64,000 nt of DNA from the NCBI GenBank assembly GCA_041740355.1, contig JBGSMD010000013.1, forward strand, positions 1-64,000, in the 5' to 3' direction. Numbering within the stretch: position 1 is the first letter of the stretch; each line of letters begins with the position of its first letter. Below the pieces are notes generated by a model, which was not told where the DNA came from, made no database searches, and worked only from the letters and a program-made list of their open reading frames with translations. The translations under genes were made by a program, and so were the position numbers. Below, one piece after another: positions 1-64,000 of this stretch. The stretch comes from Bdellovibrionota bacterium (lineage in GTDB: Bacteria > Bdellovibrionota_C > UBA2361 > CALJRW01).

Positions 1-141
1 CTAGTATCACTAACTGGATAGAGAATTTCTACAATCCAAAGAGAATGCATTCTTCTCTAGGGTATTGTAGTCCTGATGAATTTGAAGAAATTCACAAGGA
101 AAGTTTATAGGGATTGGTGTCCAAGATTTTGGCGAAGCTCA
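1..141 (+). mobile_element. IS3-family insertion sequence, right end
   Basis: Transposase tail followed by a terminal IR. Read inward from 141 it is TGAGCTTCGCCAAAATCTTGGACAC, an IS3-type TG...GGACAC end. Confidence 0.85.
3..110 (+). CDS. IS3-family transposase OrfB, C-terminal end (truncated by window edge)
   Basis: Frame 3 reads SITNWIENFYNPKRMHSSLGYCSPDEFEEIHKESL*, matching the IS3 integrase C-terminal motif (W/Y)IExFYNxxRxHSxLGYxSP. Not in the ORF track. Confidence 0.9.
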   Translation, partial: SITNWIENFYNPKRMHSSLGYCSPDEFEEIHKESL

Positions 142-261
142 CATTCTAGTTTTCTTTACTACTTCCGATTCTATTAATTCAACTACTGTGTAGCTTGTTC
201 GGTGAACATCAATACCTACAAATACTTCTCCTGCGTACTGCTGATTCTTTAATGTTGACAT
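142..261 (-). pseudogene. IS110/IS1111-family transposase N-terminus, interrupted by the IS3 element
   Basis: AGGAG-N6-ATG, then MSTLKNQQYAGEVFVGIDVHRTSYTVVELIESEVVKKTRM, followed immediately by the IS3 end (TGA). FVGIDVH is the first catalytic-Asp motif of the IS110 DEDD RuvC domain. Confidence 0.85.
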
Positions 262-340
262 GGCAGACTCCTAAACTTAAATTAATTTCCAGATAATACA
301 GGAATTTAATCTATTTTTGTTTAAGTTCTCTACATAGCAA
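262..340 (-). mobile_element. IS110/IS1111 left non-coding end (copy 1)
   Basis: 79-bp segment upstream of the transposase ATG, beginning TTGCTATGTAGAGAAC on the minus strand. Near-identical to 1651-1729. Confidence 0.75.
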
Positions 341-353
341 CTCTAGATGAAAC

Positions 354-818
354 TCACGGTTGAATTATTAGTTTATAGTGATTATCACTTGTAGCTCTAA
401 ACTGACCAGTAGATAAATTTCCATTATCTAAATACCTGTCTAATATCGTCATATATTTTAAATCAATTGTTGGATCTTGTATGCTAATACCTGCGGGGGT
501 ATGAGCTGGCTCGCCATCCCAGTTGTATTGACCACCAATTGGTGTTTCTCCTGAAAACAAATCACTTGATATCAGACCCTGCATTCCAGGTGGAACAACA
601 CCAGCCGTTGTATCTGCTGGGAGTGTATCATTATCAGTTAAGTAGGCATAAAAAGCCGTACGCAAATCCATTAGCTCTGACGCGGCAGCAGATAATTGTG
701 CACGAATTCGATATTCTCTAAATTGGGATACGGAAAGTGAAGCCAAAATTCCAATTATGGCAACTGTGACAAGTAATTCTACTAGCGTGAAGCCTCTACT
801 GTGTTTTAAATTTTTCAT
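354..818 (-). CDS. Type IV pilin / prepilin-type N-terminal methylation protein
   Basis: MKNLKHSRG|FTLVELLVTVAIIGILA is a class III signal with G-1, F1 and E5. Confidence 0.92.
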   Translation of the reverse strand: MKNLKHSRGFTLVELLVTVAIIGILASLSVSQFREYRIRAQLSAAASELMDLRTAFYAYLTDNDTLPADTTAGVVPPGMQGLISSDLFSGETPIGGQYNWDGEPAHTPAGISIQDPTIDLKYMTILDRYLDNGNLSTGQFRATSDNHYKLIIQP

Positions 819-1345
819 AGAAAAAATCTAATAAGTTATTCTCAAAACCTAGTTTTTTGCAGGTCTCAAGTTCAGTTACTTTTTAGTTAATTAGTTTACT
901 AACGGCGAGATTGTAAGTAAACCTAAATAAAAGATAAAGGGTTAAATTTCCTAACTTCCACGCTCCTCCAGAACTTAAATCACTCACCCAAAGTTTTTCT
1001 TGGGATCATAATCAAGATTGAATCTGAATCTCGAGCCACGGTAAAATATTTCACAACTTATTGTTTCTTTTATCGAATAACTATTCCACTGATTAAATTT
1101 CGATAAATGGACCCAACTAATAACACAGAGCTTCCTGCAGCTCCTGAATTTAAGGCTAAGTGTGGAAGATTGAGAAGATCAATTTTTCATAATAATTTCT
1201 ATATGCTAACTACCAGTATAGAGAGTGGCATAATGCTTCCAGCTAATCCCCTATGTAATAACTTCTGCACTACTGAAAGCGCAGATGCACCACCAAGTAC
1301 AAATAAGCAATTTTTTTGTAAATGGCAGCTATATTCACTTTAAAA

Positions 1346-1388
1346 CTAGAGCCACCCACACAGCCATTGACTTAAGGCATTAGAAGTT
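1346..1388 (+). repeat. Short repeat family CTAGAGCCACCCACACAGCCATTGACTTAAGG, copy A
   Basis: Matches the reverse complements of 4232-4263 and 4415-4457. Confidence 0.85.
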
Positions 1389-1399
1389 AATTTTGTGCT

Positions 1400-1729
1400 T
1401 TGCTATGTGATGATAAATCTTAGGATCCCGTTCCCGTTCTCTTTTACACTTGTGGTGTCGTTTGGAATAAAAAACTGACTATAAGGAAAGGTAGACTGAT
1501 TCTACACAATTCACGGAGGTAGGGATTTTAAAAGATAGGAAATCATAAAATCTTTCCCTCTATTTATTACCCAGAATCTGTCTGAATTTCCTGATATTTA
1601 CAAATAATCGAGTGAAAAGAAGTAAATCTTATTCTCGCTAGAGTTGATATGGCAGACTCCTAAACTTAAATTATTTTCCAGATAATAAAGGAATTTAATC
1701 CAACTTTGTTTACGTTCTCTACATAGCAA
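1400..1729 (-). mobile_element. Non-autonomous, internally deleted IS110/IS1111-type element
   Basis: Bounded by a 9-bp IR (TTGCTATGT 1400-1408 / ACATAGCAA 1721-1729), with CT on both outer sides. Contains the same left end as 262-340, a dead start codon (ATA at 1650) fused in frame to LARIRF...CKYQEIQTDSG* (stop 1567-1569), and 167 nt of non-coding right end. Confidence 0.75.
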
Positions 1730-1878
1730 CTCCAGATTTAAAAAAGCTATGAACTCCATGTTGTTTGAGCCGCCATCCCCATCCCTTAGCATTTGGTTAA
1801 GCAATTTTAGTGATTTATTCTAACCCCTAAACTTTTCGTTAGACTTAGGTGGGGTGCTGCTCAACTTAGGCGTTAACA

Positions 1879-2922
1879 TTAACTAAACGTTTTCTCTCTG
1901 GAAATATTGACTAAAATATTCAAACCACTAGCTATGGCAGCTTTAATTCGATGATGATCGAGCATGTATGGTTTTCCAGATATGCCCTGATCATTAATAT
2001 ATGGTGTTTCAATAAGCACGCCAGATTGTCTTAAACTGTCACAATCAATGGTAGCTAGTTCTGATCCAGTAGATTCTCGATGTACAGTTTTTAATGACTC
2101 AAATAACGCTCGATATTTATTTGCAAAGCCACCAAAACCTCCCTCCTGAATGGACTCAGACTCGTAAGGATCGTTGAAAAGATGACTAACTGCTCTTGGA
2201 GTAACTTTGGCGACTACTTCACCCTTAGAATTTATAGATGGTTGAATGGCACCAAGGGTTTTAATAGCTAACCAACCAATTCTAATTGTGGAAAGCGGAT
2301 TGCTTAAATAACTTTTAAGATTATTAGAAAATGATTTGGTTGCTTCTGAATTAGACTGTTTGCTTTCGAATGGATTATAGTCTTGATTTTTCTCTGGTAA
2401 AACAAACTCACAATTCAAGGAACTTACTCTAATCCTTGCCCCTGGTTTCAATATAACTCCGAAGTCCTGATGACGCTCCCCTAAGTGAAAATTCTTAATT
2501 GCGGAAGACTGCCAATCTGACTGACTATGTTCCTGATATTCAAGTACTGGACAAATAAGTCCACTAGCATGAGATTCATATTTATGTTCAAAAGACCTAG
2601 TTACTTGGAAAGATTGACCAGCTAAGGACCTTACTATAATTTCAAGATTAAGATCATTTTTACTTTTAGGAATTTCTATATCACTTGTTTCTTTTCTTGT
2701 GCCTATTTTTACACTATTTAATAATTTTAGATTAGCTAATTTATCTTCAATTCTAGTAGATAATAATTCATTTTTGGTAGTTTTATCCTTAAATGTTGTA
2801 TTAAGATCTGCACCAAAACCATCAGAAACGCTAATTTCAGAGAAACTTTCTTCGCTGATCGTTATTGCTCTATTTACCTTTATACACTTTGTCGGATCCA
2901 TAAATATATTGATAGACTTCAT
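1879..2922 (-). CDS. Hypothetical protein (347 aa)
   Basis: Long ORF in an AT-rich genome. No family recognised. Confidence 0.7.
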   Translation of the reverse strand: MKSINIFMDPTKCIKVNRAITISEESFSEISVSDGFGADLNTTFKDKTTKNELLSTRIEDKLANLKLLNSVKIGTRKETSDIEIPKSKNDLNLEIIVRSLAGQSFQVTRSFEHKYESHASGLICPVLEYQEHSQSDWQSSAIKNFHLGERHQDFGVILKPGARIRVSSLNCEFVLPEKNQDYNPFESKQSNSEATKSFSNNLKSYLSNPLSTIRIGWLAIKTLGAIQPSINSKGEVVAKVTPRAVSHLFNDPYESESIQEGGFGGFANKYRALFESLKTVHRESTGSELATIDCDSLRQSGVLIETPYINDQGISGKPYMLDHHRIKAAIASGLNILVNISREKTFS

Positions 2923-3292
2923 ATGCTTATCTGAATTAATGGATATGCTGACTCACTATGAATGAACTTTAAAGTAGCGACTATCTTTGCCATATTGATC
3001 TTCGCCAGTTTTCTGGACAGTAATCCCTAATAAAAGACTAAGTTTGCCACCATATTTTCAAGTTCGTAACAAACTTGTGCGTGCTACTGCGATGCCACTT
3101 TATCCTGGGGCTTATTTAGTAGATGGAGTAGTAGTAACAGTTTTAGGTTCAGCGTTAATAATTTACATAGTATTTGGAGGGGAAATTCGCTTCATGCGGT
3201 AAACGGAGTTATTACTAAAGTCACCTAAATCTTGGATCTTAAACACCTTATTTTTATAAAAGCACTGTACTGATTTTCCTAAAGACCACCCC

Positions 3293-3318
3293 TGTTTAAG
3301 TTCTCTACATAGCAACTC
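3293..3318 (-). repeat. Fragment of the IS110/IS1111 left end (copy 3)
   Basis: 26 bp (TGTTTAAGTTCTCTACATAGCAACTC) identical to 318-343. Confidence 0.8.
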
Positions 3319-3547
3319 AAGTTAAAATAGGGATGTTTGCTCCAAGGATGCCAGTGCAGGGGAATTTAATTTTTTGTTAGAAGTTTATTATCAGCTTTAT
3401 CTAGTCTGGGACTGGGGCACGTTCGTGCTGCCTGAGATTTAGATTGCACATTAATAACCATTTCTGTTGAATAAGAATGACCATAGCTTTTTATCACTTT
3501 TATGATTAATTTTCATTCAATCAATTGTGGGGTGGCTCAACACTAAA

Positions 3548-4111
3548 TTAATTGTATCCAGTGCTATTACAAATTGCCTGCAACTCAGATCGGGTATTAT
3601 TTGCGGTCTTGTATATAGCGTTGTTTGAATTGGTAGAATTATAAAAATACGTTCTAATAAATTTATCGTGATATTCGACTCCATATTCTGAACCAGAAAC
3701 TGTTACTTCACTTCCGTCACAATGACCAATATTGTTAATTTGGAATTGACCTCTATAGCTAGGTGTTCCATAAAGTTTCCCGGTAAACATTATTTGTCCG
3801 CGCAAGCCCCTTGGAATTGTTAATCCTGGAAGTGTAATATCATGCCCATATTTATCTGCGGTCCCGTCAGCATTTATTAATAACTGCATTTGATCAAAAT
3901 TCAATTCAATATCATCAGCTTTGTATGCTTCCACTGCAGTAATTATATTTTTAACAACACTATAAGCAATAAGATCATTGGCACGTCCTCGATATTCTGA
4001 AAAACTTAGAACACTGACAGCCGCTAATATTCCAACAATAGCAACGGTAACGAGTAATTCAACTAGACTAAATCCAGAGTTTAGATTGAGTGCACTATAA
4101 TGATCTTGCAT
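3548..4111 (-). CDS. Type IV pilin-like protein
   Basis: LNLNSG|FSLVELLVTVAIVGILA, with two C-terminal Cys. ATG at 4111 (MQDHYS) preferred over the TTG at 4147. Confidence 0.9.
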   Translation of the reverse strand: MQDHYSALNLNSGFSLVELLVTVAIVGILAAVSVLSFSEYRGRANDLIAYSVVKNIITAVEAYKADDIELNFDQMQLLINADGTADKYGHDITLPGLTIPRGLRGQIMFTGKLYGTPSYRGQFQINNIGHCDGSEVTVSGSEYGVEYHDKFIRTYFYNSTNSNNAIYKTANNTRSELQAICNSTGYN

Positions 4112-4218
4112 TATTATAAAAATAACATTTCTGTTTCTTAAGCTCAATGATATATTTTAGAAATGCTCTGTTTCTCATCTTTGATCTTAATCTTGTGTCG
4201 TCTAACTTTTGATCTTGT

Positions 4219-4263
4219 GCCACCCACACAGCCTTAAGTCAATGGCTGTGTGGGTGGCGCTAG
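4219..4263. repeat. Short repeat family copy B, perfect hairpin
   Basis: GCCACCCACACAGCC-ttaagtcaat-GGCTGTGTGGGTGGC, a 15-bp stem with a 10-nt loop. Confidence 0.9.
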
Positions 4264-4414
4264 ATTAAACGTTAAGTAGTAATCCAAGCGATTAAAAAAT
4301 AATGTTGTAAGTTGGATCTTTGGATCATGTGTCACACAACTTTGAAATGAGTCCACTGTAATCTCCTAATGTCAGCATGTGGAAAATATGAACTTGCTTG
4401 GGAATAATTTCCAC

Positions 4415-4457
4415 AACTTCTAACTCCTTAAGTCAATGGCTGAGATGGTGGCTCTAG
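4415..4457 (-). repeat. Short repeat family copy C
   Basis: Minus strand CTAGAGCCACCATCTCAGCCATTGACTTAAGGAGTTAGAAGTT, homologous to 1346-1388. Confidence 0.85.
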
Positions 4458-4468
4458 ATTAAAATTAA

Positions 4469-5251
4469 TTATTGAAAAAGTCTTCCTAAGCTGCGAGGAA
4501 GTTGATGGCGATCTTGTTGGGCATCACCTGTCGCTAGATTAAGGGCAATTAGCTTTTGATAGATTTTATCCAAAAGCCGATGTTCTTGACCTTTCAAGCT
4601 GGACATGAAATTTGTTGAATTACTAAATCTGACATGTTCTTCTGGAAAGCATTGCAGATAGATCATGTAAACAGATCTATTTCTGTAAATATTAAAATCT
4701 TTATTATCAAATGAACGAACATGCTCAAAGTTATTAAATAATCTCAGAGTAGACTGGATAGTTGAGCGATAGAAAGTAGCAGTAGCAGAGTGACCAGCTG
4801 GAATTACCGCTTGGGCAAAGATCGTGTTTCGCGTTAGTAAATCTTGTACTGTTGTGACTGGCGCCAGTTGGTTGTTAGCGGGTGTAGTCGAAACAGGTAC
4901 TTTTGGTAACGCGCTACTAGCTAGAAGATCTGTTGCAGGTGGTGTCGTTGGTTTTGCAGGAACTGGGGGAATTTCTGTTTTCGGTATGCTTGAAGCTGTG
5001 GAAGAAACTGGTGGTAGAGCATCTGCAGGTCTGGTTTCATGGGGTGCTGGAAGTGATGCCGGTGGTAATTTTGAAGAATTGATTCCTGGAACGAATGGTG
5101 GAGTCTTTGTCGGTTTATTAGCATGCTTTGATCGTTCATCTGCCGCTCTGGATGGTTTTGTTGAAGTATTTTTTGCAGGTGTTTCAGCGACAGCGGAACT
5201 ACCGCCACCTCGGACATTTCTATTTGATGTATGGGCGTGACTTTGACACAT
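4469..5251 (-). CDS. Hypothetical protein with Pro/Ser/Thr-rich low-complexity N-terminal half
   Basis: 260-aa ORF with an AGGAG SD before the ATG, 26 bp downstream of the 1445-aa gene. Confidence 0.7.
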   Translation of the reverse strand: MCQSHAHTSNRNVRGGGSSAVAETPAKNTSTKPSRAADERSKHANKPTKTPPFVPGINSSKLPPASLPAPHETRPADALPPVSSTASSIPKTEIPPVPAKPTTPPATDLLASSALPKVPVSTTPANNQLAPVTTVQDLLTRNTIFAQAVIPAGHSATATFYRSTIQSTLRLFNNFEHVRSFDNKDFNIYRNRSVYMIYLQCFPEEHVRFSNSTNFMSSLKGQEHRLLDKIYQKLIALNLATGDAQQDRHQLPRSLGRLFQ

Positions 5252-5277
5252 AATCTACTCCTTAGAATAAATACAAA

Positions 5278-8200
5278 TTACAGATTTAGAAGTAATTCCC
5301 GCTCTCTCTTGTAGCTAGGATCTTGTAGAGCCTGCTGGCTGAGAATTCTAGCCTTATTCCGATATGAGTCAAGTAATATTTCAGTAGCTTTTACTATTCC
5401 CACAGAGTCTGATTGGTCTCTTTCTGCTTCTTCTACACAGTTAAACCAAGCATCCGTACAAGGTTGAATCGCTTCTTGATAATGTTTTTCTGCACTACCT
5501 GATTTTGGTCTTGTTTCTCTGGTCCATAACCAGTCCGTTTTTAAAACATCTTCTAAACCATGAGCTTCTAGAGTTGCTTGCCAGTCACGTTTAAATGGCT
5601 CACATAGCTCTTGAAAAATCCCTTTTCCGGCGTGACCTTGCACCAGAATAGTTGAGATTAATTGATAGTTGGCAATGTCCTTTGTTGATCTTCGCCCTAG
5701 GATATCTGTTCGTCCAGATATGGAAGAATCGACAAAGAGCATTGGATTTAAGCGAGCTCCAGCATCGTAAGTCATTATTCTAAACCCAACATCGTTATCA
5801 TGGGCATTTGTTTTAAAGGAGTCTGCTGAATAACGTACCCCTAAGTCAGATGATAAGATTGTAAATGATCCAAGAAAGGCAGCATCTTCCAAAGGTAATC
5901 GACCCGGTGCGGTGATTTGTATTTCTGGGTACTCCAGATCGAGCAAACCTTCGCTGTTTAAAAAATAGATAATTAGTTCTAGTTCTTCGGCTGTTGCCAT
6001 TGGCTTTATTATTAGGGAAGTTCCTGCATGAATCAAGCGAAAGCTTGATTGGTCTAAGTTTAGCTTTTGAATATAAATATCAAGTTGTTGTTCATCTACA
6101 GGATTTAAAAAATGTATTTTTGCTCCAACAGAGTGAAGACCAAAGGATTCACGCCGGTATCCAATAATTTGATCTTTAAATTCGGCAATTAGTTCAGGTG
6201 TAAAAGTTTCCTCAGCGAGTGGTAAAAGGTCTGTTAACTGCATTAAACCCTCCACAAAATTTAGATTGCTATTTGGTCCAACAGGTCGCAGGCTTGTTTC
6301 CCTAAGTAACTCAAGTTGATCAATTATTGCTTGAGAAGTAACTGCTGCCCCCCAAGTGAAGAGTAATCTTTGGTTTGTAGAGTGTAGTTCTCTTTCCAAC
6401 ATGCTGCATGCAGTGGTTAATGTTTGCTGTCCACTAATAATTTGTGTCGCCACGTCCAGTCTTTTACTGATGGAGATATTTGGGAAAGATTTAGCATAAA
6501 AAATAATCTTTTCTTCCACAGCAGTGCGACTGATAATTGGATATTCAAGGGGAATATTTGCGAATTCTCCGATTGTACATTTTGCTTCTGCCTGCATTTG
6601 GGGTTCTCTCCCTGTGTATCTTGATACAGTTAGTAGGTTAAAGAACTGGATAACTTTGGTTTGTGAGCTGCGAAAAGCATCCTGTGCAGTATTTAAAGTT
6701 CTTTGAAATTCGACAAGTTGTTCTAGGTTTTCAACTGCAAGAAAGTTCTCTCTGATTCTTTCTTTAACAAAGATTCCATCTTTAATCATGTGAAAAATGT
6801 TTGCAGAAATAATTGCTCTGGAATTTGAGGTTGATTCAACTTCATCATAGTCACAATAATGTTCAAGCTTGCCTGCTAGGATATTTTGTCTTTCTTTAGG
6901 ATGAAAATCTTGCTGAAGTAGAATGTCTTTAAGTTCTAAGTGAACTTTTGAACACGCTTCCTCTCGTGTAATAATTCCAAGTCCCAAAAGCGAGGAGTGA
7001 AGTGAGCAAGCTTGAAAGAAGTCTTGCAGATGTCGCAAGCGATGTTGTCTTAATTTTGTATTAGCAGTGTTAATATCCCTTCGAATTGATTCTCTTAGAG
7101 ATTCATCTGGATCTTCTTCAAAATGTCTACGTTGTTCTGGCTCCATGTAGTAATCAAAGGTTTGTCTATTCTCATAGTCAACATCACGTTTAATGTCTTG
7201 ATAACGAGTTTCTTCTCCTAACTTTTCCAGACGTGTCCAGTAATCCTGAACTGAACTGGCATCTTGACTGGCTGGTTGTTCGCCACTCAAGAATACTCGC
7301 ACATCTTTGCGACGCTTGTTCTTATCTGCTTCTGCCAAATTTTTACGCAAGCTAAAAGTATGCTCCTGTAAGCAATACATTTCATTTTCCCAAGCACGAT
7401 CTCTTTTAGATTCGAGGTGGCTTTTATAAGAATGCACTTCTGTAATTGTCTTAACTAATTCATCGGAAATATCTGCAATTAGCCAATTACAGATTTTGGA
7501 AAGATCGTGAGCTGAGATTAATTTAAAATTGTAAAGATCAAGGAGGGTGGTAATCACAGCGTATTTGCCAATACGAGCTTCTTGATTGTTTAAGTGATTT
7601 CGTTCTATTTCATCTTCTTCAATTGCAAAACTAAACTTAATACTTTCTAACGGGGTTTCTTTAAATTTAGATAGAAACGTTAAAAAGCCAACCGGTGGAG
7701 CCAGAGGATCGGGAAGTTTATTGGCAATAAATATAAAATAAATTCGAGCTAATTCATCTTTCATTTTGATAATCCTCTCTGGATCATCTTCTTCCGGGTA
7801 AGTACACTCAATATTTAGCTGATTATTGAATCGGCAAAGATAACGAAGGGGAGCCGTGGCACTTAATATTTTATCCGGATGAGCTAATATCTGGGAGGTG
7901 TTTGCCGAGCCAATATTTCTAATTTCTGTAATTAGTTGTACTGCGCCGGCTGGTCTGCCCGGAATTAATAGTGGAAGTTCTTGACGAGTCTTATGATCAA
8001 TAAGAAGTGGAGCTAGTTCTGAAATAGCCTTAGCTTTTATAGTTTGAGCATCTATTCTGTTTTCAGTTAAGTAAGCTTCTCCGAAGCGAGCAAGAAGCAT
8101 CTGGACAATTCCCGGTTTTTTGAAATTTACTAAATCTCCTTCTAACATGCTGTGAATTATTGAGGAGGGGTGACGCGAAGAAAGATAAGTTAAGAATTCA

Positions 8201-9615
8201 TCCTTGGTAAGCGAAATTTCACTTATTGGAACTTCGGCAAATAAATGTGCAGCATATTCCAAGATGTTTTTAACTCTCTCAGGAGTACCTGTGCCAAAGT
8301 TTACGCAAATCTCAGATATCAAATTAATTTTCTCATTATTTTCTAGGGGAACTTGTGCAAGTAATTCTTTAGGACAAACTAATAGCGAGTTAATAATTTC
8401 AGAAAAATGGTGAGTATGTTTAGAAGCTATCGCTTCAATTTCTGGAAGGGAAAGTCCAGCTTCAAGTCCACGAGTGAGTGAGAAATCTTCTTTAAACCAC
8501 CATGGTTTATTTTGAATGGAGTAGATTGCATCAACAACTGACGCGGTGTGCACAAAAGAATCTTGTGGTGAAAACCCCGACTTCTCTAGTGCCTGACAGT
8601 ATTCTGAAAATCTTTCGATCAAGAAACCATTATCAAAAATATATTTAGCATTACTTAGGAAACGTTCAACTTCAGGATCTAAAAGTGCTCCATTAAAGAC
8701 AGCCGCTTGGTGTTCACAAGCCAGAGCAATAACTTCCGGCTGAATTGGAAAGCTAGAGGAGGTAATTGTAGCGATAGTTTGCTTGAGTTCAGGAGAGATT
8801 TGATAGGTTCTGTTGAGTTTGTAAGTGCTCGGCACCAAGTTTCCCACAGTTTTAGCAACTTGCTCATAGGCGATTTCACTACTTCGTGGAATATAATCCG
8901 AAGAACCAATCGTTACGCCGTATCCATGAACTATCTCCATTGTAGCTTTAGCCCAAGCTAGTGGGGAGGCTGAGGCAGTTGTTGTAAGATGAGGTTCGAC
9001 GTGTCGTAGATAAAAATCAGCCATTAAGTATACTAAAGATCGTTCATCCGAGGCAAACTGCCCGTATAGTAAAGCCTCGCTAATCTTAGTTACACTAATA
9101 TTTGAAGGACGCCGCCGTTCGAGATTAATAGTTACTTCCTGATCCTTAATTTCATATTTACCTTGATTAGTTTTTTGATAGTGTTGCAAAGCACTTTTTA
9201 AGCAGCGAGAAACTAGTTGCTTTGCTATATCGGGATTCATCTCTCCTCTAATTAAGTATGGATCATGATAGCGGTTGCGACCAAAAAAATATTTTTCATG
9301 TTCAATTGTATAGTCCAGTCGTCGTCCATACGCTGAGAATCTATTTTCGCGATCATAATTTAATGTGGGAGGTCGGACATAGATTGGTTCATGACCCCTA
9401 GAAATATAAGCTAAGATTAATGGTTCGAGTTGATTTGTATATTTCTGTTTGTCTTGACGTTTTTGTTGATATGCGGTGTTCGATATTTCTCCTCGGACTT
9501 TGTCTACGATCCATTTTATTTCACAGGAGTCGACATGCTTGTGATTTAGATCATGAAGATATTCAGTTTCTATCTGTACTAAATCAGTTATGTCGTTTGT
9601 AACAGCTGGCATCAT
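5278..9615 (-). CDS. Large hypothetical protein (1445 aa)
   Basis: Uninterrupted 4.3-kb ORF with no signal peptide. No family recognised. Confidence 0.85.
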   Translation of the reverse strand: MMPAVTNDITDLVQIETEYLHDLNHKHVDSCEIKWIVDKVRGEISNTAYQQKRQDKQKYTNQLEPLILAYISRGHEPIYVRPPTLNYDRENRFSAYGRRLDYTIEHEKYFFGRNRYHDPYLIRGEMNPDIAKQLVSRCLKSALQHYQKTNQGKYEIKDQEVTINLERRRPSNISVTKISEALLYGQFASDERSLVYLMADFYLRHVEPHLTTTASASPLAWAKATMEIVHGYGVTIGSSDYIPRSSEIAYEQVAKTVGNLVPSTYKLNRTYQISPELKQTIATITSSSFPIQPEVIALACEHQAAVFNGALLDPEVERFLSNAKYIFDNGFLIERFSEYCQALEKSGFSPQDSFVHTASVVDAIYSIQNKPWWFKEDFSLTRGLEAGLSLPEIEAIASKHTHHFSEIINSLLVCPKELLAQVPLENNEKINLISEICVNFGTGTPERVKNILEYAAHLFAEVPISEISLTKDEFLTYLSSRHPSSIIHSMLEGDLVNFKKPGIVQMLLARFGEAYLTENRIDAQTIKAKAISELAPLLIDHKTRQELPLLIPGRPAGAVQLITEIRNIGSANTSQILAHPDKILSATAPLRYLCRFNNQLNIECTYPEEDDPERIIKMKDELARIYFIFIANKLPDPLAPPVGFLTFLSKFKETPLESIKFSFAIEEDEIERNHLNNQEARIGKYAVITTLLDLYNFKLISAHDLSKICNWLIADISDELVKTITEVHSYKSHLESKRDRAWENEMYCLQEHTFSLRKNLAEADKNKRRKDVRVFLSGEQPASQDASSVQDYWTRLEKLGEETRYQDIKRDVDYENRQTFDYYMEPEQRRHFEEDPDESLRESIRRDINTANTKLRQHRLRHLQDFFQACSLHSSLLGLGIITREEACSKVHLELKDILLQQDFHPKERQNILAGKLEHYCDYDEVESTSNSRAIISANIFHMIKDGIFVKERIRENFLAVENLEQLVEFQRTLNTAQDAFRSSQTKVIQFFNLLTVSRYTGREPQMQAEAKCTIGEFANIPLEYPIISRTAVEEKIIFYAKSFPNISISKRLDVATQIISGQQTLTTACSMLERELHSTNQRLLFTWGAAVTSQAIIDQLELLRETSLRPVGPNSNLNFVEGLMQLTDLLPLAEETFTPELIAEFKDQIIGYRRESFGLHSVGAKIHFLNPVDEQQLDIYIQKLNLDQSSFRLIHAGTSLIIKPMATAEELELIIYFLNSEGLLDLEYPEIQITAPGRLPLEDAAFLGSFTILSSDLGVRYSADSFKTNAHDNDVGFRIMTYDAGARLNPMLFVDSSISGRTDILGRRSTKDIANYQLISTILVQGHAGKGIFQELCEPFKRDWQATLEAHGLEDVLKTDWLWTRETRPKSGSAEKHYQEAIQPCTDAWFNCVEEAERDQSDSVGIVKATEILLDSYRNKARILSQQALQDPSYKRERELLLNL

Positions 9616-9772
9616 TCCGAGTAATTAAGACGCCAGATTGTAATCTAATAATGTTGCTAAGCAAGTTCGGTAAATCGCTCTTTTTGGTAAACGATACTAG
9701 AAAGTCATAAAAGATAGGAAATCATAAAAATTACTTCATCCTCAACTTATTTTTAACAATTTCAATAGTTTT

Positions 9773-9808
9773 AAACAAAAAAGCCCATGAGCTTCCACCC
9801 ACAGGCTT
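9773..9808 (-). terminator. Rho-independent terminator after katG
   Basis: Minus strand AAGCCTGTGGGT-GGAA-GCTCATGGGCTT (with GU pairs) followed by TTTTGTTT. Confidence 0.7.
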
Positions 9809-9839
9809 CCCAAAACTTCTCAGTCTCGAATTAAAAACT

Positions 9840-12008
<2,169 letters not shown>

Positions 12009-12058
12009 TTATTCTCCTAAAAGTTATTTTATTTAAAAAATATATCTATTTAAATTGC

Positions 12059-12466
12059 TTACTGACATTTAGAGCAGATACCCCAAAATATTACTTCAGC
12101 TTCTTCAATTAAAAATCCGTGTTTTTGTTTTGGCACGAGACAAGGAGCACAGTCGTGACAATCAGTATCGTAAACATACTTGCAAGCTTTGCAGACGATG
12201 TGGTGGTGGTTATCGTCAATTCTAGTTTCGTAAAGAGAGACTTGTCCTTTTGGTTTTATCTCGCGGACGATTCCTTCTTCTACTAGGGTGTTTAAATTTT
12301 TATAGATTGATTGAATTGTTGCGGTGGAAAGTCTTTGCTGAACTGAATTAAAAATCAGACTAGCATCTGCGTGGGGATTTTCTTCCAATGCTTCAAGAAG
12401 TGCCAAACGCACAGCAGTTAGGCTGAGTTTCTTGTCTTTTAGTATTACTTTGAAGTTTTTTGGCAT
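12059..12466 (-). CDS. fur: Fur-family peroxide-responsive regulator (FurA/PerR-like)
   Basis: HHHIVCKAC and C-terminal WGICSKC, directly upstream of katG. Confidence 0.9.
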   Translation of the reverse strand: MPKNFKVILKDKKLSLTAVRLALLEALEENPHADASLIFNSVQQRLSTATIQSIYKNLNTLVEEGIVREIKPKGQVSLYETRIDDNHHHIVCKACKYVYDTDCHDCAPCLVPKQKHGFLIEEAEVIFWGICSKCQ

Positions 12467-12612
12467 GGTGGGAGATTATTACTTAGTAAAAATATTTAGT
12501 CAATCAATATTCTTTGTAAGTAGTCTTGTAAAAACGGGTAGTTAAAAAATAGAATTTCTACAAATGCAAAATTAAGTGCTACCTTCGAGCATATTTTTTC
12601 CTTGGAGAAAAT

Positions 12613-13160
12613 ATGAAAATAATTATCTGTCTTATTTTGTTTGTTGTTTTATTCGCAACAAATTTAACTGCGGAACTTATCTGCGTAAAGAATAATAAGA
12701 AGTTTAATGGACAGCAGCTAACAAAGTTAATATTAAAGCCAATGGATTATTAACTTTTTCCAGTACAACTTGTCCGCAGGGATATACTCAGTTAGATGAA
12801 GTCGTTACTCCTGCTCGTACTCATACGGGAGCTTGGAATCTTGGTGGAACTGATGTTGTTTGCAGCAGGAGAAATTTCCTTTCCTGCACCATTAAGTGTT
12901 AATCCTACTTGTATGTTTAGAAACAAATTATTTTACTTGCAGGGGACTCTTGAGGCGCCAACCGCACCTCCTGCCGTGCTTTGCTTTTATGAAGGGCTAG
13001 CATTTTGGATTAAAAACTAACTTCGCCGCTCGCTACCATGCATTCAATACTGCCACCGCAATAGGGGGGTATACACTCAGCATCAAAATTTGGGGCAGGT
13101 TTTATGCCTACCCAGAAGGCGAAGGTCAGTTCTTTGGTTGGGGCACTTGGGAGTAACCCA
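12613..13160 (+). pseudogene. Frameshifted gene for a secreted protein
   Basis: GGAG SD and ATG 12613, signal peptide MKIIICLILFVVLFATNLTA. Coherent protein-like segments continue in other frames (TFSSTTCPQGYTQLD...TGAWNLG; FAAGEISFPAPLS...GTLEAPTAPPAVLCFYEG). The end coordinate is approximate. Confidence 0.55.
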
Positions 13161-13297
13161 GCCATTGGGTGGGAGCATGAAATTCTGCTGACTAGCAGCT
13201 TTTCATAACCAAACGTTTTGATTCAATTTGGCTTTAGTTTCCGCAGTTTTAGAAAATAATCTTAAACTGTTTCGTCGATAGCTTAGTAAAATTTAAA

Positions 13298-14383
13298 TTA
13301 CTTAGTATCGTTGAAAGGAATTGATTTCAAATTTCCATTTACGTATTCTCTGGGAATAACTGTAAGTTTCGCAATTTGTTTGCTCAGTTCAACTGTTTCA
13401 TCCAAAGCTTCGATAGATTTCATTTCGCTAAATATTTCTGGAAAGCCTTGTTTCGCAAATATTTGTTTTTCACAAGCTTGAATTAAGGCTTCCGTTGTTA
13501 AATAACAAGTATAGCTCATGGCGGAAGTTTCGCGATCTTTATTCAAATTTTTACTGGCAGCAATGTATTTTGGTTTTAGAGTATCAATCTCCACAAAAGC
13601 AATTTGATCTAAAAGCTCAGGAGTTAAGTTTTTAACTACATTTTCTGATTTAATCCAAAACGTACTGTAAAGTTTCTGAGTTAAACCTGCTTCTCTAAAC
13701 TGCTTAATAAAAATGACCAACTGACTTGGTGATAATCCTAAGAAAACAGTTTCCGCTTTTGATTGTTTAATTTTTGAGATTAAACTACGAAAATCTAAGA
13801 AGTTGGCATCGACCTCTTCACTACCAATTAGTTTGCCACCAAGCTCTTGGTAATTTTGGGTCAAGGCCTTTTGAAAAGATAAGTACCATTCGTCCTCACT
13901 AGATAAAGAGTAAAAAGACTTAACACCATCAGTAATCATTAATTTTGCTAAGACTAAAGTTTCCTCTTTAGTTGAGGGCCAGATTTGGTAGGCATTGGGA
14001 TTTTGTGTTGTAAAATTCGGATGAGAAACTGGCCCTATGATTGGAACCATAAATTGTTTAGAGAGGGGGTTAATCGGCATTCCCACTGCGGCGCGGACAA
14101 CACCAACAGCAGAAACCTTATCTAACTCTACTAATTTTTTAAACTGAGTTATACCTTCTTTTCCTAAAGCTCGGGAATCTTCAATCTTAAATGTTATCGG
14201 TAATTTTTTCTGCTTGTGTCTTTGAACGGCTACTTGGTGTCCATCTAAACATTCTTGTCCACCACTGGCAAAGTCACCGGTTAAAGGATAAATGAGTCCG
14301 AAGTTACATTCAGCATATATGTTAGTTAAGAATAATAGAGGAGTCAGGAGATAAGTAATTAATAGATATTTTATTTTCATCAT
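13298..14383 (-). CDS. ABC transporter substrate-binding protein (LivJ/branched-chain amino acid type), orphan
   Basis: Signal peptide, FGLIYPLTGDFASGG, IEDS, DFRSLISKIK. Confidence 0.85.
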   Translation of the reverse strand: MMKIKYLLITYLLTPLLFLTNIYAECNFGLIYPLTGDFASGGQECLDGHQVAVQRHKQKKLPITFKIEDSRALGKEGITQFKKLVELDKVSAVGVVRAAVGMPINPLSKQFMVPIIGPVSHPNFTTQNPNAYQIWPSTKEETLVLAKLMITDGVKSFYSLSSEDEWYLSFQKALTQNYQELGGKLIGSEEVDANFLDFRSLISKIKQSKAETVFLGLSPSQLVIFIKQFREAGLTQKLYSTFWIKSENVVKNLTPELLDQIAFVEIDTLKPKYIAASKNLNKDRETSAMSYTCYLTTEALIQACEKQIFAKQGFPEIFSEMKSIEALDETVELSKQIAKLTVIPREYVNGNLKSIPFNDTK

Positions 14384-14818
14384 TTAAATATTGTAGCATG
14401 GAGATAAGAAAAAACAATTTCTAATTTGCTGTAGTTTTTCCTTATTGAAAAAGAAAAGTTTAAGTCTTCTTGTGGTCGGTTTAGTAGAGCTAATCCTTTA
14501 CCCATAAATTGTTAGTCGGTGCAAATTCTCTGTTCTATCAAGCAGCAGATGCTCACGGGAGGAGCCTCTCAGGAACGTTTTTCTGAGGATCGATTCAAAA
14601 ATCACTGGAGATCATGTAAGCATCAGGCAAAGATCTCATTTGCATTCTGCATAGATCAATTGCTTGGTTAAGCTCTATGATAATTGTAAGCGAATTAAAA
14701 AGGAGAATTTGCAGTAATTATTTAAAAGCATTCCCCTGCAAATATATTTAATGCTTGTCTTTAACTATGTTTGATGGCAGTGAGGAGTTTAGATCAAATA
14801 TTCCTAGCTATTGGCTGA

Positions 14819-15733
14819 TTGTTGATATTTGCACTTCATGCTAAAAAAATTAGCATGAAGATATTAACTTCCCAACAATTACTTTTTCTTACTTGTATTT
14901 TAATTCTATCATTTAATACGCTGTTCGCAGAAGATAATTTAAAATCAACAAAGCCCTTATATGGTAGAGCTCCCTATGCAATATTAGATCCTAATTTCTC
15001 TTGTAGTGCCTATCAAGCTAGCACTGCTGATATCGGGGATTATGGAATAGCATTTCTTTGGAATACCTTTGGTAATGATTTTACTTGCTTAAATCAAGAA
15101 CTAAATAGTCCTCGAGTAAAACTTGTGGAAGTACATTTGTTTAATGGTCCATGTATTCGTAATAAGAATTGCGGGAAATATGAAACTTTATCCGGTTATA
15201 CGATTGATACTTTAAAAAAAGCTTTGCGTCAGGATGATCAAGAATTAAAACAGAAAGTAACAGCAGTGGCTAAAGAATTAGCTGATTATCTATTGCCAAA
15301 ATTAAATCCCGATATTCAGTGTTATATCAATCCAATCCTGGAAACTGATATTCAAGTTAAAGGCTCAGAGAAAATTCAAAGCTGGATTGAACCTGCCTTT
15401 AATGGTCGCTGCAAATTTGTTTGGAATCCATTAGGATCAGAGCCAGGAGCTCCTATCCCCGGAGCAGACGTGAGTGAAGGACATGGGCAATTTCCCAAGT
15501 TTATTAATAATAATTGTATTGCCAATCCTGATGGGACTGTAATCTCCTCTGTGGAAGATTGGAAAAATTATTTTCTAACTAATAAAAATTGTGTCGCAGT
15601 ATTAGGTTGGACTCAAAATGACAATTGCTTATTATCAAAGCAATCTTGGATTGATCCGCGGGCCAGAGCCTGTTCTGACACTAGTCAATTCGAGAATCTT
15701 CGCTTAGGAATTATTGCTGCTCAAAATAAGTAA
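14819..15733 (+). CDS. Secreted Cys-rich hypothetical protein
   Basis: Signal-peptide-like N-terminus and about 10 Cys in the mature region. True start probably MKILTS. Confidence 0.75.
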   Translation: MLIFALHAKKISMKILTSQQLLFLTCILILSFNTLFAEDNLKSTKPLYGRAPYAILDPNFSCSAYQASTADIGDYGIAFLWNTFGNDFTCLNQELNSPRVKLVEVHLFNGPCIRNKNCGKYETLSGYTIDTLKKALRQDDQELKQKVTAVAKELADYLLPKLNPDIQCYINPILETDIQVKGSEKIQSWIEPAFNGRCKFVWNPLGSEPGAPIPGADVSEGHGQFPKFINNNCIANPDGTVISSVEDWKNYFLTNKNCVAVLGWTQNDNCLLSKQSWIDPRARACSDTSQFENLRLGIIAAQNK

Positions 15734-15777
15734 TTTTGTCTGCTTCTTAATTGAGCAATATTATTAAGTTCTTAGTA

Positions 15778-16443
15778 TTAGAAAAATTGTGGCTCGATAA
15801 TCGATAAAAATACTTCTGCAATAATTCTATGTCCACCATCATTTGGATGAAAACCATCGTCAGCAGTATACTTTCCGGCATTAATTTGAGAAAGATCGGC
15901 AATTGGCAGATTGAAATTATTAGCAGTTCGAATAATTGCTTGATTAAACTGAGTGATTCTTAAAGTTGTTACATCAGAATCCGATCCATCACTAAATCGT
16001 TCTAACTTGGTTAGCTCGGGAATAGTTGCAATTACAACAAATGCAGTTGTTTCTTCTTTAATCTTTTTAATGATACTAACCAAATCTTCCTCAAAGCTAA
16101 TTACAGAGTCTCCGTCAATCAAATCATTAGCTCCAGTAAAGATAGTGATTAGATCTGGATCTTCTCGAATAGTTTCGGAAAGTGCTAAAGTTTTGATATC
16201 TCCAACTTCCGCACCAGGAATCCCTAGATTAGTAAGTTCAGTAGAAAGCCCCTTAGCTTGTAGTCGCTCTTCAATTAAATATACATACCCATTGGTCAGT
16301 GGGCTTGCTCCAAATCCAGTTGCATCGCTAGCTCCCAAAGCCACATATTCAATGTCTGAATTAGAATCTGAACTGCCGCAACCTGTAATTAATGACAGAG
16401 AGGTCAGTAGCGTGATGATTAGTCTTGTTAATGAATTGTTCAT
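15778..16443 (-). CDS. SGNH/GDSL hydrolase lipoprotein
   Basis: Lipobox LITGC, YVALGASD, GAND, DGFHPN. Confidence 0.92.
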   Translation of the reverse strand: MNNSLTRLIITLLTSLSLITGCGSSDSNSDIEYVALGASDATGFGASPLTNGYVYLIEERLQAKGLSTELTNLGIPGAEVGDIKTLALSETIREDPDLITIFTGANDLIDGDSVISFEEDLVSIIKKIKEETTAFVVIATIPELTKLERFSDGSDSDVTTLRITQFNQAIIRTANNFNLPIADLSQINAGKYTADDGFHPNDGGHRIIAEVFLSIIEPQFF

Positions 16444-16594
16444 AATTATTATAATTTCAATTAATGTTTATTTAATAATTTGCTTTATATAATAAATTTA
16501 AAACCCGAATATATGATGTTGATCATAGGTAAATAATCTTTCCACTGCTTTACTAAAAGTATAATTTAGCAATTATTTTATATTTGGAGATTTA

Positions 16595-17182
16595 ATGAAA
16601 AATTTAATTAAAGTAGTGAGTTTAATGTGCGTTACATTATTTTTTATTGCGAGTAATTTAGCAGCTGAAATTAAGAAAAATGATTTACAAACGTCGGATC
16701 TTTGGTTGCAATCAAAGCTAGTAACAACTTATTTGTTAAATGAACATTTAAGTATTTTTGATATTGATACTGACGTTAAAAATCAGGTTGTGTATCTTTC
16801 TGGACATGTAAATTCAGCAATAGATAAGGACTTGGCTGGAGAAGTAGCAAAATCAATTGAAGGTGTTAGAAATGTTGAGAACAATTTGACTGTTATTGAA
16901 AGTAAAACAACTAAAGAAATTGATCACACTAATATAGATGTACAAAGATCTTTTGGACGTCAAATTGATGATATGACAACTACGGCATCGATAAAAACTA
17001 AGTTTTTATCTGATGAAAATATTAGTGGACTTAAAATTAATGTTGGAACATTTAATGGGACAGTAACTCTTGAAGGTGAAGTAGCTTCTAAGATAGAAAA
17101 GGATTTAGCTGAAAAAATTGCTGAGAATACGAAAGACGTAACTGAAGTAAAAAACATGTTAAAAGTTGTTAGTCACTCCTAG
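16595..17182 (+). CDS. Dual BON-domain protein (OsmY-like)
   Basis: Signal peptide and two BON repeats (VYLSGHV...GVRNVENNL; VTLEGEV...VKNML). Confidence 0.92.
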   Translation: MKNLIKVVSLMCVTLFFIASNLAAEIKKNDLQTSDLWLQSKLVTTYLLNEHLSIFDIDTDVKNQVVYLSGHVNSAIDKDLAGEVAKSIEGVRNVENNLTVIESKTTKEIDHTNIDVQRSFGRQIDDMTTTASIKTKFLSDENISGLKINVGTFNGTVTLEGEVASKIEKDLAEKIAENTKDVTEVKNMLKVVSHS

Positions 17183-17200
17183 ACTTATTATTTGCACTTA

Positions 17201-17231
17201 CTCAAGCCTAGCCTAATGAGCTAGGCTTGAG
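17201..17231 (+). terminator. Hairpin / probable terminator after the BON gene
   Basis: CTCAAGCCTAGC-ctaatga-GCTAGGCTTGAG, a perfect 12-bp stem with a weak U-tract. Confidence 0.6.
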
Positions 17232-17392
17232 CCTATTATATTGCTCTAAGGTTTTAAAATTCTAGTTCCCATTCCTACCAATTCTGCCTCGTCCTCTTAA
17301 AGAAGCACTTTAACTTGTATTTTTAGGAAGAATTTTTGCTTTTGAAGCAAAATAGGTCACATTCTCGATAGATTTCTTAATAACCTTCCATA

Positions 17393-18502
17393 TTGAAGTT
17401 TAATCCCATGCAAAGTATCGAACAATTAAATGTTTCTAAGTCTGATGTTGTCCAGCTGCCCAAAGCGAGCGTCAATTTATCACGTGTAGTGGGAGTGATA
17501 ACACTATTAACTAGTTTGGTCTCCTGCGAAATGAAGTCCAAGGCTCAGGAGGGAAGCGTTTCAGATAAAGCACCAGTCGAAGAAAAAGTTTCGTGTTGTT
17601 CAGTGTCAAAAACATGTGAATTACCGAGAAATATCCAACTAAGCGATCTGCTAATAAATGATTCCGGTATTAAAATTACCAAGTCCCTTAATCCACCATC
17701 ATCAGAAGATATGGTTTTGATTCCCTCCAAAACAGTAATTATGGGAGGTGGAAAGGAAGATACCGCTCCAGCTAGTGAAGTAAAAGTTAAATCATTTAGT
17801 ATCAGTAAGACAGAAACTAGTAATAAAGATTTTGCCAGATTTATTGAAGAAACAGGATATGTAACTGTTGCCGAGAGGCCATGGGCGTTAAATCCAGGTG
17901 CCCCATTAAATCCACCATCATCATTAGTTTTTGTGGCACCAAAAGAATATGATCCCAAGCGTGGTTCTTCACAATGGTGGAAAAATGTTCAAGGTGCAGA
18001 TTGGAAACATCCGGAAGGTCCGGGAAGCGATTTGAAAGGTAGAGAAAATTTACCTGTAGTGCATGTAACCATTGAAGATGCTTTGGCTTATGCTAAGTGG
18101 GCAGGTAGATCTATTCCAACCGAGGCACAATTTAGAGCAGCAGCTACGATCGGGGATCTAGTTAAACCCAATAATATTGAACCTAATGTCAAAGAAGTTA
18201 ATTTTTATCAGGGTCACTTCCCAATTAATAATTTGGGATTAGATCAGCATGTAGGTATTGCTCCGGTAGCTTCATTTAAGCCAAATGCCAATGGCATCTA
18301 TGATATTTCTGGAAATGCTTGGGAGTTAACCAGATCATTTTATGATTCCTCGAAAGAGTTTGTTGTTATTGCAGGTGGATCATTTCTTTGTTCTTGGGAA
18401 GGGGACTTCACTTGTACGAATGCCTCACCATTTGGAAGAAATTCTCAAGATAAAACTTCTTCTTCTAATCATGTTACTTTTAGAACGGTTTCGGCAGAGT
18501 AA
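17393..18502 (+). CDS. Formylglycine-generating enzyme (SUMF1/FGE-sulfatase) domain protein
   Basis: FIEETGYVTVAE, GADWKHPEGPGS, PVVHV, NGIYDISGNAWE, GGSFLC. Start may be ATG 17408. Confidence 0.92.
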   Translation: MKFNPMQSIEQLNVSKSDVVQLPKASVNLSRVVGVITLLTSLVSCEMKSKAQEGSVSDKAPVEEKVSCCSVSKTCELPRNIQLSDLLINDSGIKITKSLNPPSSEDMVLIPSKTVIMGGGKEDTAPASEVKVKSFSISKTETSNKDFARFIEETGYVTVAERPWALNPGAPLNPPSSLVFVAPKEYDPKRGSSQWWKNVQGADWKHPEGPGSDLKGRENLPVVHVTIEDALAYAKWAGRSIPTEAQFRAAATIGDLVKPNNIEPNVKEVNFYQGHFPINNLGLDQHVGIAPVASFKPNANGIYDISGNAWELTRSFYDSSKEFVVIAGGSFLCSWEGDFTCTNASPFGRNSQDKTSSSNHVTFRTVSAE

Positions 18503-18503
18503 A

Positions 18504-18651
18504 TATAGTTATTCTAAAAAATAAATTACGTATAAATAAAATAGAGCAATTTTGTTTTTTGTAATAACTATATGATTTTTCTATCCCTTCAGGGGATAGA
18601 AAACCCCAAAAAGTAGTTTCCTTTCGTAAATTACTTTTTAGACTTTCTATA
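18504..18651. mobile_element. MITE-like repeat with TATAG ends
   Basis: Imperfect TIRs (TATAGTTATTCTAAAAAATAAATTAC / GTAAATTACTTTTTAGACTTTCTATA). Homologous over its full length to the reverse complement of 55618-55762. Confidence 0.8.
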
Positions 18652-19039
18652 GTAAAGATTTAAGAATTCCGTTATTGCAAATCCCCATTTCTCGCCAGTC
18701 GGCCAATATAATCAAACTCTGGTAAATAGATAATTCGCTGCAAATTTAAATTTTATGTAATCTTTCACTCTTGGGAATGAACTAGTTCAGCATTACCGTT
18801 GCTCTGTATTCTGATGTAATTTTGCCTACTATCAGCTCTCTTTCTTCTTAATAATTAAATTTAAAATTGTGATGTTATCTAAAAACTACCTTAAGGAAGC
18901 TTCTAATCTAAGTTGAGCCGAGAAATTGAAAATTTCACTGGATATCTACAATAAAAAATTCTATAGTCTCCTCAACAAAGCTCAAACTACCAGAATTATT
19001 TAGTAATTAAATTGAGCATTCTTCGTTGTAAATTAAGCT

Positions 19040-19804
19040 GTGTTCCAAGAAACAACATTATCTTCACGAATATCTTTAGAAACAGAATTTAAATATTTTG
19101 TGGGCAATCCATCGGCATCGTTAATTCATAATTTAGCGCTTAATCCTGAACAAAAGTTTATTGGGCAGTATCTTTTTAGTTTGGAACAAAGCCAAGCATT
19201 ATTATTACCTCTAATGCAGAATAAATGTGCGGACCAGTTGATGGGAGTAGATACTAGTAAATTTAAGGGACGTGTCCGACAAATTGATCAAGCTGGAGAA
19301 ACTAAATATGTGTTAGGACTTAAAGGTCCGAAAGAAGAAGAATTTAAAAAATTAAATATCGTTTCCAAGCCAGAAATAGAAGTTGAGATTTCAGTTGCCG
19401 ATTTTAAAAAGTTAAAAAAGTTAGCCGATAAAGGTTACATTCTTAAACACAGAACTCCTGTGCCATGCACCGTTGAATTCCAGGGGAAAATTTATAAATT
19501 CATTGCCGAATTTGATCGTATTACAAATGTTAACGGGTTTCATTTAAGGCCTAAATTTTTAATGACAGAAATAGAAGTACCTGAAGCCAATGCGAAGGCG
19601 ATGATCAAGGCTATTCGTGGTGGAAAAATACTCTTAAATTTTGCAGCACAAGATTTAGATTTTAAATTGGCTAAGCCAATTGAGGTTAAAGCTAATTCGG
19701 AAGATAGGATTATTGATTTATCTGCTAGTCGTAAGCTGATTAATAATGTTGATTCTATTACAGGCCCTAGTCGACATTTAAGAAAATATTTCGATTTAAA
19801 ATAA
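19040..19804 (+). CDS. CYTH-like (triphosphate tunnel metalloenzyme) protein
   Basis: LETEFKY (ExExK), GRVRQ, LGLKG, EIEVEI, KHR, EIEV. Confidence 0.75.
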   Translation: MFQETTLSSRISLETEFKYFVGNPSASLIHNLALNPEQKFIGQYLFSLEQSQALLLPLMQNKCADQLMGVDTSKFKGRVRQIDQAGETKYVLGLKGPKEEEFKKLNIVSKPEIEVEISVADFKKLKKLADKGYILKHRTPVPCTVEFQGKIYKFIAEFDRITNVNGFHLRPKFLMTEIEVPEANAKAMIKAIRGGKILLNFAAQDLDFKLAKPIEVKANSEDRIIDLSASRKLINNVDSITGPSRHLRKYFDLK

Positions 19805-20132
19805 TCTGACAAATACTATAAATGAACTATGCTCAACTCTGGTAGTTTTTGCTTTCTTACATTAGTAAGCAAAAAAGTAATTTATTAACTTCAAAATTAA
19901 TAATTAAAAGCTTAAGTCCAAGTCTCAAAAATAAATTATATTACGGAGCCAGATATTTATAGTTTCATTAAATATTCTAAACAAAAGCATTAAGCAGCTA
20001 CTAGCCTTTGATGAAGTAGTAAGACTTTAAAAATGAAATCTTCTAATTGTTTATTAACGATAAAAAACTTTGTGGAGGTGGGGCGCTTTGTGTAGGCTAT
20101 AGTTCTAATAGAATTAATATTTTAATCTTTAC

Positions 20133-20929
20133 ATGCATATTATGGACCTAGCCACTATATACTCTGAACTTTATCGAATTTTTCTTGGAAATGAGTCCTT
20201 CCTTTTTTTCTTAGAAATTATTTTTCGTACAACAATCATGTACGTTTATATGCTCTGCGCAATTCGTTATGTTGGCAAACGTGGCATGGGACAACTTTCA
20301 CCATTTGAATTCTTAATTGTAATACTTTTAGGCTCAGCCGGTGGGGATTCCATGTTTTATCCTGATGTACCATTACTCCATGCAATTCTTACAATCACAG
20401 TCGTTGTGCTACTGCAAAAATTGCTTAATTATATAGTAAACCCAAAAAATAGATTTCCGATAAATAGATTAACTAATACTTTCGCTGACCCTTATATTTT
20501 TTACCCTGAAGTAATTTAAGGACCTAAGTTTATAGATAAACCTATGGTTTAACTCTGTTTTTTAAAGTTGGGTTTACTATTTGTCTTTTGGCTCCCGCTG
20601 GTCGCTTCTATAGTCATGATGTGTTTTATAATTTCCTAACGGAAATTATTTATTGGGATGACTATATTACTAATTATTCCAAAAAATCAGAAGAAATGAT
20701 TGAAGGGAAGGCAACTATGATTGTAAAAAATGGAGAACTATTAAAGGAGAATTTGATTATTGAAGAAGTTTCGGAACAAGAAATTATGGTTGAATTACGA
20801 CTTCAAAGTATTAGTAATATTGGAGAGATTGAGCGAGCCTATCTTGAACCTAATGGTAAGATTAGTGTGTTTAAATTTCCTGAAAATAAGCAAAAATCAG
20901 GAATCTCAACTTTTCCATTAGAGTCATAA
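20133..20929 (+). pseudogene. DUF421/YetF membrane protein interrupted by a MITE
   Basis: N-part GKRGMGQLSPFEFLIVILLGS and C-part IEGKATMIVKNG...AYLEPNGKISV. Removing 20434-20666 restores the frame (...LLNY|ITNYSKK...). Confidence 0.9.
20434..20664. mobile_element. Composite MITE with TA target duplication
   Basis: TIRs TAGTAAACCCAAAAAATAGATTTCCG / CGGAAATTATTTATTGGGATGACTA, with TA at 20432-33 and 20665-66. Confidence 0.9.
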
Positions 20930-20966
20930 AAAGGTACTTAGTAAATGAAGAAAATGTTAGCTAAAA

Positions 20967-21659
20967 TTATTTTTTCTTAGATTTCTCTTTATTGCCTTTT
21001 CCTTTATTTTGCTTAGAAGGTTTTTTTTTGGCATTGCCATTTCCCTTAGATTTATTTTTAGCATGTTGAGGTTTGCTATTAGATTTAACTTTAACGTGAT
21101 TTTTTTGAATAATTACTTTAGGGTGTTTATTGCGAATAATTATCGACTTCTCAGGAGAGAGGTTATCTACAAATCCAATCATTTTCACTGTAGCTAGGGA
21201 AATTAACTCCTGATCCTGCCAGTTATATTGTTTGTATGATTTATTATTGTAATATTCCCAAGCCTTACTATAAGGTGGTCCATATTGCTGAACATCAGCA
21301 GTTGGATATAGAAAATACGGATCGATTCCCAGAGAAGAAAAAATGCTTCCCCATAACTGATTGTTGTTTCTTTGCTCAATAACTTGTGGCACTAAATTTG
21401 GATACTGCCGATAAATTTCCAATAATAAGGGAAGTTCATTTTGAGGAATGTTATTATACAAGTTTTGTGGAATTCCGTAGCGGTTGGAAAGTTCCGCTGA
21501 ATACAATTCAAGATTCCCATCTTTAAAGCGAATACCTGTCTCTTGAGCAGAAACCAACGTGCTGCAAAGTAGCACTAAGTGGCAAAGGAATAAAAATTGA
21601 ATTAATTTTTTTGAATGGAATTGAGTTTTCATGTGGAGAAACTTATTTCCAATCTCCAA
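20967..21659 (-). CDS. Secreted hypothetical protein with Lys/Gly/Asn-rich tail
   Basis: Signal peptide, YGPPYSKAW motif, basic C-terminus. Confidence 0.75.
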   Translation of the reverse strand: MEIGNKFLHMKTQFHSKKLIQFLFLCHLVLLCSTLVSAQETGIRFKDGNLELYSAELSNRYGIPQNLYNNIPQNELPLLLEIYRQYPNLVPQVIEQRNNNQLWGSIFSSLGIDPYFLYPTADVQQYGPPYSKAWEYYNNKSYKQYNWQDQELISLATVKMIGFVDNLSPEKSIIIRNKHPKVIIQKNHVKVKSNSKPQHAKNKSKGNGNAKKKPSKQNKGKGNKEKSKKK

Positions 21660-21718
21660 TTTTAACTATGATCTTTATCATATTCTTAAAAGTTATTAAC
21701 TCTACAAAAAACTTGTTG

Positions 21719-22060
21719 TTAAATCTTCTTTACGAATTCCGATTTAAGTTTCATGGCACCAAATCCATCAATCTTACAATCGATGTCATGATCACCATCC
21801 ACCAGGCGAATATTCTTAACTTTTGTTCCAACTTTTACAACGGAAGAAGTCCCTTTTATTTTTAGATCTTTAATTACAGTAACTGAATCTCCATCTTGGA
21901 GAACATTTCCATTGGCATCTTTAATACCCGCAGTTTCTGCAAGATTCTCCGACTCAGCTTTAATTAACCATTCATTGGCACATTCAGGGCAGACATACAT
22001 TAATTGATCTTCGTAAGTGTATTCCGAATTACATTTAGGGCAGTGAGGAAGTTCTGTCAT
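21719..22060 (-). CDS. phnA: PhnA/YjdM zinc-ribbon protein
   Basis: [14 protein letters not shown]...[38 protein letters not shown]. Confidence 0.95.
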
Positions 22061-22368
22061 ATTATTACTCTGGTAGAAAGCTTGGCAGCTTATAGATTGT
22101 CAGACCATATATAGATTAGAGTAATTGTAATAAAGATCAAGCAGTTGGGGGTATTCAGGGGGGCACATTAACAGATTTAAATCATCATCCAAATTCGGAT
22201 GAGTCATGACAAATCTCTCTTTGAAAACCATTCCAGTAATTTGGTTTAAATCATCTAATCAGTCATAGATTCAGCGATGGTGGAAGTTTTTTACGCTTTC
22301 TTTAAATTCTAATTGGTTTTTAGTATACTTGGAAAAAATAAAAATATTTTACTTAAGATGATGATCAA

Positions 22369-22722
22369 ATGGCATGGTATTTAGTTAAGATTGTGATTAC
22401 ATCAATTATTATTGTAGTAGTTTCAGAAATTGGAAAATTTAATTCCCTTATGGGAAGTTTATTAGCATCAATTCCACTGATTAGTGTTTTGGGTATGATT
22501 TGGATGTACCAAGAGCGAGTCCCTATTGTCAAGATTAGTGCACATAGTACCGGAGTATTTTGGATGGTTTTGCCAAGTCTTCCGATGTTCCTATTACTAC
22601 CTTGGTTATTGGATAAGCATGGTTGGAATTTCTATTCTAGTTTAGCAGTGAGCCTAAGTGTCACTATTTTGCTTTATTTCCTTACAGTGATGGTAGTAAG
22701 ACGATATGGAATATTGATTTAA
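22369..22722 (+). CDS. DUF3147-family membrane protein
   Basis: VSEIGK...LLASIPLISVL...VFWMVLPSLPMFL, about 4 TM segments. Confidence 0.85.
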   Translation: MAWYLVKIVITSIIIVVVSEIGKFNSLMGSLLASIPLISVLGMIWMYQERVPIVKISAHSTGVFWMVLPSLPMFLLLPWLLDKHGWNFYSSLAVSLSVTILLYFLTVMVVRRYGILI

Positions 22723-22776
22723 TGCAGCAAATTGCTCTAATCATTTAAACTAGACTATCCGATAGGTATTAAATGA

Positions 22777-23253
22777 TTGTTAAATTCAGAGATACAGTGG
22801 TATAAAATTTTTATGTTGAGTTACCAGAAAATTACAGCACGATTTATAGCTTATTGCTTTGTGGCTGTTTTATTTCTTTTTGCTAATCATTGTTTCTTAG
22901 AAGAAGCCTGTGCTTCTTTGGGTAAAGTTGATTTAGGGGGGCATCCTGTAAGTGATGAATCTAAATCGGAAAGCGATCCTTGCCATGATAATTCCTCAGG
23001 CTCTGAGAATGAAAGTGAAGCGTGTCCGATACTTGGGGTAAGTCTGCATAAATCAATTACCACTAGTCAAGTTTATAATGATCTAGTTGATTTCAGTTTA
23101 GAGTTTTCCAGTTGGTTGTTAGAGATTTCCCATACTCCTATTTCCTTAACTGATCATATAAAACCCTTAAGCGTAGAGTCCGATGATTTAAATAAGTTAG
23201 AGAATCTTTTTTCGGCATTAAGCTCGGCTCCACAAGCACCACCTCTTAGTTAG
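22777..23253 (+). CDS. Leader protein upstream of czcCBA (CzcI/DUF2946-like architecture), C-terminal APQAPP
   Basis: Hydrophobic N-terminal segment followed by NHC, PCH, CP, and ending ALSSAPQAPPLS*. Probable start is ATG 22813. Confidence 0.8.
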   Translation: MLNSEIQWYKIFMLSYQKITARFIAYCFVAVLFLFANHCFLEEACASLGKVDLGGHPVSDESKSESDPCHDNSSGSENESEACPILGVSLHKSITTSQVYNDLVDFSLEFSSWLLEISHTPISLTDHIKPLSVESDDLNKLENLFSALSSAPQAPPLS

Positions 23254-23302
23254 ATCACCAACTAATACTAAACCATATTATAATTTAAAAACGAGGATCC
23301 TC

Positions 23303-24559
23303 ATGAGTAGATATACTCCTGTCAGGTTCAAAATACTTGCTACATTACTAGTTCTGCTAGTATCGCAGGCAGCATTTTCTGAATCTGATTTACCAAATAA
23401 ATGTAAGACGGAATTGTCTTTTGAAGAGTTTCGAGCAATAGGACTTAAGAATAGTCCCTTACTAGCTAAGGTTGATAGTAAATTTGCAAAGCAGTTGGCT
23501 AGCGCCTTCGATTTAAAAGTCATGGCCAATCCTGAACTGGAGATCGAGAAAACTTTTACAGATATGGAATTAGCAGGCGCTAATGATTCTCAAAATACCG
23601 TGAGCCTTGGACAGAAATTAAGACTATCTGATTTTGGAAAACGGGATCGAGTTGCGGAGTTAATAAAAAAAGCTGGCAAAGTCGGAAAGGAAACTGAGAT
23701 TTTTGAACTCAGTCAGCGAATGAGAATGTTGTACTATCGTCTCTGGGCACTTCAAAAAACTGCCGAAGTTCTTCGACAAGGGGAGTCACGTGCCAAAAGT
23801 AAGCTTGGCTTGGTTAAAGATGCTGTCGCTAAGGGCCTCCTTTCTAAGGGTGAAGAAAAGTTATTTGAAGGAGAGAAATATCGTTTAGAAGCAAGTCAGC
23901 TAGGAGTGAACACTAGCATTGCACTTACTCAACATGAAATTCAAAAGAACCTGGGAATTTCATGTGTGGTAGCTAAGCTACCTCCAGTATCAGCTAGTAT
24001 TCCTGAGATAGAAGACTTATTGGAATTATCAGCAGAGAGCGAAATTAGTGAGCAATCCAGATTACAAATTTTGGATAAGTTAGCACTAGAGCAAAATCAG
24101 TTAGCTGAACTAGATTCTTATCCAGAGTTTACCCCTCGCTTAGTTTATCAACACACGAATGATGGGGGAGATTTCTTTGGTTTTGGTATCACCATTCCTT
24201 TGCCGGCTTGGAATCGTAATCAGTCTGATAAATTAAGAACGGAAGCAGAACTGAAGGAAACCGAAGCTCGAAAAAAAATGTTTGAGCCAGAAGCATTAAA
24301 GTCGCAGGTAACTTATTTGCAAGTTGCCAATGTTAATGCTCAAAAGCAATTCGCACTTTTTCAATCGAATGTAATTCCTTCCTTTACGGAAGCGTTAAAA
24401 ATTCAAGAAGATCTTTTTACTAAGGGCAAAGGAGATGTTTTACAAGTTTGGCAAGGATTAAGATTATTAAGTGAAGTTCAAGAACAATCATTAAAACTTT
24501 GGAGTAGCAATATCGCTGCTCGAATTCGCTTATCGTTACTAATCGGAGAGGAGATCTAA
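23303..24559 (+). CDS. czcC: TolC-family outer membrane factor of a heavy-metal RND system
   Basis: Signal peptide, NPELEI, GITIPLPAWNRNQ. First gene of the CBA operon. Confidence 0.88.
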   Translation: MSRYTPVRFKILATLLVLLVSQAAFSESDLPNKCKTELSFEEFRAIGLKNSPLLAKVDSKFAKQLASAFDLKVMANPELEIEKTFTDMELAGANDSQNTVSLGQKLRLSDFGKRDRVAELIKKAGKVGKETEIFELSQRMRMLYYRLWALQKTAEVLRQGESRAKSKLGLVKDAVAKGLLSKGEEKLFEGEKYRLEASQLGVNTSIALTQHEIQKNLGISCVVAKLPPVSASIPEIEDLLELSAESEISEQSRLQILDKLALEQNQLAELDSYPEFTPRLVYQHTNDGGDFFGFGITIPLPAWNRNQSDKLRTEAELKETEARKKMFEPEALKSQVTYLQVANVNAQKQFALFQSNVIPSFTEALKIQEDLFTKGKGDVLQVWQGLRLLSEVQEQSLKLWSSNIAARIRLSLLIGEEI

Positions 24560-26002
24560 ATGTTTATTCAATTTAAAAAAATCGGTTTACTGACAATCAT
24601 CCTTGCGATGATCTTTTTTGGTTTGAGTTGCAAGGGTGTAAAGCACCAAGATAATCATGCGGATCATCAAGAATCTGGGGAAGTTAAATCTACTAATGCT
24701 AAGGACAATCATGTTGAGCACGATGACCATGCCGGACATGAAGATGAAAAACACGAGGATCATGATGACCATGGAGATCACCATGATGAGAAAGTAGTTA
24801 AGTTAGAGAATCATGATGATCACGAGGACCATGGAGGTCATGGAGGTCATGGAGATCATCACGAAGAAGAGGAAGAGGTTAAGGGAGAACATGGTGGACG
24901 TCTCTTAGTAAAAGAAGATTTCACTTTGGAATTGGCTATTTTTGAACAAGGTGTTGAACCACAATATCGAGTCTATGGTTACCAAGATGGGGAACTAGTT
25001 CCTGCCAAAGATTTAGAAGTTAAAGTTCAATTAAAACGACTTGGCGGAGAGGTTAATAATTTTACATTTACAGCTGTGGGTCAATTTTTAAGTAGTGATC
25101 AGATTGTTACTGAACCGCATTCTTTTGATGTTAAAGTTGAGGCTCAGTATCAAGATCAATCTTACGAATGGGAATTTGAATCTTATGAAGGTCGAACTAC
25201 TATTGCTGATCAAGTGGCAAAGCAATCAGAAATTAAAATTGAAAAAGTGGGGCAGCAGATTATTAAATCAATGATTGATGTCCGCGGGAAGATTTTACCA
25301 AGTGAACATCGAATTGCTCATATTGTTCCCAGGTTTTCAGGTATCGTAAAAGAAGGCAAGAAGCATATAGGGGATCCTGTAGAGAAAGGAGAAGTCTTAG
25401 CAATTATTGAAAGCAACCAAAGTTTGCAACCTTATGAAGTGCGCTCGCAGATTGCGGGAACAATTATTAATGGTCATTTAATTGTTGGAGAATATGTTCC
25501 TGAGAATCAGTGGGTCTATATTGTTGCTGATTTATCAGAAGTCTGGGCAGATTTTTTAGTTCCAATTAATCAGCGTCATTTAATTAAGAAAGGGCAATCA
25601 GTAACACTCACAACTTCTGACAAAGGAAGTTTTGCAGGAAAAATCTACTACATTGCTCCATACTTAGATGAAAAAACTCAGTCACAGTTAATCCGAGTAA
25701 TCATACCAAATAAAGAAGGACAATTACTACCGGGCATGTTTGTCACAGGTAGCATTGAAACTGAAGAACAAATGGCCAAACTCGCAGTAAAAAATTCAGC
25801 CATCCAACGCTTTAATGATTGGCAGGTTGTTTTTGCAAAACATGGTGAGGTTTATGAGATAAGACCAATAGAGTTAGGAAAAAGTGATGGGGAATGGACG
25901 GAAGTACTCTCGGGACTAAAAGCCGATGAAGAGTATGTTACAACAAATGCTTTCACTGTGAAGGCTGACATTATGAAATCGGGTGCTAGTCACGATCATT
26001 AA
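24560..26002 (+). CDS. czcB: RND membrane fusion protein with His-rich N-terminus
   Basis: Lipobox GLSC, His/Asp/Glu-rich tract, GEHGGRLL, EPHSFDV, C-terminal KSGASHDH. Confidence 0.92.
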   Translation: MFIQFKKIGLLTIILAMIFFGLSCKGVKHQDNHADHQESGEVKSTNAKDNHVEHDDHAGHEDEKHEDHDDHGDHHDEKVVKLENHDDHEDHGGHGGHGDHHEEEEEVKGEHGGRLLVKEDFTLELAIFEQGVEPQYRVYGYQDGELVPAKDLEVKVQLKRLGGEVNNFTFTAVGQFLSSDQIVTEPHSFDVKVEAQYQDQSYEWEFESYEGRTTIADQVAKQSEIKIEKVGQQIIKSMIDVRGKILPSEHRIAHIVPRFSGIVKEGKKHIGDPVEKGEVLAIIESNQSLQPYEVRSQIAGTIINGHLIVGEYVPENQWVYIVADLSEVWADFLVPINQRHLIKKGQSVTLTTSDKGSFAGKIYYIAPYLDEKTQSQLIRVIIPNKEGQLLPGMFVTGSIETEEQMAKLAVKNSAIQRFNDWQVVFAKHGEVYEIRPIELGKSDGEWTEVLSGLKADEEYVTTNAFTVKADIMKSGASHDH

Positions 26003-26022
26003 TTAGTTTTGAAGTTTTCAAT

Positions 26023-29000
26023 ATGTTTAACTCAATTATTCGTTTTTCCATTCAATATCGCTATTTAGTTTTAGTGCTCACATTGCTCAGTATGTTCTTG
26101 GGAATTTATTCCTATAAACATCTAAGAATTGATGCTGTGCCAGACATTACTAATGTTCAAGTACAGATTAATAGTGAGGCAGTTGGCTACTCACCCTTGG
26201 AAGTTGAGCAACGGATTACTAACCCGATGGAAATTCTTTTAGCAGGAATACCTGGATTAGAATATTCGCGTTCACTCTCGCGTTATGGATTATCTCAAGT
26301 GACGCTAATCTTTAAAGATGGGACTGATATTTATTTTGCACGGCAACTTGTTTCTCAAAGGCTGCAAGAAGCAGTTAGTCAATTGCCGGATGGCATAGTT
26401 CCTTCTCTTGGACCAATTGCAACAGGGTTAGGAGAGATCTTTATGTTCACTGTGGAAAATTCAGTGCGTACAAGATCACATCGAAGCTTGCAAGAGTTAA
26501 GAGAGATTCAAGATTGGATTGTAAAGCCACAGCTCCGAACAATTCCTGGAGTTATTGAAATAAATTCGATCGGGGGTGCTTCCAAACAATATGTGATCAC
26601 TCCTGATTTGGAGCGTTTACGGGGATATGATCTAACTCTTGATGATTTAACAGTTGCCATTGCCAAGAATAATTCTAATGTTGGTGCCGGATTTATTGAG
26701 CAAAATGGTGAACAATTATTAATTCGCGTTCCTGCGCAACTTGATAATCCAGAGGAGCTTTTAGATATAGTCGTCGGCATACACGAAAGTATTCCAGTCT
26801 TAGTAAAGGACTTAGCAAGTTTAGAAATTGGATCCGAGTTGCGAACTGGTGCCGCTACCGAAAATGGCCGAGAAGTAGTTTTAGGAACTGTTTTTATGTT
26901 GATCGGTGAAAACGGTAGGGAAGTCTCAGGATTAGTAAGCGAGCGAATTAAGCAAATAGCGTCGTCATTACCGGAGGGTGTAATTATTAAACCAGTTTAT
27001 GATCGAACAAATTTAGTAAACTCTACAATTGTTACCGTTCGTAAGAATTTAATCGAAGGTGCGCTGCTTGTAATTGTAATCTTATTTTTAATGCTAGGAA
27101 ATTTTCGGGCAGCATTAATCACAGCCTGCGTGATACCACTCTCGATGCTGATTACTATTTTTGGAATGTCCAGTAGCAAGTTAAGTGCAAATCTAATGAG
27201 CTTAGGGGCGTTAGATTTTGGTCTCATTGTAGATGGGGCTGTGATTCTTGTTGAAAACTGTACTCGCCGTTTAGGAATGTTGCAACATCAACTGGGAAGA
27301 TTACTCACAAAGGAAGAGCGCTTAAATGTAATCTATCAGGCTTCCACTGAAGTTCGCCAAGCAACACTCTTTGGTGAACTAATTATTATGATTGTTTATG
27401 TTCCAATTCTAACACTAACTGGGATTGAGGGTAAAATGTATCACCCGATGGCATTTACAGTTTTATTAGCACTTGGGGCCGCATTCATCCTTTCTTTAAC
27501 TTTTATTCCCGCCGCGGTTGCAGTTTTTATGACTGGTAAAGTGAAAGAAAAGGAAGGGGGCCTTTTACACATATTGCAAAAAACTTATCAGCAACTACTT
27601 AAATTTTTGCTTCAAAAGCCATTTATTACAGTTAGTATTTCCGTAGTTATATTTTTTCTATCACTAACAATTTTTAATAAGCTGGGATCAGAGTTTGTAC
27701 CTTCACTGGATGAAGGAGATATTGCTATGCACGCACTAAGAATTCCTGGGACTTCTTTGCAGCAATCAGTTGAGATGCAACATAAACTCGAGAAAGCAAT
27801 TAAAACTGTTCCCGAAGTAAGTAATGTTTTTGCGAAGATTGGTACTGCTGAGATTGCCAACGATCCGATGCCACCAAGTGTTGCTGATGGATTTGTGATG
27901 TTAAAGCCGCGCTCGGAATGGAAAAACCCACGTAAACCTAAAGAAGTATTAGTGTCAGAAATCGAAGAAATAGTTCAAGCCATTCCAGGGAATAATTATG
28001 AATTTACCCAGCCCATTCAAATGCGTTTTAATGAACTAATTGCTGGTGTTAGAAGCGATGTCGCGGTAAAGATTTTTGGTGATAATCCAGACGTTTTACT
28101 GGAACAAGGTGATCGAATACGAGATTTACTGGCCAGTGTGGACGGTGCCTCGGATGTTAAATTGGAACAAATTACCGGATTGCCAGTAATCGTTGTTAAG
28201 CCAAATCGTGAAAAAATGGCTCGACTTGGACTGAATGCTAGTGAAGTGCAGGAAGTAGTCCAAACGGCATTTGCTGGAAATCATGTTAGTGAATTCTTTG
28301 AAGGGGATCGTAAATTTCCAATTATGGTTCGACTATCTGAAAAGGATCGCAATGATATTAATTCAATTCGTTCGCTTCCAATTCCACTTCCGATTGAAAA
28401 TGAAGATCACGGACACTTAATCGAAACAATTAATTCTGATTTGAAACCGGAACTATCAGAACGATCTTATGTCAGATTAAGCGATATTGCGGAGGTTAGT
28501 ATTGTGGAAGGGCCTAATCAGATTAGCCGTGAGGATGGCAAAAGACGTGTGGTGGTAACGAGTAACGTTAGAAATAGAGACTTAGGTTCTTTTGTTGCGG
28601 AGGCTCAAGTTAAGATTGCCAGCGAAATAAAACTACCAGCAGGCTATTGGTTAAAGTGGGGTGGGCAGTATGAAAACCTACTTTCAGCACAAGCAAAATT
28701 GATGATTGTGATTCCATTAGTTCTGCTGGCAGTTTTTCTGTTAATTTATATTACGCTCCATTCCATTCGTGATTCTTTGATTGTTTTTGTGGGAGTTCCT
28801 TTTGCTTTATCAGGAGGTATCTTTGCACTTTGGTTAAGAGGTATTCCATTCTCAATTTCAGCCGCAGTTGGTTTTATTGCATTATCAGGAGTAGCTGTTT
28901 TAAATAGTCTGGTACTTGTTTCTTTTATCAAAAAGATTCTGTTAGATGGTGTCGATGCAACAAAGGCAATTGTCGAAGGGGCTAGTTCGCGATTACGTCC

Positions 29001-29193
29001 AATCTTGATGACGGCATTAGTCGCATCTCTTGGTTTTATCCCGATGGCCATTTCCGTTGGTACTGGTTCTGAAGTGCAAAGGCCACTTGCCACTGTTGTG
29101 ATTGGTGGGATCATATCTTCCACAATCTTAACACTAATAGTTGTCCCGTGTTTATTGGCAATGGCCTATCGCTTAAAAAAGAAGAAAGAGTGA
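26023..29193 (+). CDS. czcA: CzcA/CusA-family heavy-metal RND permease
   Basis: IDAVPDITNVQVQIN, NLMSLGALDFGLIVDGAVILVEN, EVQRPLATVVIGG. Confidence 0.96.
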   Translation: MFNSIIRFSIQYRYLVLVLTLLSMFLGIYSYKHLRIDAVPDITNVQVQINSEAVGYSPLEVEQRITNPMEILLAGIPGLEYSRSLSRYGLSQVTLIFKDGTDIYFARQLVSQRLQEAVSQLPDGIVPSLGPIATGLGEIFMFTVENSVRTRSHRSLQELREIQDWIVKPQLRTIPGVIEINSIGGASKQYVITPDLERLRGYDLTLDDLTVAIAKNNSNVGAGFIEQNGEQLLIRVPAQLDNPEELLDIVVGIHESIPVLVKDLASLEIGSELRTGAATENGREVVLGTVFMLIGENGREVSGLVSERIKQIASSLPEGVIIKPVYDRTNLVNSTIVTVRKNLIEGALLVIVILFLMLGNFRAALITACVIPLSMLITIFGMSSSKLSANLMSLGALDFGLIVDGAVILVENCTRRLGMLQHQLGRLLTKEERLNVIYQASTEVRQATLFGELIIMIVYVPILTLTGIEGKMYHPMAFTVLLALGAAFILSLTFIPAAVAVFMTGKVKEKEGGLLHILQKTYQQLLKFLLQKPFITVSISVVIFFLSLTIFNKLGSEFVPSLDEGDIAMHALRIPGTSLQQSVEMQHKLEKAIKTVPEVSNVFAKIGTAEIANDPMPPSVADGFVMLKPRSEWKNPRKPKEVLVSEIEEIVQAIPGNNYEFTQPIQMRFNELIAGVRSDVAVKIFGDNPDVLLEQGDRIRDLLASVDGASDVKLEQITGLPVIVVKPNREKMARLGLNASEVQEVVQTAFAGNHVSEFFEGDRKFPIMVRLSEKDRNDINSIRSLPIPLPIENEDHGHLIETINSDLKPELSERSYVRLSDIAEVSIVEGPNQISREDGKRRVVVTSNVRNRDLGSFVAEAQVKIASEIKLPAGYWLKWGGQYENLLSAQAKLMIVIPLVLLAVFLLIYITLHSIRDSLIVFVGVPFALSGGIFALWLRGIPFSISAAVGFIALSGVAVLNSLVLVSFIKKILLDGVDATKAIVEGASSRLRPILMTALVASLGFIPMAISVGTGSEVQRPLATVVIGGIISSTILTLIVVPCLLAMAYRLKKKKE

Positions 29194-29269
29194 TATTTAA
29201 AAGTTAACTTACTGATTTAAGTTAATGAGTTGACGTATTGAGAATAAAATATTTTATTTAGGAGAGAAC

Positions 29270-29644
29270 ATGAGAAACTACAAAAGATATTATACATTAA
29301 CCAAATTTATTCCTATTTTGCTTATAATTTTATTTATGCAAGTTAGTAGTGTTTGGGCAGAGGGTCTAACAAGAGCAGAAACAAAATATACTTGTATGGT
29401 TAATAATACAGTTTTTACTAGAGATCAGATTCCGACGGTTGTGGAAGGTCGAATCTATTATGGCTGTTGCGAAATGTGTGCCGATAAACTAGCAAATAAC
29501 CCAGCGGTAAGAAAAGCAATTGATCCAGTTAGTGGTAAGGATGTTGATAAAGCAACTGCTGTAATAGGTGGAGATAGGTTAGGTAAAGCCTACTATTTTG
29601 AAAATGAAGAGAATTTTAAACTATTTAGTCTCACAAAGGGGTAG
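29270..29644 (+). CDS. Secreted YHS/TRASH-like metal-binding protein
   Basis: CMVNN, YYGCCEMC, DPVSG, YYFENEEN. AGGAG SD. Confidence 0.8.
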   Translation: MRNYKRYYTLTKFIPILLIILFMQVSSVWAEGLTRAETKYTCMVNNTVFTRDQIPTVVEGRIYYGCCEMCADKLANNPAVRKAIDPVSGKDVDKATAVIGGDRLGKAYYFENEENFKLFSLTKG

Positions 29645-29695
29645 TCTAAATTAAAAGGCTTAACTTGTTTACTTGTTAAGACCACTCAGCACCTT

Positions 29696-31084
29696 TTACT
29701 TCGGTGGTAAAGGTGCATTGCTCCCATCACTTTTAATATTGTTATTTCTAAGTTCTTCTTCCGAAGCAAGCATAGATATCGTTCCTTTTGGAGCTTCATA
29801 CCAACCTGGATCAGAGTAATCTTTTAATTGATTTCTAACCTTAAGAATTGTGAACATGCCTCCCATTGTAATATAGTCATATTTACCTCTTGCGCCAACC
29901 ATTGGAATACTATTTTCAGGAATTGGCATTCCCATTTCGCCCATTTCACCCATCCCATGTTGTCCCATTGTCATATAGTTCGGAAGTAGTTTCTGTATCT
30001 TAGAATCTAGACCTTCTGAATCTATCCCAATCATATTTGGAAATTTATGTCCCATTTGGTTCATGACATGATGGGTCATATGACAATGCATTGCCCAGTC
30101 ACCAGGATTATCAGCAATAAACTCAATAGTTCGAGTGGATCCAGTTGGGACAAGCACCGTTGTTTCTGGCCACTGTCCGGCCGCAGGAATTTCTCCTCCG
30201 TCAGTTTCGGTAACATTAAAATAATAACCATGAAGGTGAATAGGATGATGATCCATTGCAGAAAGATTACCAAAGCGAATACGAATACGATCGCCAATTT
30301 GTGCAACTAATGCTTCTGTACCAGGGAATGCCTTAGCATTCATAGTCAATACATTAAAATCATTCATAACATTAGGATTAGGTCGCTCTGTGCCTACCTC
30401 GATTGCCCACTCGTGTAACATAATAGCAAAATCTCGATCCGGTCGCTCTTCTTTTGGGATACGAGGATGAATCACAATCATACCAACCATACCCATACCC
30501 ATTTGGGTCATCTCATCATGATGTGAATGATACATAAATGTGCCATGCTGTTTTAGATCAAACTCATACATGTAAGTTTCACCACTTAAAATTGCTTTCT
30601 GGCTTAATCCTCCAACCCCATCCATTCCACTTGGTAAAATAATCCCATGCCAATGAACAGTCGTTGGCGCTTTTAGTTTATTTGTCACAAAGATTCTTAC
30701 ACGATCTCCTTCGACAGCTTCGATAACTGGTCCATGAACAGAGCCATTATAACCCCAACAATGTGCTTTAAGTCCAAGTGCAAATTCATGATAAACTTCT
30801 TCTGCGACTAAATGGAAAACCTTCACACCATCAATAATCTTAAATGGCAAAGCCCAACCATTAGGTATAACAACTGGTTGATAATCTTTACCAGACTCAG
30901 CAGGTTGTAACTGCGAAGCAGAATCGGTGATTGTTGATGACATTTCAGTCTCAGCTAGGCCCTGTTTCAAAACCATCATACTACCAGCTAGTGCGATTGC
31001 AGCGCCTCTTAACGCTTGTCTTCTGGAGATAGGTTGATCAAGGATAGTTTCATTATTGATTTCATTCTTATTTTTAATTACCAT
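29696..31084 (-). CDS. Tat-exported multicopper oxidase
   Basis: SRRQAL Tat motif, HWHG, YHSH, HPIHLHG, HCHMTHH, Met-rich tail. Confidence 0.95.
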   Translation of the reverse strand: MVIKNKNEINNETILDQPISRRQALRGAAIALAGSMMVLKQGLAETEMSSTITDSASQLQPAESGKDYQPVVIPNGWALPFKIIDGVKVFHLVAEEVYHEFALGLKAHCWGYNGSVHGPVIEAVEGDRVRIFVTNKLKAPTTVHWHGIILPSGMDGVGGLSQKAILSGETYMYEFDLKQHGTFMYHSHHDEMTQMGMGMVGMIVIHPRIPKEERPDRDFAIMLHEWAIEVGTERPNPNVMNDFNVLTMNAKAFPGTEALVAQIGDRIRIRFGNLSAMDHHPIHLHGYYFNVTETDGGEIPAAGQWPETTVLVPTGSTRTIEFIADNPGDWAMHCHMTHHVMNQMGHKFPNMIGIDSEGLDSKIQKLLPNYMTMGQHGMGEMGEMGMPIPENSIPMVGARGKYDYITMGGMFTILKVRNQLKDYSDPGWYEAPKGTISMLASEEELRNNNIKSDGSNAPLPPK

Positions 31085-31086
31085 TT

Positions 31087-32511
31087 TTAATGCTCCTCAC
31101 TATTTTTTGCTGAATTATTTAAAGCGACATTACTTAAACTCACTCCATTCGTTTCAATCATCTTGCCAGCAATAACTTGCTCCAAATCTGTTTTTGCTAA
31201 CCAATAATTCTCTAATGCCTTAATGTAAGAGATAATCATTTCAATTTGGTCTTTTTTTGCTTGTAGCAATTGTACTGCCCCAATCTGCATTGCATTATAT
31301 TGAAGCTGTGACTCCTGAACTATCTTATTCTCAAGTGGCAAGATAATTTTACTAAGATAATTAACTTGATCTTTTGCCGCTATCAATGTTGCATGTGTAC
31401 GTCTGACTTGAGAACGAATCTCCACGGCAGTTCCCGCATACCTTTCAAAGGAGCTTCGAATGATTGCTTCAGTTGACGCAATAATTGGCTGCCCCTGATT
31501 AAAGATTGGAATTGGAATTGATACGGCAGGACCAAAACTCCATTCGCCATTATCTGCTTCACGCTCCGCAATCGCCCCTAATGATAAATCTGGAAATACC
31601 TCAAAAGGAATTGCTACATTTAGCGAAGCAACAGTCTTCTTAAGTTCCCATCGAGCGGTATTTAATTCCAGGCTATTGATTAATGCTTGCTTCTCTAAAC
31701 CAATTAATTCAATTTCATGTTTATCTGGTTCTGCTAACTTACTAATTGCTTTCCAATTGGTATCGATTCCCCATAGTCCAAGGAGGGTATTTAACTCTTC
31801 ACGTTTTTTAAAAACTTCAATCTCTGCTTGTCGTAATGTGATTTTTGATTCTTCATAAAGCGCGCGCTCCTGTGTTAAATTTAATTCTGTAATATTTCCA
31901 GCCTCGCGGAGTTTTTTTGATATCAAATAAGTTGAGTTAGTTGCTTCCAGCACATTCTTGAGTAATAGTAACGTTTGCTCTGCTCCCTGGTAGGCATAGA
32001 ATGTTCGTTTTACGTCAGTTGAAAGCTTGATAACCTGCTCCACGACACGCACTTTAGTTGCCTCAAACTCTGCTTCAGCTACTTTTTTTCTAAGAGGAAT
32101 AAAAAGAACTTCAATAAAGTTTTGTAATATTGCAGTATCAAGTCCGACCCCACCTCCCTTATGAAATCTAAATTCAGCATCAAAAACTGGATTACTTAAG
32201 AGTCCAGCTTTAACTAAGTCTGCTTGAGCAATATTTAAATCTTCATATATTGCTTGTAGGTTTTGATTATTAAGCAGTGCTAACTGAACGGCTTCGTTAG
32301 CTGTTATTTTATTTGCTAAGATCTTTTTGATTTCAAGATCTAGCTGTTGATCTTCTGATGTTCCTTGTTTCCAATGAATTTTTTGACCAGTTCTAGTTTT
32401 AACAGCTTTAGTTACATCATCGAATCCAACTCCCCTTTTCAAACTGACACAACCAGAAAAAAACAAAAATGAAATAATAATTAAAGTAGAATAATTTAAT
32501 TTAATGTTCAT
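31087..32511 (-). CDS. TolC-family lipoprotein of the copper resistance operon
   Basis: Lipobox FSGC, AVQLALLNN, AGLLSNP, SIPIPIFNQGQ, YNAMQIG. Confidence 0.92.
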   Translation of the reverse strand: MNIKLNYSTLIIISFLFFSGCVSLKRGVGFDDVTKAVKTRTGQKIHWKQGTSEDQQLDLEIKKILANKITANEAVQLALLNNQNLQAIYEDLNIAQADLVKAGLLSNPVFDAEFRFHKGGGVGLDTAILQNFIEVLFIPLRKKVAEAEFEATKVRVVEQVIKLSTDVKRTFYAYQGAEQTLLLLKNVLEATNSTYLISKKLREAGNITELNLTQERALYEESKITLRQAEIEVFKKREELNTLLGLWGIDTNWKAISKLAEPDKHEIELIGLEKQALINSLELNTARWELKKTVASLNVAIPFEVFPDLSLGAIAEREADNGEWSFGPAVSIPIPIFNQGQPIIASTEAIIRSSFERYAGTAVEIRSQVRRTHATLIAAKDQVNYLSKIILPLENKIVQESQLQYNAMQIGAVQLLQAKKDQIEMIISYIKALENYWLAKTDLEQVIAGKMIETNGVSLSNVALNNSAKNSEEH

Positions 32512-32986
32512 TATTCATTCCTCCATGGTTCATACCCTGATGGCTGGGACTAATTGGTAAATTTTTTAATCTAGGCAATTCTGATTTTACAATTTTATTG
32601 ATCAACATATGACACTTTGGGCAAGTATCTTTAGGGTCATGGGAAGTTATGTCAGGGTGCATCGGACAAGAATATAATATTGAATTAATAGTAGATCCTT
32701 CTTCATTGTTTTGATTCCTCTTATTCTCTTCCAAAGGACGATCTATCATAGAATTATCTACTAATTTACTTCTCTTAGAATAGATCGGATCAGCTGTAGA
32801 TACATCTAAAGCAGAAGATTGAGACATATACGCACCATCGCCTCTTAATGGATTACCAGGGCTTTCTAATGGCACTGTTTCTAATAAAACAGTTTTTGTG
32901 CAAGCGAATAACAAAATTGTAATAGCGAATATAATAAATTTACTATTAGATATGATATTATACTTTAGAAAATTTTTTGATTTCAT
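32501..32986 (-). CDS. Lipoprotein with heavy-metal-binding domain
   Basis: LFAC lipobox, YSCPMHP...CPKCHM, and a His/Met tail. Confidence 0.88.
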   Translation of the reverse strand: MKSKNFLKYNIISNSKFIIFAITILLFACTKTVLLETVPLESPGNPLRGDGAYMSQSSALDVSTADPIYSKRSKLVDNSMIDRPLEENKRNQNNEEGSTINSILYSCPMHPDITSHDPKDTCPKCHMLINKIVKSELPRLKNLPISPSHQGMNHGGMNNEH

Positions 32987-33046
32987 ACTTGAATTTATTT
33001 AGCTAAAGGAAATTTAAGGGATAAAGAATACAACCCTACTGGAAAA

Positions 33047-33454
33047 CTACAGAAGAATTTGAATTGGAGGTGCTTGAGGTGCAAATGAAAGGCTAAGAAT
33101 AAAAGTACTTAATAACGATGGTGGTCCAGTCGTTAATTTTATAGTCTTAAAAAGATATGAAGGAACTAACTCAAGTACTTCAATTGATCTATAAATGTTA
33201 AATAGATTATTAATTTTTGAAATTTCAAAACTTACATGCGTACTTTGATCTGACTTTATAAGTGGTTGGCAACAGGAACTTTTTTCACATTTTTGACGAT
33301 GCCCTGTATCCTTACTTTTACCATGACAAGGAGAATGCTGATTAGTGTCTTCCTTAACTGGAAGAAAAGCATCATTTAGAATACAATGATTACCCCAAAT
33401 AATTAATGAGAAGATAAAAACACAGGAAAAACACTGTCTAATTACTAAGTGCAT
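33047..33454 (-). CDS. Leader protein upstream of the copper operon, C-terminal APQAPP (paralog of 22777-23253)
   Basis: Hydrophobic N-terminal segment followed by NHC, PCH, CxxxxCC, and ending LSLSFAPQAPPIQILL*. Confidence 0.8.
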   Translation of the reverse strand: MHLVIRQCFSCVFIFSLIIWGNHCILNDAFLPVKEDTNQHSPCHGKSKDTGHRQKCEKSSCCQPLIKSDQSTHVSFEISKINNLFNIYRSIEVLELVPSYLFKTIKLTTGPPSLLSTFILSLSFAPQAPPIQILL

Positions 33455-33536
33455 GTTGATAATTTAACATAGTAAAGGCTAGGCAACAACGATATTTTAA
33501 AGCTAGTTAATTAGCATTTTATTTTTGCATGATAAT

Positions 33537-34265
33537 TTATAAAATAATCATTACAAATGCCATTCCTCCCATTAACAGATCTTCAACAAGAGTGACTTTT
33601 GTCATCGGAAGTTTTAATGCCGTGCCTAAACAAGCACACTGAAAACTTTTTTTGGTTCTTAGTGCTTTAATGACACCAACAGATCCAATGACCATTAAAA
33701 AGAGTGTTGTCAAATTAACATATAAAAGATCTGATAAGATAAAATATAAAACGCCTAGAGTTAATTCTATAAATGGATAAGCAAGAGCATAAAATTTAGA
33801 TTTCATAGCTAAAATATCATACGTAGCATAAGCTTCCGCAAATCCATTTAAATTAAGCAATTTAAACAGCGAGAAAAGGATAAAGAAACCACCCATAAAA
33901 TTGATCATCAGGGTGTGTATTGAGAAATTGTCTGATAAGTATGCTCGAAGTATTACGGCACCAAATAAATATGTAGCTATGACAAATAATGGCACTAAGC
34001 TATCACTGGGAGATGGGGGGATTTGGTTAATTATTTCAGTCTTTGGTTCGTCGAGTTTATCTATTTCTGTGACTTGATACGCACCAAGACTTTTAACTAT
34101 TTTTTGGATTGCGTCGATTCTAATTTCACTATCTAAAGATACTTCACCGTATGGAGGATCTAAGTTAACAATAACCTTTTCAAATCCACCTCTCTGAAGT
34201 CCTGCAGTAATTTTATTAACACAAGTATTACAGGTCATTCCAATAATTTTAAATTGCTTTTTCAT
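33537..34265 (-). CDS. HMA domain + MauE/DoxX-type membrane protein
   Basis: GMTCNTCV, FMGGFFILFSLFKLL, YPFIEL, QCACLGTALKLPMTKVTLVED. Confidence 0.9.
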   Translation of the reverse strand: MKKQFKIIGMTCNTCVNKITAGLQRGGFEKVIVNLDPPYGEVSLDSEIRIDAIQKIVKSLGAYQVTEIDKLDEPKTEIINQIPPSPSDSLVPLFVIATYLFGAVILRAYLSDNFSIHTLMINFMGGFFILFSLFKLLNLNGFAEAYATYDILAMKSKFYALAYPFIELTLGVLYFILSDLLYVNLTTLFLMVIGSVGVIKALRTKKSFQCACLGTALKLPMTKVTLVEDLLMGGMAFVMIIL

Positions 34266-34283
34266 AATTTACTCTTGATAGAA

Positions 34284-34302
34284 TATACCCCTATGGGGTA
34301 TA
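34284..34302. promoter_or_regulatory. CsoR/RcnR operator
   Basis: Perfect palindrome TATACCCC-TAT-GGGGTATA in the 70-bp gap between csoR and the divergent copper operon, matching the C-tract/G-tract CsoR operator type. Confidence 0.9.
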
Positions 34303-34335
34303 ATAAATGCATACGTTTAGTTCCACAAGGCTTCA

Positions 34336-34638
34336 ATGAAGAAAAAAAATTGTTGTGATAAGAATGGTATGATTCACCCAGATCATGCTATTCAGCTCAA
34401 TCGGGTTAAGCGAATTGCTGGACAAGTTGGTGGGATTAAGAAAATGATTGAAGAAAGACGCTATTGTCCCGATATCATTAATCAAATTAGCGCAGCTCAA
34501 ACGGCTCTTCGTTCACTCCAAGCAGTTGTCCTTCAGGAACATCTTAAGCAATGTGTGGTTGACGCATTTGAAGCGGGCAGTCAAAAAGAACGACATATAA
34601 AGATTGCGGAGTTACTCGAGTTAATAAGAAAAATTTAG
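34336..34638 (+). CDS. csoR: CsoR/RcnR-family metal-sensing repressor
   Basis: RVKRIAGQVGGIKKMIEERRYCPDIINQISA...HLKQCV (Cys, His and Cys ligands). Confidence 0.93.
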   Translation: MKKKNCCDKNGMIHPDHAIQLNRVKRIAGQVGGIKKMIEERRYCPDIINQISAAQTALRSLQAVVLQEHLKQCVVDAFEAGSQKERHIKIAELLELIRKI

Positions 34639-34777
34639 TTTATCTTAACTATTATAGATAATAGAAACTTTTACTACAATCAACCTTCGGAATAGTATAC
34701 AGTAACTCAAAAAAACAATTGCCAAAATGTTTTTTGAAATACTTGTTGGTTTTATTTTAAGATAGTTAGGATTATGT

Positions 34778-37363
34778 ATGCCTAGAAAACCAAAAATCGA
34801 AAGATTCAATGACAGTGTACTAACTAAGTATCAAATTTATAATAGTATTTTTTTAACTTTACCATTTGATGAGATTACAAATACTGGAGTGCTACTCCCC
34901 TTATTTAGTGAGTTTTGTGAAGAAGGATATAAAATAGGCAATAATCCAACTGAGATAATCGAAGATTTTTTTAGCAAGTACTGTCATGAGTATACCGAAG
35001 CAGAGAAAGATGATTTATTATTTAGATTTATACAATATATCGAACGACAAGTAGTTTTATTTGATGCGGTTGAAGATGCTGCCTTTGCTATTGTCAATAA
35101 TTTAGACGGCAAGGGGACATTACGAGACATTAAAGAAGATGCTGATGCCCAAGGTCGGATTAATGAACTTCGAAAATATTTAGAAGATTATAAAGTTAGA
35201 ACTGTACTTACGGCACATCCTACTCAATTTTATCCAGGGGCAGTTTTAGGTATTATCACAGATTTAACTCAAGCTATTAAAGAAGATGATTTTTCATTAA
35301 TTAAAAAATTACTATCCCAACTCGGCAAAACTCCTTTTTTTAACAAGCAACAACCGACACCCTATGATGAAGCTGTTAATCTCATTTGGTTCTTAGAAAA
35401 TGTTTTCTACCATTCGGCGAGTATGATTTATCAGTATATTCAAAAAAATATCTACGATGGAGATTTAATAGATAATCAAATCGTAACTCTCGGTTTCTGG
35501 CCAGGGGGGGATCGTGATGGAAATCCTTCTGTCAACAGTGAGACTACTTTAAAGGTTGCAGAAAGACTCAAAACTACCTTACTCAAAAATTATTACCGTG
35601 ATCTTCGTAAGTTAAAAAGAAGAATAACATTTGATCAAGTGGACCATTTGGTCGCTGAGCTTGAGGCGAAGCTTTATCAGAATAGCTATCAATTAACGGA
35701 CGACACTAGTTTTGATGCCAAGGAATTTCTAATGACATTATTGAGGATTCGAGAAATCCTAGTTAGCAAACACCAATCCTTATTTATTCAAGAACTTGAT
35801 GATTTAATTGGCAAGGTAAAGATTTTTGGTTTTCATTTTGCATCACTTGATATTCGACAGGATTCTCGAATTCACCAGCAGGTATATCAGCAATTAGTGC
35901 TAGAAAGTCAGAAACTTAAACTAGATATCTTTCCAAAAGACTATTGTGATTTTGAAGATCAACATAAAATTAATTTTTTAGGAAATATTAAAGCAAAAAT
36001 TAGATCGGATATTTTTCAAGACGAAATGCTTCGCGATACAATAGCTAGTGCTGAAGCGATGAAAATAATTCAATCGCAGAATGGGGAACTAGGCTCCAAC
36101 CGCTACATCATAAGTAATACACAAAGTGCACTAAACGTAATGGAAGTTTTAGGTTTTATGCAATTAATTGGTTGGGATTTGCCAACGATTGATATTGTTC
36201 CACTTTTTGAAACAATCGATGATTTGCACAATGCTGAGCAAATTATGGAAGAACTATATACTAATAAATATTACGCCGAGCATCTTTCCCTTCGCGGGAA
36301 AAAGCAAACAATCATGCTGGGGTTTTCAGATGGCACCAAGGATGGTGGATACTTGATGGCTAATTGGGGAATCTATTTGGCAAAAGAAAGATTAACTGCA
36401 CTTTCTAATAAATATCATGTAGATGTTTTTTTCTTTGATGGACGTGGTGGTCCTCCAGCTCGTGGTGGCGGAAAAACGCATCAATTCTATGCTTCGCAAG
36501 GTCCAACTATTGCTAGCAAGGAATTGCAACTTACTATTCAGGGACAAACGATTAGTTCTAACTTTGGTACTTTAGATTCCTGTCAATATAACTTAGAGCA
36601 GTTACTGAGTGCAGGAATTGTAAATCAGATGTTTAGTAATAAGGATAGTGCTCTGAACACTAAAGATCGAGAGACAATGCAGCGTTTGGCAGATCTAAGT
36701 TATCAAGCATACCAAGATTTTAAACATCACCCCAAATTTATGCCTTATTTGGAAGAACTAAGTACACTTAAGTATTACGCTAAAACTAATATTAGTAGTC
36801 GTCCTGCTAAACGTGGAAATTCTAGTAAATTAAATTTTGAGGATTTGCGTGCCATTCCTTTTGTGGGGAGTTGGAGTCAGCTTAAACAAAATGTTCCGGG
36901 GTTTTATGGTGTAGGTTTAGCAATTGAGAATTTTATAACAAATGGCGAGGAAGATTGCATCAAAGAACTTTTTAAGAATTCTGCTTTTTTTAGAACTCTT
37001 TTAGAAAATACAATGATGAGTTTAACAAAATCTTTTTTCCCGCTAACTGCGCACTTTCAACAGGATCCAGAGTTTGGCGAGTTTTGGTCCTTAATCCACG
37101 AGGAGTTTCAAAGAACAAAGAAAATAATTTTAGATTTATTTGGATTTGAAAACTTAATGCAAAATACCAGAGCTGTAAAAGCATCGATTGATACTCGAGA
37201 AAAAATTGTTCTGCCCTTAGTTACGATCCAACAGTTTGCTTTAAATAAAGTTAAAGAGTTACATGCAGCTCAAAGCCAGCAAGGAGAGCAGATCGAGACG
37301 TATGAGAAAATGATTACTCGAACCCTATTCGGGAATATTAATGCTAGTCGTAACTCTGCCTGA
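34778..37363 (+). CDS. ppc: Phosphoenolpyruvate carboxylase
   Basis: VLTAHPTQ, WPGGDRDGNP, MLGFSDGTKDGG, GRGGPPARGGG, LRAIPF, C-terminal RNSA. Confidence 0.97.
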   Translation: MPRKPKIERFNDSVLTKYQIYNSIFLTLPFDEITNTGVLLPLFSEFCEEGYKIGNNPTEIIEDFFSKYCHEYTEAEKDDLLFRFIQYIERQVVLFDAVEDAAFAIVNNLDGKGTLRDIKEDADAQGRINELRKYLEDYKVRTVLTAHPTQFYPGAVLGIITDLTQAIKEDDFSLIKKLLSQLGKTPFFNKQQPTPYDEAVNLIWFLENVFYHSASMIYQYIQKNIYDGDLIDNQIVTLGFWPGGDRDGNPSVNSETTLKVAERLKTTLLKNYYRDLRKLKRRITFDQVDHLVAELEAKLYQNSYQLTDDTSFDAKEFLMTLLRIREILVSKHQSLFIQELDDLIGKVKIFGFHFASLDIRQDSRIHQQVYQQLVLESQKLKLDIFPKDYCDFEDQHKINFLGNIKAKIRSDIFQDEMLRDTIASAEAMKIIQSQNGELGSNRYIISNTQSALNVMEVLGFMQLIGWDLPTIDIVPLFETIDDLHNAEQIMEELYTNKYYAEHLSLRGKKQTIMLGFSDGTKDGGYLMANWGIYLAKERLTALSNKYHVDVFFFDGRGGPPARGGGKTHQFYASQGPTIASKELQLTIQGQTISSNFGTLDSCQYNLEQLLSAGIVNQMFSNKDSALNTKDRETMQRLADLSYQAYQDFKHHPKFMPYLEELSTLKYYAKTNISSRPAKRGNSSKLNFEDLRAIPFVGSWSQLKQNVPGFYGVGLAIENFITNGEEDCIKELFKNSAFFRTLLENTMMSLTKSFFPLTAHFQQDPEFGEFWSLIHEEFQRTKKIILDLFGFENLMQNTRAVKASIDTREKIVLPLVTIQQFALNKVKELHAAQSQQGEQIETYEKMITRTLFGNINASRNSA

Positions 37364-37405
37364 TGTTACATAAGATGAGTCATTACTGATAGTTATCAAA
37401 ATAGT

Positions 37406-37451
37406 TGCAATTATTTTGCATTAGTTATATCTCTATTGCGAATTATTTGCA
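37406..37451. promoter_or_regulatory. Tandem palindromic operators (probable Zur boxes)
   Basis: TGCAA-TTATT-TTGCA (37406-37420) and TGCGA-ATTAT-TTGCA (37437-37451), upstream of the receptor-zur operon. Confidence 0.7.
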
Positions 37452-37475
37452 TTAACTCTTTTTGTAATTTGTTTC

Positions 37476-39593
37476 ATGAAAATTCTATTCTACGCGCAGT
37501 TCTTTCTTATTCTACCGATTGTTGTTTTAGCCGAAGAATCCAACTCTAATAATCCCGTTATTGCAGAGTCAATCAATCAGCCTGTACGGATCACAATTAC
37601 TGGATCTTTATCCCCCGAAGGAATGGAGCGAGTTGGTAAGCCAGTTAGTGTCTTAGGGGAAGAAGAATTACGAAAGAACGAGGGTAGCTCCATTGGTGAA
37701 GCATTAAGTAATGAGCCAGGCGTCAGTTCCAGTTACTTTGGTCCAGTTGCTAGTCGTCCAATTATTCGTGGTCAAGGTAAAGAAAGAGTCCGGATTTTAG
37801 AAAATGGTTTAGAAGTCGGAGATGTTTCAGCAACATCTGATGATCATGCTGTCACTATGGATACCCTAACCACTGAACGTATTGATATTCTAAGAGGAGC
37901 AAGCACATTACTTTATGGAAGTCAGGCAATCGGTGGTGTGGTGAATGTAATTGATGGAAGTATTAAAGAAGAAGACATTGGTAAAGAGCTAACTGGAAAA
38001 ATAGATCTCAAACAAGGAAATGCTGGTAATGGTGAGACTGGTGGAGGGGCAGTTTTAGAAGGTCAAGCTGGAAAAATTAATTGGCATATATCTGGTTATG
38101 ATCGAACCACCGATGATTTGAAAATTCCGGGGTTTGCAGAGTCATCTCAACTAAGAGAACTAGAGGAAGCAGAACATGAGCATTCTGAAGACGAATCGCC
38201 TGATCATGAAAATGATCAGGCGGAAGAAAAAGGACGTTTAGAAAATACGGATAGTAGTTCCAGTGGTGTAAAGGCTGGATTATCGCATGTCTGGGACAAA
38301 GGTTATGTAGGAGTTGCATTACGACATACGGACTCCAATTATGGAGTACCTGGTGGACATGTCCACCATGATGAAGAAGAAGTGGATCCTTTGGTTGAGA
38401 TGGCCGAAGAAGAAGATGTTCGGATTGATTTGGAGCAAACAAAAATTGAATCTCGTGGGGCTGTTTTTTTAGAAGATCCAACTTTTAAGTCATTACAATT
38501 TGGAACAACATACTCTGATTACCGACATGAAGAATTAGAAGGTGAAGATGTTGGAACTCGTTATGACCGAAAAGCTTTTGAGACTAGATTATTGTTAACA
38601 CATCAACATGATGAATATTTAGAAGGTGGTTGGGGATTTCAGTTTAATCATGATGATTTAAAAACTAAAGGCGCAGAGGCTTTCGTACCTTCAACAGAGA
38701 CTGTAACGCCGGCATTATTTTTCGTAGAAGACTTTTCTCTTGCTGATAATTTAATTTGGCAATTTGGAGGACGCTATGAACATGCTAGTCTTAATCCGGT
38801 AATGGATTTGCCGAAGAGAGATTTTGATCTTTTAAGTAGTTCAACAGGTATAATCTACTTTACAAACCAAAAAGAATATTCCGCAGCAGTTAATCTTTCT
38901 TATAGTGAAAGGGCGCCAAATGCCACGGAACTCTATGCAGATGGGGCGCACTTAGCCACGCAAACTTATGAAATTGGTGATGAAAATATAAGTCAAGAAA
39001 GATCAGTTGGAACAGAATTAATCCTTCGAAAATTGACAGGGAGTACACGTGGTAGTTTTACAATGTTTCATCAGAAATATTTTGATTATTTAAACTTAGC
39101 ACCCAATGGGGACGTACGAGATGATTTTTCAGTCTTTGAGTATAATCAAATTGGGGCAAGGTTTTGGGGATTAGAGTCAGAAATTGAACAAGATATATTT
39201 TCTATGGGGCTTAGTAGTTTATCAGCTTACGGTGGACTTGATTATGTTCGTGCTCGAAACACTACAAATAGTGACGATCTACCAAGGATAACACCACTTC
39301 GTGGTAAGACTGGACTTAAGTATCAATATGATCGCTTGGATACTTACATTGAAGGAATCTTTGTTGCCACTCAGGATGATACTGCTGAATTTGAGTTACC
39401 TACTGATAGTTACAACTTGTTGAATATGGGAGCAACATATAGTATTTTTAGTGATGCTGACTCCTCAATTGAAGTCTATCTTAAAGGTACAAACTTAACT
39501 AATGAAGAAGCACGTGTTCATAATTCATTTTTAAAAGACCAAGCACCGCTTCGTGGCCGGGCATTTTTTGTTGGTCTTACTACATATTTTTAA
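37476..39593 (+). CDS. TonB-dependent receptor, ZnuD-like
   Basis: Plug motif SSYFGPVASRPIIRG...DDHAV, RIDILRGASTLLYGS, His/Glu-rich loops, RVHNSFLKDQAPLRGR, C-terminal Phe. Confidence 0.93.
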   Translation: MKILFYAQFFLILPIVVLAEESNSNNPVIAESINQPVRITITGSLSPEGMERVGKPVSVLGEEELRKNEGSSIGEALSNEPGVSSSYFGPVASRPIIRGQGKERVRILENGLEVGDVSATSDDHAVTMDTLTTERIDILRGASTLLYGSQAIGGVVNVIDGSIKEEDIGKELTGKIDLKQGNAGNGETGGGAVLEGQAGKINWHISGYDRTTDDLKIPGFAESSQLRELEEAEHEHSEDESPDHENDQAEEKGRLENTDSSSSGVKAGLSHVWDKGYVGVALRHTDSNYGVPGGHVHHDEEEVDPLVEMAEEEDVRIDLEQTKIESRGAVFLEDPTFKSLQFGTTYSDYRHEELEGEDVGTRYDRKAFETRLLLTHQHDEYLEGGWGFQFNHDDLKTKGAEAFVPSTETVTPALFFVEDFSLADNLIWQFGGRYEHASLNPVMDLPKRDFDLLSSSTGIIYFTNQKEYSAAVNLSYSERAPNATELYADGAHLATQTYEIGDENISQERSVGTELILRKLTGSTRGSFTMFHQKYFDYLNLAPNGDVRDDFSVFEYNQIGARFWGLESEIEQDIFSMGLSSLSAYGGLDYVRARNTTNSDDLPRITPLRGKTGLKYQYDRLDTYIEGIFVATQDDTAEFELPTDSYNLLNMGATYSIFSDADSSIEVYLKGTNLTNEEARVHNSFLKDQAPLRGRAFFVGLTTYF

Positions 39594-39594
39594 A

Positions 39595-40038
39595 TTGACT
39601 AAAGACGATCCTTTTTTAACTCGAGCTCTGGCCTCTCTTAAAGAAAAGAGATTTAGAATTACTTCGCCTAGGCAAATGGTTTTGGAATTATTATCTAAGA
39701 CAAAAAAAGCCTTGCATCCAAATGATATTTATTCTGAAATAAAAAAAAGTGCCAAGTCAATCGACCTAGCATCTGTCTATCGAATATTAGAGGTGCTTAC
39801 AGAATTAAAATTAATCCACCGTGAAGCCAATGGTGGATATTTCCCATGTCAGCATTGTGCTAAATGTCCATCAAGTGTTCATATTTTTATTAATTGTTTT
39901 AGTTGTGGCAATCTAAAAGAGTTAGATTATCACGGAGAAGTTTTTGGGGATGCTTTTATTAAACGCTTAAAAACTTTGGCTATTAATTCAGAGCAAGAAA
40001 CTATCTACCTTCAAAGCACCTGTTCTGATTGTCGTTAA
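39595..40038 (+). CDS. zur: Fur-family regulator, probably Zur
   Basis: RITSPRQMVL, DLASVYRIL, HIFINCFSCG, CSDC. In-frame TTG at 39595 just after the receptor stop. Confidence 0.8.
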   Translation: MTKDDPFLTRALASLKEKRFRITSPRQMVLELLSKTKKALHPNDIYSEIKKSAKSIDLASVYRILEVLTELKLIHREANGGYFPCQHCAKCPSSVHIFINCFSCGNLKELDYHGEVFGDAFIKRLKTLAINSEQETIYLQSTCSDCR

Positions 40039-40161
40039 GCGTTTAGCTTTTGGCAGATCTCGAATGAAAAATTTTGGCAAAATACTCGCTGTACTAAAAG
40101 TACACCTGCGTTTTTTACCAAAAATTTTAATTCGACCTCTACTCAAAATCTAAACGCTTAA
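40035..40161. repeat. Long imperfect palindromic element
   Basis: Perfect 12-bp terminal IR TTAAGCGTTTAG/CTAAACGCTTAA, inner arms pair throughout, apex TGTACTAAAAGTACA. A decayed second copy lies at about 40172-40311. Confidence 0.85.
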
Positions 40162-40309
40162 ATTCCTAGCACTGAGCAGAATTCGAATGATAAAGTTTAG
40201 CAAAACACTTCATCCGTCGCCTAGGCTATGGGTGATAGACAGCGGGAGTAAAAGTACACCTGCCTTTTTACCAAAGTTTAAATTTTACATATAAACAAAA
40301 TCTAAACCC

Positions 40310-41653
40310 TTATTGTAATTGTTTTGGGCTAGTTTTTAAAATAAACCAACCTACTACTCCAGCAATAAGTGATGCTATTAGAATGCCCAGCTTGGCAACG
40401 GCTAGAGTTTCAGGATTATCTCCAAAGACTAGGCTAGAAATAAAAATTGACATCGTAAATCCAATCCCTGCTAACCAACTAGCCCCGTATATTTGTCGCC
40501 AAGTTACTCCTGATGGAAGAGTTGTTAATTTTAATTGAATTCCTAACCATATAAATAGAGTAATGCCCACTTGTTTTCCAATAATCAATCCCAAAGCAAT
40601 CCCCAAGCTTACGGGGCTAGTAATAATAGTAGTGAAATCACCGTGAAATGAAACCCCAGCATTAGCTAATGCAAACAGAGGCATGATAAAAAAACTAACC
40701 CAAGGTAGTAGTGTGTGTTCCAGTCTTTGGAGAGGCGCTTCGGCAGCGTAACAACTATGTTGTAGTCCCTCGATGGCAGCTTGTTGTTTTTCATTCAAAA
40801 TAACTTCAGCTTTAATGTTAGTAGATTCAAATTGATCGATTAATCCACGGCTTGTTTCAACAAATTCCTTGGCATCAATCCTAGAGCGAGAAGGGATTGT
40901 AAATGCTAGTAATACTCCTGCAATGGTGGCGTGAACTCCTGATTTAAGAAATAAAAACCATAAGATGATTCCAAGAATCGCATAAATTTTTGCGTGACGA
41001 AAACCAAGTCGATTAGCACTAATCAGTATTCCAATGACAAGAATCGCATAAAATAAATTAATCCAATTTATTTCGTTGGTATAAAACAAGGCAATCACCA
41101 AAACGGCACCAAGATCATCAACAATTGCTAATGCTGTTAGAAAAACTTTTAGTGCTAATGGAATTTTATTGCCCAGTAAAGCAAGTATTCCTAGAGCAAA
41201 GGCGATGTCTGTCGCCATTGGTATTCCCCAGCCAGCAGCTGATGGTTGGTTATAGTTAAAAAGTATATAGATTAAAGCTGGGACAATCATTCCTCCAATT
41301 GCGGCAATGAATGGTAGTGTTGCCTGTTTAATGGTGGATAGTTCTCCTGATAATATTTCACGCTTAATTTCTAAACCAACTAGAAAGAAAAAGATCGCCA
41401 TTAGTCCATCATCAATCCAATGTGCTAATGTTTTCGAGATACTTAAATCCCCAAGGCCAATGTTTAGTTTAGTATTCCAGAGTGTATGATACAAATCTTC
41501 CCAGGGTGAATTCGCCCAACATAGAGCAACCACTGTGCATAGTAGTAATACAATTCCACTGGAGGTTTTTTGTCGCATGAATTCTTGAAAGGGGTGGATT
41601 AACTTATCAGCTACGAGAAGAATTTTTTTTGATTTTTTTTTAGTTTTATTCAT
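40310..41653 (-). CDS. nhaA: Na+/H+ antiporter NhaA
   Basis: WIDDGLMAIFFFLVGLEIKRE, GWGIPMATDIAF, LAIVDD, GIGFTMSIFI. Confidence 0.97.
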   Translation of the reverse strand: MNKTKKKSKKILLVADKLIHPFQEFMRQKTSSGIVLLLCTVVALCWANSPWEDLYHTLWNTKLNIGLGDLSISKTLAHWIDDGLMAIFFFLVGLEIKREILSGELSTIKQATLPFIAAIGGMIVPALIYILFNYNQPSAAGWGIPMATDIAFALGILALLGNKIPLALKVFLTALAIVDDLGAVLVIALFYTNEINWINLFYAILVIGILISANRLGFRHAKIYAILGIILWFLFLKSGVHATIAGVLLAFTIPSRSRIDAKEFVETSRGLIDQFESTNIKAEVILNEKQQAAIEGLQHSCYAAEAPLQRLEHTLLPWVSFFIMPLFALANAGVSFHGDFTTIITSPVSLGIALGLIIGKQVGITLFIWLGIQLKLTTLPSGVTWRQIYGASWLAGIGFTMSIFISSLVFGDNPETLAVAKLGILIASLIAGVVGWFILKTSPKQLQ

Positions 41654-41720
41654 CGTGTTTCAAATGCAGTGATGCTTTTATTCTAGGTTAGTTTGATTTA
41701 TAGCGACACGTAAAATTTAA

Positions 41721-41851
41721 AACCTGAGTTTTGGATAAGAATTCGTCTTGAGAAGGGGGAAGTAGTCGAAATTATTAAAAATTGCAGATTATTCAGAGCG
41801 ATTCGTACTAATTCAACTTTTGAAATAGAAAGCTTATCCAAAACTCAGGTT
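41721..41851. mobile_element. MITE with perfect TIRs and TAA duplication
   Basis: AACCTGAGTTTTGGATAAG / CTTATCCAAAACTCAGGTT, flanked by TAA at 41718-20 and 41852-54. Confidence 0.85.
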
Positions 41852-41943
41852 TAAAGTTACGAACACCTGAATAAATTCACTTTTAAGGAAATTAATATCG
41901 GCACAATAAATTACGGATATAACTGAATTAAATTTTTGCAGTT

Positions 41944-42175
41944 TATATAGTGAGTCCAATAAATAAATTACTTTAAATGATTAACGATTTTGCTTGAACT
42001 CACTATTAATGTTGTTTTTAGCTATGCAAACTTGGATATCCGCCGTAGCTTTTGCTTTGGCGTGACAAGAATCCAAGATTTGCATTAGCCGTAATGACTC
42101 TATTCAATTTACTAACCAGCCTTCGCTGAAGCTTCGGCTAGGCAGGCAGTAAATTATTTTTTGTCATTACTATAT
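41944..42175. mobile_element. Composite TATAGT-ended MITE containing REP-like hairpins
   Basis: Outer ends TATATAGTGAGTCCAATAAATAAATTACT / AGTAAATTATTTTTTGTCATTACTATATA, enclosing three internal self-complementary modules. Confidence 0.7.
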
Positions 42176-42567
42176 AAGTAATATTCAAGTTTTTAGAGGT
42201 GATTTTGAAGCAATTTTTTTAGTTTTTTAGTCATTCCAATAAGGAAAAATCATATAAATAAAAATTTAAATTTACAGCGGAATATTCAGTAATTGGTTCC
42301 AAAATGAGCCAGTATGATCAGCGTCATATTGATTGTAGCATGTTATTAACGGCATAATAGAACAGCTGGAAGTCACACTTGCAAAAAAATTAGTCATATC
42401 AATTAGTTATAAAAACTACTTAAGATATTAAATAACATAACCGAATATTTCGAATAATTTGTTTTATATCTAGCTAGATTGATTTAATTAGATGTAATAT
42501 ATCAGTCTTAAGTTGTAAGTTGTCGGGAATTCACCTGACTTTATGTTTTAATTTTTTTTGAGTAATC

Positions 42568-43233
42568 ATGAAAAGACTATTACTAGTATTATTAAGTTTA
42601 GGTTTCTTGGTTAGCAATGCGTCTGCTGACGGGTGTTTTCCAGGTGAACCTTGCTATTACAAAAAACCAGCTGCTCCAGTTCAAGCTAAGCCAGTAATGC
42701 CGGCTGTTGAAAAAGCAGAGCCAATTGCTATGGCACCAGTATCTTCTGATACATTTTACGTTTCTGTTGGCGCAGGCTGGGAGATTCGTGAGAAGGACGA
42801 AGAGATGTTAAACAGCGCTACGTATGATGTAAGATTTGGTGGCTACCATATCGCTGATCGTATATCTGCTGAAGTTGGATTTGGTTTCAGCCCAGATATC
42901 AGAAACAGAGAGTACCCAGGTGCAAACCGTTTTGCTTTAACAGAAGATAATTCTGCTATGAGATTCTTCGGTGATGTTATGTACCATCTTGAAGAAGATT
43001 CTAAAGGTGCAGAATTTGATCCTTATGCAGCATTAGGAATGGGTGTTAACATCTATGACGATGCTACATCAGAAGGTGATACTGCAATCTATGCTCAAAC
43101 AGGTGTTGGTGCGTTTTTCAACTTAACTCCAGAATGGTTTGTTAAGCCTGACTACCGTGTACAAATGGTTGGTGAGAACACAGAAGTTAACCACTTGGTG
43201 ACTTTATCAGTTGGTTACAAATTTGATATCTAA
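42568..43233 (+). CDS. Outer-membrane beta-barrel protein (OmpA-like transmembrane domain)
   Basis: Signal peptide, FDPYAALGMG, LSVGYKF, and biased codon usage typical of high expression. Confidence 0.85.
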   Translation: MKRLLLVLLSLGFLVSNASADGCFPGEPCYYKKPAAPVQAKPVMPAVEKAEPIAMAPVSSDTFYVSVGAGWEIREKDEEMLNSATYDVRFGGYHIADRISAEVGFGFSPDIRNREYPGANRFALTEDNSAMRFFGDVMYHLEEDSKGAEFDPYAALGMGVNIYDDATSEGDTAIYAQTGVGAFFNLTPEWFVKPDYRVQMVGENTEVNHLVTLSVGYKFDI

Positions 43234-43252
43234 TTTGTAAATCATCTATATT

Positions 43253-43294
43253 AAGTGGCATTCGGTAGGAAACTACTGGATGCCACTTTTTTTT
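43253..43294 (+). terminator. Rho-independent terminator
   Basis: AAGTGGCATTCGGTAG-GAAA-CTACTGGATGCCACTT followed by a T run. Confidence 0.9.
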
Positions 43295-43371
43295 GCACTT
43301 TTTTTAAAATGAAGAAAACAATATATTAGTTCCGTGATTTTGATAATGTATCTACGTCCAAAAGTAACATA

Positions 43372-44724
43372 ATGTTTAAGTACCTTATAGCAATTTATTG
43401 CTTCTTTTTTATATCCCTTACTAATACATCGGCTAGTCCCAAGAATATAATTATTTTTATAGGTGATGGCATGGGGATCAGTACTATCACTGCCGCACGT
43501 AAGTATAATCAAGAAATAAATCAAAAAGATAATCTGAGCTTTGAAAAATTTCCCTATTCGGCAATAGTCGACGTTAAATGTCATGATTATCTTGTTCCAG
43601 ATTCGGCGTGCACGGCTACTGCAATTGCTAGTGGTGTTTCTGCTAACTCAGGAGTTGTTGGACTTAATCAGGCGGTACGAAGAGGTAGCTTTGCTGGATT
43701 TAAAGAGGCACAAGCTAAGTCTTTACTTGCGTTAGCAGAAGAGAATAATTACTTAACCGGCTTAATCACAAATACGGCAATTACAGATGCAACTCCAGCT
43801 GCATTTTTTGGTCATTCTCCTGAACGCGAGTGGCAGTCCGATGCTGATTTACCCCTTCCAATTCGTAGTACCGAGTTTTCTGATTTGGCTAAACAGTTGA
43901 TTAAATTTACAGTTGGAGATGGAATAGACTTAATCATGGGTGGAGGTCGAGAAAAGTTTTTAAGCCAAGCTCATGTTGATCCTGAATATTCTCAATATTC
44001 TGGAGATAGAATTGATGGACAAAATTTATTAGAGCAATGGAGTTCCGTCAATCAGGGCTCTAGTTTTGTTTGGAATAAAGAGCAATTGCTGGAAATAGAT
44101 CCAAAAAAATCACTCAAACTATTAGGATTATTCGAGCCTGGTAATTTGGCTTTCGAAGCAAATCGAAACAAGGAAAGCGATCCATCTTTATCTGAAATGG
44201 TAGCTTGGAGTTTAGATTTTTTACAGAAAGAAGATTCACCAGGGTTCTTTTTGATGGTGGAAGCAGGTCGAATTGATCATGCGCACCATGATAATTTAGC
44301 AAAGTTAGCCTTGATTGAAACTCTGCAATTATCTGCGGCAATCGAAGTGGCATTAAAGAAAATTGATCTTGCTGAGACATTAATAATAGTAACTTCTGAT
44401 CATGGACATACTCTGGGAATTGTTGGTTATCCAAAAAATTCTGATAGTATTTTAGGGCAGGGATATGATGCTGATGCTTTCCCGGCAAAATATAGTTTTT
44501 TAAATTATTTGTCGGGACCTGGGGCAAGATATGCAGGTAATAAACAGAGTTTGCCGTCTAATGATATTCAATACCATCAAAATTCTTTAATTAATAGTCA
44601 ATCGGCCAAGCATTCTGGTGAGGATGTGGCACTTTATGCAACTGGTTCGGGGGCAGAAAATTTTCATGGCGCAATCAAGCAACGACAAATATTTCAGATC
44701 ATTAAAGAAATTGCCAAGTATTAA
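43372..44724 (+). CDS. phoA: Alkaline phosphatase
   Basis: IFIGDGMG, VPDSACTATA, EAGRIDHAHH, VTSDHGH, HSGEDV. Confidence 0.95.
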   Translation: MFKYLIAIYCFFFISLTNTSASPKNIIIFIGDGMGISTITAARKYNQEINQKDNLSFEKFPYSAIVDVKCHDYLVPDSACTATAIASGVSANSGVVGLNQAVRRGSFAGFKEAQAKSLLALAEENNYLTGLITNTAITDATPAAFFGHSPEREWQSDADLPLPIRSTEFSDLAKQLIKFTVGDGIDLIMGGGREKFLSQAHVDPEYSQYSGDRIDGQNLLEQWSSVNQGSSFVWNKEQLLEIDPKKSLKLLGLFEPGNLAFEANRNKESDPSLSEMVAWSLDFLQKEDSPGFFLMVEAGRIDHAHHDNLAKLALIETLQLSAAIEVALKKIDLAETLIIVTSDHGHTLGIVGYPKNSDSILGQGYDADAFPAKYSFLNYLSGPGARYAGNKQSLPSNDIQYHQNSLINSQSAKHSGEDVALYATGSGAENFHGAIKQRQIFQIIKEIAKY

Positions 44725-44747
44725 ATATCTGTTTAGCCCAAGCTATA

Positions 44748-45143
44748 TTAGGTTTTAGTAATTATAAATCCACAGTAAGTCATTAATATTCCCAGTGTAA
44801 CAGACAAGGTAATATAACTTAGAGCCAGTAATATTTTACCTTCAATAATTAACACTACATTTTCTGCCGTAAAACTAGAGAAGGTTGTAAATCCTCCAAG
44901 AGTTCCAATCATCATAAAAGATGTCCAATTAGAGGGTTGAAAATTAGGACTTAAGGTCTTTGATAAAAAACAGCCAATAACGAAGCAACCAATTAGGTTA
45001 ATACTTAGCGTAGCAACTGGTAATGCAGGTAATGTCTTAAAATAGGATTTCTCAAGTAAATAGCATAGATAGCGCACTACGGAACCTAATGCTCCACCTA
45101 ATCCTACAAATAATATGTGTAATATGTTCAATTGCATCGTCAT
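44748..45143 (-). CDS. crcB: Fluoride channel CrcB/FluC
   Basis: GGALGSVVRY, INLIGCF, GTLGGFTTFSSF. Start at ATG 45143 preferred because the longer ORF overlaps glyA. Confidence 0.93.
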   Translation of the reverse strand: MTMQLNILHILFVGLGGALGSVVRYLCYLLEKSYFKTLPALPVATLSINLIGCFVIGCFLSKTLSPNFQPSNWTSFMMIGTLGGFTTFSSFTAENVVLIIEGKILLALSYITLSVTLGILMTYCGFIITKT

Positions 45144-45227
45144 GTAAGATACTCCCTGAAAGCTTGATTTCACAAGTAAAAAAGTATAGTTTTTCTTTAC
45201 TTTTTTTGATTTTAATAGGACTAACTT

Positions 45228-46493
45228 ATGCATCCCAAGTGTCTAGAACTTCTTCAGCTAAATGATCCCGATATTTATAACGCAATAAAAGGTGAAGAAC
45301 AGCGAGAGAAGGATGGGATAGAATTGATTCCGTCTGAAAATTATGTTTTTCCGGAAGTTTTTGCAGCAAATGGATCAATTTTTACTAATAAATATGCTGA
45401 AGGTTATCCAGGTCGCCGTTATTATGGTGGACAAGAATACACTGATGTTATTGAAAGCTTGGCAATTGAAAGAGCTAAGCAAGCTTTTGGAGCAGAGCAT
45501 GCCAACGTGCAAGCGCTTTCTGGTTCTCCAATGAACCAAGCAGCATACTTAGCATTCCTAAAACCAGGTGACACCGTACTAGGTATGGATCTTTCTCATG
45601 GCGGACACTTAACTCATGGAGCTCCAGTTTCTCACATGGGGAAAATATTCAATTTTGTTCGTTATAAAACGGATCCACAGAATGAAGGTAAAATTGATTT
45701 TGATGACTTAATGAGAGTTGCGAAGGAACATCGTCCAAAAATTGTACTTTGTGGTTATACTTCTTACCCGCGTGATTTAGATTATGCTGATTTCAAAAAG
45801 GTAGCAGATGAAGTTGGAGCAATTACCATGGCGGATGTTTCACACATTGGTGGATGGATTGCAGCTGGAGAGATGAGAAACCCACTAAAATATGGTTTTG
45901 ATATTGTCACTACAACAGTTCATAAGTCGATGCGTGGACCTAGAGCAGGACTTATCCTTTGTAAAGAAAAGTTTGCCAAAGACATTGATAAATCAGTATT
46001 TCCTGGATTGCAAGGTGGGCCTCACATGCAAACAGTAGCAGCAATTGCCGTAACAATGAAGAAGGTTTTAGAGCCTGAGTTTAAAGTTTATGCTAAGCAA
46101 GTACTAGCTAACTCTAAAGCTCTTGCTAAAGAATTAATGGATCATGACTGTGAATTGATTACTGGTGGCACTGATAATCACATGATGGTTGCAAATACTT
46201 CTTCTAGTTATGGTCTTAATGGAACGGAAGCTGAGCATTTGTTAGATGAAGTAAACATTACTTGTAATAAGCAAATTATACCTGACGATCCTAATCCGCC
46301 TTTAAGACCAAGTGGTATTCGTTTGGGAACACCAGCTGCAACAAGTCGTGGAATGAAAGAGCAGGAAATGAAACAATTAGCGAATTGGATTGTTACAACT
46401 CTTAAAGAAAGCAAAGATGCTGATAAGCTTATCAAGATTAAAGCGGAAGTTAAAGAGTTCTGCCAAGCATATCCTGTTCCTGGTTTATATTAA
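45228..46493 (+). CDS. glyA: Serine hydroxymethyltransferase
   Basis: ELIPSENY, NKYAEGYPGRRYYGG, GGHLTHG, TTTVHKSMRGPR. Confidence 0.98.
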   Translation: MHPKCLELLQLNDPDIYNAIKGEEQREKDGIELIPSENYVFPEVFAANGSIFTNKYAEGYPGRRYYGGQEYTDVIESLAIERAKQAFGAEHANVQALSGSPMNQAAYLAFLKPGDTVLGMDLSHGGHLTHGAPVSHMGKIFNFVRYKTDPQNEGKIDFDDLMRVAKEHRPKIVLCGYTSYPRDLDYADFKKVADEVGAITMADVSHIGGWIAAGEMRNPLKYGFDIVTTTVHKSMRGPRAGLILCKEKFAKDIDKSVFPGLQGGPHMQTVAAIAVTMKKVLEPEFKVYAKQVLANSKALAKELMDHDCELITGGTDNHMMVANTSSSYGLNGTEAEHLLDEVNITCNKQIIPDDPNPPLRPSGIRLGTPAATSRGMKEQEMKQLANWIVTTLKESKDADKLIKIKAEVKEFCQAYPVPGLY

Positions 46494-46567
46494 TGTTGTT
46501 TTCATTAAAATTGACTAGAATTAGTAGACAGATCTTGCGGTAGGTAACTGCTGATTTACTAAAAAAC

Positions 46568-46597
46568 TTCTATCCTAGTATTTTTACTAGGATAGAA
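46568..46597. terminator. Perfect hairpin between glyA and mutM
   Basis: TTCTATCCTAGTA-TTTT-TACTAGGATAGAA, a 13-bp stem. Function (terminator or attenuator) is uncertain. Confidence 0.5.
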
Positions 46598-46613
46598 CTC
46601 CTTGAGTACCATC

Positions 46614-47432
46614 ATGCCAGAACTTCCTGAAGTTGAAACCGTAGTTAGAAGTATCAGGCCCAAACTTGAAAACAAGTCAATTCAGGACTGTCAGATCTAC
46701 AATAATTATTCTCGAATTATTCTTCACTCTTCATTTCTAACTTTTCAAAACAAGATCCTAGGCAAAAAAATTATTCAGGTAACGCGCCGCGCAAAATATA
46801 TTGTTATTCATTTAAGTGAAGGTTATTTAATTTTTCATTTACGGATGACTGGGCAGTTTTATTTTGATTCAATTGCTCCTAAGCACGCAACATTTTCACT
46901 TAGCCTGAGTCAAGGGAAAATGCATTTTGTTGATACCAGAAAATTTGGAACTGTAGAGTATCATCCGACATTAGATGTCTTAGAAAAGAAATTGGGACCT
47001 GAGCCACTTTCTAAGGATTTTAAATTAGCTCCCTTTCAAATTGCATTAAGTAAATCTGCAAAAAATATTAAAGCTTATTTATTAGATCAATCAAAAGTTG
47101 CAGGTCTCGGAAATATTTATGTGGATGAAGTACTGTGGCAGGCGAAGATCCATCCCGCTACGAAAGCAAATGAAATCTCCAAACTGCAAACTTTGGAGTT
47201 ATTTAAAGCAATCCCCCAAATTTTGAAGTATAGTATTAAGCACCAAGGGACTACGTTTATTAATTTTTATTTTGAAGAATCTAAAAGCGGTAATTTTCAA
47301 AATATGTTAAAAGTATTTAATAAAGCAGGGGAGCCATGTCCTCGTTGTTCTAAGGAAATTATAAAAATTAAATTTGCTGGTCGTGGGACACATCTTTGTC
47401 CTAAGTGTCAAAAAAATAAGGGTAACAGATAA
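46614..47432 (+). CDS. mutM: Formamidopyrimidine-DNA glycosylase
   Basis: MPELPEVET, HLRMTG, GLGNIYVDE, C-terminal zinc finger. Confidence 0.97.
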   Translation: MPELPEVETVVRSIRPKLENKSIQDCQIYNNYSRIILHSSFLTFQNKILGKKIIQVTRRAKYIVIHLSEGYLIFHLRMTGQFYFDSIAPKHATFSLSLSQGKMHFVDTRKFGTVEYHPTLDVLEKKLGPEPLSKDFKLAPFQIALSKSAKNIKAYLLDQSKVAGLGNIYVDEVLWQAKIHPATKANEISKLQTLELFKAIPQILKYSIKHQGTTFINFYFEESKSGNFQNMLKVFNKAGEPCPRCSKEIIKIKFAGRGTHLCPKCQKNKGNR

Positions 47433-48052
47433 TGTTTACAGGTATTATTCAAGGTAGTTTTTCGGTATCAGAACTAGAAAAAAAAGTTGGTCAGACTATT
47501 TTTGCTGTGAGTTTAAGCACCGAACTTCTATTAGGGCTTAAGCTTGGGGCAAGTGTCTGTGTTAATGGAGTTTGCCTTACGGTTTCTAGGATAAATGGAA
47601 ATAATGTATATTTTGATGTGATTGCAGAGACTTTAAATGTTACTACTCTCAAATTTTTAAAGCTTAATGACAAACTAAACATAGAGCGCTCACTAAAGTT
47701 TGGAGATGAGTTAGGTGGGCATATCGTATCTGGTCATGTAGATACGACAGTCAAGATTATTAATATTCAGCAACCAAAAAATAATTATATTTTAACGCTC
47801 CAAGCTAATAGTCAATTTATGGAGTATCTTTTACCAAAAGGTTATGTAGGATTGCATGGCGCAAGTCTAACAATTATTGCACCAGATCTAATAAATAATA
47901 CGTTTCAAGTTAGTCTAATCCCTGAAACTCTTCGTCTAACTAACTTAACAGGCTATCAGGTTGGGGAAGAATTGAACTTAGAGATCGATCGTCAAACTCA
48001 AGCCATTGTATCTACTGTCAAAGCTTATCTTGGTAGGATTGATCAACAGTAG
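47432..48052 (+). CDS. ribE: Riboflavin synthase (alpha chain)
   Basis: MFTGII, NGVCLTV, GGHIVSGHVD. Confidence 0.96.
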   Translation: MFTGIIQGSFSVSELEKKVGQTIFAVSLSTELLLGLKLGASVCVNGVCLTVSRINGNNVYFDVIAETLNVTTLKFLKLNDKLNIERSLKFGDELGGHIVSGHVDTTVKIINIQQPKNNYILTLQANSQFMEYLLPKGYVGLHGASLTIIAPDLINNTFQVSLIPETLRLTNLTGYQVGEELNLEIDRQTQAIVSTVKAYLGRIDQQ

Positions 48053-48512
48053 TTGTGTCCGGTATTCGATTTCTTTCAATCTCTTTACGTAGTCTTTCAA
48101 AAACAAATGAAACATCATCTTTCATTAGTCCTATACCACCATTTAACAAGGCTACAATCAGTCGTGCGATTATACCAAAAATTAAGATTCCAACTATTAA
48201 TGCTGAAATTAATAACATGTTTTTAGGAACTTCTATTATTGTTTCTACTGGTGTTGCTTGATCTTTTGTTGGAATTGTCAGCCTTAATGAGCGACTAGCA
48301 CCATCTTCTGGGACAATCTGTTTGATAAAACTATTATCTGCTAAATTAACATCTCCTTTGATTGCACTAATTCCAAACATTGCAATGGACATTCCAGTGT
48401 AAAGTGCAATTAGCACTAACCCAAGGCCAAAAGCTTTTTTAAATGTTTGATAGCCGCCTGAAATTGGATTCTCAAAGCTAATATTTTTTTTACGTGAGTT
48501 GTCTTTTATCAT
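48018..48512 (-). CDS. Hypothetical two-TM membrane protein
   Basis: 164-aa ORF with two hydrophobic segments. Confidence 0.7.
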   Translation of the reverse strand: MIKDNSRKKNISFENPISGGYQTFKKAFGLGLVLIALYTGMSIAMFGISAIKGDVNLADNSFIKQIVPEDGASRSLRLTIPTKDQATPVETIIEVPKNMLLISALIVGILIFGIIARLIVALLNGGIGLMKDDVSFVFERLRKEIERNRIPDTTTVDQSYQDKL

Positions 48513-49020
48513 TTAAGTTAGCTTTAAAATAAAGAAATTAATTATTGACTTCTCACCGTAGCTTGGTCTGACCATTGTGAATCTATGTTAAGGTATGATT
48601 TGAATATAAACTAGCTTACAGTCTTTAAACATAGAGAAAGTATTAAATTCTGAGTCTATTGTCATTCCCCAAAGCAAACCCGATTAGGAAATTGAGATTT
48701 AATAGCTTTGACTATACTAGCGACCACGGAGTTAAACCTCAGATATTTTAAAATCAGTTAGTAAGTTCTCTACACGTGAGACTACTTTTATTAATTGGCT
48801 AGTTACTCAACTAGTGTCATTTTTTGTACATTAGTTTTGGGTGTAATATTCTAAGCGATATTGAAAATTACTATTTCATTTTTTGTTGCCTAGTATATCA
48901 AGCATAAAGTGCTTGATATGACCCAAGGGGGGTTGCACAGCTATTTAGTCATATAAAGTAAGGTTAAATACTGGGGAAATAAAGATAGTAAAAACAGATA
49001 TGCGGAATAAAGCAATTCTT

Positions 49021-49065
49021 GTCTGCCGACTTATCCGCCGAAGCTTCAGCGTTGGTCAAAGCGGA
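49021..49065. repeat. REP-like CCGCCGAAGCTTCAGCG repeat
   Basis: Related copies at about 40212, 42038, 42119 and 55543. Confidence 0.7.
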
Positions 49066-49225
49066 GCTCAGGTGGAAGTTTTTTCTATGCCGTTCCATAA
49101 ATTCTAATTTGGGTTTTATTATAGATAAATCATTGTGGTTAGGCTTTCTTATTCAAAATTGGAAAATAAGTCACTTCACTGGTATAAGTAAAGAATTAAT
49201 TTTCAAAGCCATTTAGGATGTTATT

Positions 49226-49864
49226 ATGTTAGAAGCTTCTTTTCCCCAATTTTCAACCATGATTAATGATTATCTTTGGCTAATTATTCCCGTAATAAGT
49301 GCACTGATTGGTTGGTTCACGAATTGGCTTGCCGTAAAAATGTTATTTAGACCCCGAATTGCTATTAGTTTTCTAGGTTTGAAAATTCAAGGAGTATTTC
49401 CAAAGAGACAATTAGTACTTGCTGAGAAAATTTCTCATGTTGTTTCAAATGAGCTCCTCAGCTCGCAAGATTTAAAATTAAAACTGGAGCAGACTGTTGA
49501 TGCATTAGATTTTCGTCAGGTAATTGTATCAGAAATCGATAATATCATCACTAACAAATTGCCAGTAGCAATCCCAATGCTTGGTATGTTTTTAAATAAT
49601 GAGTTGGCTGAAACAATAAAAAAACTAATTGCAAATGAGCTAGAAGAATCAGTCGCTAATACTATTGGAAAAATTTCTACTCAGATGGAAGCAAGCCTAG
49701 ATATTCGCCAAACTGTCTATGATAAAGTAGCAAATTTTTCTTCCGAACGTTTAGAGCTGATTGTTTTATCTGTAATGCAACGAGAATTTAAGTTTATCGA
49801 AGTGATTGGTGGTCTGATTGGTTTGTTAATTGGGATATTCCAAGTAGTTTTAGTTAATTTATAA
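49226..49864 (+). CDS. DUF445 membrane protein
   Basis: IGWFTNWLAVKMLFRP, QGVFPKRQ, EFKFIEVIGGLIG. Confidence 0.92.
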   Translation: MLEASFPQFSTMINDYLWLIIPVISALIGWFTNWLAVKMLFRPRIAISFLGLKIQGVFPKRQLVLAEKISHVVSNELLSSQDLKLKLEQTVDALDFRQVIVSEIDNIITNKLPVAIPMLGMFLNNELAETIKKLIANELEESVANTIGKISTQMEASLDIRQTVYDKVANFSSERLELIVLSVMQREFKFIEVIGGLIGLLIGIFQVVLVNL

Positions 49865-50280
49865 TGATTACAACTCTTAAAATTAAAACTAATCGTCAGG
49901 GCTTATTAGAAATAACAGATCAAGTTGTAAATCTAATTAACCAAAGTGAATTTCTAAATGGCTTGTGTACTTTGTATATTCAACACACTTCTGCTAGCCT
50001 AACCATCCAAGAAAATGCTGATTCTTTAGCACGAAATGATTTGGAGACTTGGATTAATCGTTTGGTTCCCGAAAACGATCCACATTACACTCATACTTAT
50101 GAGGGAGCTGATGATATGCCAGCACATCTAAAATCAGTAATTACCAATACCAGTTTAACAGTTCCTGTGATGCAAGGAAATTTGATGCTTGGTCAGTGGC
50201 AGGGGATTTACCTTTGGGAGCATCGTCACAAAGGTACGTTAAGAAATGTTGTTATAGTATTACAAAGTATTGAAGCGTGA
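49864..50280 (+). CDS. yjbQ: YjbQ/UPF0047-family protein
   Basis: HTSASLTIQENAD, EGADDMPAHLK, LGQWQGIYLWEHR. Confidence 0.93.
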   Translation: MITTLKIKTNRQGLLEITDQVVNLINQSEFLNGLCTLYIQHTSASLTIQENADSLARNDLETWINRLVPENDPHYTHTYEGADDMPAHLKSVITNTSLTVPVMQGNLMLGQWQGIYLWEHRHKGTLRNVVIVLQSIEA

Positions 50281-50382
50281 AGCGACGAGAGTGTCGCCTC
50301 ACTATATTTATCCAGTAAGCAACATTTTAAAAATAGGGAAAGTAGTTAATCCAATTATAACTTGAAATGTAACTATTATGTT

Positions 50383-50853
50383 TTAATTAATAGTTTTAAT
50401 AGCTATTTTTCTATTTTTCCCCTCTGATTCTTTTAATTTTGGTAAAACAATTTTTAGCACTCCTTTATCTAGAGTAGCCTCAATTTGTTCTTCCTTAACT
50501 GAAAAGTTTAGTGGAATAATTTGACTAAATTTTCCATAACTTCTTCCTTGAAAAATAACTCCGTTTTCACTGCAATTAAAGTCCTCGGTTTTTTGTCCGG
50601 AAATAGTTAAGCTATCCTTTTCACAAGAAATTGAAAGTTCATTTTCTGCTAGCCCTGGTACTTCAGCAGTTACTAAATAATAGTCAGTCATTTCTTCAAT
50701 GTTAATCTTAGGTTGAAAAGCTTTATCGTTTATTTTAGCTACGCTAGAATCCAAGTAGTCATCTAAAAATCCCTTCAAAATAGTATTTTTTTGACCATTC
50801 ATGATTGGCCATAAAGAAAAGTGTTGGTAATTAGGAACTAGATTTTTACTCAT
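50383..50853 (-). CDS. Hsp20 small heat-shock protein
   Basis: AEVPGL, LTISGQK, YGKFSQII, GVLKIVLPK, IxI tail. Confidence 0.92.
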   Translation of the reverse strand: MSKNLVPNYQHFSLWPIMNGQKNTILKGFLDDYLDSSVAKINDKAFQPKINIEEMTDYYLVTAEVPGLAENELSISCEKDSLTISGQKTEDFNCSENGVIFQGRSYGKFSQIIPLNFSVKEEQIEATLDKGVLKIVLPKLKESEGKNRKIAIKTIN

Positions 50854-51058
50854 TTGATATCCTCCTGCAAATAAAAATTTGGGTTATAAAGGTTAATTTT
50901 TTATATCCCATATAAACAGTTAAATAATTATATTTCGACACAAAATATAATAGAGTTAGGCTATTAAATTAAATTAATTCTATGCCGACTTTTCCATATT
51001 AATTCTGTAATAATTAATATGGCTAATTTCAAGGGGAATAAAAATAATTTTTATTAAT

Positions 51059-52081
51059 TTATAAATAGATCTTAGTACTTGGGACCCCATTATCTATTAG
51101 CAGCTGGCAGACGGTATTTTTTAATTTTTTATCTTGTTCTGCAGAGTAAGAAATAATCCCATTAATTTTTTCATAAGGATAAGCAAAGAGAGCATCGTTC
51201 GGACGACTTTTTTTAATTTTTTTATAAAAACTATCATTCATTCTAAAACTTCCGATGCTAAAATCCCGGATCAAGTCGACATCAAGTTCTACTTTGATTT
51301 TTGCAATCAGATCCTGATATTCATTCATCCAATTTTTCTGGACTAGAAGTGGATCAAAACAAATCCGCACCTTCCAACCACGTGCTTGAGCATTTTTTAT
51401 AGCCTTAATTTTACTTATTAGGCTTGGAGTATTTACTTCTATTTTTTCACTTACAGTTTTAGGGCTAAGAGTCCAGGATAAAATGAAATTATCAGTGGGC
51501 TCTAATTCTTTAATAGAATTAAAATTTACACTTTTAGTTCTCGATTCTACTAGTAAATTTGGATTCTGCTGGCAGAGTTCTATCCACTTAGCGCAAAATC
51601 CAGTTAAATGCTCGATTGCTAATAAATCTGTATCATAAGAAATACTGAGATATAAACTTCCTAATTCCGCTAACTTATCGAGAGTTGCTTGATAAAAATC
51701 CTGTTCATTGACAAAGATTACCAAGTTGGCGGAATTAAACATACCTTGCAAGTAACAATAACTACAATCGTAGAGACAGTTAAGTGCCATAGCATTATAG
51801 AAAAAATATGGTTGGTTAAAACTTGGAGTAAAAGAGCTGCCAGCATATAGATAGGAATCCTTTTTGATTCCTAATATTAACTTTGGTGAAAGTTTTTGTT
51901 GTCTAAAATCTTGGCGATTGCGATTAAAGATTTCCTGGTAAGAGTTAATTGATATCAGTTGAGATTTAGTAAATTGGGAAATAATCTTTTTTGTTAGTTC
52001 GTAATCTTGCGCCTCTTTCTCAATGTATATCGTGTCAAAAGTTCGAGTTAGTTTAGCTTCCAAGGTGTTTCCCAATTTCAA
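51059..52081 (-). CDS. Spore photoproduct lyase-like radical SAM protein
   Basis: NCLYDCSYCYLQG (CxxxCxxC), SYDTDLLA, ESRTKS, WTLSP, FDP. Confidence 0.9.
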   Translation of the reverse strand: MKLGNTLEAKLTRTFDTIYIEKEAQDYELTKKIISQFTKSQLISINSYQEIFNRNRQDFRQQKLSPKLILGIKKDSYLYAGSSFTPSFNQPYFFYNAMALNCLYDCSYCYLQGMFNSANLVIFVNEQDFYQATLDKLAELGSLYLSISYDTDLLAIEHLTGFCAKWIELCQQNPNLLVESRTKSVNFNSIKELEPTDNFILSWTLSPKTVSEKIEVNTPSLISKIKAIKNAQARGWKVRICFDPLLVQKNWMNEYQDLIAKIKVELDVDLIRDFSIGSFRMNDSFYKKIKKSRPNDALFAYPYEKINGIISYSAEQDKKLKNTVCQLLIDNGVPSTKIYL

Positions 52082-52922
52082 TAGATAATTTAGCTTTTAA
52101 TTTTTCAAAGCTATTAGCATTTACACTTTTATGCTCAGACAATTTATAGTGATATGTGCGAATAAAGTCAGTAAAAAGTAAGTTGGTCATCGTATGATAC
52201 TGCGCAATCAGATCGTACAACTGTTGTGCTTGTGACTTACTAAGCTGAAGATCAAAAACTACTTTTTCAATTGATTGCTCTTCTGCTAATTCATTGGGAC
52301 TAAGTTCTTTTAAGATTGGAGCTTTTGGTAATGAATTCAAAAAAGTTTTTAGTAGATCTATTTTCTGTTCGATTAATTCAGTCAGAAGCTCTAATTTAAA
52401 ATCTTGCGGGGTTAAATGATCGATTAAAATTTTTATTACGTGAATTTGATGTATGGCAAGAAACTTGTTGGCGGTTTGAAAAAATGCCGAAGCTTCCATG
52501 TCAACTAGAGTATTAGTAAGTTCAGGATGTTTTGCTCGTAATACCGGACGATCAAAAGTAGTCAATACTGCCGGGGTTAGATCGTTTATATAAATTAAGT
52601 CTGGATAGTAATTTGAGTCAGTCGCATGGTCAGTTATTTTCTGAATGTAGTATAGCTCGCCAATCTCCAGTTCCTCTGTTCCACCAGCTAGTCCAAAGTT
52701 TACTAGTGTAGAGGTGGAAATTAGGTATCCTAAGCCTTTTAAATATTGAATGGTAGTCGCTAGAGCGATTGCCGTATTTACTTTCCCAATACCAGAAATA
52801 ATTAAGGTAAATTCATCATTTCTGTAAAGCTCAAAGACAGGAAATTCCAAATCTCGTTTTAGCTTGAGTAAGGATATTAGCTGTTTAGCTTCAGGGTGGA
52901 TTGCGGTGTGGATGATGATCAT
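52053..52922 (-). CDS. Nucleoside phosphorylase/MTAN-fold protein
   Basis: ISGIGKVNTA, VNFGLAGG, LVDMEASAF. Overlaps the start of the SplB-like gene. Confidence 0.82.
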   Translation of the reverse strand: MIIIHTAIHPEAKQLISLLKLKRDLEFPVFELYRNDEFTLIISGIGKVNTAIALATTIQYLKGLGYLISTSTLVNFGLAGGTEELEIGELYYIQKITDHATDSNYYPDLIYINDLTPAVLTTFDRPVLRAKHPELTNTLVDMEASAFFQTANKFLAIHQIHVIKILIDHLTPQDFKLELLTELIEQKIDLLKTFLNSLPKAPILKELSPNELAEEQSIEKVVFDLQLSKSQAQQLYDLIAQYHTMTNLLFTDFIRTYHYKLSEHKSVNANSFEKLKAKLSIEIGKHLGS

Positions 52923-53097
52923 GGGATTTCAGTATTTTTAGCTCAACAATGTATACCAATAGTTTTCATAAAACCCAAGCTGTTCCCCCCTAGGTGTCAG
53001 GGATGTCGGGGAAGCATAAATAATGGACAATCACAGTATCAGGGAACTCGGGGAGGGGTTTTTAGTTTATTATATTGAAGCTTGTGAGAAAGATGGT

Positions 53098-53877
53098 TTA
53101 TTTAATTTTGTTAAGCGATACGGCTATACTCTGAAGTATTTTTAAGTATGGAATAGGGGACGCTACTTCATTTAATCCGATCTGCCAGAATTGTTCATTT
53201 TGACTAATTAAAAAAGCTTCTTCCGGATATTGTCTGATGCGCACGTTGTCGCGAATGGATATCACATTGAGCTGAGCATTCTCAGTCATAATTAAATCAT
53301 CAACAATAATCTCTCCTAAGCTAATTATTGTGACATTCTTACTAATAGTTAGTTTGTTAATCGTAGTGTAGCCACTAACAAAGATAAGTTGTTCAGTTAA
53401 GATTTTTAGATCTTCTAATGCTAAATTAAAATTATAATAAACATCTCCCATTTTAGAAGGCTGAACGACAATACATGTTTTTGGATTAACTAAGTCCCAT
53501 TCAAGTTGTGTCCTCGCTTCTTCTAGGTTTTGGCAGCTCTCGGCTAATCTTTGATAATAATTAAAATCAATTATCAGGCTTTGAGTCTTGGAGCTCCTAT
53601 TTGGGAATGAGACTTTCTCAGTGCCAGCAAAGGTATTATTTAAATAGCAAAGTTTATTTACTTTATTTTCAATACATTGATTTTTCAGGTGGGGATTAAA
53701 ATCAAGCTCATTTATGAGTTTAAATAATTCATTTTGATTTGAAGCACTTGCTCGCTGCTGGTGAAAATAAAATTTGATTTGAATTAGGGAAGATAGAATT
53801 TCTTGAAATGAGCTGAGTACTAATATTCCAGATAACATTAAAATAATCAGCAAATATATACTAATTATGCCCTTCAT
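53098..53877 (-). CDS. PilX/GspK-position minor pilin-like protein
   Basis: MKG|IISIYLL plus a hydrophobic helix, no E5. Last gene of the four-gene cluster. Confidence 0.65.
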   Translation of the reverse strand: MKGIISIYLLIILMLSGILVLSSFQEILSSLIQIKFYFHQQRASASNQNELFKLINELDFNPHLKNQCIENKVNKLCYLNNTFAGTEKVSFPNRSSKTQSLIIDFNYYQRLAESCQNLEEARTQLEWDLVNPKTCIVVQPSKMGDVYYNFNLALEDLKILTEQLIFVSGYTTINKLTISKNVTIISLGEIIVDDLIMTENAQLNVISIRDNVRIRQYPEEAFLISQNEQFWQIGLNEVASPIPYLKILQSIAVSLNKIK

Positions 53878-54761
53878 GGATTAATCACAAAATTCTGGAA
53901 CGCCTGTCTCGCAATTTGGGGTGTAGAAATAACTTGAAAAACTTTATCTATACGTTGTTCTGGAAAGTTCCATTGAAAATCTAATTGCCATATTTGTTCA
54001 TATTTTAATAAGTCAATTTTGATATTTGGAGCATTATCGAAGATAGGTTGATTTTCTTTGATCAGATCTCCCTCTAAAGTTACGTAGCGAAGCCGATTTG
54101 AATAGTCCTTATATATTAAATATTCGCTAACTACTGGTATTAAAACTTTTGTAAATAATGGATACTCTGTCGATTTTTTTGCTATTATTAGATTTGGCTT
54201 TTGGGAAATAAAAAATTTATAACAATCTTTTGAAACGGGGATTGCTTCGCCTTGCAAATAGCTAGCTCCTCGCAAATCTAATCCAATAAATCTTTGCAGT
54301 AAATTTCGCTTGATATTTTCATTGCATCCCTCGAGTATTAGTTCCTCGTTTAAGGAAACAGAAATCTTATTAGCAAAATCTAATTCCATGAAACTTATAG
54401 AATCAGAAAGGCTACTTGGCTGTTTTAAAGGATCTTGACTAACTTCAAAATGTTGATTGTTAATTGTTATTAAGCCGTCTTTAAAGATTCTAGGTTCAAT
54501 TGGCAATGGGTGGGAGTTTAGATCTTGAGCTATGTCGTCAGCTAGACTTTTAATTCTTAAAGACTGAAAGCTGACGTTGTAATCATTGGTAATGATTTTT
54601 TTAGTTAAAATTGAAGTTCTAAGAATTTGGTAGGCAATAAGTGCAATTATTAAACTTAATGAAATAGCAATTAAGGTTTCGATCAAACTTGATGCATTTT
54701 CTCGCTTTATTAATTTAAAAGAAAATATATTTAGTAAGTTTTGGAAAATTAAATTCTTCAC
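53874..54761 (-). CDS. PilW/GspJ-position minor pilin
   Basis: RENA|SSLIETLIAISL, an atypical cleavage site with E5 present. Confidence 0.7.
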   Translation of the reverse strand: MKNLIFQNLLNIFSFKLIKRENASSLIETLIAISLSLIIALIAYQILRTSILTKKIITNDYNVSFQSLRIKSLADDIAQDLNSHPLPIEPRIFKDGLITINNQHFEVSQDPLKQPSSLSDSISFMELDFANKISVSLNEELILEGCNENIKRNLLQRFIGLDLRGASYLQGEAIPVSKDCYKFFISQKPNLIIAKKSTEYPLFTKVLIPVVSEYLIYKDYSNRLRYVTLEGDLIKENQPIFDNAPNIKIDLLKYEQIWQLDFQWNFPEQRIDKVFQVISTPQIARQAFQNFVINP

Positions 54762-54960
54762 AGACGATCACTCGGTATGTTTTAATTTTTTTTATTTGAC
54801 AGCTTTTTAATTCAGCAGTTGCTGAATCGAATTTAGGACGAGCAATGTTTCGTAATGCTAAAGATTTATTTTGTAGAGTGAGAATCGAGCCGATTATAAT
54901 GCTTAAAATCAAAAGACTAAGTAATACTTCAAGCAGACCTAAACCTTTATTGTTTAGCAT
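54715..54960 (-). CDS. PilV/GspI-position minor pilin
   Basis: NNKG|LGLLEVLLSL. Confidence 0.75.
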   Translation of the reverse strand: MLNNKGLGLLEVLLSLLILSIIIGSILTLQNKSLALRNIARPKFDSATAELKSCQIKKIKTYRVIVCEEFNFPKLTKYIFF

Positions 54961-55367
54961 TGAATTCTAATCCTACAACGCAATGAGATTATTAGGCTAC
55001 ATTCATTAGTTAAATTGATATAATTGATACTTGCAGGCGAGCAAACCTGTTTAGGATGGAAAATTAATTGATTTTCATTCGATTCTATTTTAAGAGGACT
55101 AACAAGTTGGATTTCGTTGATGAATTTATTGCCTAAAATCTTCAAAGTCAGATCCTCAGTATTAATCTGAATTCTTTGCTTGAAAATATTCGCATAAGTA
55201 ATTTGTTCCTCTAGTGCTAACTTTAATTGCCTAATCTTCGAATTCTGGTTTATTGAGTTTTTAAGCAAGTTAGAAGATAAATTTGCGCTTCCCCAAATAA
55301 TCCCTAAGATTGAAATGATTATTAATAGTTCTACTAAGGAAAATGCGGCGAGTTTTTTGTTCGTCAT
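54954..55367 (-). CDS. FimU/GspH-position minor pilin
   Basis: KKLAA|FSLVELLIII. Confidence 0.78.
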   Translation of the reverse strand: MTNKKLAAFSLVELLIIISILGIIWGSANLSSNLLKNSINQNSKIRQLKLALEEQITYANIFKQRIQINTEDLTLKILGNKFINEIQLVSPLKIESNENQLIFHPKQVCSPASINYINLTNECSLIISLRCRIRIQC

Positions 55368-55617
55368 TCTAAGGAATGGGTGTCGAATGATAAATAAAAC
55401 AATTTAAGATTTTGCCTTTATACTATTCTTCTAAATGAGATTTATATATTCATTCCAAGAATGAATTTCTAAAAAAACCATTTCAGAATTCATGTTTGAT
55501 TAACTATATTTGTTACTTTGAGTTCTCAAACTTGAATACCTTTCCCTGAAGCTTCAGCGAAGCTAGAAATGCAGAATTTAAAAAGCTGACAATATTGATT
55601 TTTATAAAATCAATATT

Positions 55618-55762
55618 TATGTAGAGTCCAATAAGTAATTTACTAAGGAAGTTGCTTTTTGAGGCTTACTATTCCCTGGAGGGATAATAAAATCATATAG
55701 TCTTTAGAAAAAACAAGTTACCCTATTTTATTTTGAAGTAATTTATTTTTTGAATAACTATA
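55618..55762. mobile_element. MITE-like repeat, inverted homolog of 18504-18651
   Basis: The reverse complement aligns along its length with 18504-18651, including the central hairpin TATTCCCTGGAGGGATA. Confidence 0.8.
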
Positions 55763-55832
55763 AACGTAAGAAGCCTGAGTCCAAAAGTTAATCGACTTTA
55801 ATTGAAAGAAGTTTCCTAGGGATTAAAATTAT

Positions 55833-56837
55833 TTAGACGGGGGCTCCCGGAACAAGGAAGCAAATATCTTGAATGTCGAGCATTCCTAACGGCTTAAGAT
55901 CATCGGACATTACAATTATTTGATCGATTTTATATTGAGACATTACTTTTAGTGCTTCAATTGCTAGTAAATCGGGATGGACTGATTTTGGTGATTTGCC
56001 CATGACAGATGAAACCGATTGACTTAGAAAATTGATGCCATGGTCAAGGCAGCGTCTTAGGTCCCCATCCGTAAAGATACCAGTAACTTCCCCTGATTTA
56101 TTTACTAATACTGCTGCTCCGGGACGACCTTTTGTGGCACTATAGCTTTTAATTACTTCTTGAAGTGAAAGCTGATCGCTAAGTACGCACATTTCCTCCC
56201 CAGTTCTCATTAGTTCTGATACCTTTACTAGTGCGCGACCTAAATTGCCTCCAGGATGGTAAAAGGCAAAATCTTTGGCGGACATTCCTTTCTCCTGCAT
56301 TAAACACATAGCAAGTGCATCTCCAATCGCTAGCATTTTGCAGGTACTTGTTGTTGGAGCCAGTCCTAAGCTTCCCGCTTCATTGGAATTTCCAATTGCA
56401 ATTGTTAAATCACTAAGCTTGGCGAGGTTGCTATCAGGAACAGCAGTTATGGAAATGATTGGACATCCAATACTTCTAATAGCTGGAATGGTTTTAATAA
56501 TCTCTTCAGTCTCTCCAGAATTAGAAAGTATTAGGGCAATGTCATTCTTGCGATAGCGTCCTAAATCTCCATGAAGCGCTTCTGCTGGATGTAAAAAGAA
56601 AGAAGCTGTGCCAATTGATGCTAATGTAGCGGAAATTTTAGTTCCAATTAAACCTGCTTTACCCATCCCTGAGACAATCACATGCCCATGATTTTCAATC
56701 TCTAAAATAGCTTTTACGGCACTTACAAATTGATCGTCCAAAGTCTCAGCCATGTCGTGGAGAGCTTGAGCCTCAGTTCGCAGGACAGATTTTGCAGTTT
56801 CTATAATTCTAGAATTCATTCTTAAGGATGTTAACAT
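55833..56837 (-). CDS. kdsD: Arabinose-5-phosphate isomerase (KpsF/GutQ)
   Basis: SGMGKAG, HPAEALHGDLG, LAPTTST, HPGGNLG, CBS pair. Confidence 0.95.
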   Translation of the reverse strand: MLTSLRMNSRIIETAKSVLRTEAQALHDMAETLDDQFVSAVKAILEIENHGHVIVSGMGKAGLIGTKISATLASIGTASFFLHPAEALHGDLGRYRKNDIALILSNSGETEEIIKTIPAIRSIGCPIISITAVPDSNLAKLSDLTIAIGNSNEAGSLGLAPTTSTCKMLAIGDALAMCLMQEKGMSAKDFAFYHPGGNLGRALVKVSELMRTGEEMCVLSDQLSLQEVIKSYSATKGRPGAAVLVNKSGEVTGIFTDGDLRRCLDHGINFLSQSVSSVMGKSPKSVHPDLLAIEALKVMSQYKIDQIIVMSDDLKPLGMLDIQDICFLVPGAPV

Positions 56838-57069
56838 AAATAATAGTAGTTAATATTACCACTGAAATAAGACTTAAGTAGAAAAAGAAGCGGTTATTAC
56901 GTCTTCGATAGCCTGCAATTCCGCCCATTGTACCAAAAAAAGGTAGTAATAATAAAGCAAGAGGATTTGGGTTACTAATTGCTAAGGGGACAGCAAATAA
57001 TACTCCTGTAAAACAACTAAGGGCAATTGTGGCGAAACTGTAAAATCTTAAAAATGGATCGTTTATCAT
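56809..57069 (-). CDS. Small membrane protein
   Basis: 86 aa with three hydrophobic segments, coupled to both neighbours. Confidence 0.7.
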   Translation of the reverse strand: MINDPFLRFYSFATIALSCFTGVLFAVPLAISNPNPLALLLLPFFGTMGGIAGYRRRNNRFFFYLSLISVVILTTIIYVNILKNEF

Positions 57070-58268
57070 TAAAAAATATTTTTGATATATGAAAATGCAA
57101 TTCCAATAGATTTAAAGCTAGCAGTTCCTAAGACAAATAGACTAGTAAATAGATTGGTAGAAATTAAAACTAAGAAGATCTTAACCGCTTGGTTATTAAT
57201 TGCTCCTTTCCAACTTGTAATATCTTCAGAGATGGTCTCTAGATCCGAAACCTTTGGTTTTCTGAAGTATGCTTCTACAAGTCCTGCAACCATACCAACA
57301 GAGATTACTGGATGTAAGAATGTAAACGGTGCTGAAATTGCTGAAGAAAGTATAGTTAAAGGATGAGACCGAACGACTATCGCCCCAAGCGTTGCAAAAG
57401 CCGATAATCCTATAAACCATAAATAGACAAATTCCTTAGCTTGTTCCGTTTCACCACTTAAAATTAAATAGGCAATAATTGCTACAAATATTCCGGGAAT
57501 TCCCCATGAAATGTATTTCTTATACTTCGCTGGAGGAGGAATTACTTCTAATGGTTCGAGGTCCCTAGGTCTATGAATGTAGTTCTGGATTCCTGGTAAA
57601 TGACCAGCTCCCAGAACAGCAACTATTACATTGCCTTCGGCTCGACGAATTTTTTCTGCTAAGTATTTGTCTCGCTCATCTATCAAACTTTCTCTAACTG
57701 TAGGAAATTGATTAGCAAATTCCTTCATTGCTTCTTCTAGGGCATCGCTTTTCTTTAGTTTTTCAATATCTTCTGCTGAGACTTTTTCATTGGTGAAAAG
57801 TCCAGCTAGCAAAGCAGACATAACTTTCAGTCCTTGCCAGAAACTAAGATTTGCCCAAGTCCTTTTAAGAGTAGTTTTAACATCACGATCTGCCAAAATT
57901 AATGAGGCATTTTGTTCTTCAGCTAATTTAATTCCCATCATCATTTCTGCCCCAGGCTGAATTTTCAGTTCCTTCGCAATTTTTTTTTGAAAACTGGAAA
58001 GAATCAACTGAGATAGCAAAACAAAAGCCTTTCCTTCCTTAATTACAGTAAAAAGATCTAGGCTTTTCCATTTCTCAGGATTTTTCAAACTTTGATAACG
58101 TGAGTCACAGAGTTCAACTGCAATAGTATCCGGTTTTATTTCGGTAATAACTTTTTCAACTAAATCAACGCTTTCTTGGCTGACGTGAGCAGTTCCGATA
58201 AGAATTATATCCTTACCATCGATGTTTAACCTAGTTATATTTTCATGATTTAAAATGTCGCTTTCCAT
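57069..58268 (-). CDS. TraB/PrgY/GumN-family protein
   Basis: LIGTAHVS, AVELC, PGAEM, LADRD, LIDERD, VLGAGH, C-terminal TM segments. Confidence 0.93.
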   Translation of the reverse strand: MESDILNHENITRLNIDGKDIILIGTAHVSQESVDLVEKVITEIKPDTIAVELCDSRYQSLKNPEKWKSLDLFTVIKEGKAFVLLSQLILSSFQKKIAKELKIQPGAEMMMGIKLAEEQNASLILADRDVKTTLKRTWANLSFWQGLKVMSALLAGLFTNEKVSAEDIEKLKKSDALEEAMKEFANQFPTVRESLIDERDKYLAEKIRRAEGNVIVAVLGAGHLPGIQNYIHRPRDLEPLEVIPPPAKYKKYISWGIPGIFVAIIAYLILSGETEQAKEFVYLWFIGLSAFATLGAIVVRSHPLTILSSAISAPFTFLHPVISVGMVAGLVEAYFRKPKVSDLETISEDITSWKGAINNQAVKIFLVLISTNLFTSLFVLGTASFKSIGIAFSYIKNIF

Positions 58269-60103
58269 TCTTCTAGTATATTTTCAATAATCTTGATTTG
58301 TTCTGGCCCTAAAGAATATTGTTTATAGACTAATTTATCAAGTAAGGAACGATTCAGAGTAGTTAAGGGGTTTTGAAGTAATTTAGCTAGCTTTTTAGAG
58401 TTAAAATTTAAATTATTAGGAATTGGAAAATCCTTGAGATCATCCAAAACAATTTTTGGAAAAATCTTTCGGTTTGCTTTACGTCCTTTAATTAAGAAAT
58501 AAAAACTTGCAAACTGAGAATTAAAGATTGCGGCCATCAAGGGAAGGATCTTTGAATCATCTGAATGTAAATGTAGAATGGAGCGGTTATACAAAAAGGT
58601 TTCAGTTACAATTGCAGCCTTAATCATATAAGGAGGTTTCCCAAGAACTTCGCGAATAACTAACCTTGAGGAGTTGTAGCGAGACAAATCTTGAAATTCA
58701 GCAACCCAAGGCCCGTAATCTAAATATTGTCCTGACCAATTTATTTCAAAGGAATTTAGATCTTTGCCATTTAGATAAGGATAAGAATTGCGAGATTTGA
58801 TCATTTCACTATGAAAGGAGTTCTCTTTAACTGTTTCTGCTGATTGCGGAGGATTGCCTCGACCAAGGCTATATACCTGCATGGCAATAGTGGGTGTTAA
58901 TTTTAATGGATAACTTGCAAGTGGAGTTGTTGTAGATTGCAACTTTTCAAATAATTCACTGAAAGATGGTTCCCAATTAGTTGGGATTAGAGTGTTCTTA
59001 CTCTTGATAATTATTTGATAATCTAGATTTTTGCTTCTCAAAAATCCACATTCTCGAGTATACATTTTAATTGCAACTGACTCTGCTGGGCGCTTAGAGA
59101 TTACGCTAATAATTGTTTCAACACCAAGTTTTGGAAAAATCTTTTTTTCGAAACAAAGAATTTTAATCAACCCTCTTTCTCTAACCAAGAATCTTCGCAG
59201 GCTCTCGCCATCCCTGATACCTAACCAAGCATTTGGAGTGAGTATCCCTAAGGTTCCTCCATAAACTTTAAGCAGTTGAAAACATTTAATAATAAATAAA
59301 AGGTATTTATTAAGTTTTCCTGTAAACAACCAATTGTTCAAAGTAACTAACATTTGTAACTCTATTTCCTCAATTTGTTGATTCCGAGAAAGTCCGAAGG
59401 GTGGATTGCAAAAAATATAATCAAATTTTTGAGGAAATTTAGTTATTAGGCTATTTTGGCAAGTGAAATTCGGGCGTAAATCTGGGAGGGGTTCATTGAG
59501 ATTGACTATCGGCAGACTTTTTAATGCTTCGACTTGTAATAAGAAAGTACTAACTTCTAAAGCTTGAGAGTTAATATCACATCCGAATAAGGAACTTTTA
59601 ATAAAAGCGAGTTTTTGATCTGAATTTCCGGGAAATTTTTTTAGGCAAGCTTTAAGGAAGATGCCGGCCCCACAGGCAGGATCTAGGTATGTGCGATCGG
59701 AGGTCGGAACCTCTCTGAGAGTTTCCGTTACTAGTAAATCAGCAACAACTTTAGGTGTATAAAATGTACCGGTAAGATTTTTTGTTGGGAAGCAGAGTAG
59801 GTTATCAAAAATTTCTTCTACCTGCTGGTCAAAGTCAATAGCACTACAAATTGGAATTTCTTTAAATATATCATAAAGTTGTTTCGACTTCTTCGGAGCA
59901 TGAAATGAAACATTGAAGAAATAATTGATGATTTCAAGCTCTTTAACAATCTGTTCGGAACTAATAATCACATTTGGAAGGTTAATTGTAAGTTCCGGAA
60001 TGTTTAGAGGGAGATTTTTTGCAATAAATAAGCTAAATAGTTCTTGGATTATCAGCGGTGGATATTTATCTTTTAACTTGATTAATCTATTAATGATAAT
60101 CAT
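58250..60103 (-). CDS. N6-adenine DNA methyltransferase (gamma class, TaqI/Eco57I-like)
   Basis: GTFYTP, YLDPACGAGIFL (motif I), FDYIFCNPPF (motif IV), TaqI_C-like C-terminal region. Confidence 0.88.
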   Translation of the reverse strand: MIIINRLIKLKDKYPPLIIQELFSLFIAKNLPLNIPELTINLPNVIISSEQIVKELEIINYFFNVSFHAPKKSKQLYDIFKEIPICSAIDFDQQVEEIFDNLLCFPTKNLTGTFYTPKVVADLLVTETLREVPTSDRTYLDPACGAGIFLKACLKKFPGNSDQKLAFIKSSLFGCDINSQALEVSTFLLQVEALKSLPIVNLNEPLPDLRPNFTCQNSLITKFPQKFDYIFCNPPFGLSRNQQIEEIELQMLVTLNNWLFTGKLNKYLLFIIKCFQLLKVYGGTLGILTPNAWLGIRDGESLRRFLVRERGLIKILCFEKKIFPKLGVETIISVISKRPAESVAIKMYTRECGFLRSKNLDYQIIIKSKNTLIPTNWEPSFSELFEKLQSTTTPLASYPLKLTPTIAMQVYSLGRGNPPQSAETVKENSFHSEMIKSRNSYPYLNGKDLNSFEINWSGQYLDYGPWVAEFQDLSRYNSSRLVIREVLGKPPYMIKAAIVTETFLYNRSILHLHSDDSKILPLMAAIFNSQFASFYFLIKGRKANRKIFPKIVLDDLKDFPIPNNLNFNSKKLAKLLQNPLTTLNRSLLDKLVYKQYSLGPEQIKIIENILEEWKATF

Positions 60104-60109
60104 TAAATT

Positions 60110-61021
60110 ATGTACTGGTTAATAAAAAATACAATTTTCTGTTTTAATCTTCTACCGCTTGGTTTAAGGATTAGCACTTTTAGTCTAATTTTGAAAAGCT
60201 TAGGCTCATTAATTAAGGACTTAAAAAGAACTGCTTTAATTAACCTCCAGATCGCGCTCCCTGAGAAATCTAGCAAAGAGCATCATCTTATTCTTAATAA
60301 GTCCTATCAGGTATGGGGACGCTGTTTAGTCGATGTATTGAGGCAGAAAAACTTGAGCGATCAGTGGATTCTCGACAATATTGAATGTCCAGAATTAGAG
60401 CAATTGAAAGAATTTAAAAAAAAGTATCCTGATATCCCATATTTAATTTTAACGGGTCATATTGGTAGTTTTGAGTTCATTCTCCGTTATCTATGTGTTC
60501 AGTTTGGACCAATTGCCTTTGTGGCGCGCAAGCTTAAACCTGATGCTTTGGATCAGTGGTGGAATGAGCAGCGAAGTAGGGGTGGAAATCAGTTGATTCC
60601 TCGAAAAGGTGCTATTCGTAAGATTTTTAAGTTCATCTCAGAAAAGATAGATGTCGCAATATTATTCGATCAAAATGTAGTCAAAAGCCAAGGTATTTTT
60701 ATCAAATGGTTTGGTAGATATGCTGCTACAACACCAGCTGTTGGCTTGGTTGCGGCAAAATACAAGCTACCTGTAATAGTGTTTAGTATGAACTCTATTC
60801 CTGGAGGTAAGTATCGTCTAAATTTTAAGATTGAAGAATTATTAGAAATTCATCAAGATACAGAATTGGGGATGACCGAAAAGATTTATAAAATTACTGA
60901 TATTTGTGCTCAAGATCTACAAAAATTGATTTTAGATGCACCTGAAGAATGGTTTTGGTTTCATCGTCGCTGGAAAACAGCGGTGCTTGCCGGAGAAGGA
61001 GAGAAGCTTTATAAAGATTAA
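60110..61021 (+). CDS. lpxL: Lipid A biosynthesis acyltransferase (LpxL/HtrB family)
   Basis: GHIGSFE (HxxxxE), LFDQN, PEEWFWFHRRWK. Confidence 0.92.
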   Translation: MYWLIKNTIFCFNLLPLGLRISTFSLILKSLGSLIKDLKRTALINLQIALPEKSSKEHHLILNKSYQVWGRCLVDVLRQKNLSDQWILDNIECPELEQLKEFKKKYPDIPYLILTGHIGSFEFILRYLCVQFGPIAFVARKLKPDALDQWWNEQRSRGGNQLIPRKGAIRKIFKFISEKIDVAILFDQNVVKSQGIFIKWFGRYAATTPAVGLVAAKYKLPVIVFSMNSIPGGKYRLNFKIEELLEIHQDTELGMTEKIYKITDICAQDLQKLILDAPEEWFWFHRRWKTAVLAGEGEKLYKD

Positions 61022-61070
61022 ATACAGTCCCTTAAATCAAGCAAAGTCTAGCCTTTTATAAACTTAAATC

Positions 61071-62786
61071 ATGTATTATCTGCGAGTCAGCTTTTTATTC
61101 CATTTGTTTTTTTGTCTAGGGTGCAGTACCCAAGCCATATTCCCACAGCATCCCCCTAAATCTTACCAAACAGATTCTTCTCAATATCATAACTTTCTAG
61201 TAGGTGAACTCGCTTTTAAGCAGGAAGATTTGGAACGATCTTATCAGCATTACCAAAGTTTAAGTTCTAAAGCTGAGCCTAATGATTCTAATCAGTATAT
61301 ATTAAGACTATTAGAAATAGCTTTAATTAAATCCGAGGTTGATGAGGCAATTCATTTACTTCAAGAGAAGGTCAGAGCCGAGCCTGAAGAAATCGATTTT
61401 TTACTTCTAGCTAATTTATATCAGGTTGAGAGAGAGTCCTTAAAATCAAAATTGACTTTCGAGGAGGGTATTCGCCATTTTCCTAAGTCAAATGAACTAA
61501 TTATTGCCCAGTACTTTACAGAGCTTCGTGAGATGTCTGTACCAGAAGAGCTAATCAAAAAATTAATTACCTTAGAGAAGGGTATTGTTCGAAGTTTTCT
61601 TTTACCACTGTTAGCTGAAGCATATGTTTTATCAGATCAGCCTGAACTAGCAGTTTTGGTTTTTAAAGAGTGTGTAAATTTAGGTTCTAATTGCCCCGCC
61701 TTAGAAAATGAGTATCTAGAATTTTTGATTAAATCGCAGAATTTGCCGGATCTTCAGGTATATTTAAAAGATACCAAGATTGAAAATCGAAAGCATACTT
61801 TTGCAAGAGATTACTTAGTTAGCACTCCAGACTTATTAGAATCATTTAAGCAATTAGATTCTCTTGTGGAAGACTCACGAAGTACTTCTGAGCTTATTCG
61901 TGATTATAATTTTAAATTCTTGAGTGGATTTATTGGTCAGCAAGATCTTAGTCGATCGATTATAAGTCTTTATGTTTTCTCACTAATGTATCCAGACTTT
62001 ATTCCAGTAAAACTATATTTGGCAACATTTTTTAATAATCTAAGTAAATATGACCTTGCTGTGCAGGAATTCTTGAGTGTTCCTATAGATAGTGAACATT
62101 ATTTAAAATCAAGATTAGGTGCCATCACTATTTTGCAAAAAATGAGAAAGTTTTCTGAAGCTTCGCATGTGATGGAAGAGCTATTGGATGTTAAAGATTT
62201 TCAGGATGATACAGAGCTCTGGCTAGTACAGATTAAATTATTGCAGGAGCAAAGAAAATTTAAAGAACTTGAGGCTTTGCTACCTGACTTATTGGAAAAA
62301 TTTCCTAATGACCAAACGTTGATGTTACAATATGCAGTAGTCTTACAAGAGCTTAACAAAGATCAGGAATGTTTGCAGATACTTGATCAACTTTTAGAAA
62401 TTAATCCTAATCATCAAGAGGCACTTAACTTTGTAGCTTATACGTATGCCGAAGCAGGAGTGCATTTGGAGGTTGCCCATCAGTATGTCGATCAAGCATT
62501 AGTCTTTGATCCCCAAAGTCCATATTTTATAGATACCAAAGCGTGGATTTATTATAAGCAGAAGAACTATAAAGCAGCATTGGAGCAAATGAATCGAGCA
62601 TTAAGCTTTTTACCAGACGATCCTGTTTTACTGGAGCACTATGCTGATATTCATCAAGAATTGGGCAATGTCGAGCAATCTCAATTATATTACATGAAAT
62701 CATTAGCGGCAGCCAGTGAGAGTGAATATAGCAATGAGATTCGCAAACTAAAGATTAGGCTGAAAACAAAAGTACCCGCAATGTAA
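61071..62786 (+). CDS. Tetratricopeptide-repeat lipoprotein
   Basis: CLGC lipobox, ALNFVAYTYA, FIDTKAWIYY, LEHYAD. Confidence 0.9.
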   Translation: MYYLRVSFLFHLFFCLGCSTQAIFPQHPPKSYQTDSSQYHNFLVGELAFKQEDLERSYQHYQSLSSKAEPNDSNQYILRLLEIALIKSEVDEAIHLLQEKVRAEPEEIDFLLLANLYQVERESLKSKLTFEEGIRHFPKSNELIIAQYFTELREMSVPEELIKKLITLEKGIVRSFLLPLLAEAYVLSDQPELAVLVFKECVNLGSNCPALENEYLEFLIKSQNLPDLQVYLKDTKIENRKHTFARDYLVSTPDLLESFKQLDSLVEDSRSTSELIRDYNFKFLSGFIGQQDLSRSIISLYVFSLMYPDFIPVKLYLATFFNNLSKYDLAVQEFLSVPIDSEHYLKSRLGAITILQKMRKFSEASHVMEELLDVKDFQDDTELWLVQIKLLQEQRKFKELEALLPDLLEKFPNDQTLMLQYAVVLQELNKDQECLQILDQLLEINPNHQEALNFVAYTYAEAGVHLEVAHQYVDQALVFDPQSPYFIDTKAWIYYKQKNYKAALEQMNRALSFLPDDPVLLEHYADIHQELGNVEQSQLYYMKSLAAASESEYSNEIRKLKIRLKTKVPAM

Positions 62787-62843
62787 GTAAAATGAAGATT
62801 GCATTCTAGGATAGATTTTTGATAATTTTATAATTTTTAAACA

Positions 62844-63593
62844 ATGCCACGAATTTTTATTTTGCTAATTTTTTGCTTGGCATCTTGTAGCTCTAAAGCA
62901 TATCAAGCCTATCCTAAACCAGCTGGGGTTCTTTTAGATGATGTAGCTACTAGTTTACAACTCCAAAAATTTCAGTCTTACGAAGTCCCTGAGACTGCAA
63001 AGTTTCTTTTAAATGTTAGTTTGAGATACGGCAAGGATTTTAATTCATTCCGACAGGGATTGATTTTTAAAGCACCGAATAAGTTCAGAGTGGAAACTTA
63101 TCCTCTACAAGCCGGTTGGGCTAGTAATTATTTTATTTCTGATGGTGAGAAATATGTATACTATGATTCTCAAAATAATAATGAGCAAATAGGTTTGTTT
63201 AATGAGTCTTTATTTGAAGAATTCTATAATATTCCTATAACTCTTGACGAGATATTAAGTCTTTTAATTGGAAGAACACCCAAGAGGTGGTTATTGAGTA
63301 AAAATAGTATTTTCGCTATTGAAAATAATTTTGCGATGAATTCCAAGGATAAAAAATATTTTTGGCATCTAAGCAATGACGGTTCTTTACTAGATTTTTT
63401 AATTTATAAAGATAGTAGTAATAAAGTAATATTAAAAGGTAAGGTTATTAGCTATTCAAAAGATAACCTTGAAACTACAATCCCCAAGGCCATTCAATTA
63501 GATGTTCCTGAGCATGATGTCCGAATTATTATTAGGACATCACAAGCTCAATTGAACCATGAGATTCCAACTGAAAATTTTATTATAAATTAA
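62844..63593 (+). CDS. Lipoprotein, LolB/DUF4292-like
   Basis: LASC lipobox, PNKFRVETY, IPITLDEILSLLIG. Follows the TPR gene. Confidence 0.65.
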   Translation: MPRIFILLIFCLASCSSKAYQAYPKPAGVLLDDVATSLQLQKFQSYEVPETAKFLLNVSLRYGKDFNSFRQGLIFKAPNKFRVETYPLQAGWASNYFISDGEKYVYYDSQNNNEQIGLFNESLFEEFYNIPITLDEILSLLIGRTPKRWLLSKNSIFAIENNFAMNSKDKKYFWHLSNDGSLLDFLIYKDSSNKVILKGKVISYSKDNLETTIPKAIQLDVPEHDVRIIIRTSQAQLNHEIPTENFIIN

Positions 63594-63765
63594 TATTTAC
63601 TTGTTGTTTGGTATTCAGTAACTCTTCCATAGCTTGTGAAGCTAGCATGTACTGTTCTTGTTCATTAGAAGTATGTTCTGCTGCAATTTTTGTTACAGCC
63701 TCTACTAGTTCTCCAATTGTAGTTTCAACTTTATTAATTTTATTACCGATCAATTTATTTTGCAT
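63583..63765 (-). CDS. Small hypothetical protein
   Basis: ETTIGELVEAVT...LASQAMEELL, helical, with an AGG SD. True start probably at 63765. Confidence 0.55.
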   Translation of the reverse strand: MQNKLIGNKINKVETTIGELVEAVTKIAAEHTSNEQEQYMLASQAMEELLNTKQQVNINL

Positions 63766-64000
63766 ATAAAAACCTTTGAAAATACAGATTAATATTATGT
63801 TAATCTATTTATAAGTACGATGTAGGTTTGTGAATTAAATATTCAAAAAAATATTTACGTTTTGTAATTTATCGTATTTTATAGGAATAAGTTTCGTATA
63901 AGTTACTTTAAAATTACGATAGCAAATATGATATCCATATAATTATATTCTAGGAGTCATTGGGAATATAGATTTTATTATTGTTTTGTAATGTCTGTTC

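Follow-up and report, generated by a model that had tools for sequence, protein, structure and literature searches.

Among the proteins described at the head of metal-homeostasis operons, CutF and CruR come closest to those considered here. CutF, from the cutFOG genes of Rhodobacter capsulatus, is described as an exported Cys-motif protein with a C-terminal proline motif that turns on a multicopper oxidase gene in cis in the presence of Cu, and metal is proposed to prolong a pause and thus to switch the downstream gene on (PMC9973294; bioRxiv 10.1101/2025.02.05.636593). CutF-like genes are reported to lie most often upstream of OEP/CusC/CzcC genes, and CopL is reported to act only in cis (PMC9973294). 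CruR (Bp2923) of Bordetella pertussis, the prototype of Pfam DUF2946 (PF11162), is described as acting through Rho, independently of EF-P and of its signal peptide; copper relieves the arrest and the operon is turned off, and the spacing between its CXXC and RAPP motifs, conserved to 1-2 residues, matters for regulation (PMC9426467). A third precedent is the secA leader uA_RQH_Myxococcales, whose Q86APP arrests translation in Ec and Bs PURE systems, the arrest being weakened by Q86A (PMC10987492). The preliminary description of the present locus had proposed a logic opposite to that of CruR, with metal switching efflux genes on. As a novelty this does not hold, since metal-induced stalling that turns on detoxification genes is already published for CutF (PMC9973294); the interpretation is thus only partly new, and it is partly supported.

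The window is the whole stretch analysed, 64,000 nt of a Bdellovibrionota bacterium (GCA_041740355.1, contig JBGSMD010000013.1, forward strand 1-64,000), and all coordinates refer to it. Two small open reading frames, here called leaders A and B, accompany two sets of metal-detoxification genes in the window, one of zinc type (A) and one of copper type (B); both were found as described, and the next gene follows A after exactly 49 nt and B after exactly 60 nt. Leader A is followed on the + strand by a czcC-like outer-membrane efflux protein (23303..24559, ATG 23303, PF02321 OEP), a czcB-like periplasmic adaptor (24560..26002) with a His/Asp/Glu-rich N-terminal stretch and an HlyD_D23 domain, which scores above the cut-off of NCBIfam RND_mfp (TIGR01730) and below those of the IhpB and CzcB/NccB models, and czcA, a CusA/CzcA-family heavy-metal RND pump (26023..29193; TIGR00914, 1467 bits). 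The latter contains DFG-x3-DGA-x3-VEN, which we take to be a signature of divalent-cation pumps. A small exported YHS-domain protein (29270..29644, +; 28.8 bits, slightly below the Pfam cut-off of 30.3) ends the operon. On the - strand, leader B precedes a lipoprotein-like protein with a heavy-metal-binding HMBD motif (32501..32986, ATG 32986; 22.6 bits, slightly below the cut-off of 23.6), a TolC-like outer-membrane efflux protein (31087..32511; OEP, 98.8 bits) and a multicopper oxidase (29696..31084; Cu-oxidase_3/_2, with the CopA-type NCBIfam model below cut-off). Leader A had rightly been placed ahead of its operon; leader B lies inside its own, as a fusion of an HMA (CopZ-like) domain and a MauE-type membrane domain (33537..34265, -) is the first copper-operon gene, 82 nt upstream of it. 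Divergent from this operon stands a gene for a CsoR/RicR-type metal-sensitive repressor (34336..34638, +; PF02583, 91 bits) with a promoter-like site at 34275-34304 (TTGATA-18-TATAAT), whose spacer holds the inverted repeat ATACCCC-TAT-GGGGTAT (34285..34301), presumably resembling a CsoR operator. With this repressor already in place, a second sensor is not required in the B operon, which counts against reading leader B as one. No two-component genes were seen among the open reading frames of 20000-38000, in agreement with the preliminary description.

Leader A (22813..23253, +) comprises 146 aa from ATG 22813. The start had been placed at TTG 22777, which opens a frame of 158 aa; ATG 22813 is most likely the true start, since every database orthologue begins there. 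Read by eye and compared with the sister species, TTG 22777 is the opening triplet of a -35-like TTGTTA (22777-22782), followed by an 18-nt spacer and TGg plus TATAAA (22798-22806). This promoter-like site (22777..22806, +), a by-eye reading absent from the list of a consensus scanner, ends 6 nt 5' of the ATG and keeps its -35 and extended -10 in the sister species, which suggests that the leader A transcript is leaderless or nearly so. The predicted protein starts with a hydrophobic helix ending in ANHC, followed by EEACAS, PCH, a Ser/Glu-rich stretch and C-P; after a variable spacer of about 70 aa it closes with LSSAPQAPPLS and the stop. The APQAPP codons (23227..23244, +) read GCT CCA CAA GCA CCA CCT, and the putative pause site, the Pro-Pro at 23239-23244 (+), lies 2 codons before the stop. 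The 49-nt spacer to czcC (23254..23302, +) is rich in C and poor in G (11 C, 3 G), carries GAGGA before the ATG and shows no significant secondary structure (z -0.23 to -0.77).

Leader B (33047..33454, -; 135 aa) has the same skeleton: a helix ending in GNHC, PCH, GHRQKC-x4-CCQP in place of the single C-P of leader A, a spacer, TGPP and, exactly 18 residues on, LSLSFAPQAPPIQILL before the stop. Its APQAPP codons (33065..33082, -) are GCA CCT CAA GCA CCT CCA, with the Pro-Pro (33065-33070, -) 5 codons before the stop. The 60-nt spacer to the lipoprotein gene (32987..33046, -) holds neither an evident Shine-Dalgarno sequence nor significant structure (z +0.16 to +0.94). The two proteins are 28% identical over their whole length in BLASTP (E 1e-6), and a six-frame translation of the entire 3.27-Mb genome contains AP[QN]APP just 4 times, with three of the occurrences being the C-termini of leader A, leader B and a third copy elsewhere in the genome (G000:C52:3696-4097, -). 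The motif codons differ synonymously between the copies and across the loci of relatives, so that selection acts on the peptide. Together with the BLASTP value and the rarity of the motif, these differences argue that the resemblance is not due to chance and that A and B, judged by their sequences, are true paralogues, as had been proposed.

The leaders belong to a family that is unnamed but, at the protein level, conserved. Pfam and NCBIfam contain no model for it, and neither leader has any NCBIfam match at E<=1. A profile search of 1.84 billion representatives returned 32 proteins at E<=1e-3, nearly all of 124-171 aa; with relatives found by other searches, the set amounts to 62 distinct sequences, and full-length homologues at 20-84% identity keep both motifs and lengths. 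The C-terminal Pro-Pro is present in all 62, at 1-6 residues (median 3) from the stop. QAPP had been expected to be conserved: the wider form [N/Q]APP is (60/62), while the usual core is NAPP (42/62) rather than QAPP (18/62), with one QGPP and one RAPP, the latter as SPRAPP at the same position. The N-H-C that closes the N-terminal helix is retained as predicted, its Cys being invariant in 33/33 alignment rows, and so is the Cys/His cluster. Besides N-H-C, the 13 residues ending in PP are the best conserved (L-x2-S-L-x2-A-P-N/Q-A-P-P). Conservation of a tail in this manner is typical of arrest modules. Spacings are also fixed: of the 45 proteins with an upstream TGPP, 33 place it exactly 18 residues ahead of the last PP and 42 place it 15-22 residues ahead, the last Cys is 62-72 residues ahead of PP in 38/62, and from the Cys cluster to TGPP the length is conserved but the sequence is not. 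By a simple rule, only 37 of the 62 have an AxA-type signal-peptidase site after N-H-C, which counts against the leader-sensor reading; leader B has AFLP in its place. An AlphaFold2 model of leader B built on 43 sequences (pTM 0.30) predicts a helix at 2-30 (pLDDT >90), a short helix at 114-123 and a Cys/His region (31-70) without secondary structure (pLDDT about 50-65, below 50 only at 57-64 and 66-68), that is, no globular fold. Membership in DUF2946 was also considered and is not supported: PF11162 matches neither leader at E<=1 nor anything in the whole genome at E<=10, gives 2 sub-threshold matches among 33 relatives (best E 0.013), and a profile comparison by hhalign with six DUF2946-like leaders from this phylum reached 24% probability, through the signal helix only.

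The family occurs in 26 of the 124 genomes of the phylum. Its expected position upstream of metal-efflux genes was borne out, the next gene on the same strand encoding a TolC/CzcC-type OEP in 17 of 22 loci (one marginal, with 21.2 bits against a cut-off of 22); the others include one HMBD lipoprotein and one DUF5666-like protein below cut-off. Gaps to the next gene range from 5 to 141 nt. The upstream neighbours in the 20 loci looked at are mutually unrelated, so that the leader marks the 5' edge of a cassette. At the RNA level, there is no support for an output step, and this too counts against a leader-sensor. Compared with shuffles, the stretch between PP and the following start codon shows no excess structure in the window (A, z -0.64; B, z +0.94) and little across loci (mean z -0.66; 3/23 below -1.64); from stop-9 to stop+42 the mean z is -0.77 (4/21 below -1.64). 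Only 3 of 16 loci place the pairing of the PP codons with the ribosome-binding site of the next gene in the top 5%, and the intergenic C and G counts over 23 loci (307 vs 274) speak against a general rut-like bias. A general RNA hairpin, pairing of the anti-SD kind or a signature of the Rho type was thus found neither in the window nor at the loci of relatives.

We lean, by a modest degree, towards leaders A, B and the third copy being leader peptides like CutF and CruR that act in cis and sense metal. Such a leader would be translated at the head of, or within, the detoxification operon, and its N-terminal helix would insert into the Sec translocon. Once translation arrives at the terminal AP(Q/N)APP, the conserved L-x2-S-L-x2-A-P-(N/Q)-A-P-P would lie in the upper exit tunnel and the Pro-Pro bond would form slowly. 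By then the cluster (N-H-C at the outer tip of the signal helix together with C-H, a stretch rich in His, and either CCQP or C-P), held about 67-72 residues upstream of the Pro-Pro, would have arrived at the periplasmic face. Binding of Cu (B-type) or of a divalent metal (A-type) may then alter the pull of translocation or folding on the nascent chain and, with it, the dwell time of the ribosome 2-5 codons before the stop; a longer pause would raise the expression of CzcC-CzcB-CzcA or of the lipoprotein, TolC and multicopper oxidase. The different Cys sets may, as had been suggested, set the preference for Zn/Cd/Co or for Cu. The Q/N core would more likely produce a weaker, context- and EF-P-dependent pause than a RAPP-class arrest, since the Arg of RAPP proved irreplaceable in ApcA, ApdA, ApdP and SecM by saturation mutagenesis (PMC12992588), a finding that also counts against the leader-sensor reading itself, as does the absence of a stall when the CutF proline motif alone was placed in a LepB reporter (PMC9973294). 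The window's genome does encode EF-P.

The leaders could instead be trans-acting accessory proteins, membrane-anchored or periplasmic Cys/His metal binders like CzcI, CusF or a metallochaperone; we rate this as rather unlikely, though the strongest of the competing explanations. Such a protein would work after its synthesis, for example by passing metal to the pump or by contact regulation, and SLxxAP(N/Q)APP would be a docking, sorting or degradation tag. The strong conservation of the Cys/His motifs and the location beside OEP/efflux genes suit this idea; a Pro-Pro that is invariant and always 1-6 residues from the stop, followed by 2-6 residues free to vary, does not. A small domain, folded or templated by metal and invisible to AlphaFold2 in the absence of metal, could account for the fixed lengths; the model predicts no globular fold, however, and the spacer before TGPP keeps its length and not its sequence. 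Tests of structure, pairing and composition found no RNA element to read out a stalled ribosome, as an accessory protein would lead one to expect; on the other side, experiments on CutF and CruR show this architecture to be regulatory.

A second alternative, which we consider quite improbable, treats QAPP as a simple RAPP variant and the leaders as robust arrest peptides that, like ApdA, ApdP and SecM, short-circuit the PTC without depending on EF-P and that metal releases as it does CruR, so that metal switches the downstream genes off. The X-A-P-P form of the core and the RAPP-bearing member agree with it, and uA_RQH_Myxococcales QAPP arrested translation with fAP >0.9 in two PURE systems, yet that peptide was weaker in vivo, possibly through EF-P (PMC10987492), and Arg was irreplaceable in all four RAPP-type peptides mutagenised to saturation (PMC12992588). 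Furthermore, NAPP is the core of 42/62 members and no published arrest test of it was found. DUF2946-like R[A/G]PP leaders do exist in the phylum, but in 3 of their 7 loci TonB-dependent receptors follow, and an OEP follows in just 1, and turning off efflux genes at rising metal makes no physiological sense. Finally, that these are chance open frames, or that what is conserved is an RNA element rather than a peptide, has nothing in its favour beyond the absent family annotation and is already refuted by the protein-level conservation: full-length homologues keep motifs and lengths, the codons of the invariant motif vary synonymously, and outside these copies the genome hardly contains the hexapeptide. 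We give it virtually no credence.

Returning to the cis-acting metal sensor, the leaders share features with several known systems. CzcI of Cupriavidus metallidurans and CopL of Xanthomonas/Stenotrophomonas are, by description only, similar small metal-binding open reading frames directly upstream of czcCBA and of a copper oxidase, respectively, and CzcI is described as having no proline motif at its C terminus (PMC9973294). The RQH-family and RAPP-like peptides (ApdA, ApdP, uA_RQH_Myxococcales) are likewise short open reading frames that carry a localisation signal at the N terminus and X-A-P-P at the C terminus; Q is experimentally competent at the first core position in one natural peptide (PMC10987492), and TGPP is among the candidate motifs of those authors (PMC10987492, PMC12992588). 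However, as described, those peptides monitor Sec or YidC from positions upstream of secA, secDF or yidC and carry no Cys/His cluster, their mutagenised RAPP members require Arg (PMC12992588), and NAPP, the commonest core here, is absent from the text of both articles. With CruR the leaders have in common a poorly structured chain, exported in CruR and presumably so here, a Cys motif, X-A-P-P about 3 residues from the C terminus, tight spacing between motifs and a place at the head of a metal-homeostasis operon. CruR differs in its CXXC and RAPP, 45 residues apart, and in preceding a TonB-dependent importer across a 162-nt C-rich spacer (PMC9426467), whereas here exporters follow after 49-60 nt with no general C>G bias, and PF11162 stays below threshold in the family. 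The likeness to CutF and CutF-like proteins, drawn from the description of that set (29 clusters), is the closest: fewer than 150 aa, an N-terminal export signal, a Cys metal motif, Pro-Pro within the last 15 residues and a same-strand position directly upstream of a gene for copper or heavy-metal detoxification, most commonly an OEP (Ozturk et al. 2023, PMC9973294). Leader B even shares its operon with a multicopper oxidase, as cutF does. The leaders differ in having no detectable sequence relationship to DUF2946, in the core (AP(N/Q)APP instead of PPP), in the metal motifs (N-H-C in the signal helix, C-H, and CCQP or C-P instead of CxxxC), in the distance from Cys cluster to proline motif (about 67-72 residues instead of 45), in the second TGPP 18 residues upstream and in that no stem-loop hiding the ribosome-binding site of the next gene is detectable in the window. 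If the proposal is correct, these leaders would couple metal binding during export to the expression of efflux genes, following a CutF-like logic with an AP(N/Q)APP core.

An 11-kb metal island has one of the two leaders at either outer end. Leader A (22777-23253, + strand) and leader B (33047-33454, - strand), which are small Cys/His-rich ORFs ending in APQAPP, prove to be real open frames, and the gaps to the next gene are exactly those of the preliminary description, 49 nt for A and 60 nt for B. On the + strand, leader A is followed by the genes of a czcC-like outer-membrane efflux protein of the TolC/CzcC type (OEP), a czcB-like adaptor, the czcA RND pump and a YHS-domain protein. Convergent to these, the - strand carries an HMA-MauE membrane protein, leader B, an HMBD lipoprotein, a TolC-like OEP and a multicopper oxidase, and a csoR-type repressor gene is placed divergently, beyond these copper genes. 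The proposed paralogy of the two leaders is borne out by an alignment over the whole length (28% identity, E 1e-6). A third member in the same genome (the C52 copy) is 61% identical to leader B, and its locus is a duplicated csoR / HMA-MauE / leader / lipoprotein / TolC arrangement. The 3.27 Mb genome, translated in all six frames, contains the motif AP[QN]APP four times, and three of these occurrences are the tails of the three leader ORFs.

Leader A comprises 158 aa from TTG 22777 and 146 aa from the conserved ATG 22813; leader B has 135 aa. The start of leader A is probably ATG 22813, since all database orthologues begin there. The upstream TTG falls within a -35-like TTGTTA, which is followed by an 18-nt spacer, TGg-TATAAA and 6 nt to ATG 22813 (window 22777-22815). 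This promoter-like site, which was read by eye and is absent from the promoter scanner's list, is kept in the sister species, where the flanking bases vary. A leaderless transcript is suggested by this site, and leader A may be translated from leaderless mRNA. No clear promoter comparable to that of leader A was found for leader B, and no Shine-Dalgarno sequence is evident ahead of the gene that follows leader B. Shortly before leader A lies a gene (22369-22722, +) for a multi-pass membrane protein of 117 aa without a Pfam family; the same gene, again of 117 aa, is found in the sister species, 60 nt upstream of the orthologous leader (L032:1993-2346), and may form one unit with leader A. At the other end of the island, the csoR-type gene is preceded by a promoter-like site with 11 of 12 consensus positions, TTGATA...TATAAT (34275-34304). 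The 18-nt spacer of this site holds a 7-bp inverted repeat, ATACCCC-TAT-GGGGTAT (34285-34301), which is also within the control region shared with the divergent copper operon and presumably resembles a CsoR operator.

The original observation is confirmed and is widened to a conserved, unannotated family. Neither leader A nor leader B has a Pfam or NCBIfam match at E<=1. A seven-sequence profile searched against 1.84 billion representatives retrieved 32 proteins at E<=1e-3; one of them (P0028, 807 aa, nine short matches) was dropped, and the remaining matches are small and aligned end to end. After the addition of further relatives, the family set amounts to 62 distinct sequences. Two more loci, L015 and L018, also encode proteins ending in APNAPP, which were missed by the N-H-C site pattern and are outside the 62. 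Across the family, the N-terminal hydrophobic helix ends in (A/G/T/S)-N-H-C, with an invariant Cys, often followed by (D/E)-A-(F/L)-A, then by C-H and a His-rich stretch. Next comes C-x3-G-C-C-Q-P in the B-like majority, C-P in the A-like members and only His in some. The spacer that follows is variable in sequence and constant in length. The last Cys is located 62-72 residues before the Pro-Pro in 38/62 members; in the others, either additional Cys stand close to the C terminus or no later Cys is present. The C-terminal part consists of (T)GPP, L-x2-S-L-x2-A-P-(N/Q)-A-P-P and 1-6 free residues. Among 45 proteins with an earlier Pro-Pro, 33 have TGPP exactly 18 residues before the last one. 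The distance from Pro-Pro to the stop is 2 residues in A, 5 in B and 1-6 in all 62 relatives. Of the skeleton first proposed, N-H-C (Cys invariant), C-H and the C-terminal Pro-Pro (62/62) recur in the homologues; the usual core is NAPP (42/62) and not QAPP (18/62), with QGPP and RAPP in one member each. The codons of the motif differ synonymously between loci. A small-x-small site after N-H-C is detected by a simple rule in 37/62, and leader B has AFLP at that place. The AlphaFold2 model built from 43 sequences lacks a globular fold (pTM 0.30); residues 2-30 form a confident helix (pLDDT above 90), the Cys/His region is of low confidence and without secondary structure, and a short helix stands just before the tail.

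In the phylum, 26/124 species genomes match the family at E<=1e-3 (18/73 among the good-quality genomes). From other genomes 28 loci were taken, and the leader ORF was recovered in 23; no leader ORF was obtained with the patterns used in L023, L025, L027, L030 and L031, and L028 runs off its contig. As expected from the preliminary description, the homologues lie upstream of metal-efflux genes: the next gene on the same strand is an OEP in 17/22 loci, the one in L029 being marginal (21.2 bits). The other next genes are an HMBD lipoprotein (one locus), a DUF5666-like small protein (one, below the cut-off) and genes with no hit (three), and the gap from leader to next gene ranges from 5 to 141 nt in these 22 loci. 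The upstream neighbours at 20 loci are mutually unrelated (TrbI, DUF2840, RibD_C, OmpA, an ABC transporter, hydrolases and others), HMA-MauE recurring only at the B-type locus of the sister species, which indicates that the efflux cassette normally begins, at its 5' edge, with the leader. A locus search based on the conserved alignment added one further genome locus, in a MAG labelled Deltaproteobacteria, where the cassette adjoins VirB4-like and other transfer genes; the same search of metagenome contigs returned no locus. In two genomes other than that of the window (L049:1-2017 and L009:3-1136) the leader and OEP genes are directly beside conjugative-transfer genes, namely a VirB4/TrbE-like ORF, identified by eye, and TrbI (PF03743). 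The leader and OEP cassette is probably carried on mobile elements.

The most likely function of the family members, slightly more probable than not, is that of cis-acting, metal-sensing leader peptides comparable to CutF, a published copper-sensing leader with a ribosome-pausing tail. The main rival, according to which they are ordinary metal-binding accessory proteins acting in trans, seems rather unlikely. It is also unlikely, if conceivable, that they form a hitherto undescribed family of transducers that pass a metal signal through the membrane to the ribosome, with an evolutionary origin of its own or at most a distant link to DUF2946 (PF11162), the Pfam family of the copper-sensing leader CruR. 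The defining features of such transducers would be a conserved His-Cys in the signal helix itself, where this reaches the periplasm, a further Cys/His cluster kept at a constant spacing of about 68 residues to the pause site, and two proline pause sites, TGPP and AP[N/Q]APP, exactly 18 residues apart. With the signal helix still anchored, metal would tie it to the chain under translocation, and this cross-link would cancel the pulling force, leaving the ribosome parked a few codons before the stop. Within one phylum, the tails might then divide the leaders in two groups: those with R[A/G]PP would impose a strong arrest, relieved by metal, and guard importers, and those with [N/Q]APP would impose a weak pause, strengthened by metal, and guard exporters, including CzcCBA of the Zn/Cd/Co type. 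If this division is true, control by such leaders would reach beyond copper.

If control by the family's leaders is real, nascent-chain sensing of periplasmic metal would not be limited to the DUF2946 family or to copper, and a divalent-cation pump of the CzcCBA type without an adjoining two-component system would be controlled by a leader. The invariant tail, the two proline sites 18 residues apart, the fixed spacer of about 68 residues and the conserved His-Cys inside the signal helix would offer handles on how a ligand outside the membrane alters the peptidyl-transferase centre. For annotation, the family gives a name and a rule to small "hypothetical" genes lacking a Pfam or NCBIfam model, which mark the starts of metal-efflux cassettes, some of them adjoining conjugation genes.

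Several RNA signals between leader and next gene were considered. A stem-loop of the CutF type over the next ribosome-binding site is not supported in the window, where both spacers fold no better than shuffles. Folds from the Pro-Pro codons to the next start gave a mean z of -0.66 over 23 loci (3/23 below -1.64), and those from stop-9 to stop+42 gave -0.77 over 21 loci (4/21 below -1.64), L018 and L024 being excluded from the latter on account of spacers of 11 and 5 nt. The excess of structure after the stop is thus a weak tendency across loci, not a rule, and is absent in the window. Pairing of the Pro-Pro codons (CCNCC), as an anti-Shine-Dalgarno element, with the next ribosome-binding site was rejected as a general mechanism: it reaches the top 5% of ranks at three loci out of 16 (median rank 0.25), seven loci with non-ATG or doubtful starts having been excluded. 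Nor is there a general Rho-type bias of C over G in the spacers (307 C vs 274 G over 23 loci), only that of leader A being C-rich. In the window, neither leader is separated from its next gene by a terminator-like site.

Membership of the family in DUF2946 is not supported. PF11162 (gathering threshold 23.7 bits) has no match in A or B at E<=1 and none genome-wide at E<=10; among 33 relatives it matches two at E<=1, both below the threshold (best 16.7 bits, E 0.013). A comparison by hhalign of the family with six DUF2946-like leaders gave 24% probability, over the signal helix only. There is also no CXXC, and the CruR-type distance of about 45 residues from CXXC to RAPP is not matched. On the other side stands L038, a protein of 178 aa that PF11162 matches (E 9e-4) up to an internal ERAPP, and in which the family HMM, in a nine-sequence search, aligns this RAPP with the family's TGPP and the ISSLSEVPTGPPSS tail with SLxxAPNAPP (18 bits). 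The double match is a hint of kinship, and on the strength of this one sequence the family may be a relative of DUF2946 with an added second pause module. Canonical-looking leaders of the DUF2946 type (CxxC ... R[A/G]PP, 103-127 aa) are also present in the phylum (L035, L036, L040, L041, L042 and L045), and a PF11162 scan matched 12/124 genomes at E<=0.01, one of them over the cut-off. The R[A/G]PP leaders precede TonB-dependent receptors, as CruR does, in 3/7 loci and an OEP in 1/7, compared with an OEP in 17/22 for [N/Q]APP, a contrast of small numbers in related genomes. Leads from the ESM Atlas were unnamed clusters of Verrucomicrobiota and the Bacteroidota family DUF6769 (PF20558); Pfam-A gave no match to the latter at E<=1 in A, B or the 33 relatives, and it counts as a lead only.

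CutF, as described in the accessible parts of its reports, is exported and has both a CxxxC and, at its C terminus, a proline motif; its gene lies directly ahead of cutO, which encodes the multicopper oxidase. A pause in the co-translational export of CutF is lengthened by copper in the periplasm, with the result that a stem-loop over the cutO ribosome-binding site melts; the pause is normally relieved by EF-P (PMC9973294; bioRxiv 10.1101/2025.02.05.636593). An EF-P gene is present in the genome studied here. The preliminary description, which made no mention of CutF, proposed metal-sensing QAPP arrest leaders with a logic opposite to that of CruR; since the CutF mechanism is published, that logic is not new (PMC9973294, accessible text). 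The same text defines 5,334 "CutF-like" proteins by a length below 150 aa, a signal peptide and Pro-Pro within the last 15 residues, names OEP (CusC/CzcC) as the gene found most often downstream of them, and counts CruR, CopL, CzcI, SilD and CusD among them. With 146 aa (A, from ATG 22813) and 135 aa (B), Pro-Pro 2 and 5 residues from the stop, and gaps of 49 and 60 nt, the two leaders would qualify as "CutF-like" by these rule-based features (PMC9973294).

The tails recall the RQH/RAPP-like arrest peptides. In the available portion of PMC10987492, Q86APP of the Myxococcales secA leader causes arrest in two PURE systems that is weakened by Q86A; the arrest is lower in vivo, for which the authors suggest EF-P as a possible cause. 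Arg is irreplaceable in ApcA, ApdA, ApdP and SecM (PMC12992588, likewise available in part). The class has a conserved R/Q/H-A/G-P-P tail behind an N-terminal localisation signal, and this pattern is matched by A, B and the C52 copy (QAPP). NAPP, carried by 42/62 family members, is outside the published motif list, and the word does not occur in the available text of that paper or of PMC12992588. A literature search for the APNAPP/APQAPP, NAPP and QAPP motifs gave Fujiwara 2024 as the only relevant match. The RQH/RAPP-like peptides precede sec/yidC genes (PMC10987492, same portion), whereas the family precedes OEP or metal genes. Elsewhere in this genome, an ORF of 117 aa has a hydrophobic segment at the N terminus and the tail ...FTYSGRAPPVVA (G000:C46:113802-114155, +; L050:1003-1356). 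The gene that begins 96 nt after it encodes a SulP-family transporter of 511 aa (DauA, sulP and BicA models, all below their cut-offs), and the following ORF looks by eye like DabA/DUF2309. The 117-aa ORF may be a RAPP arrest-peptide leader serving a gene outside the Sec system.

As long as copper is absent, the ribosome translating CruR stalls at RAPP; relief of the arrest by copper lets Rho terminate (PMC9426467, in the part accessible). The spacing of 45 residues between CXXC and RAPP in CruR is kept to 1-2 residues and is functionally important, and in the fixed spacing of the family this feature has a close parallel (PMC9426467, same part).
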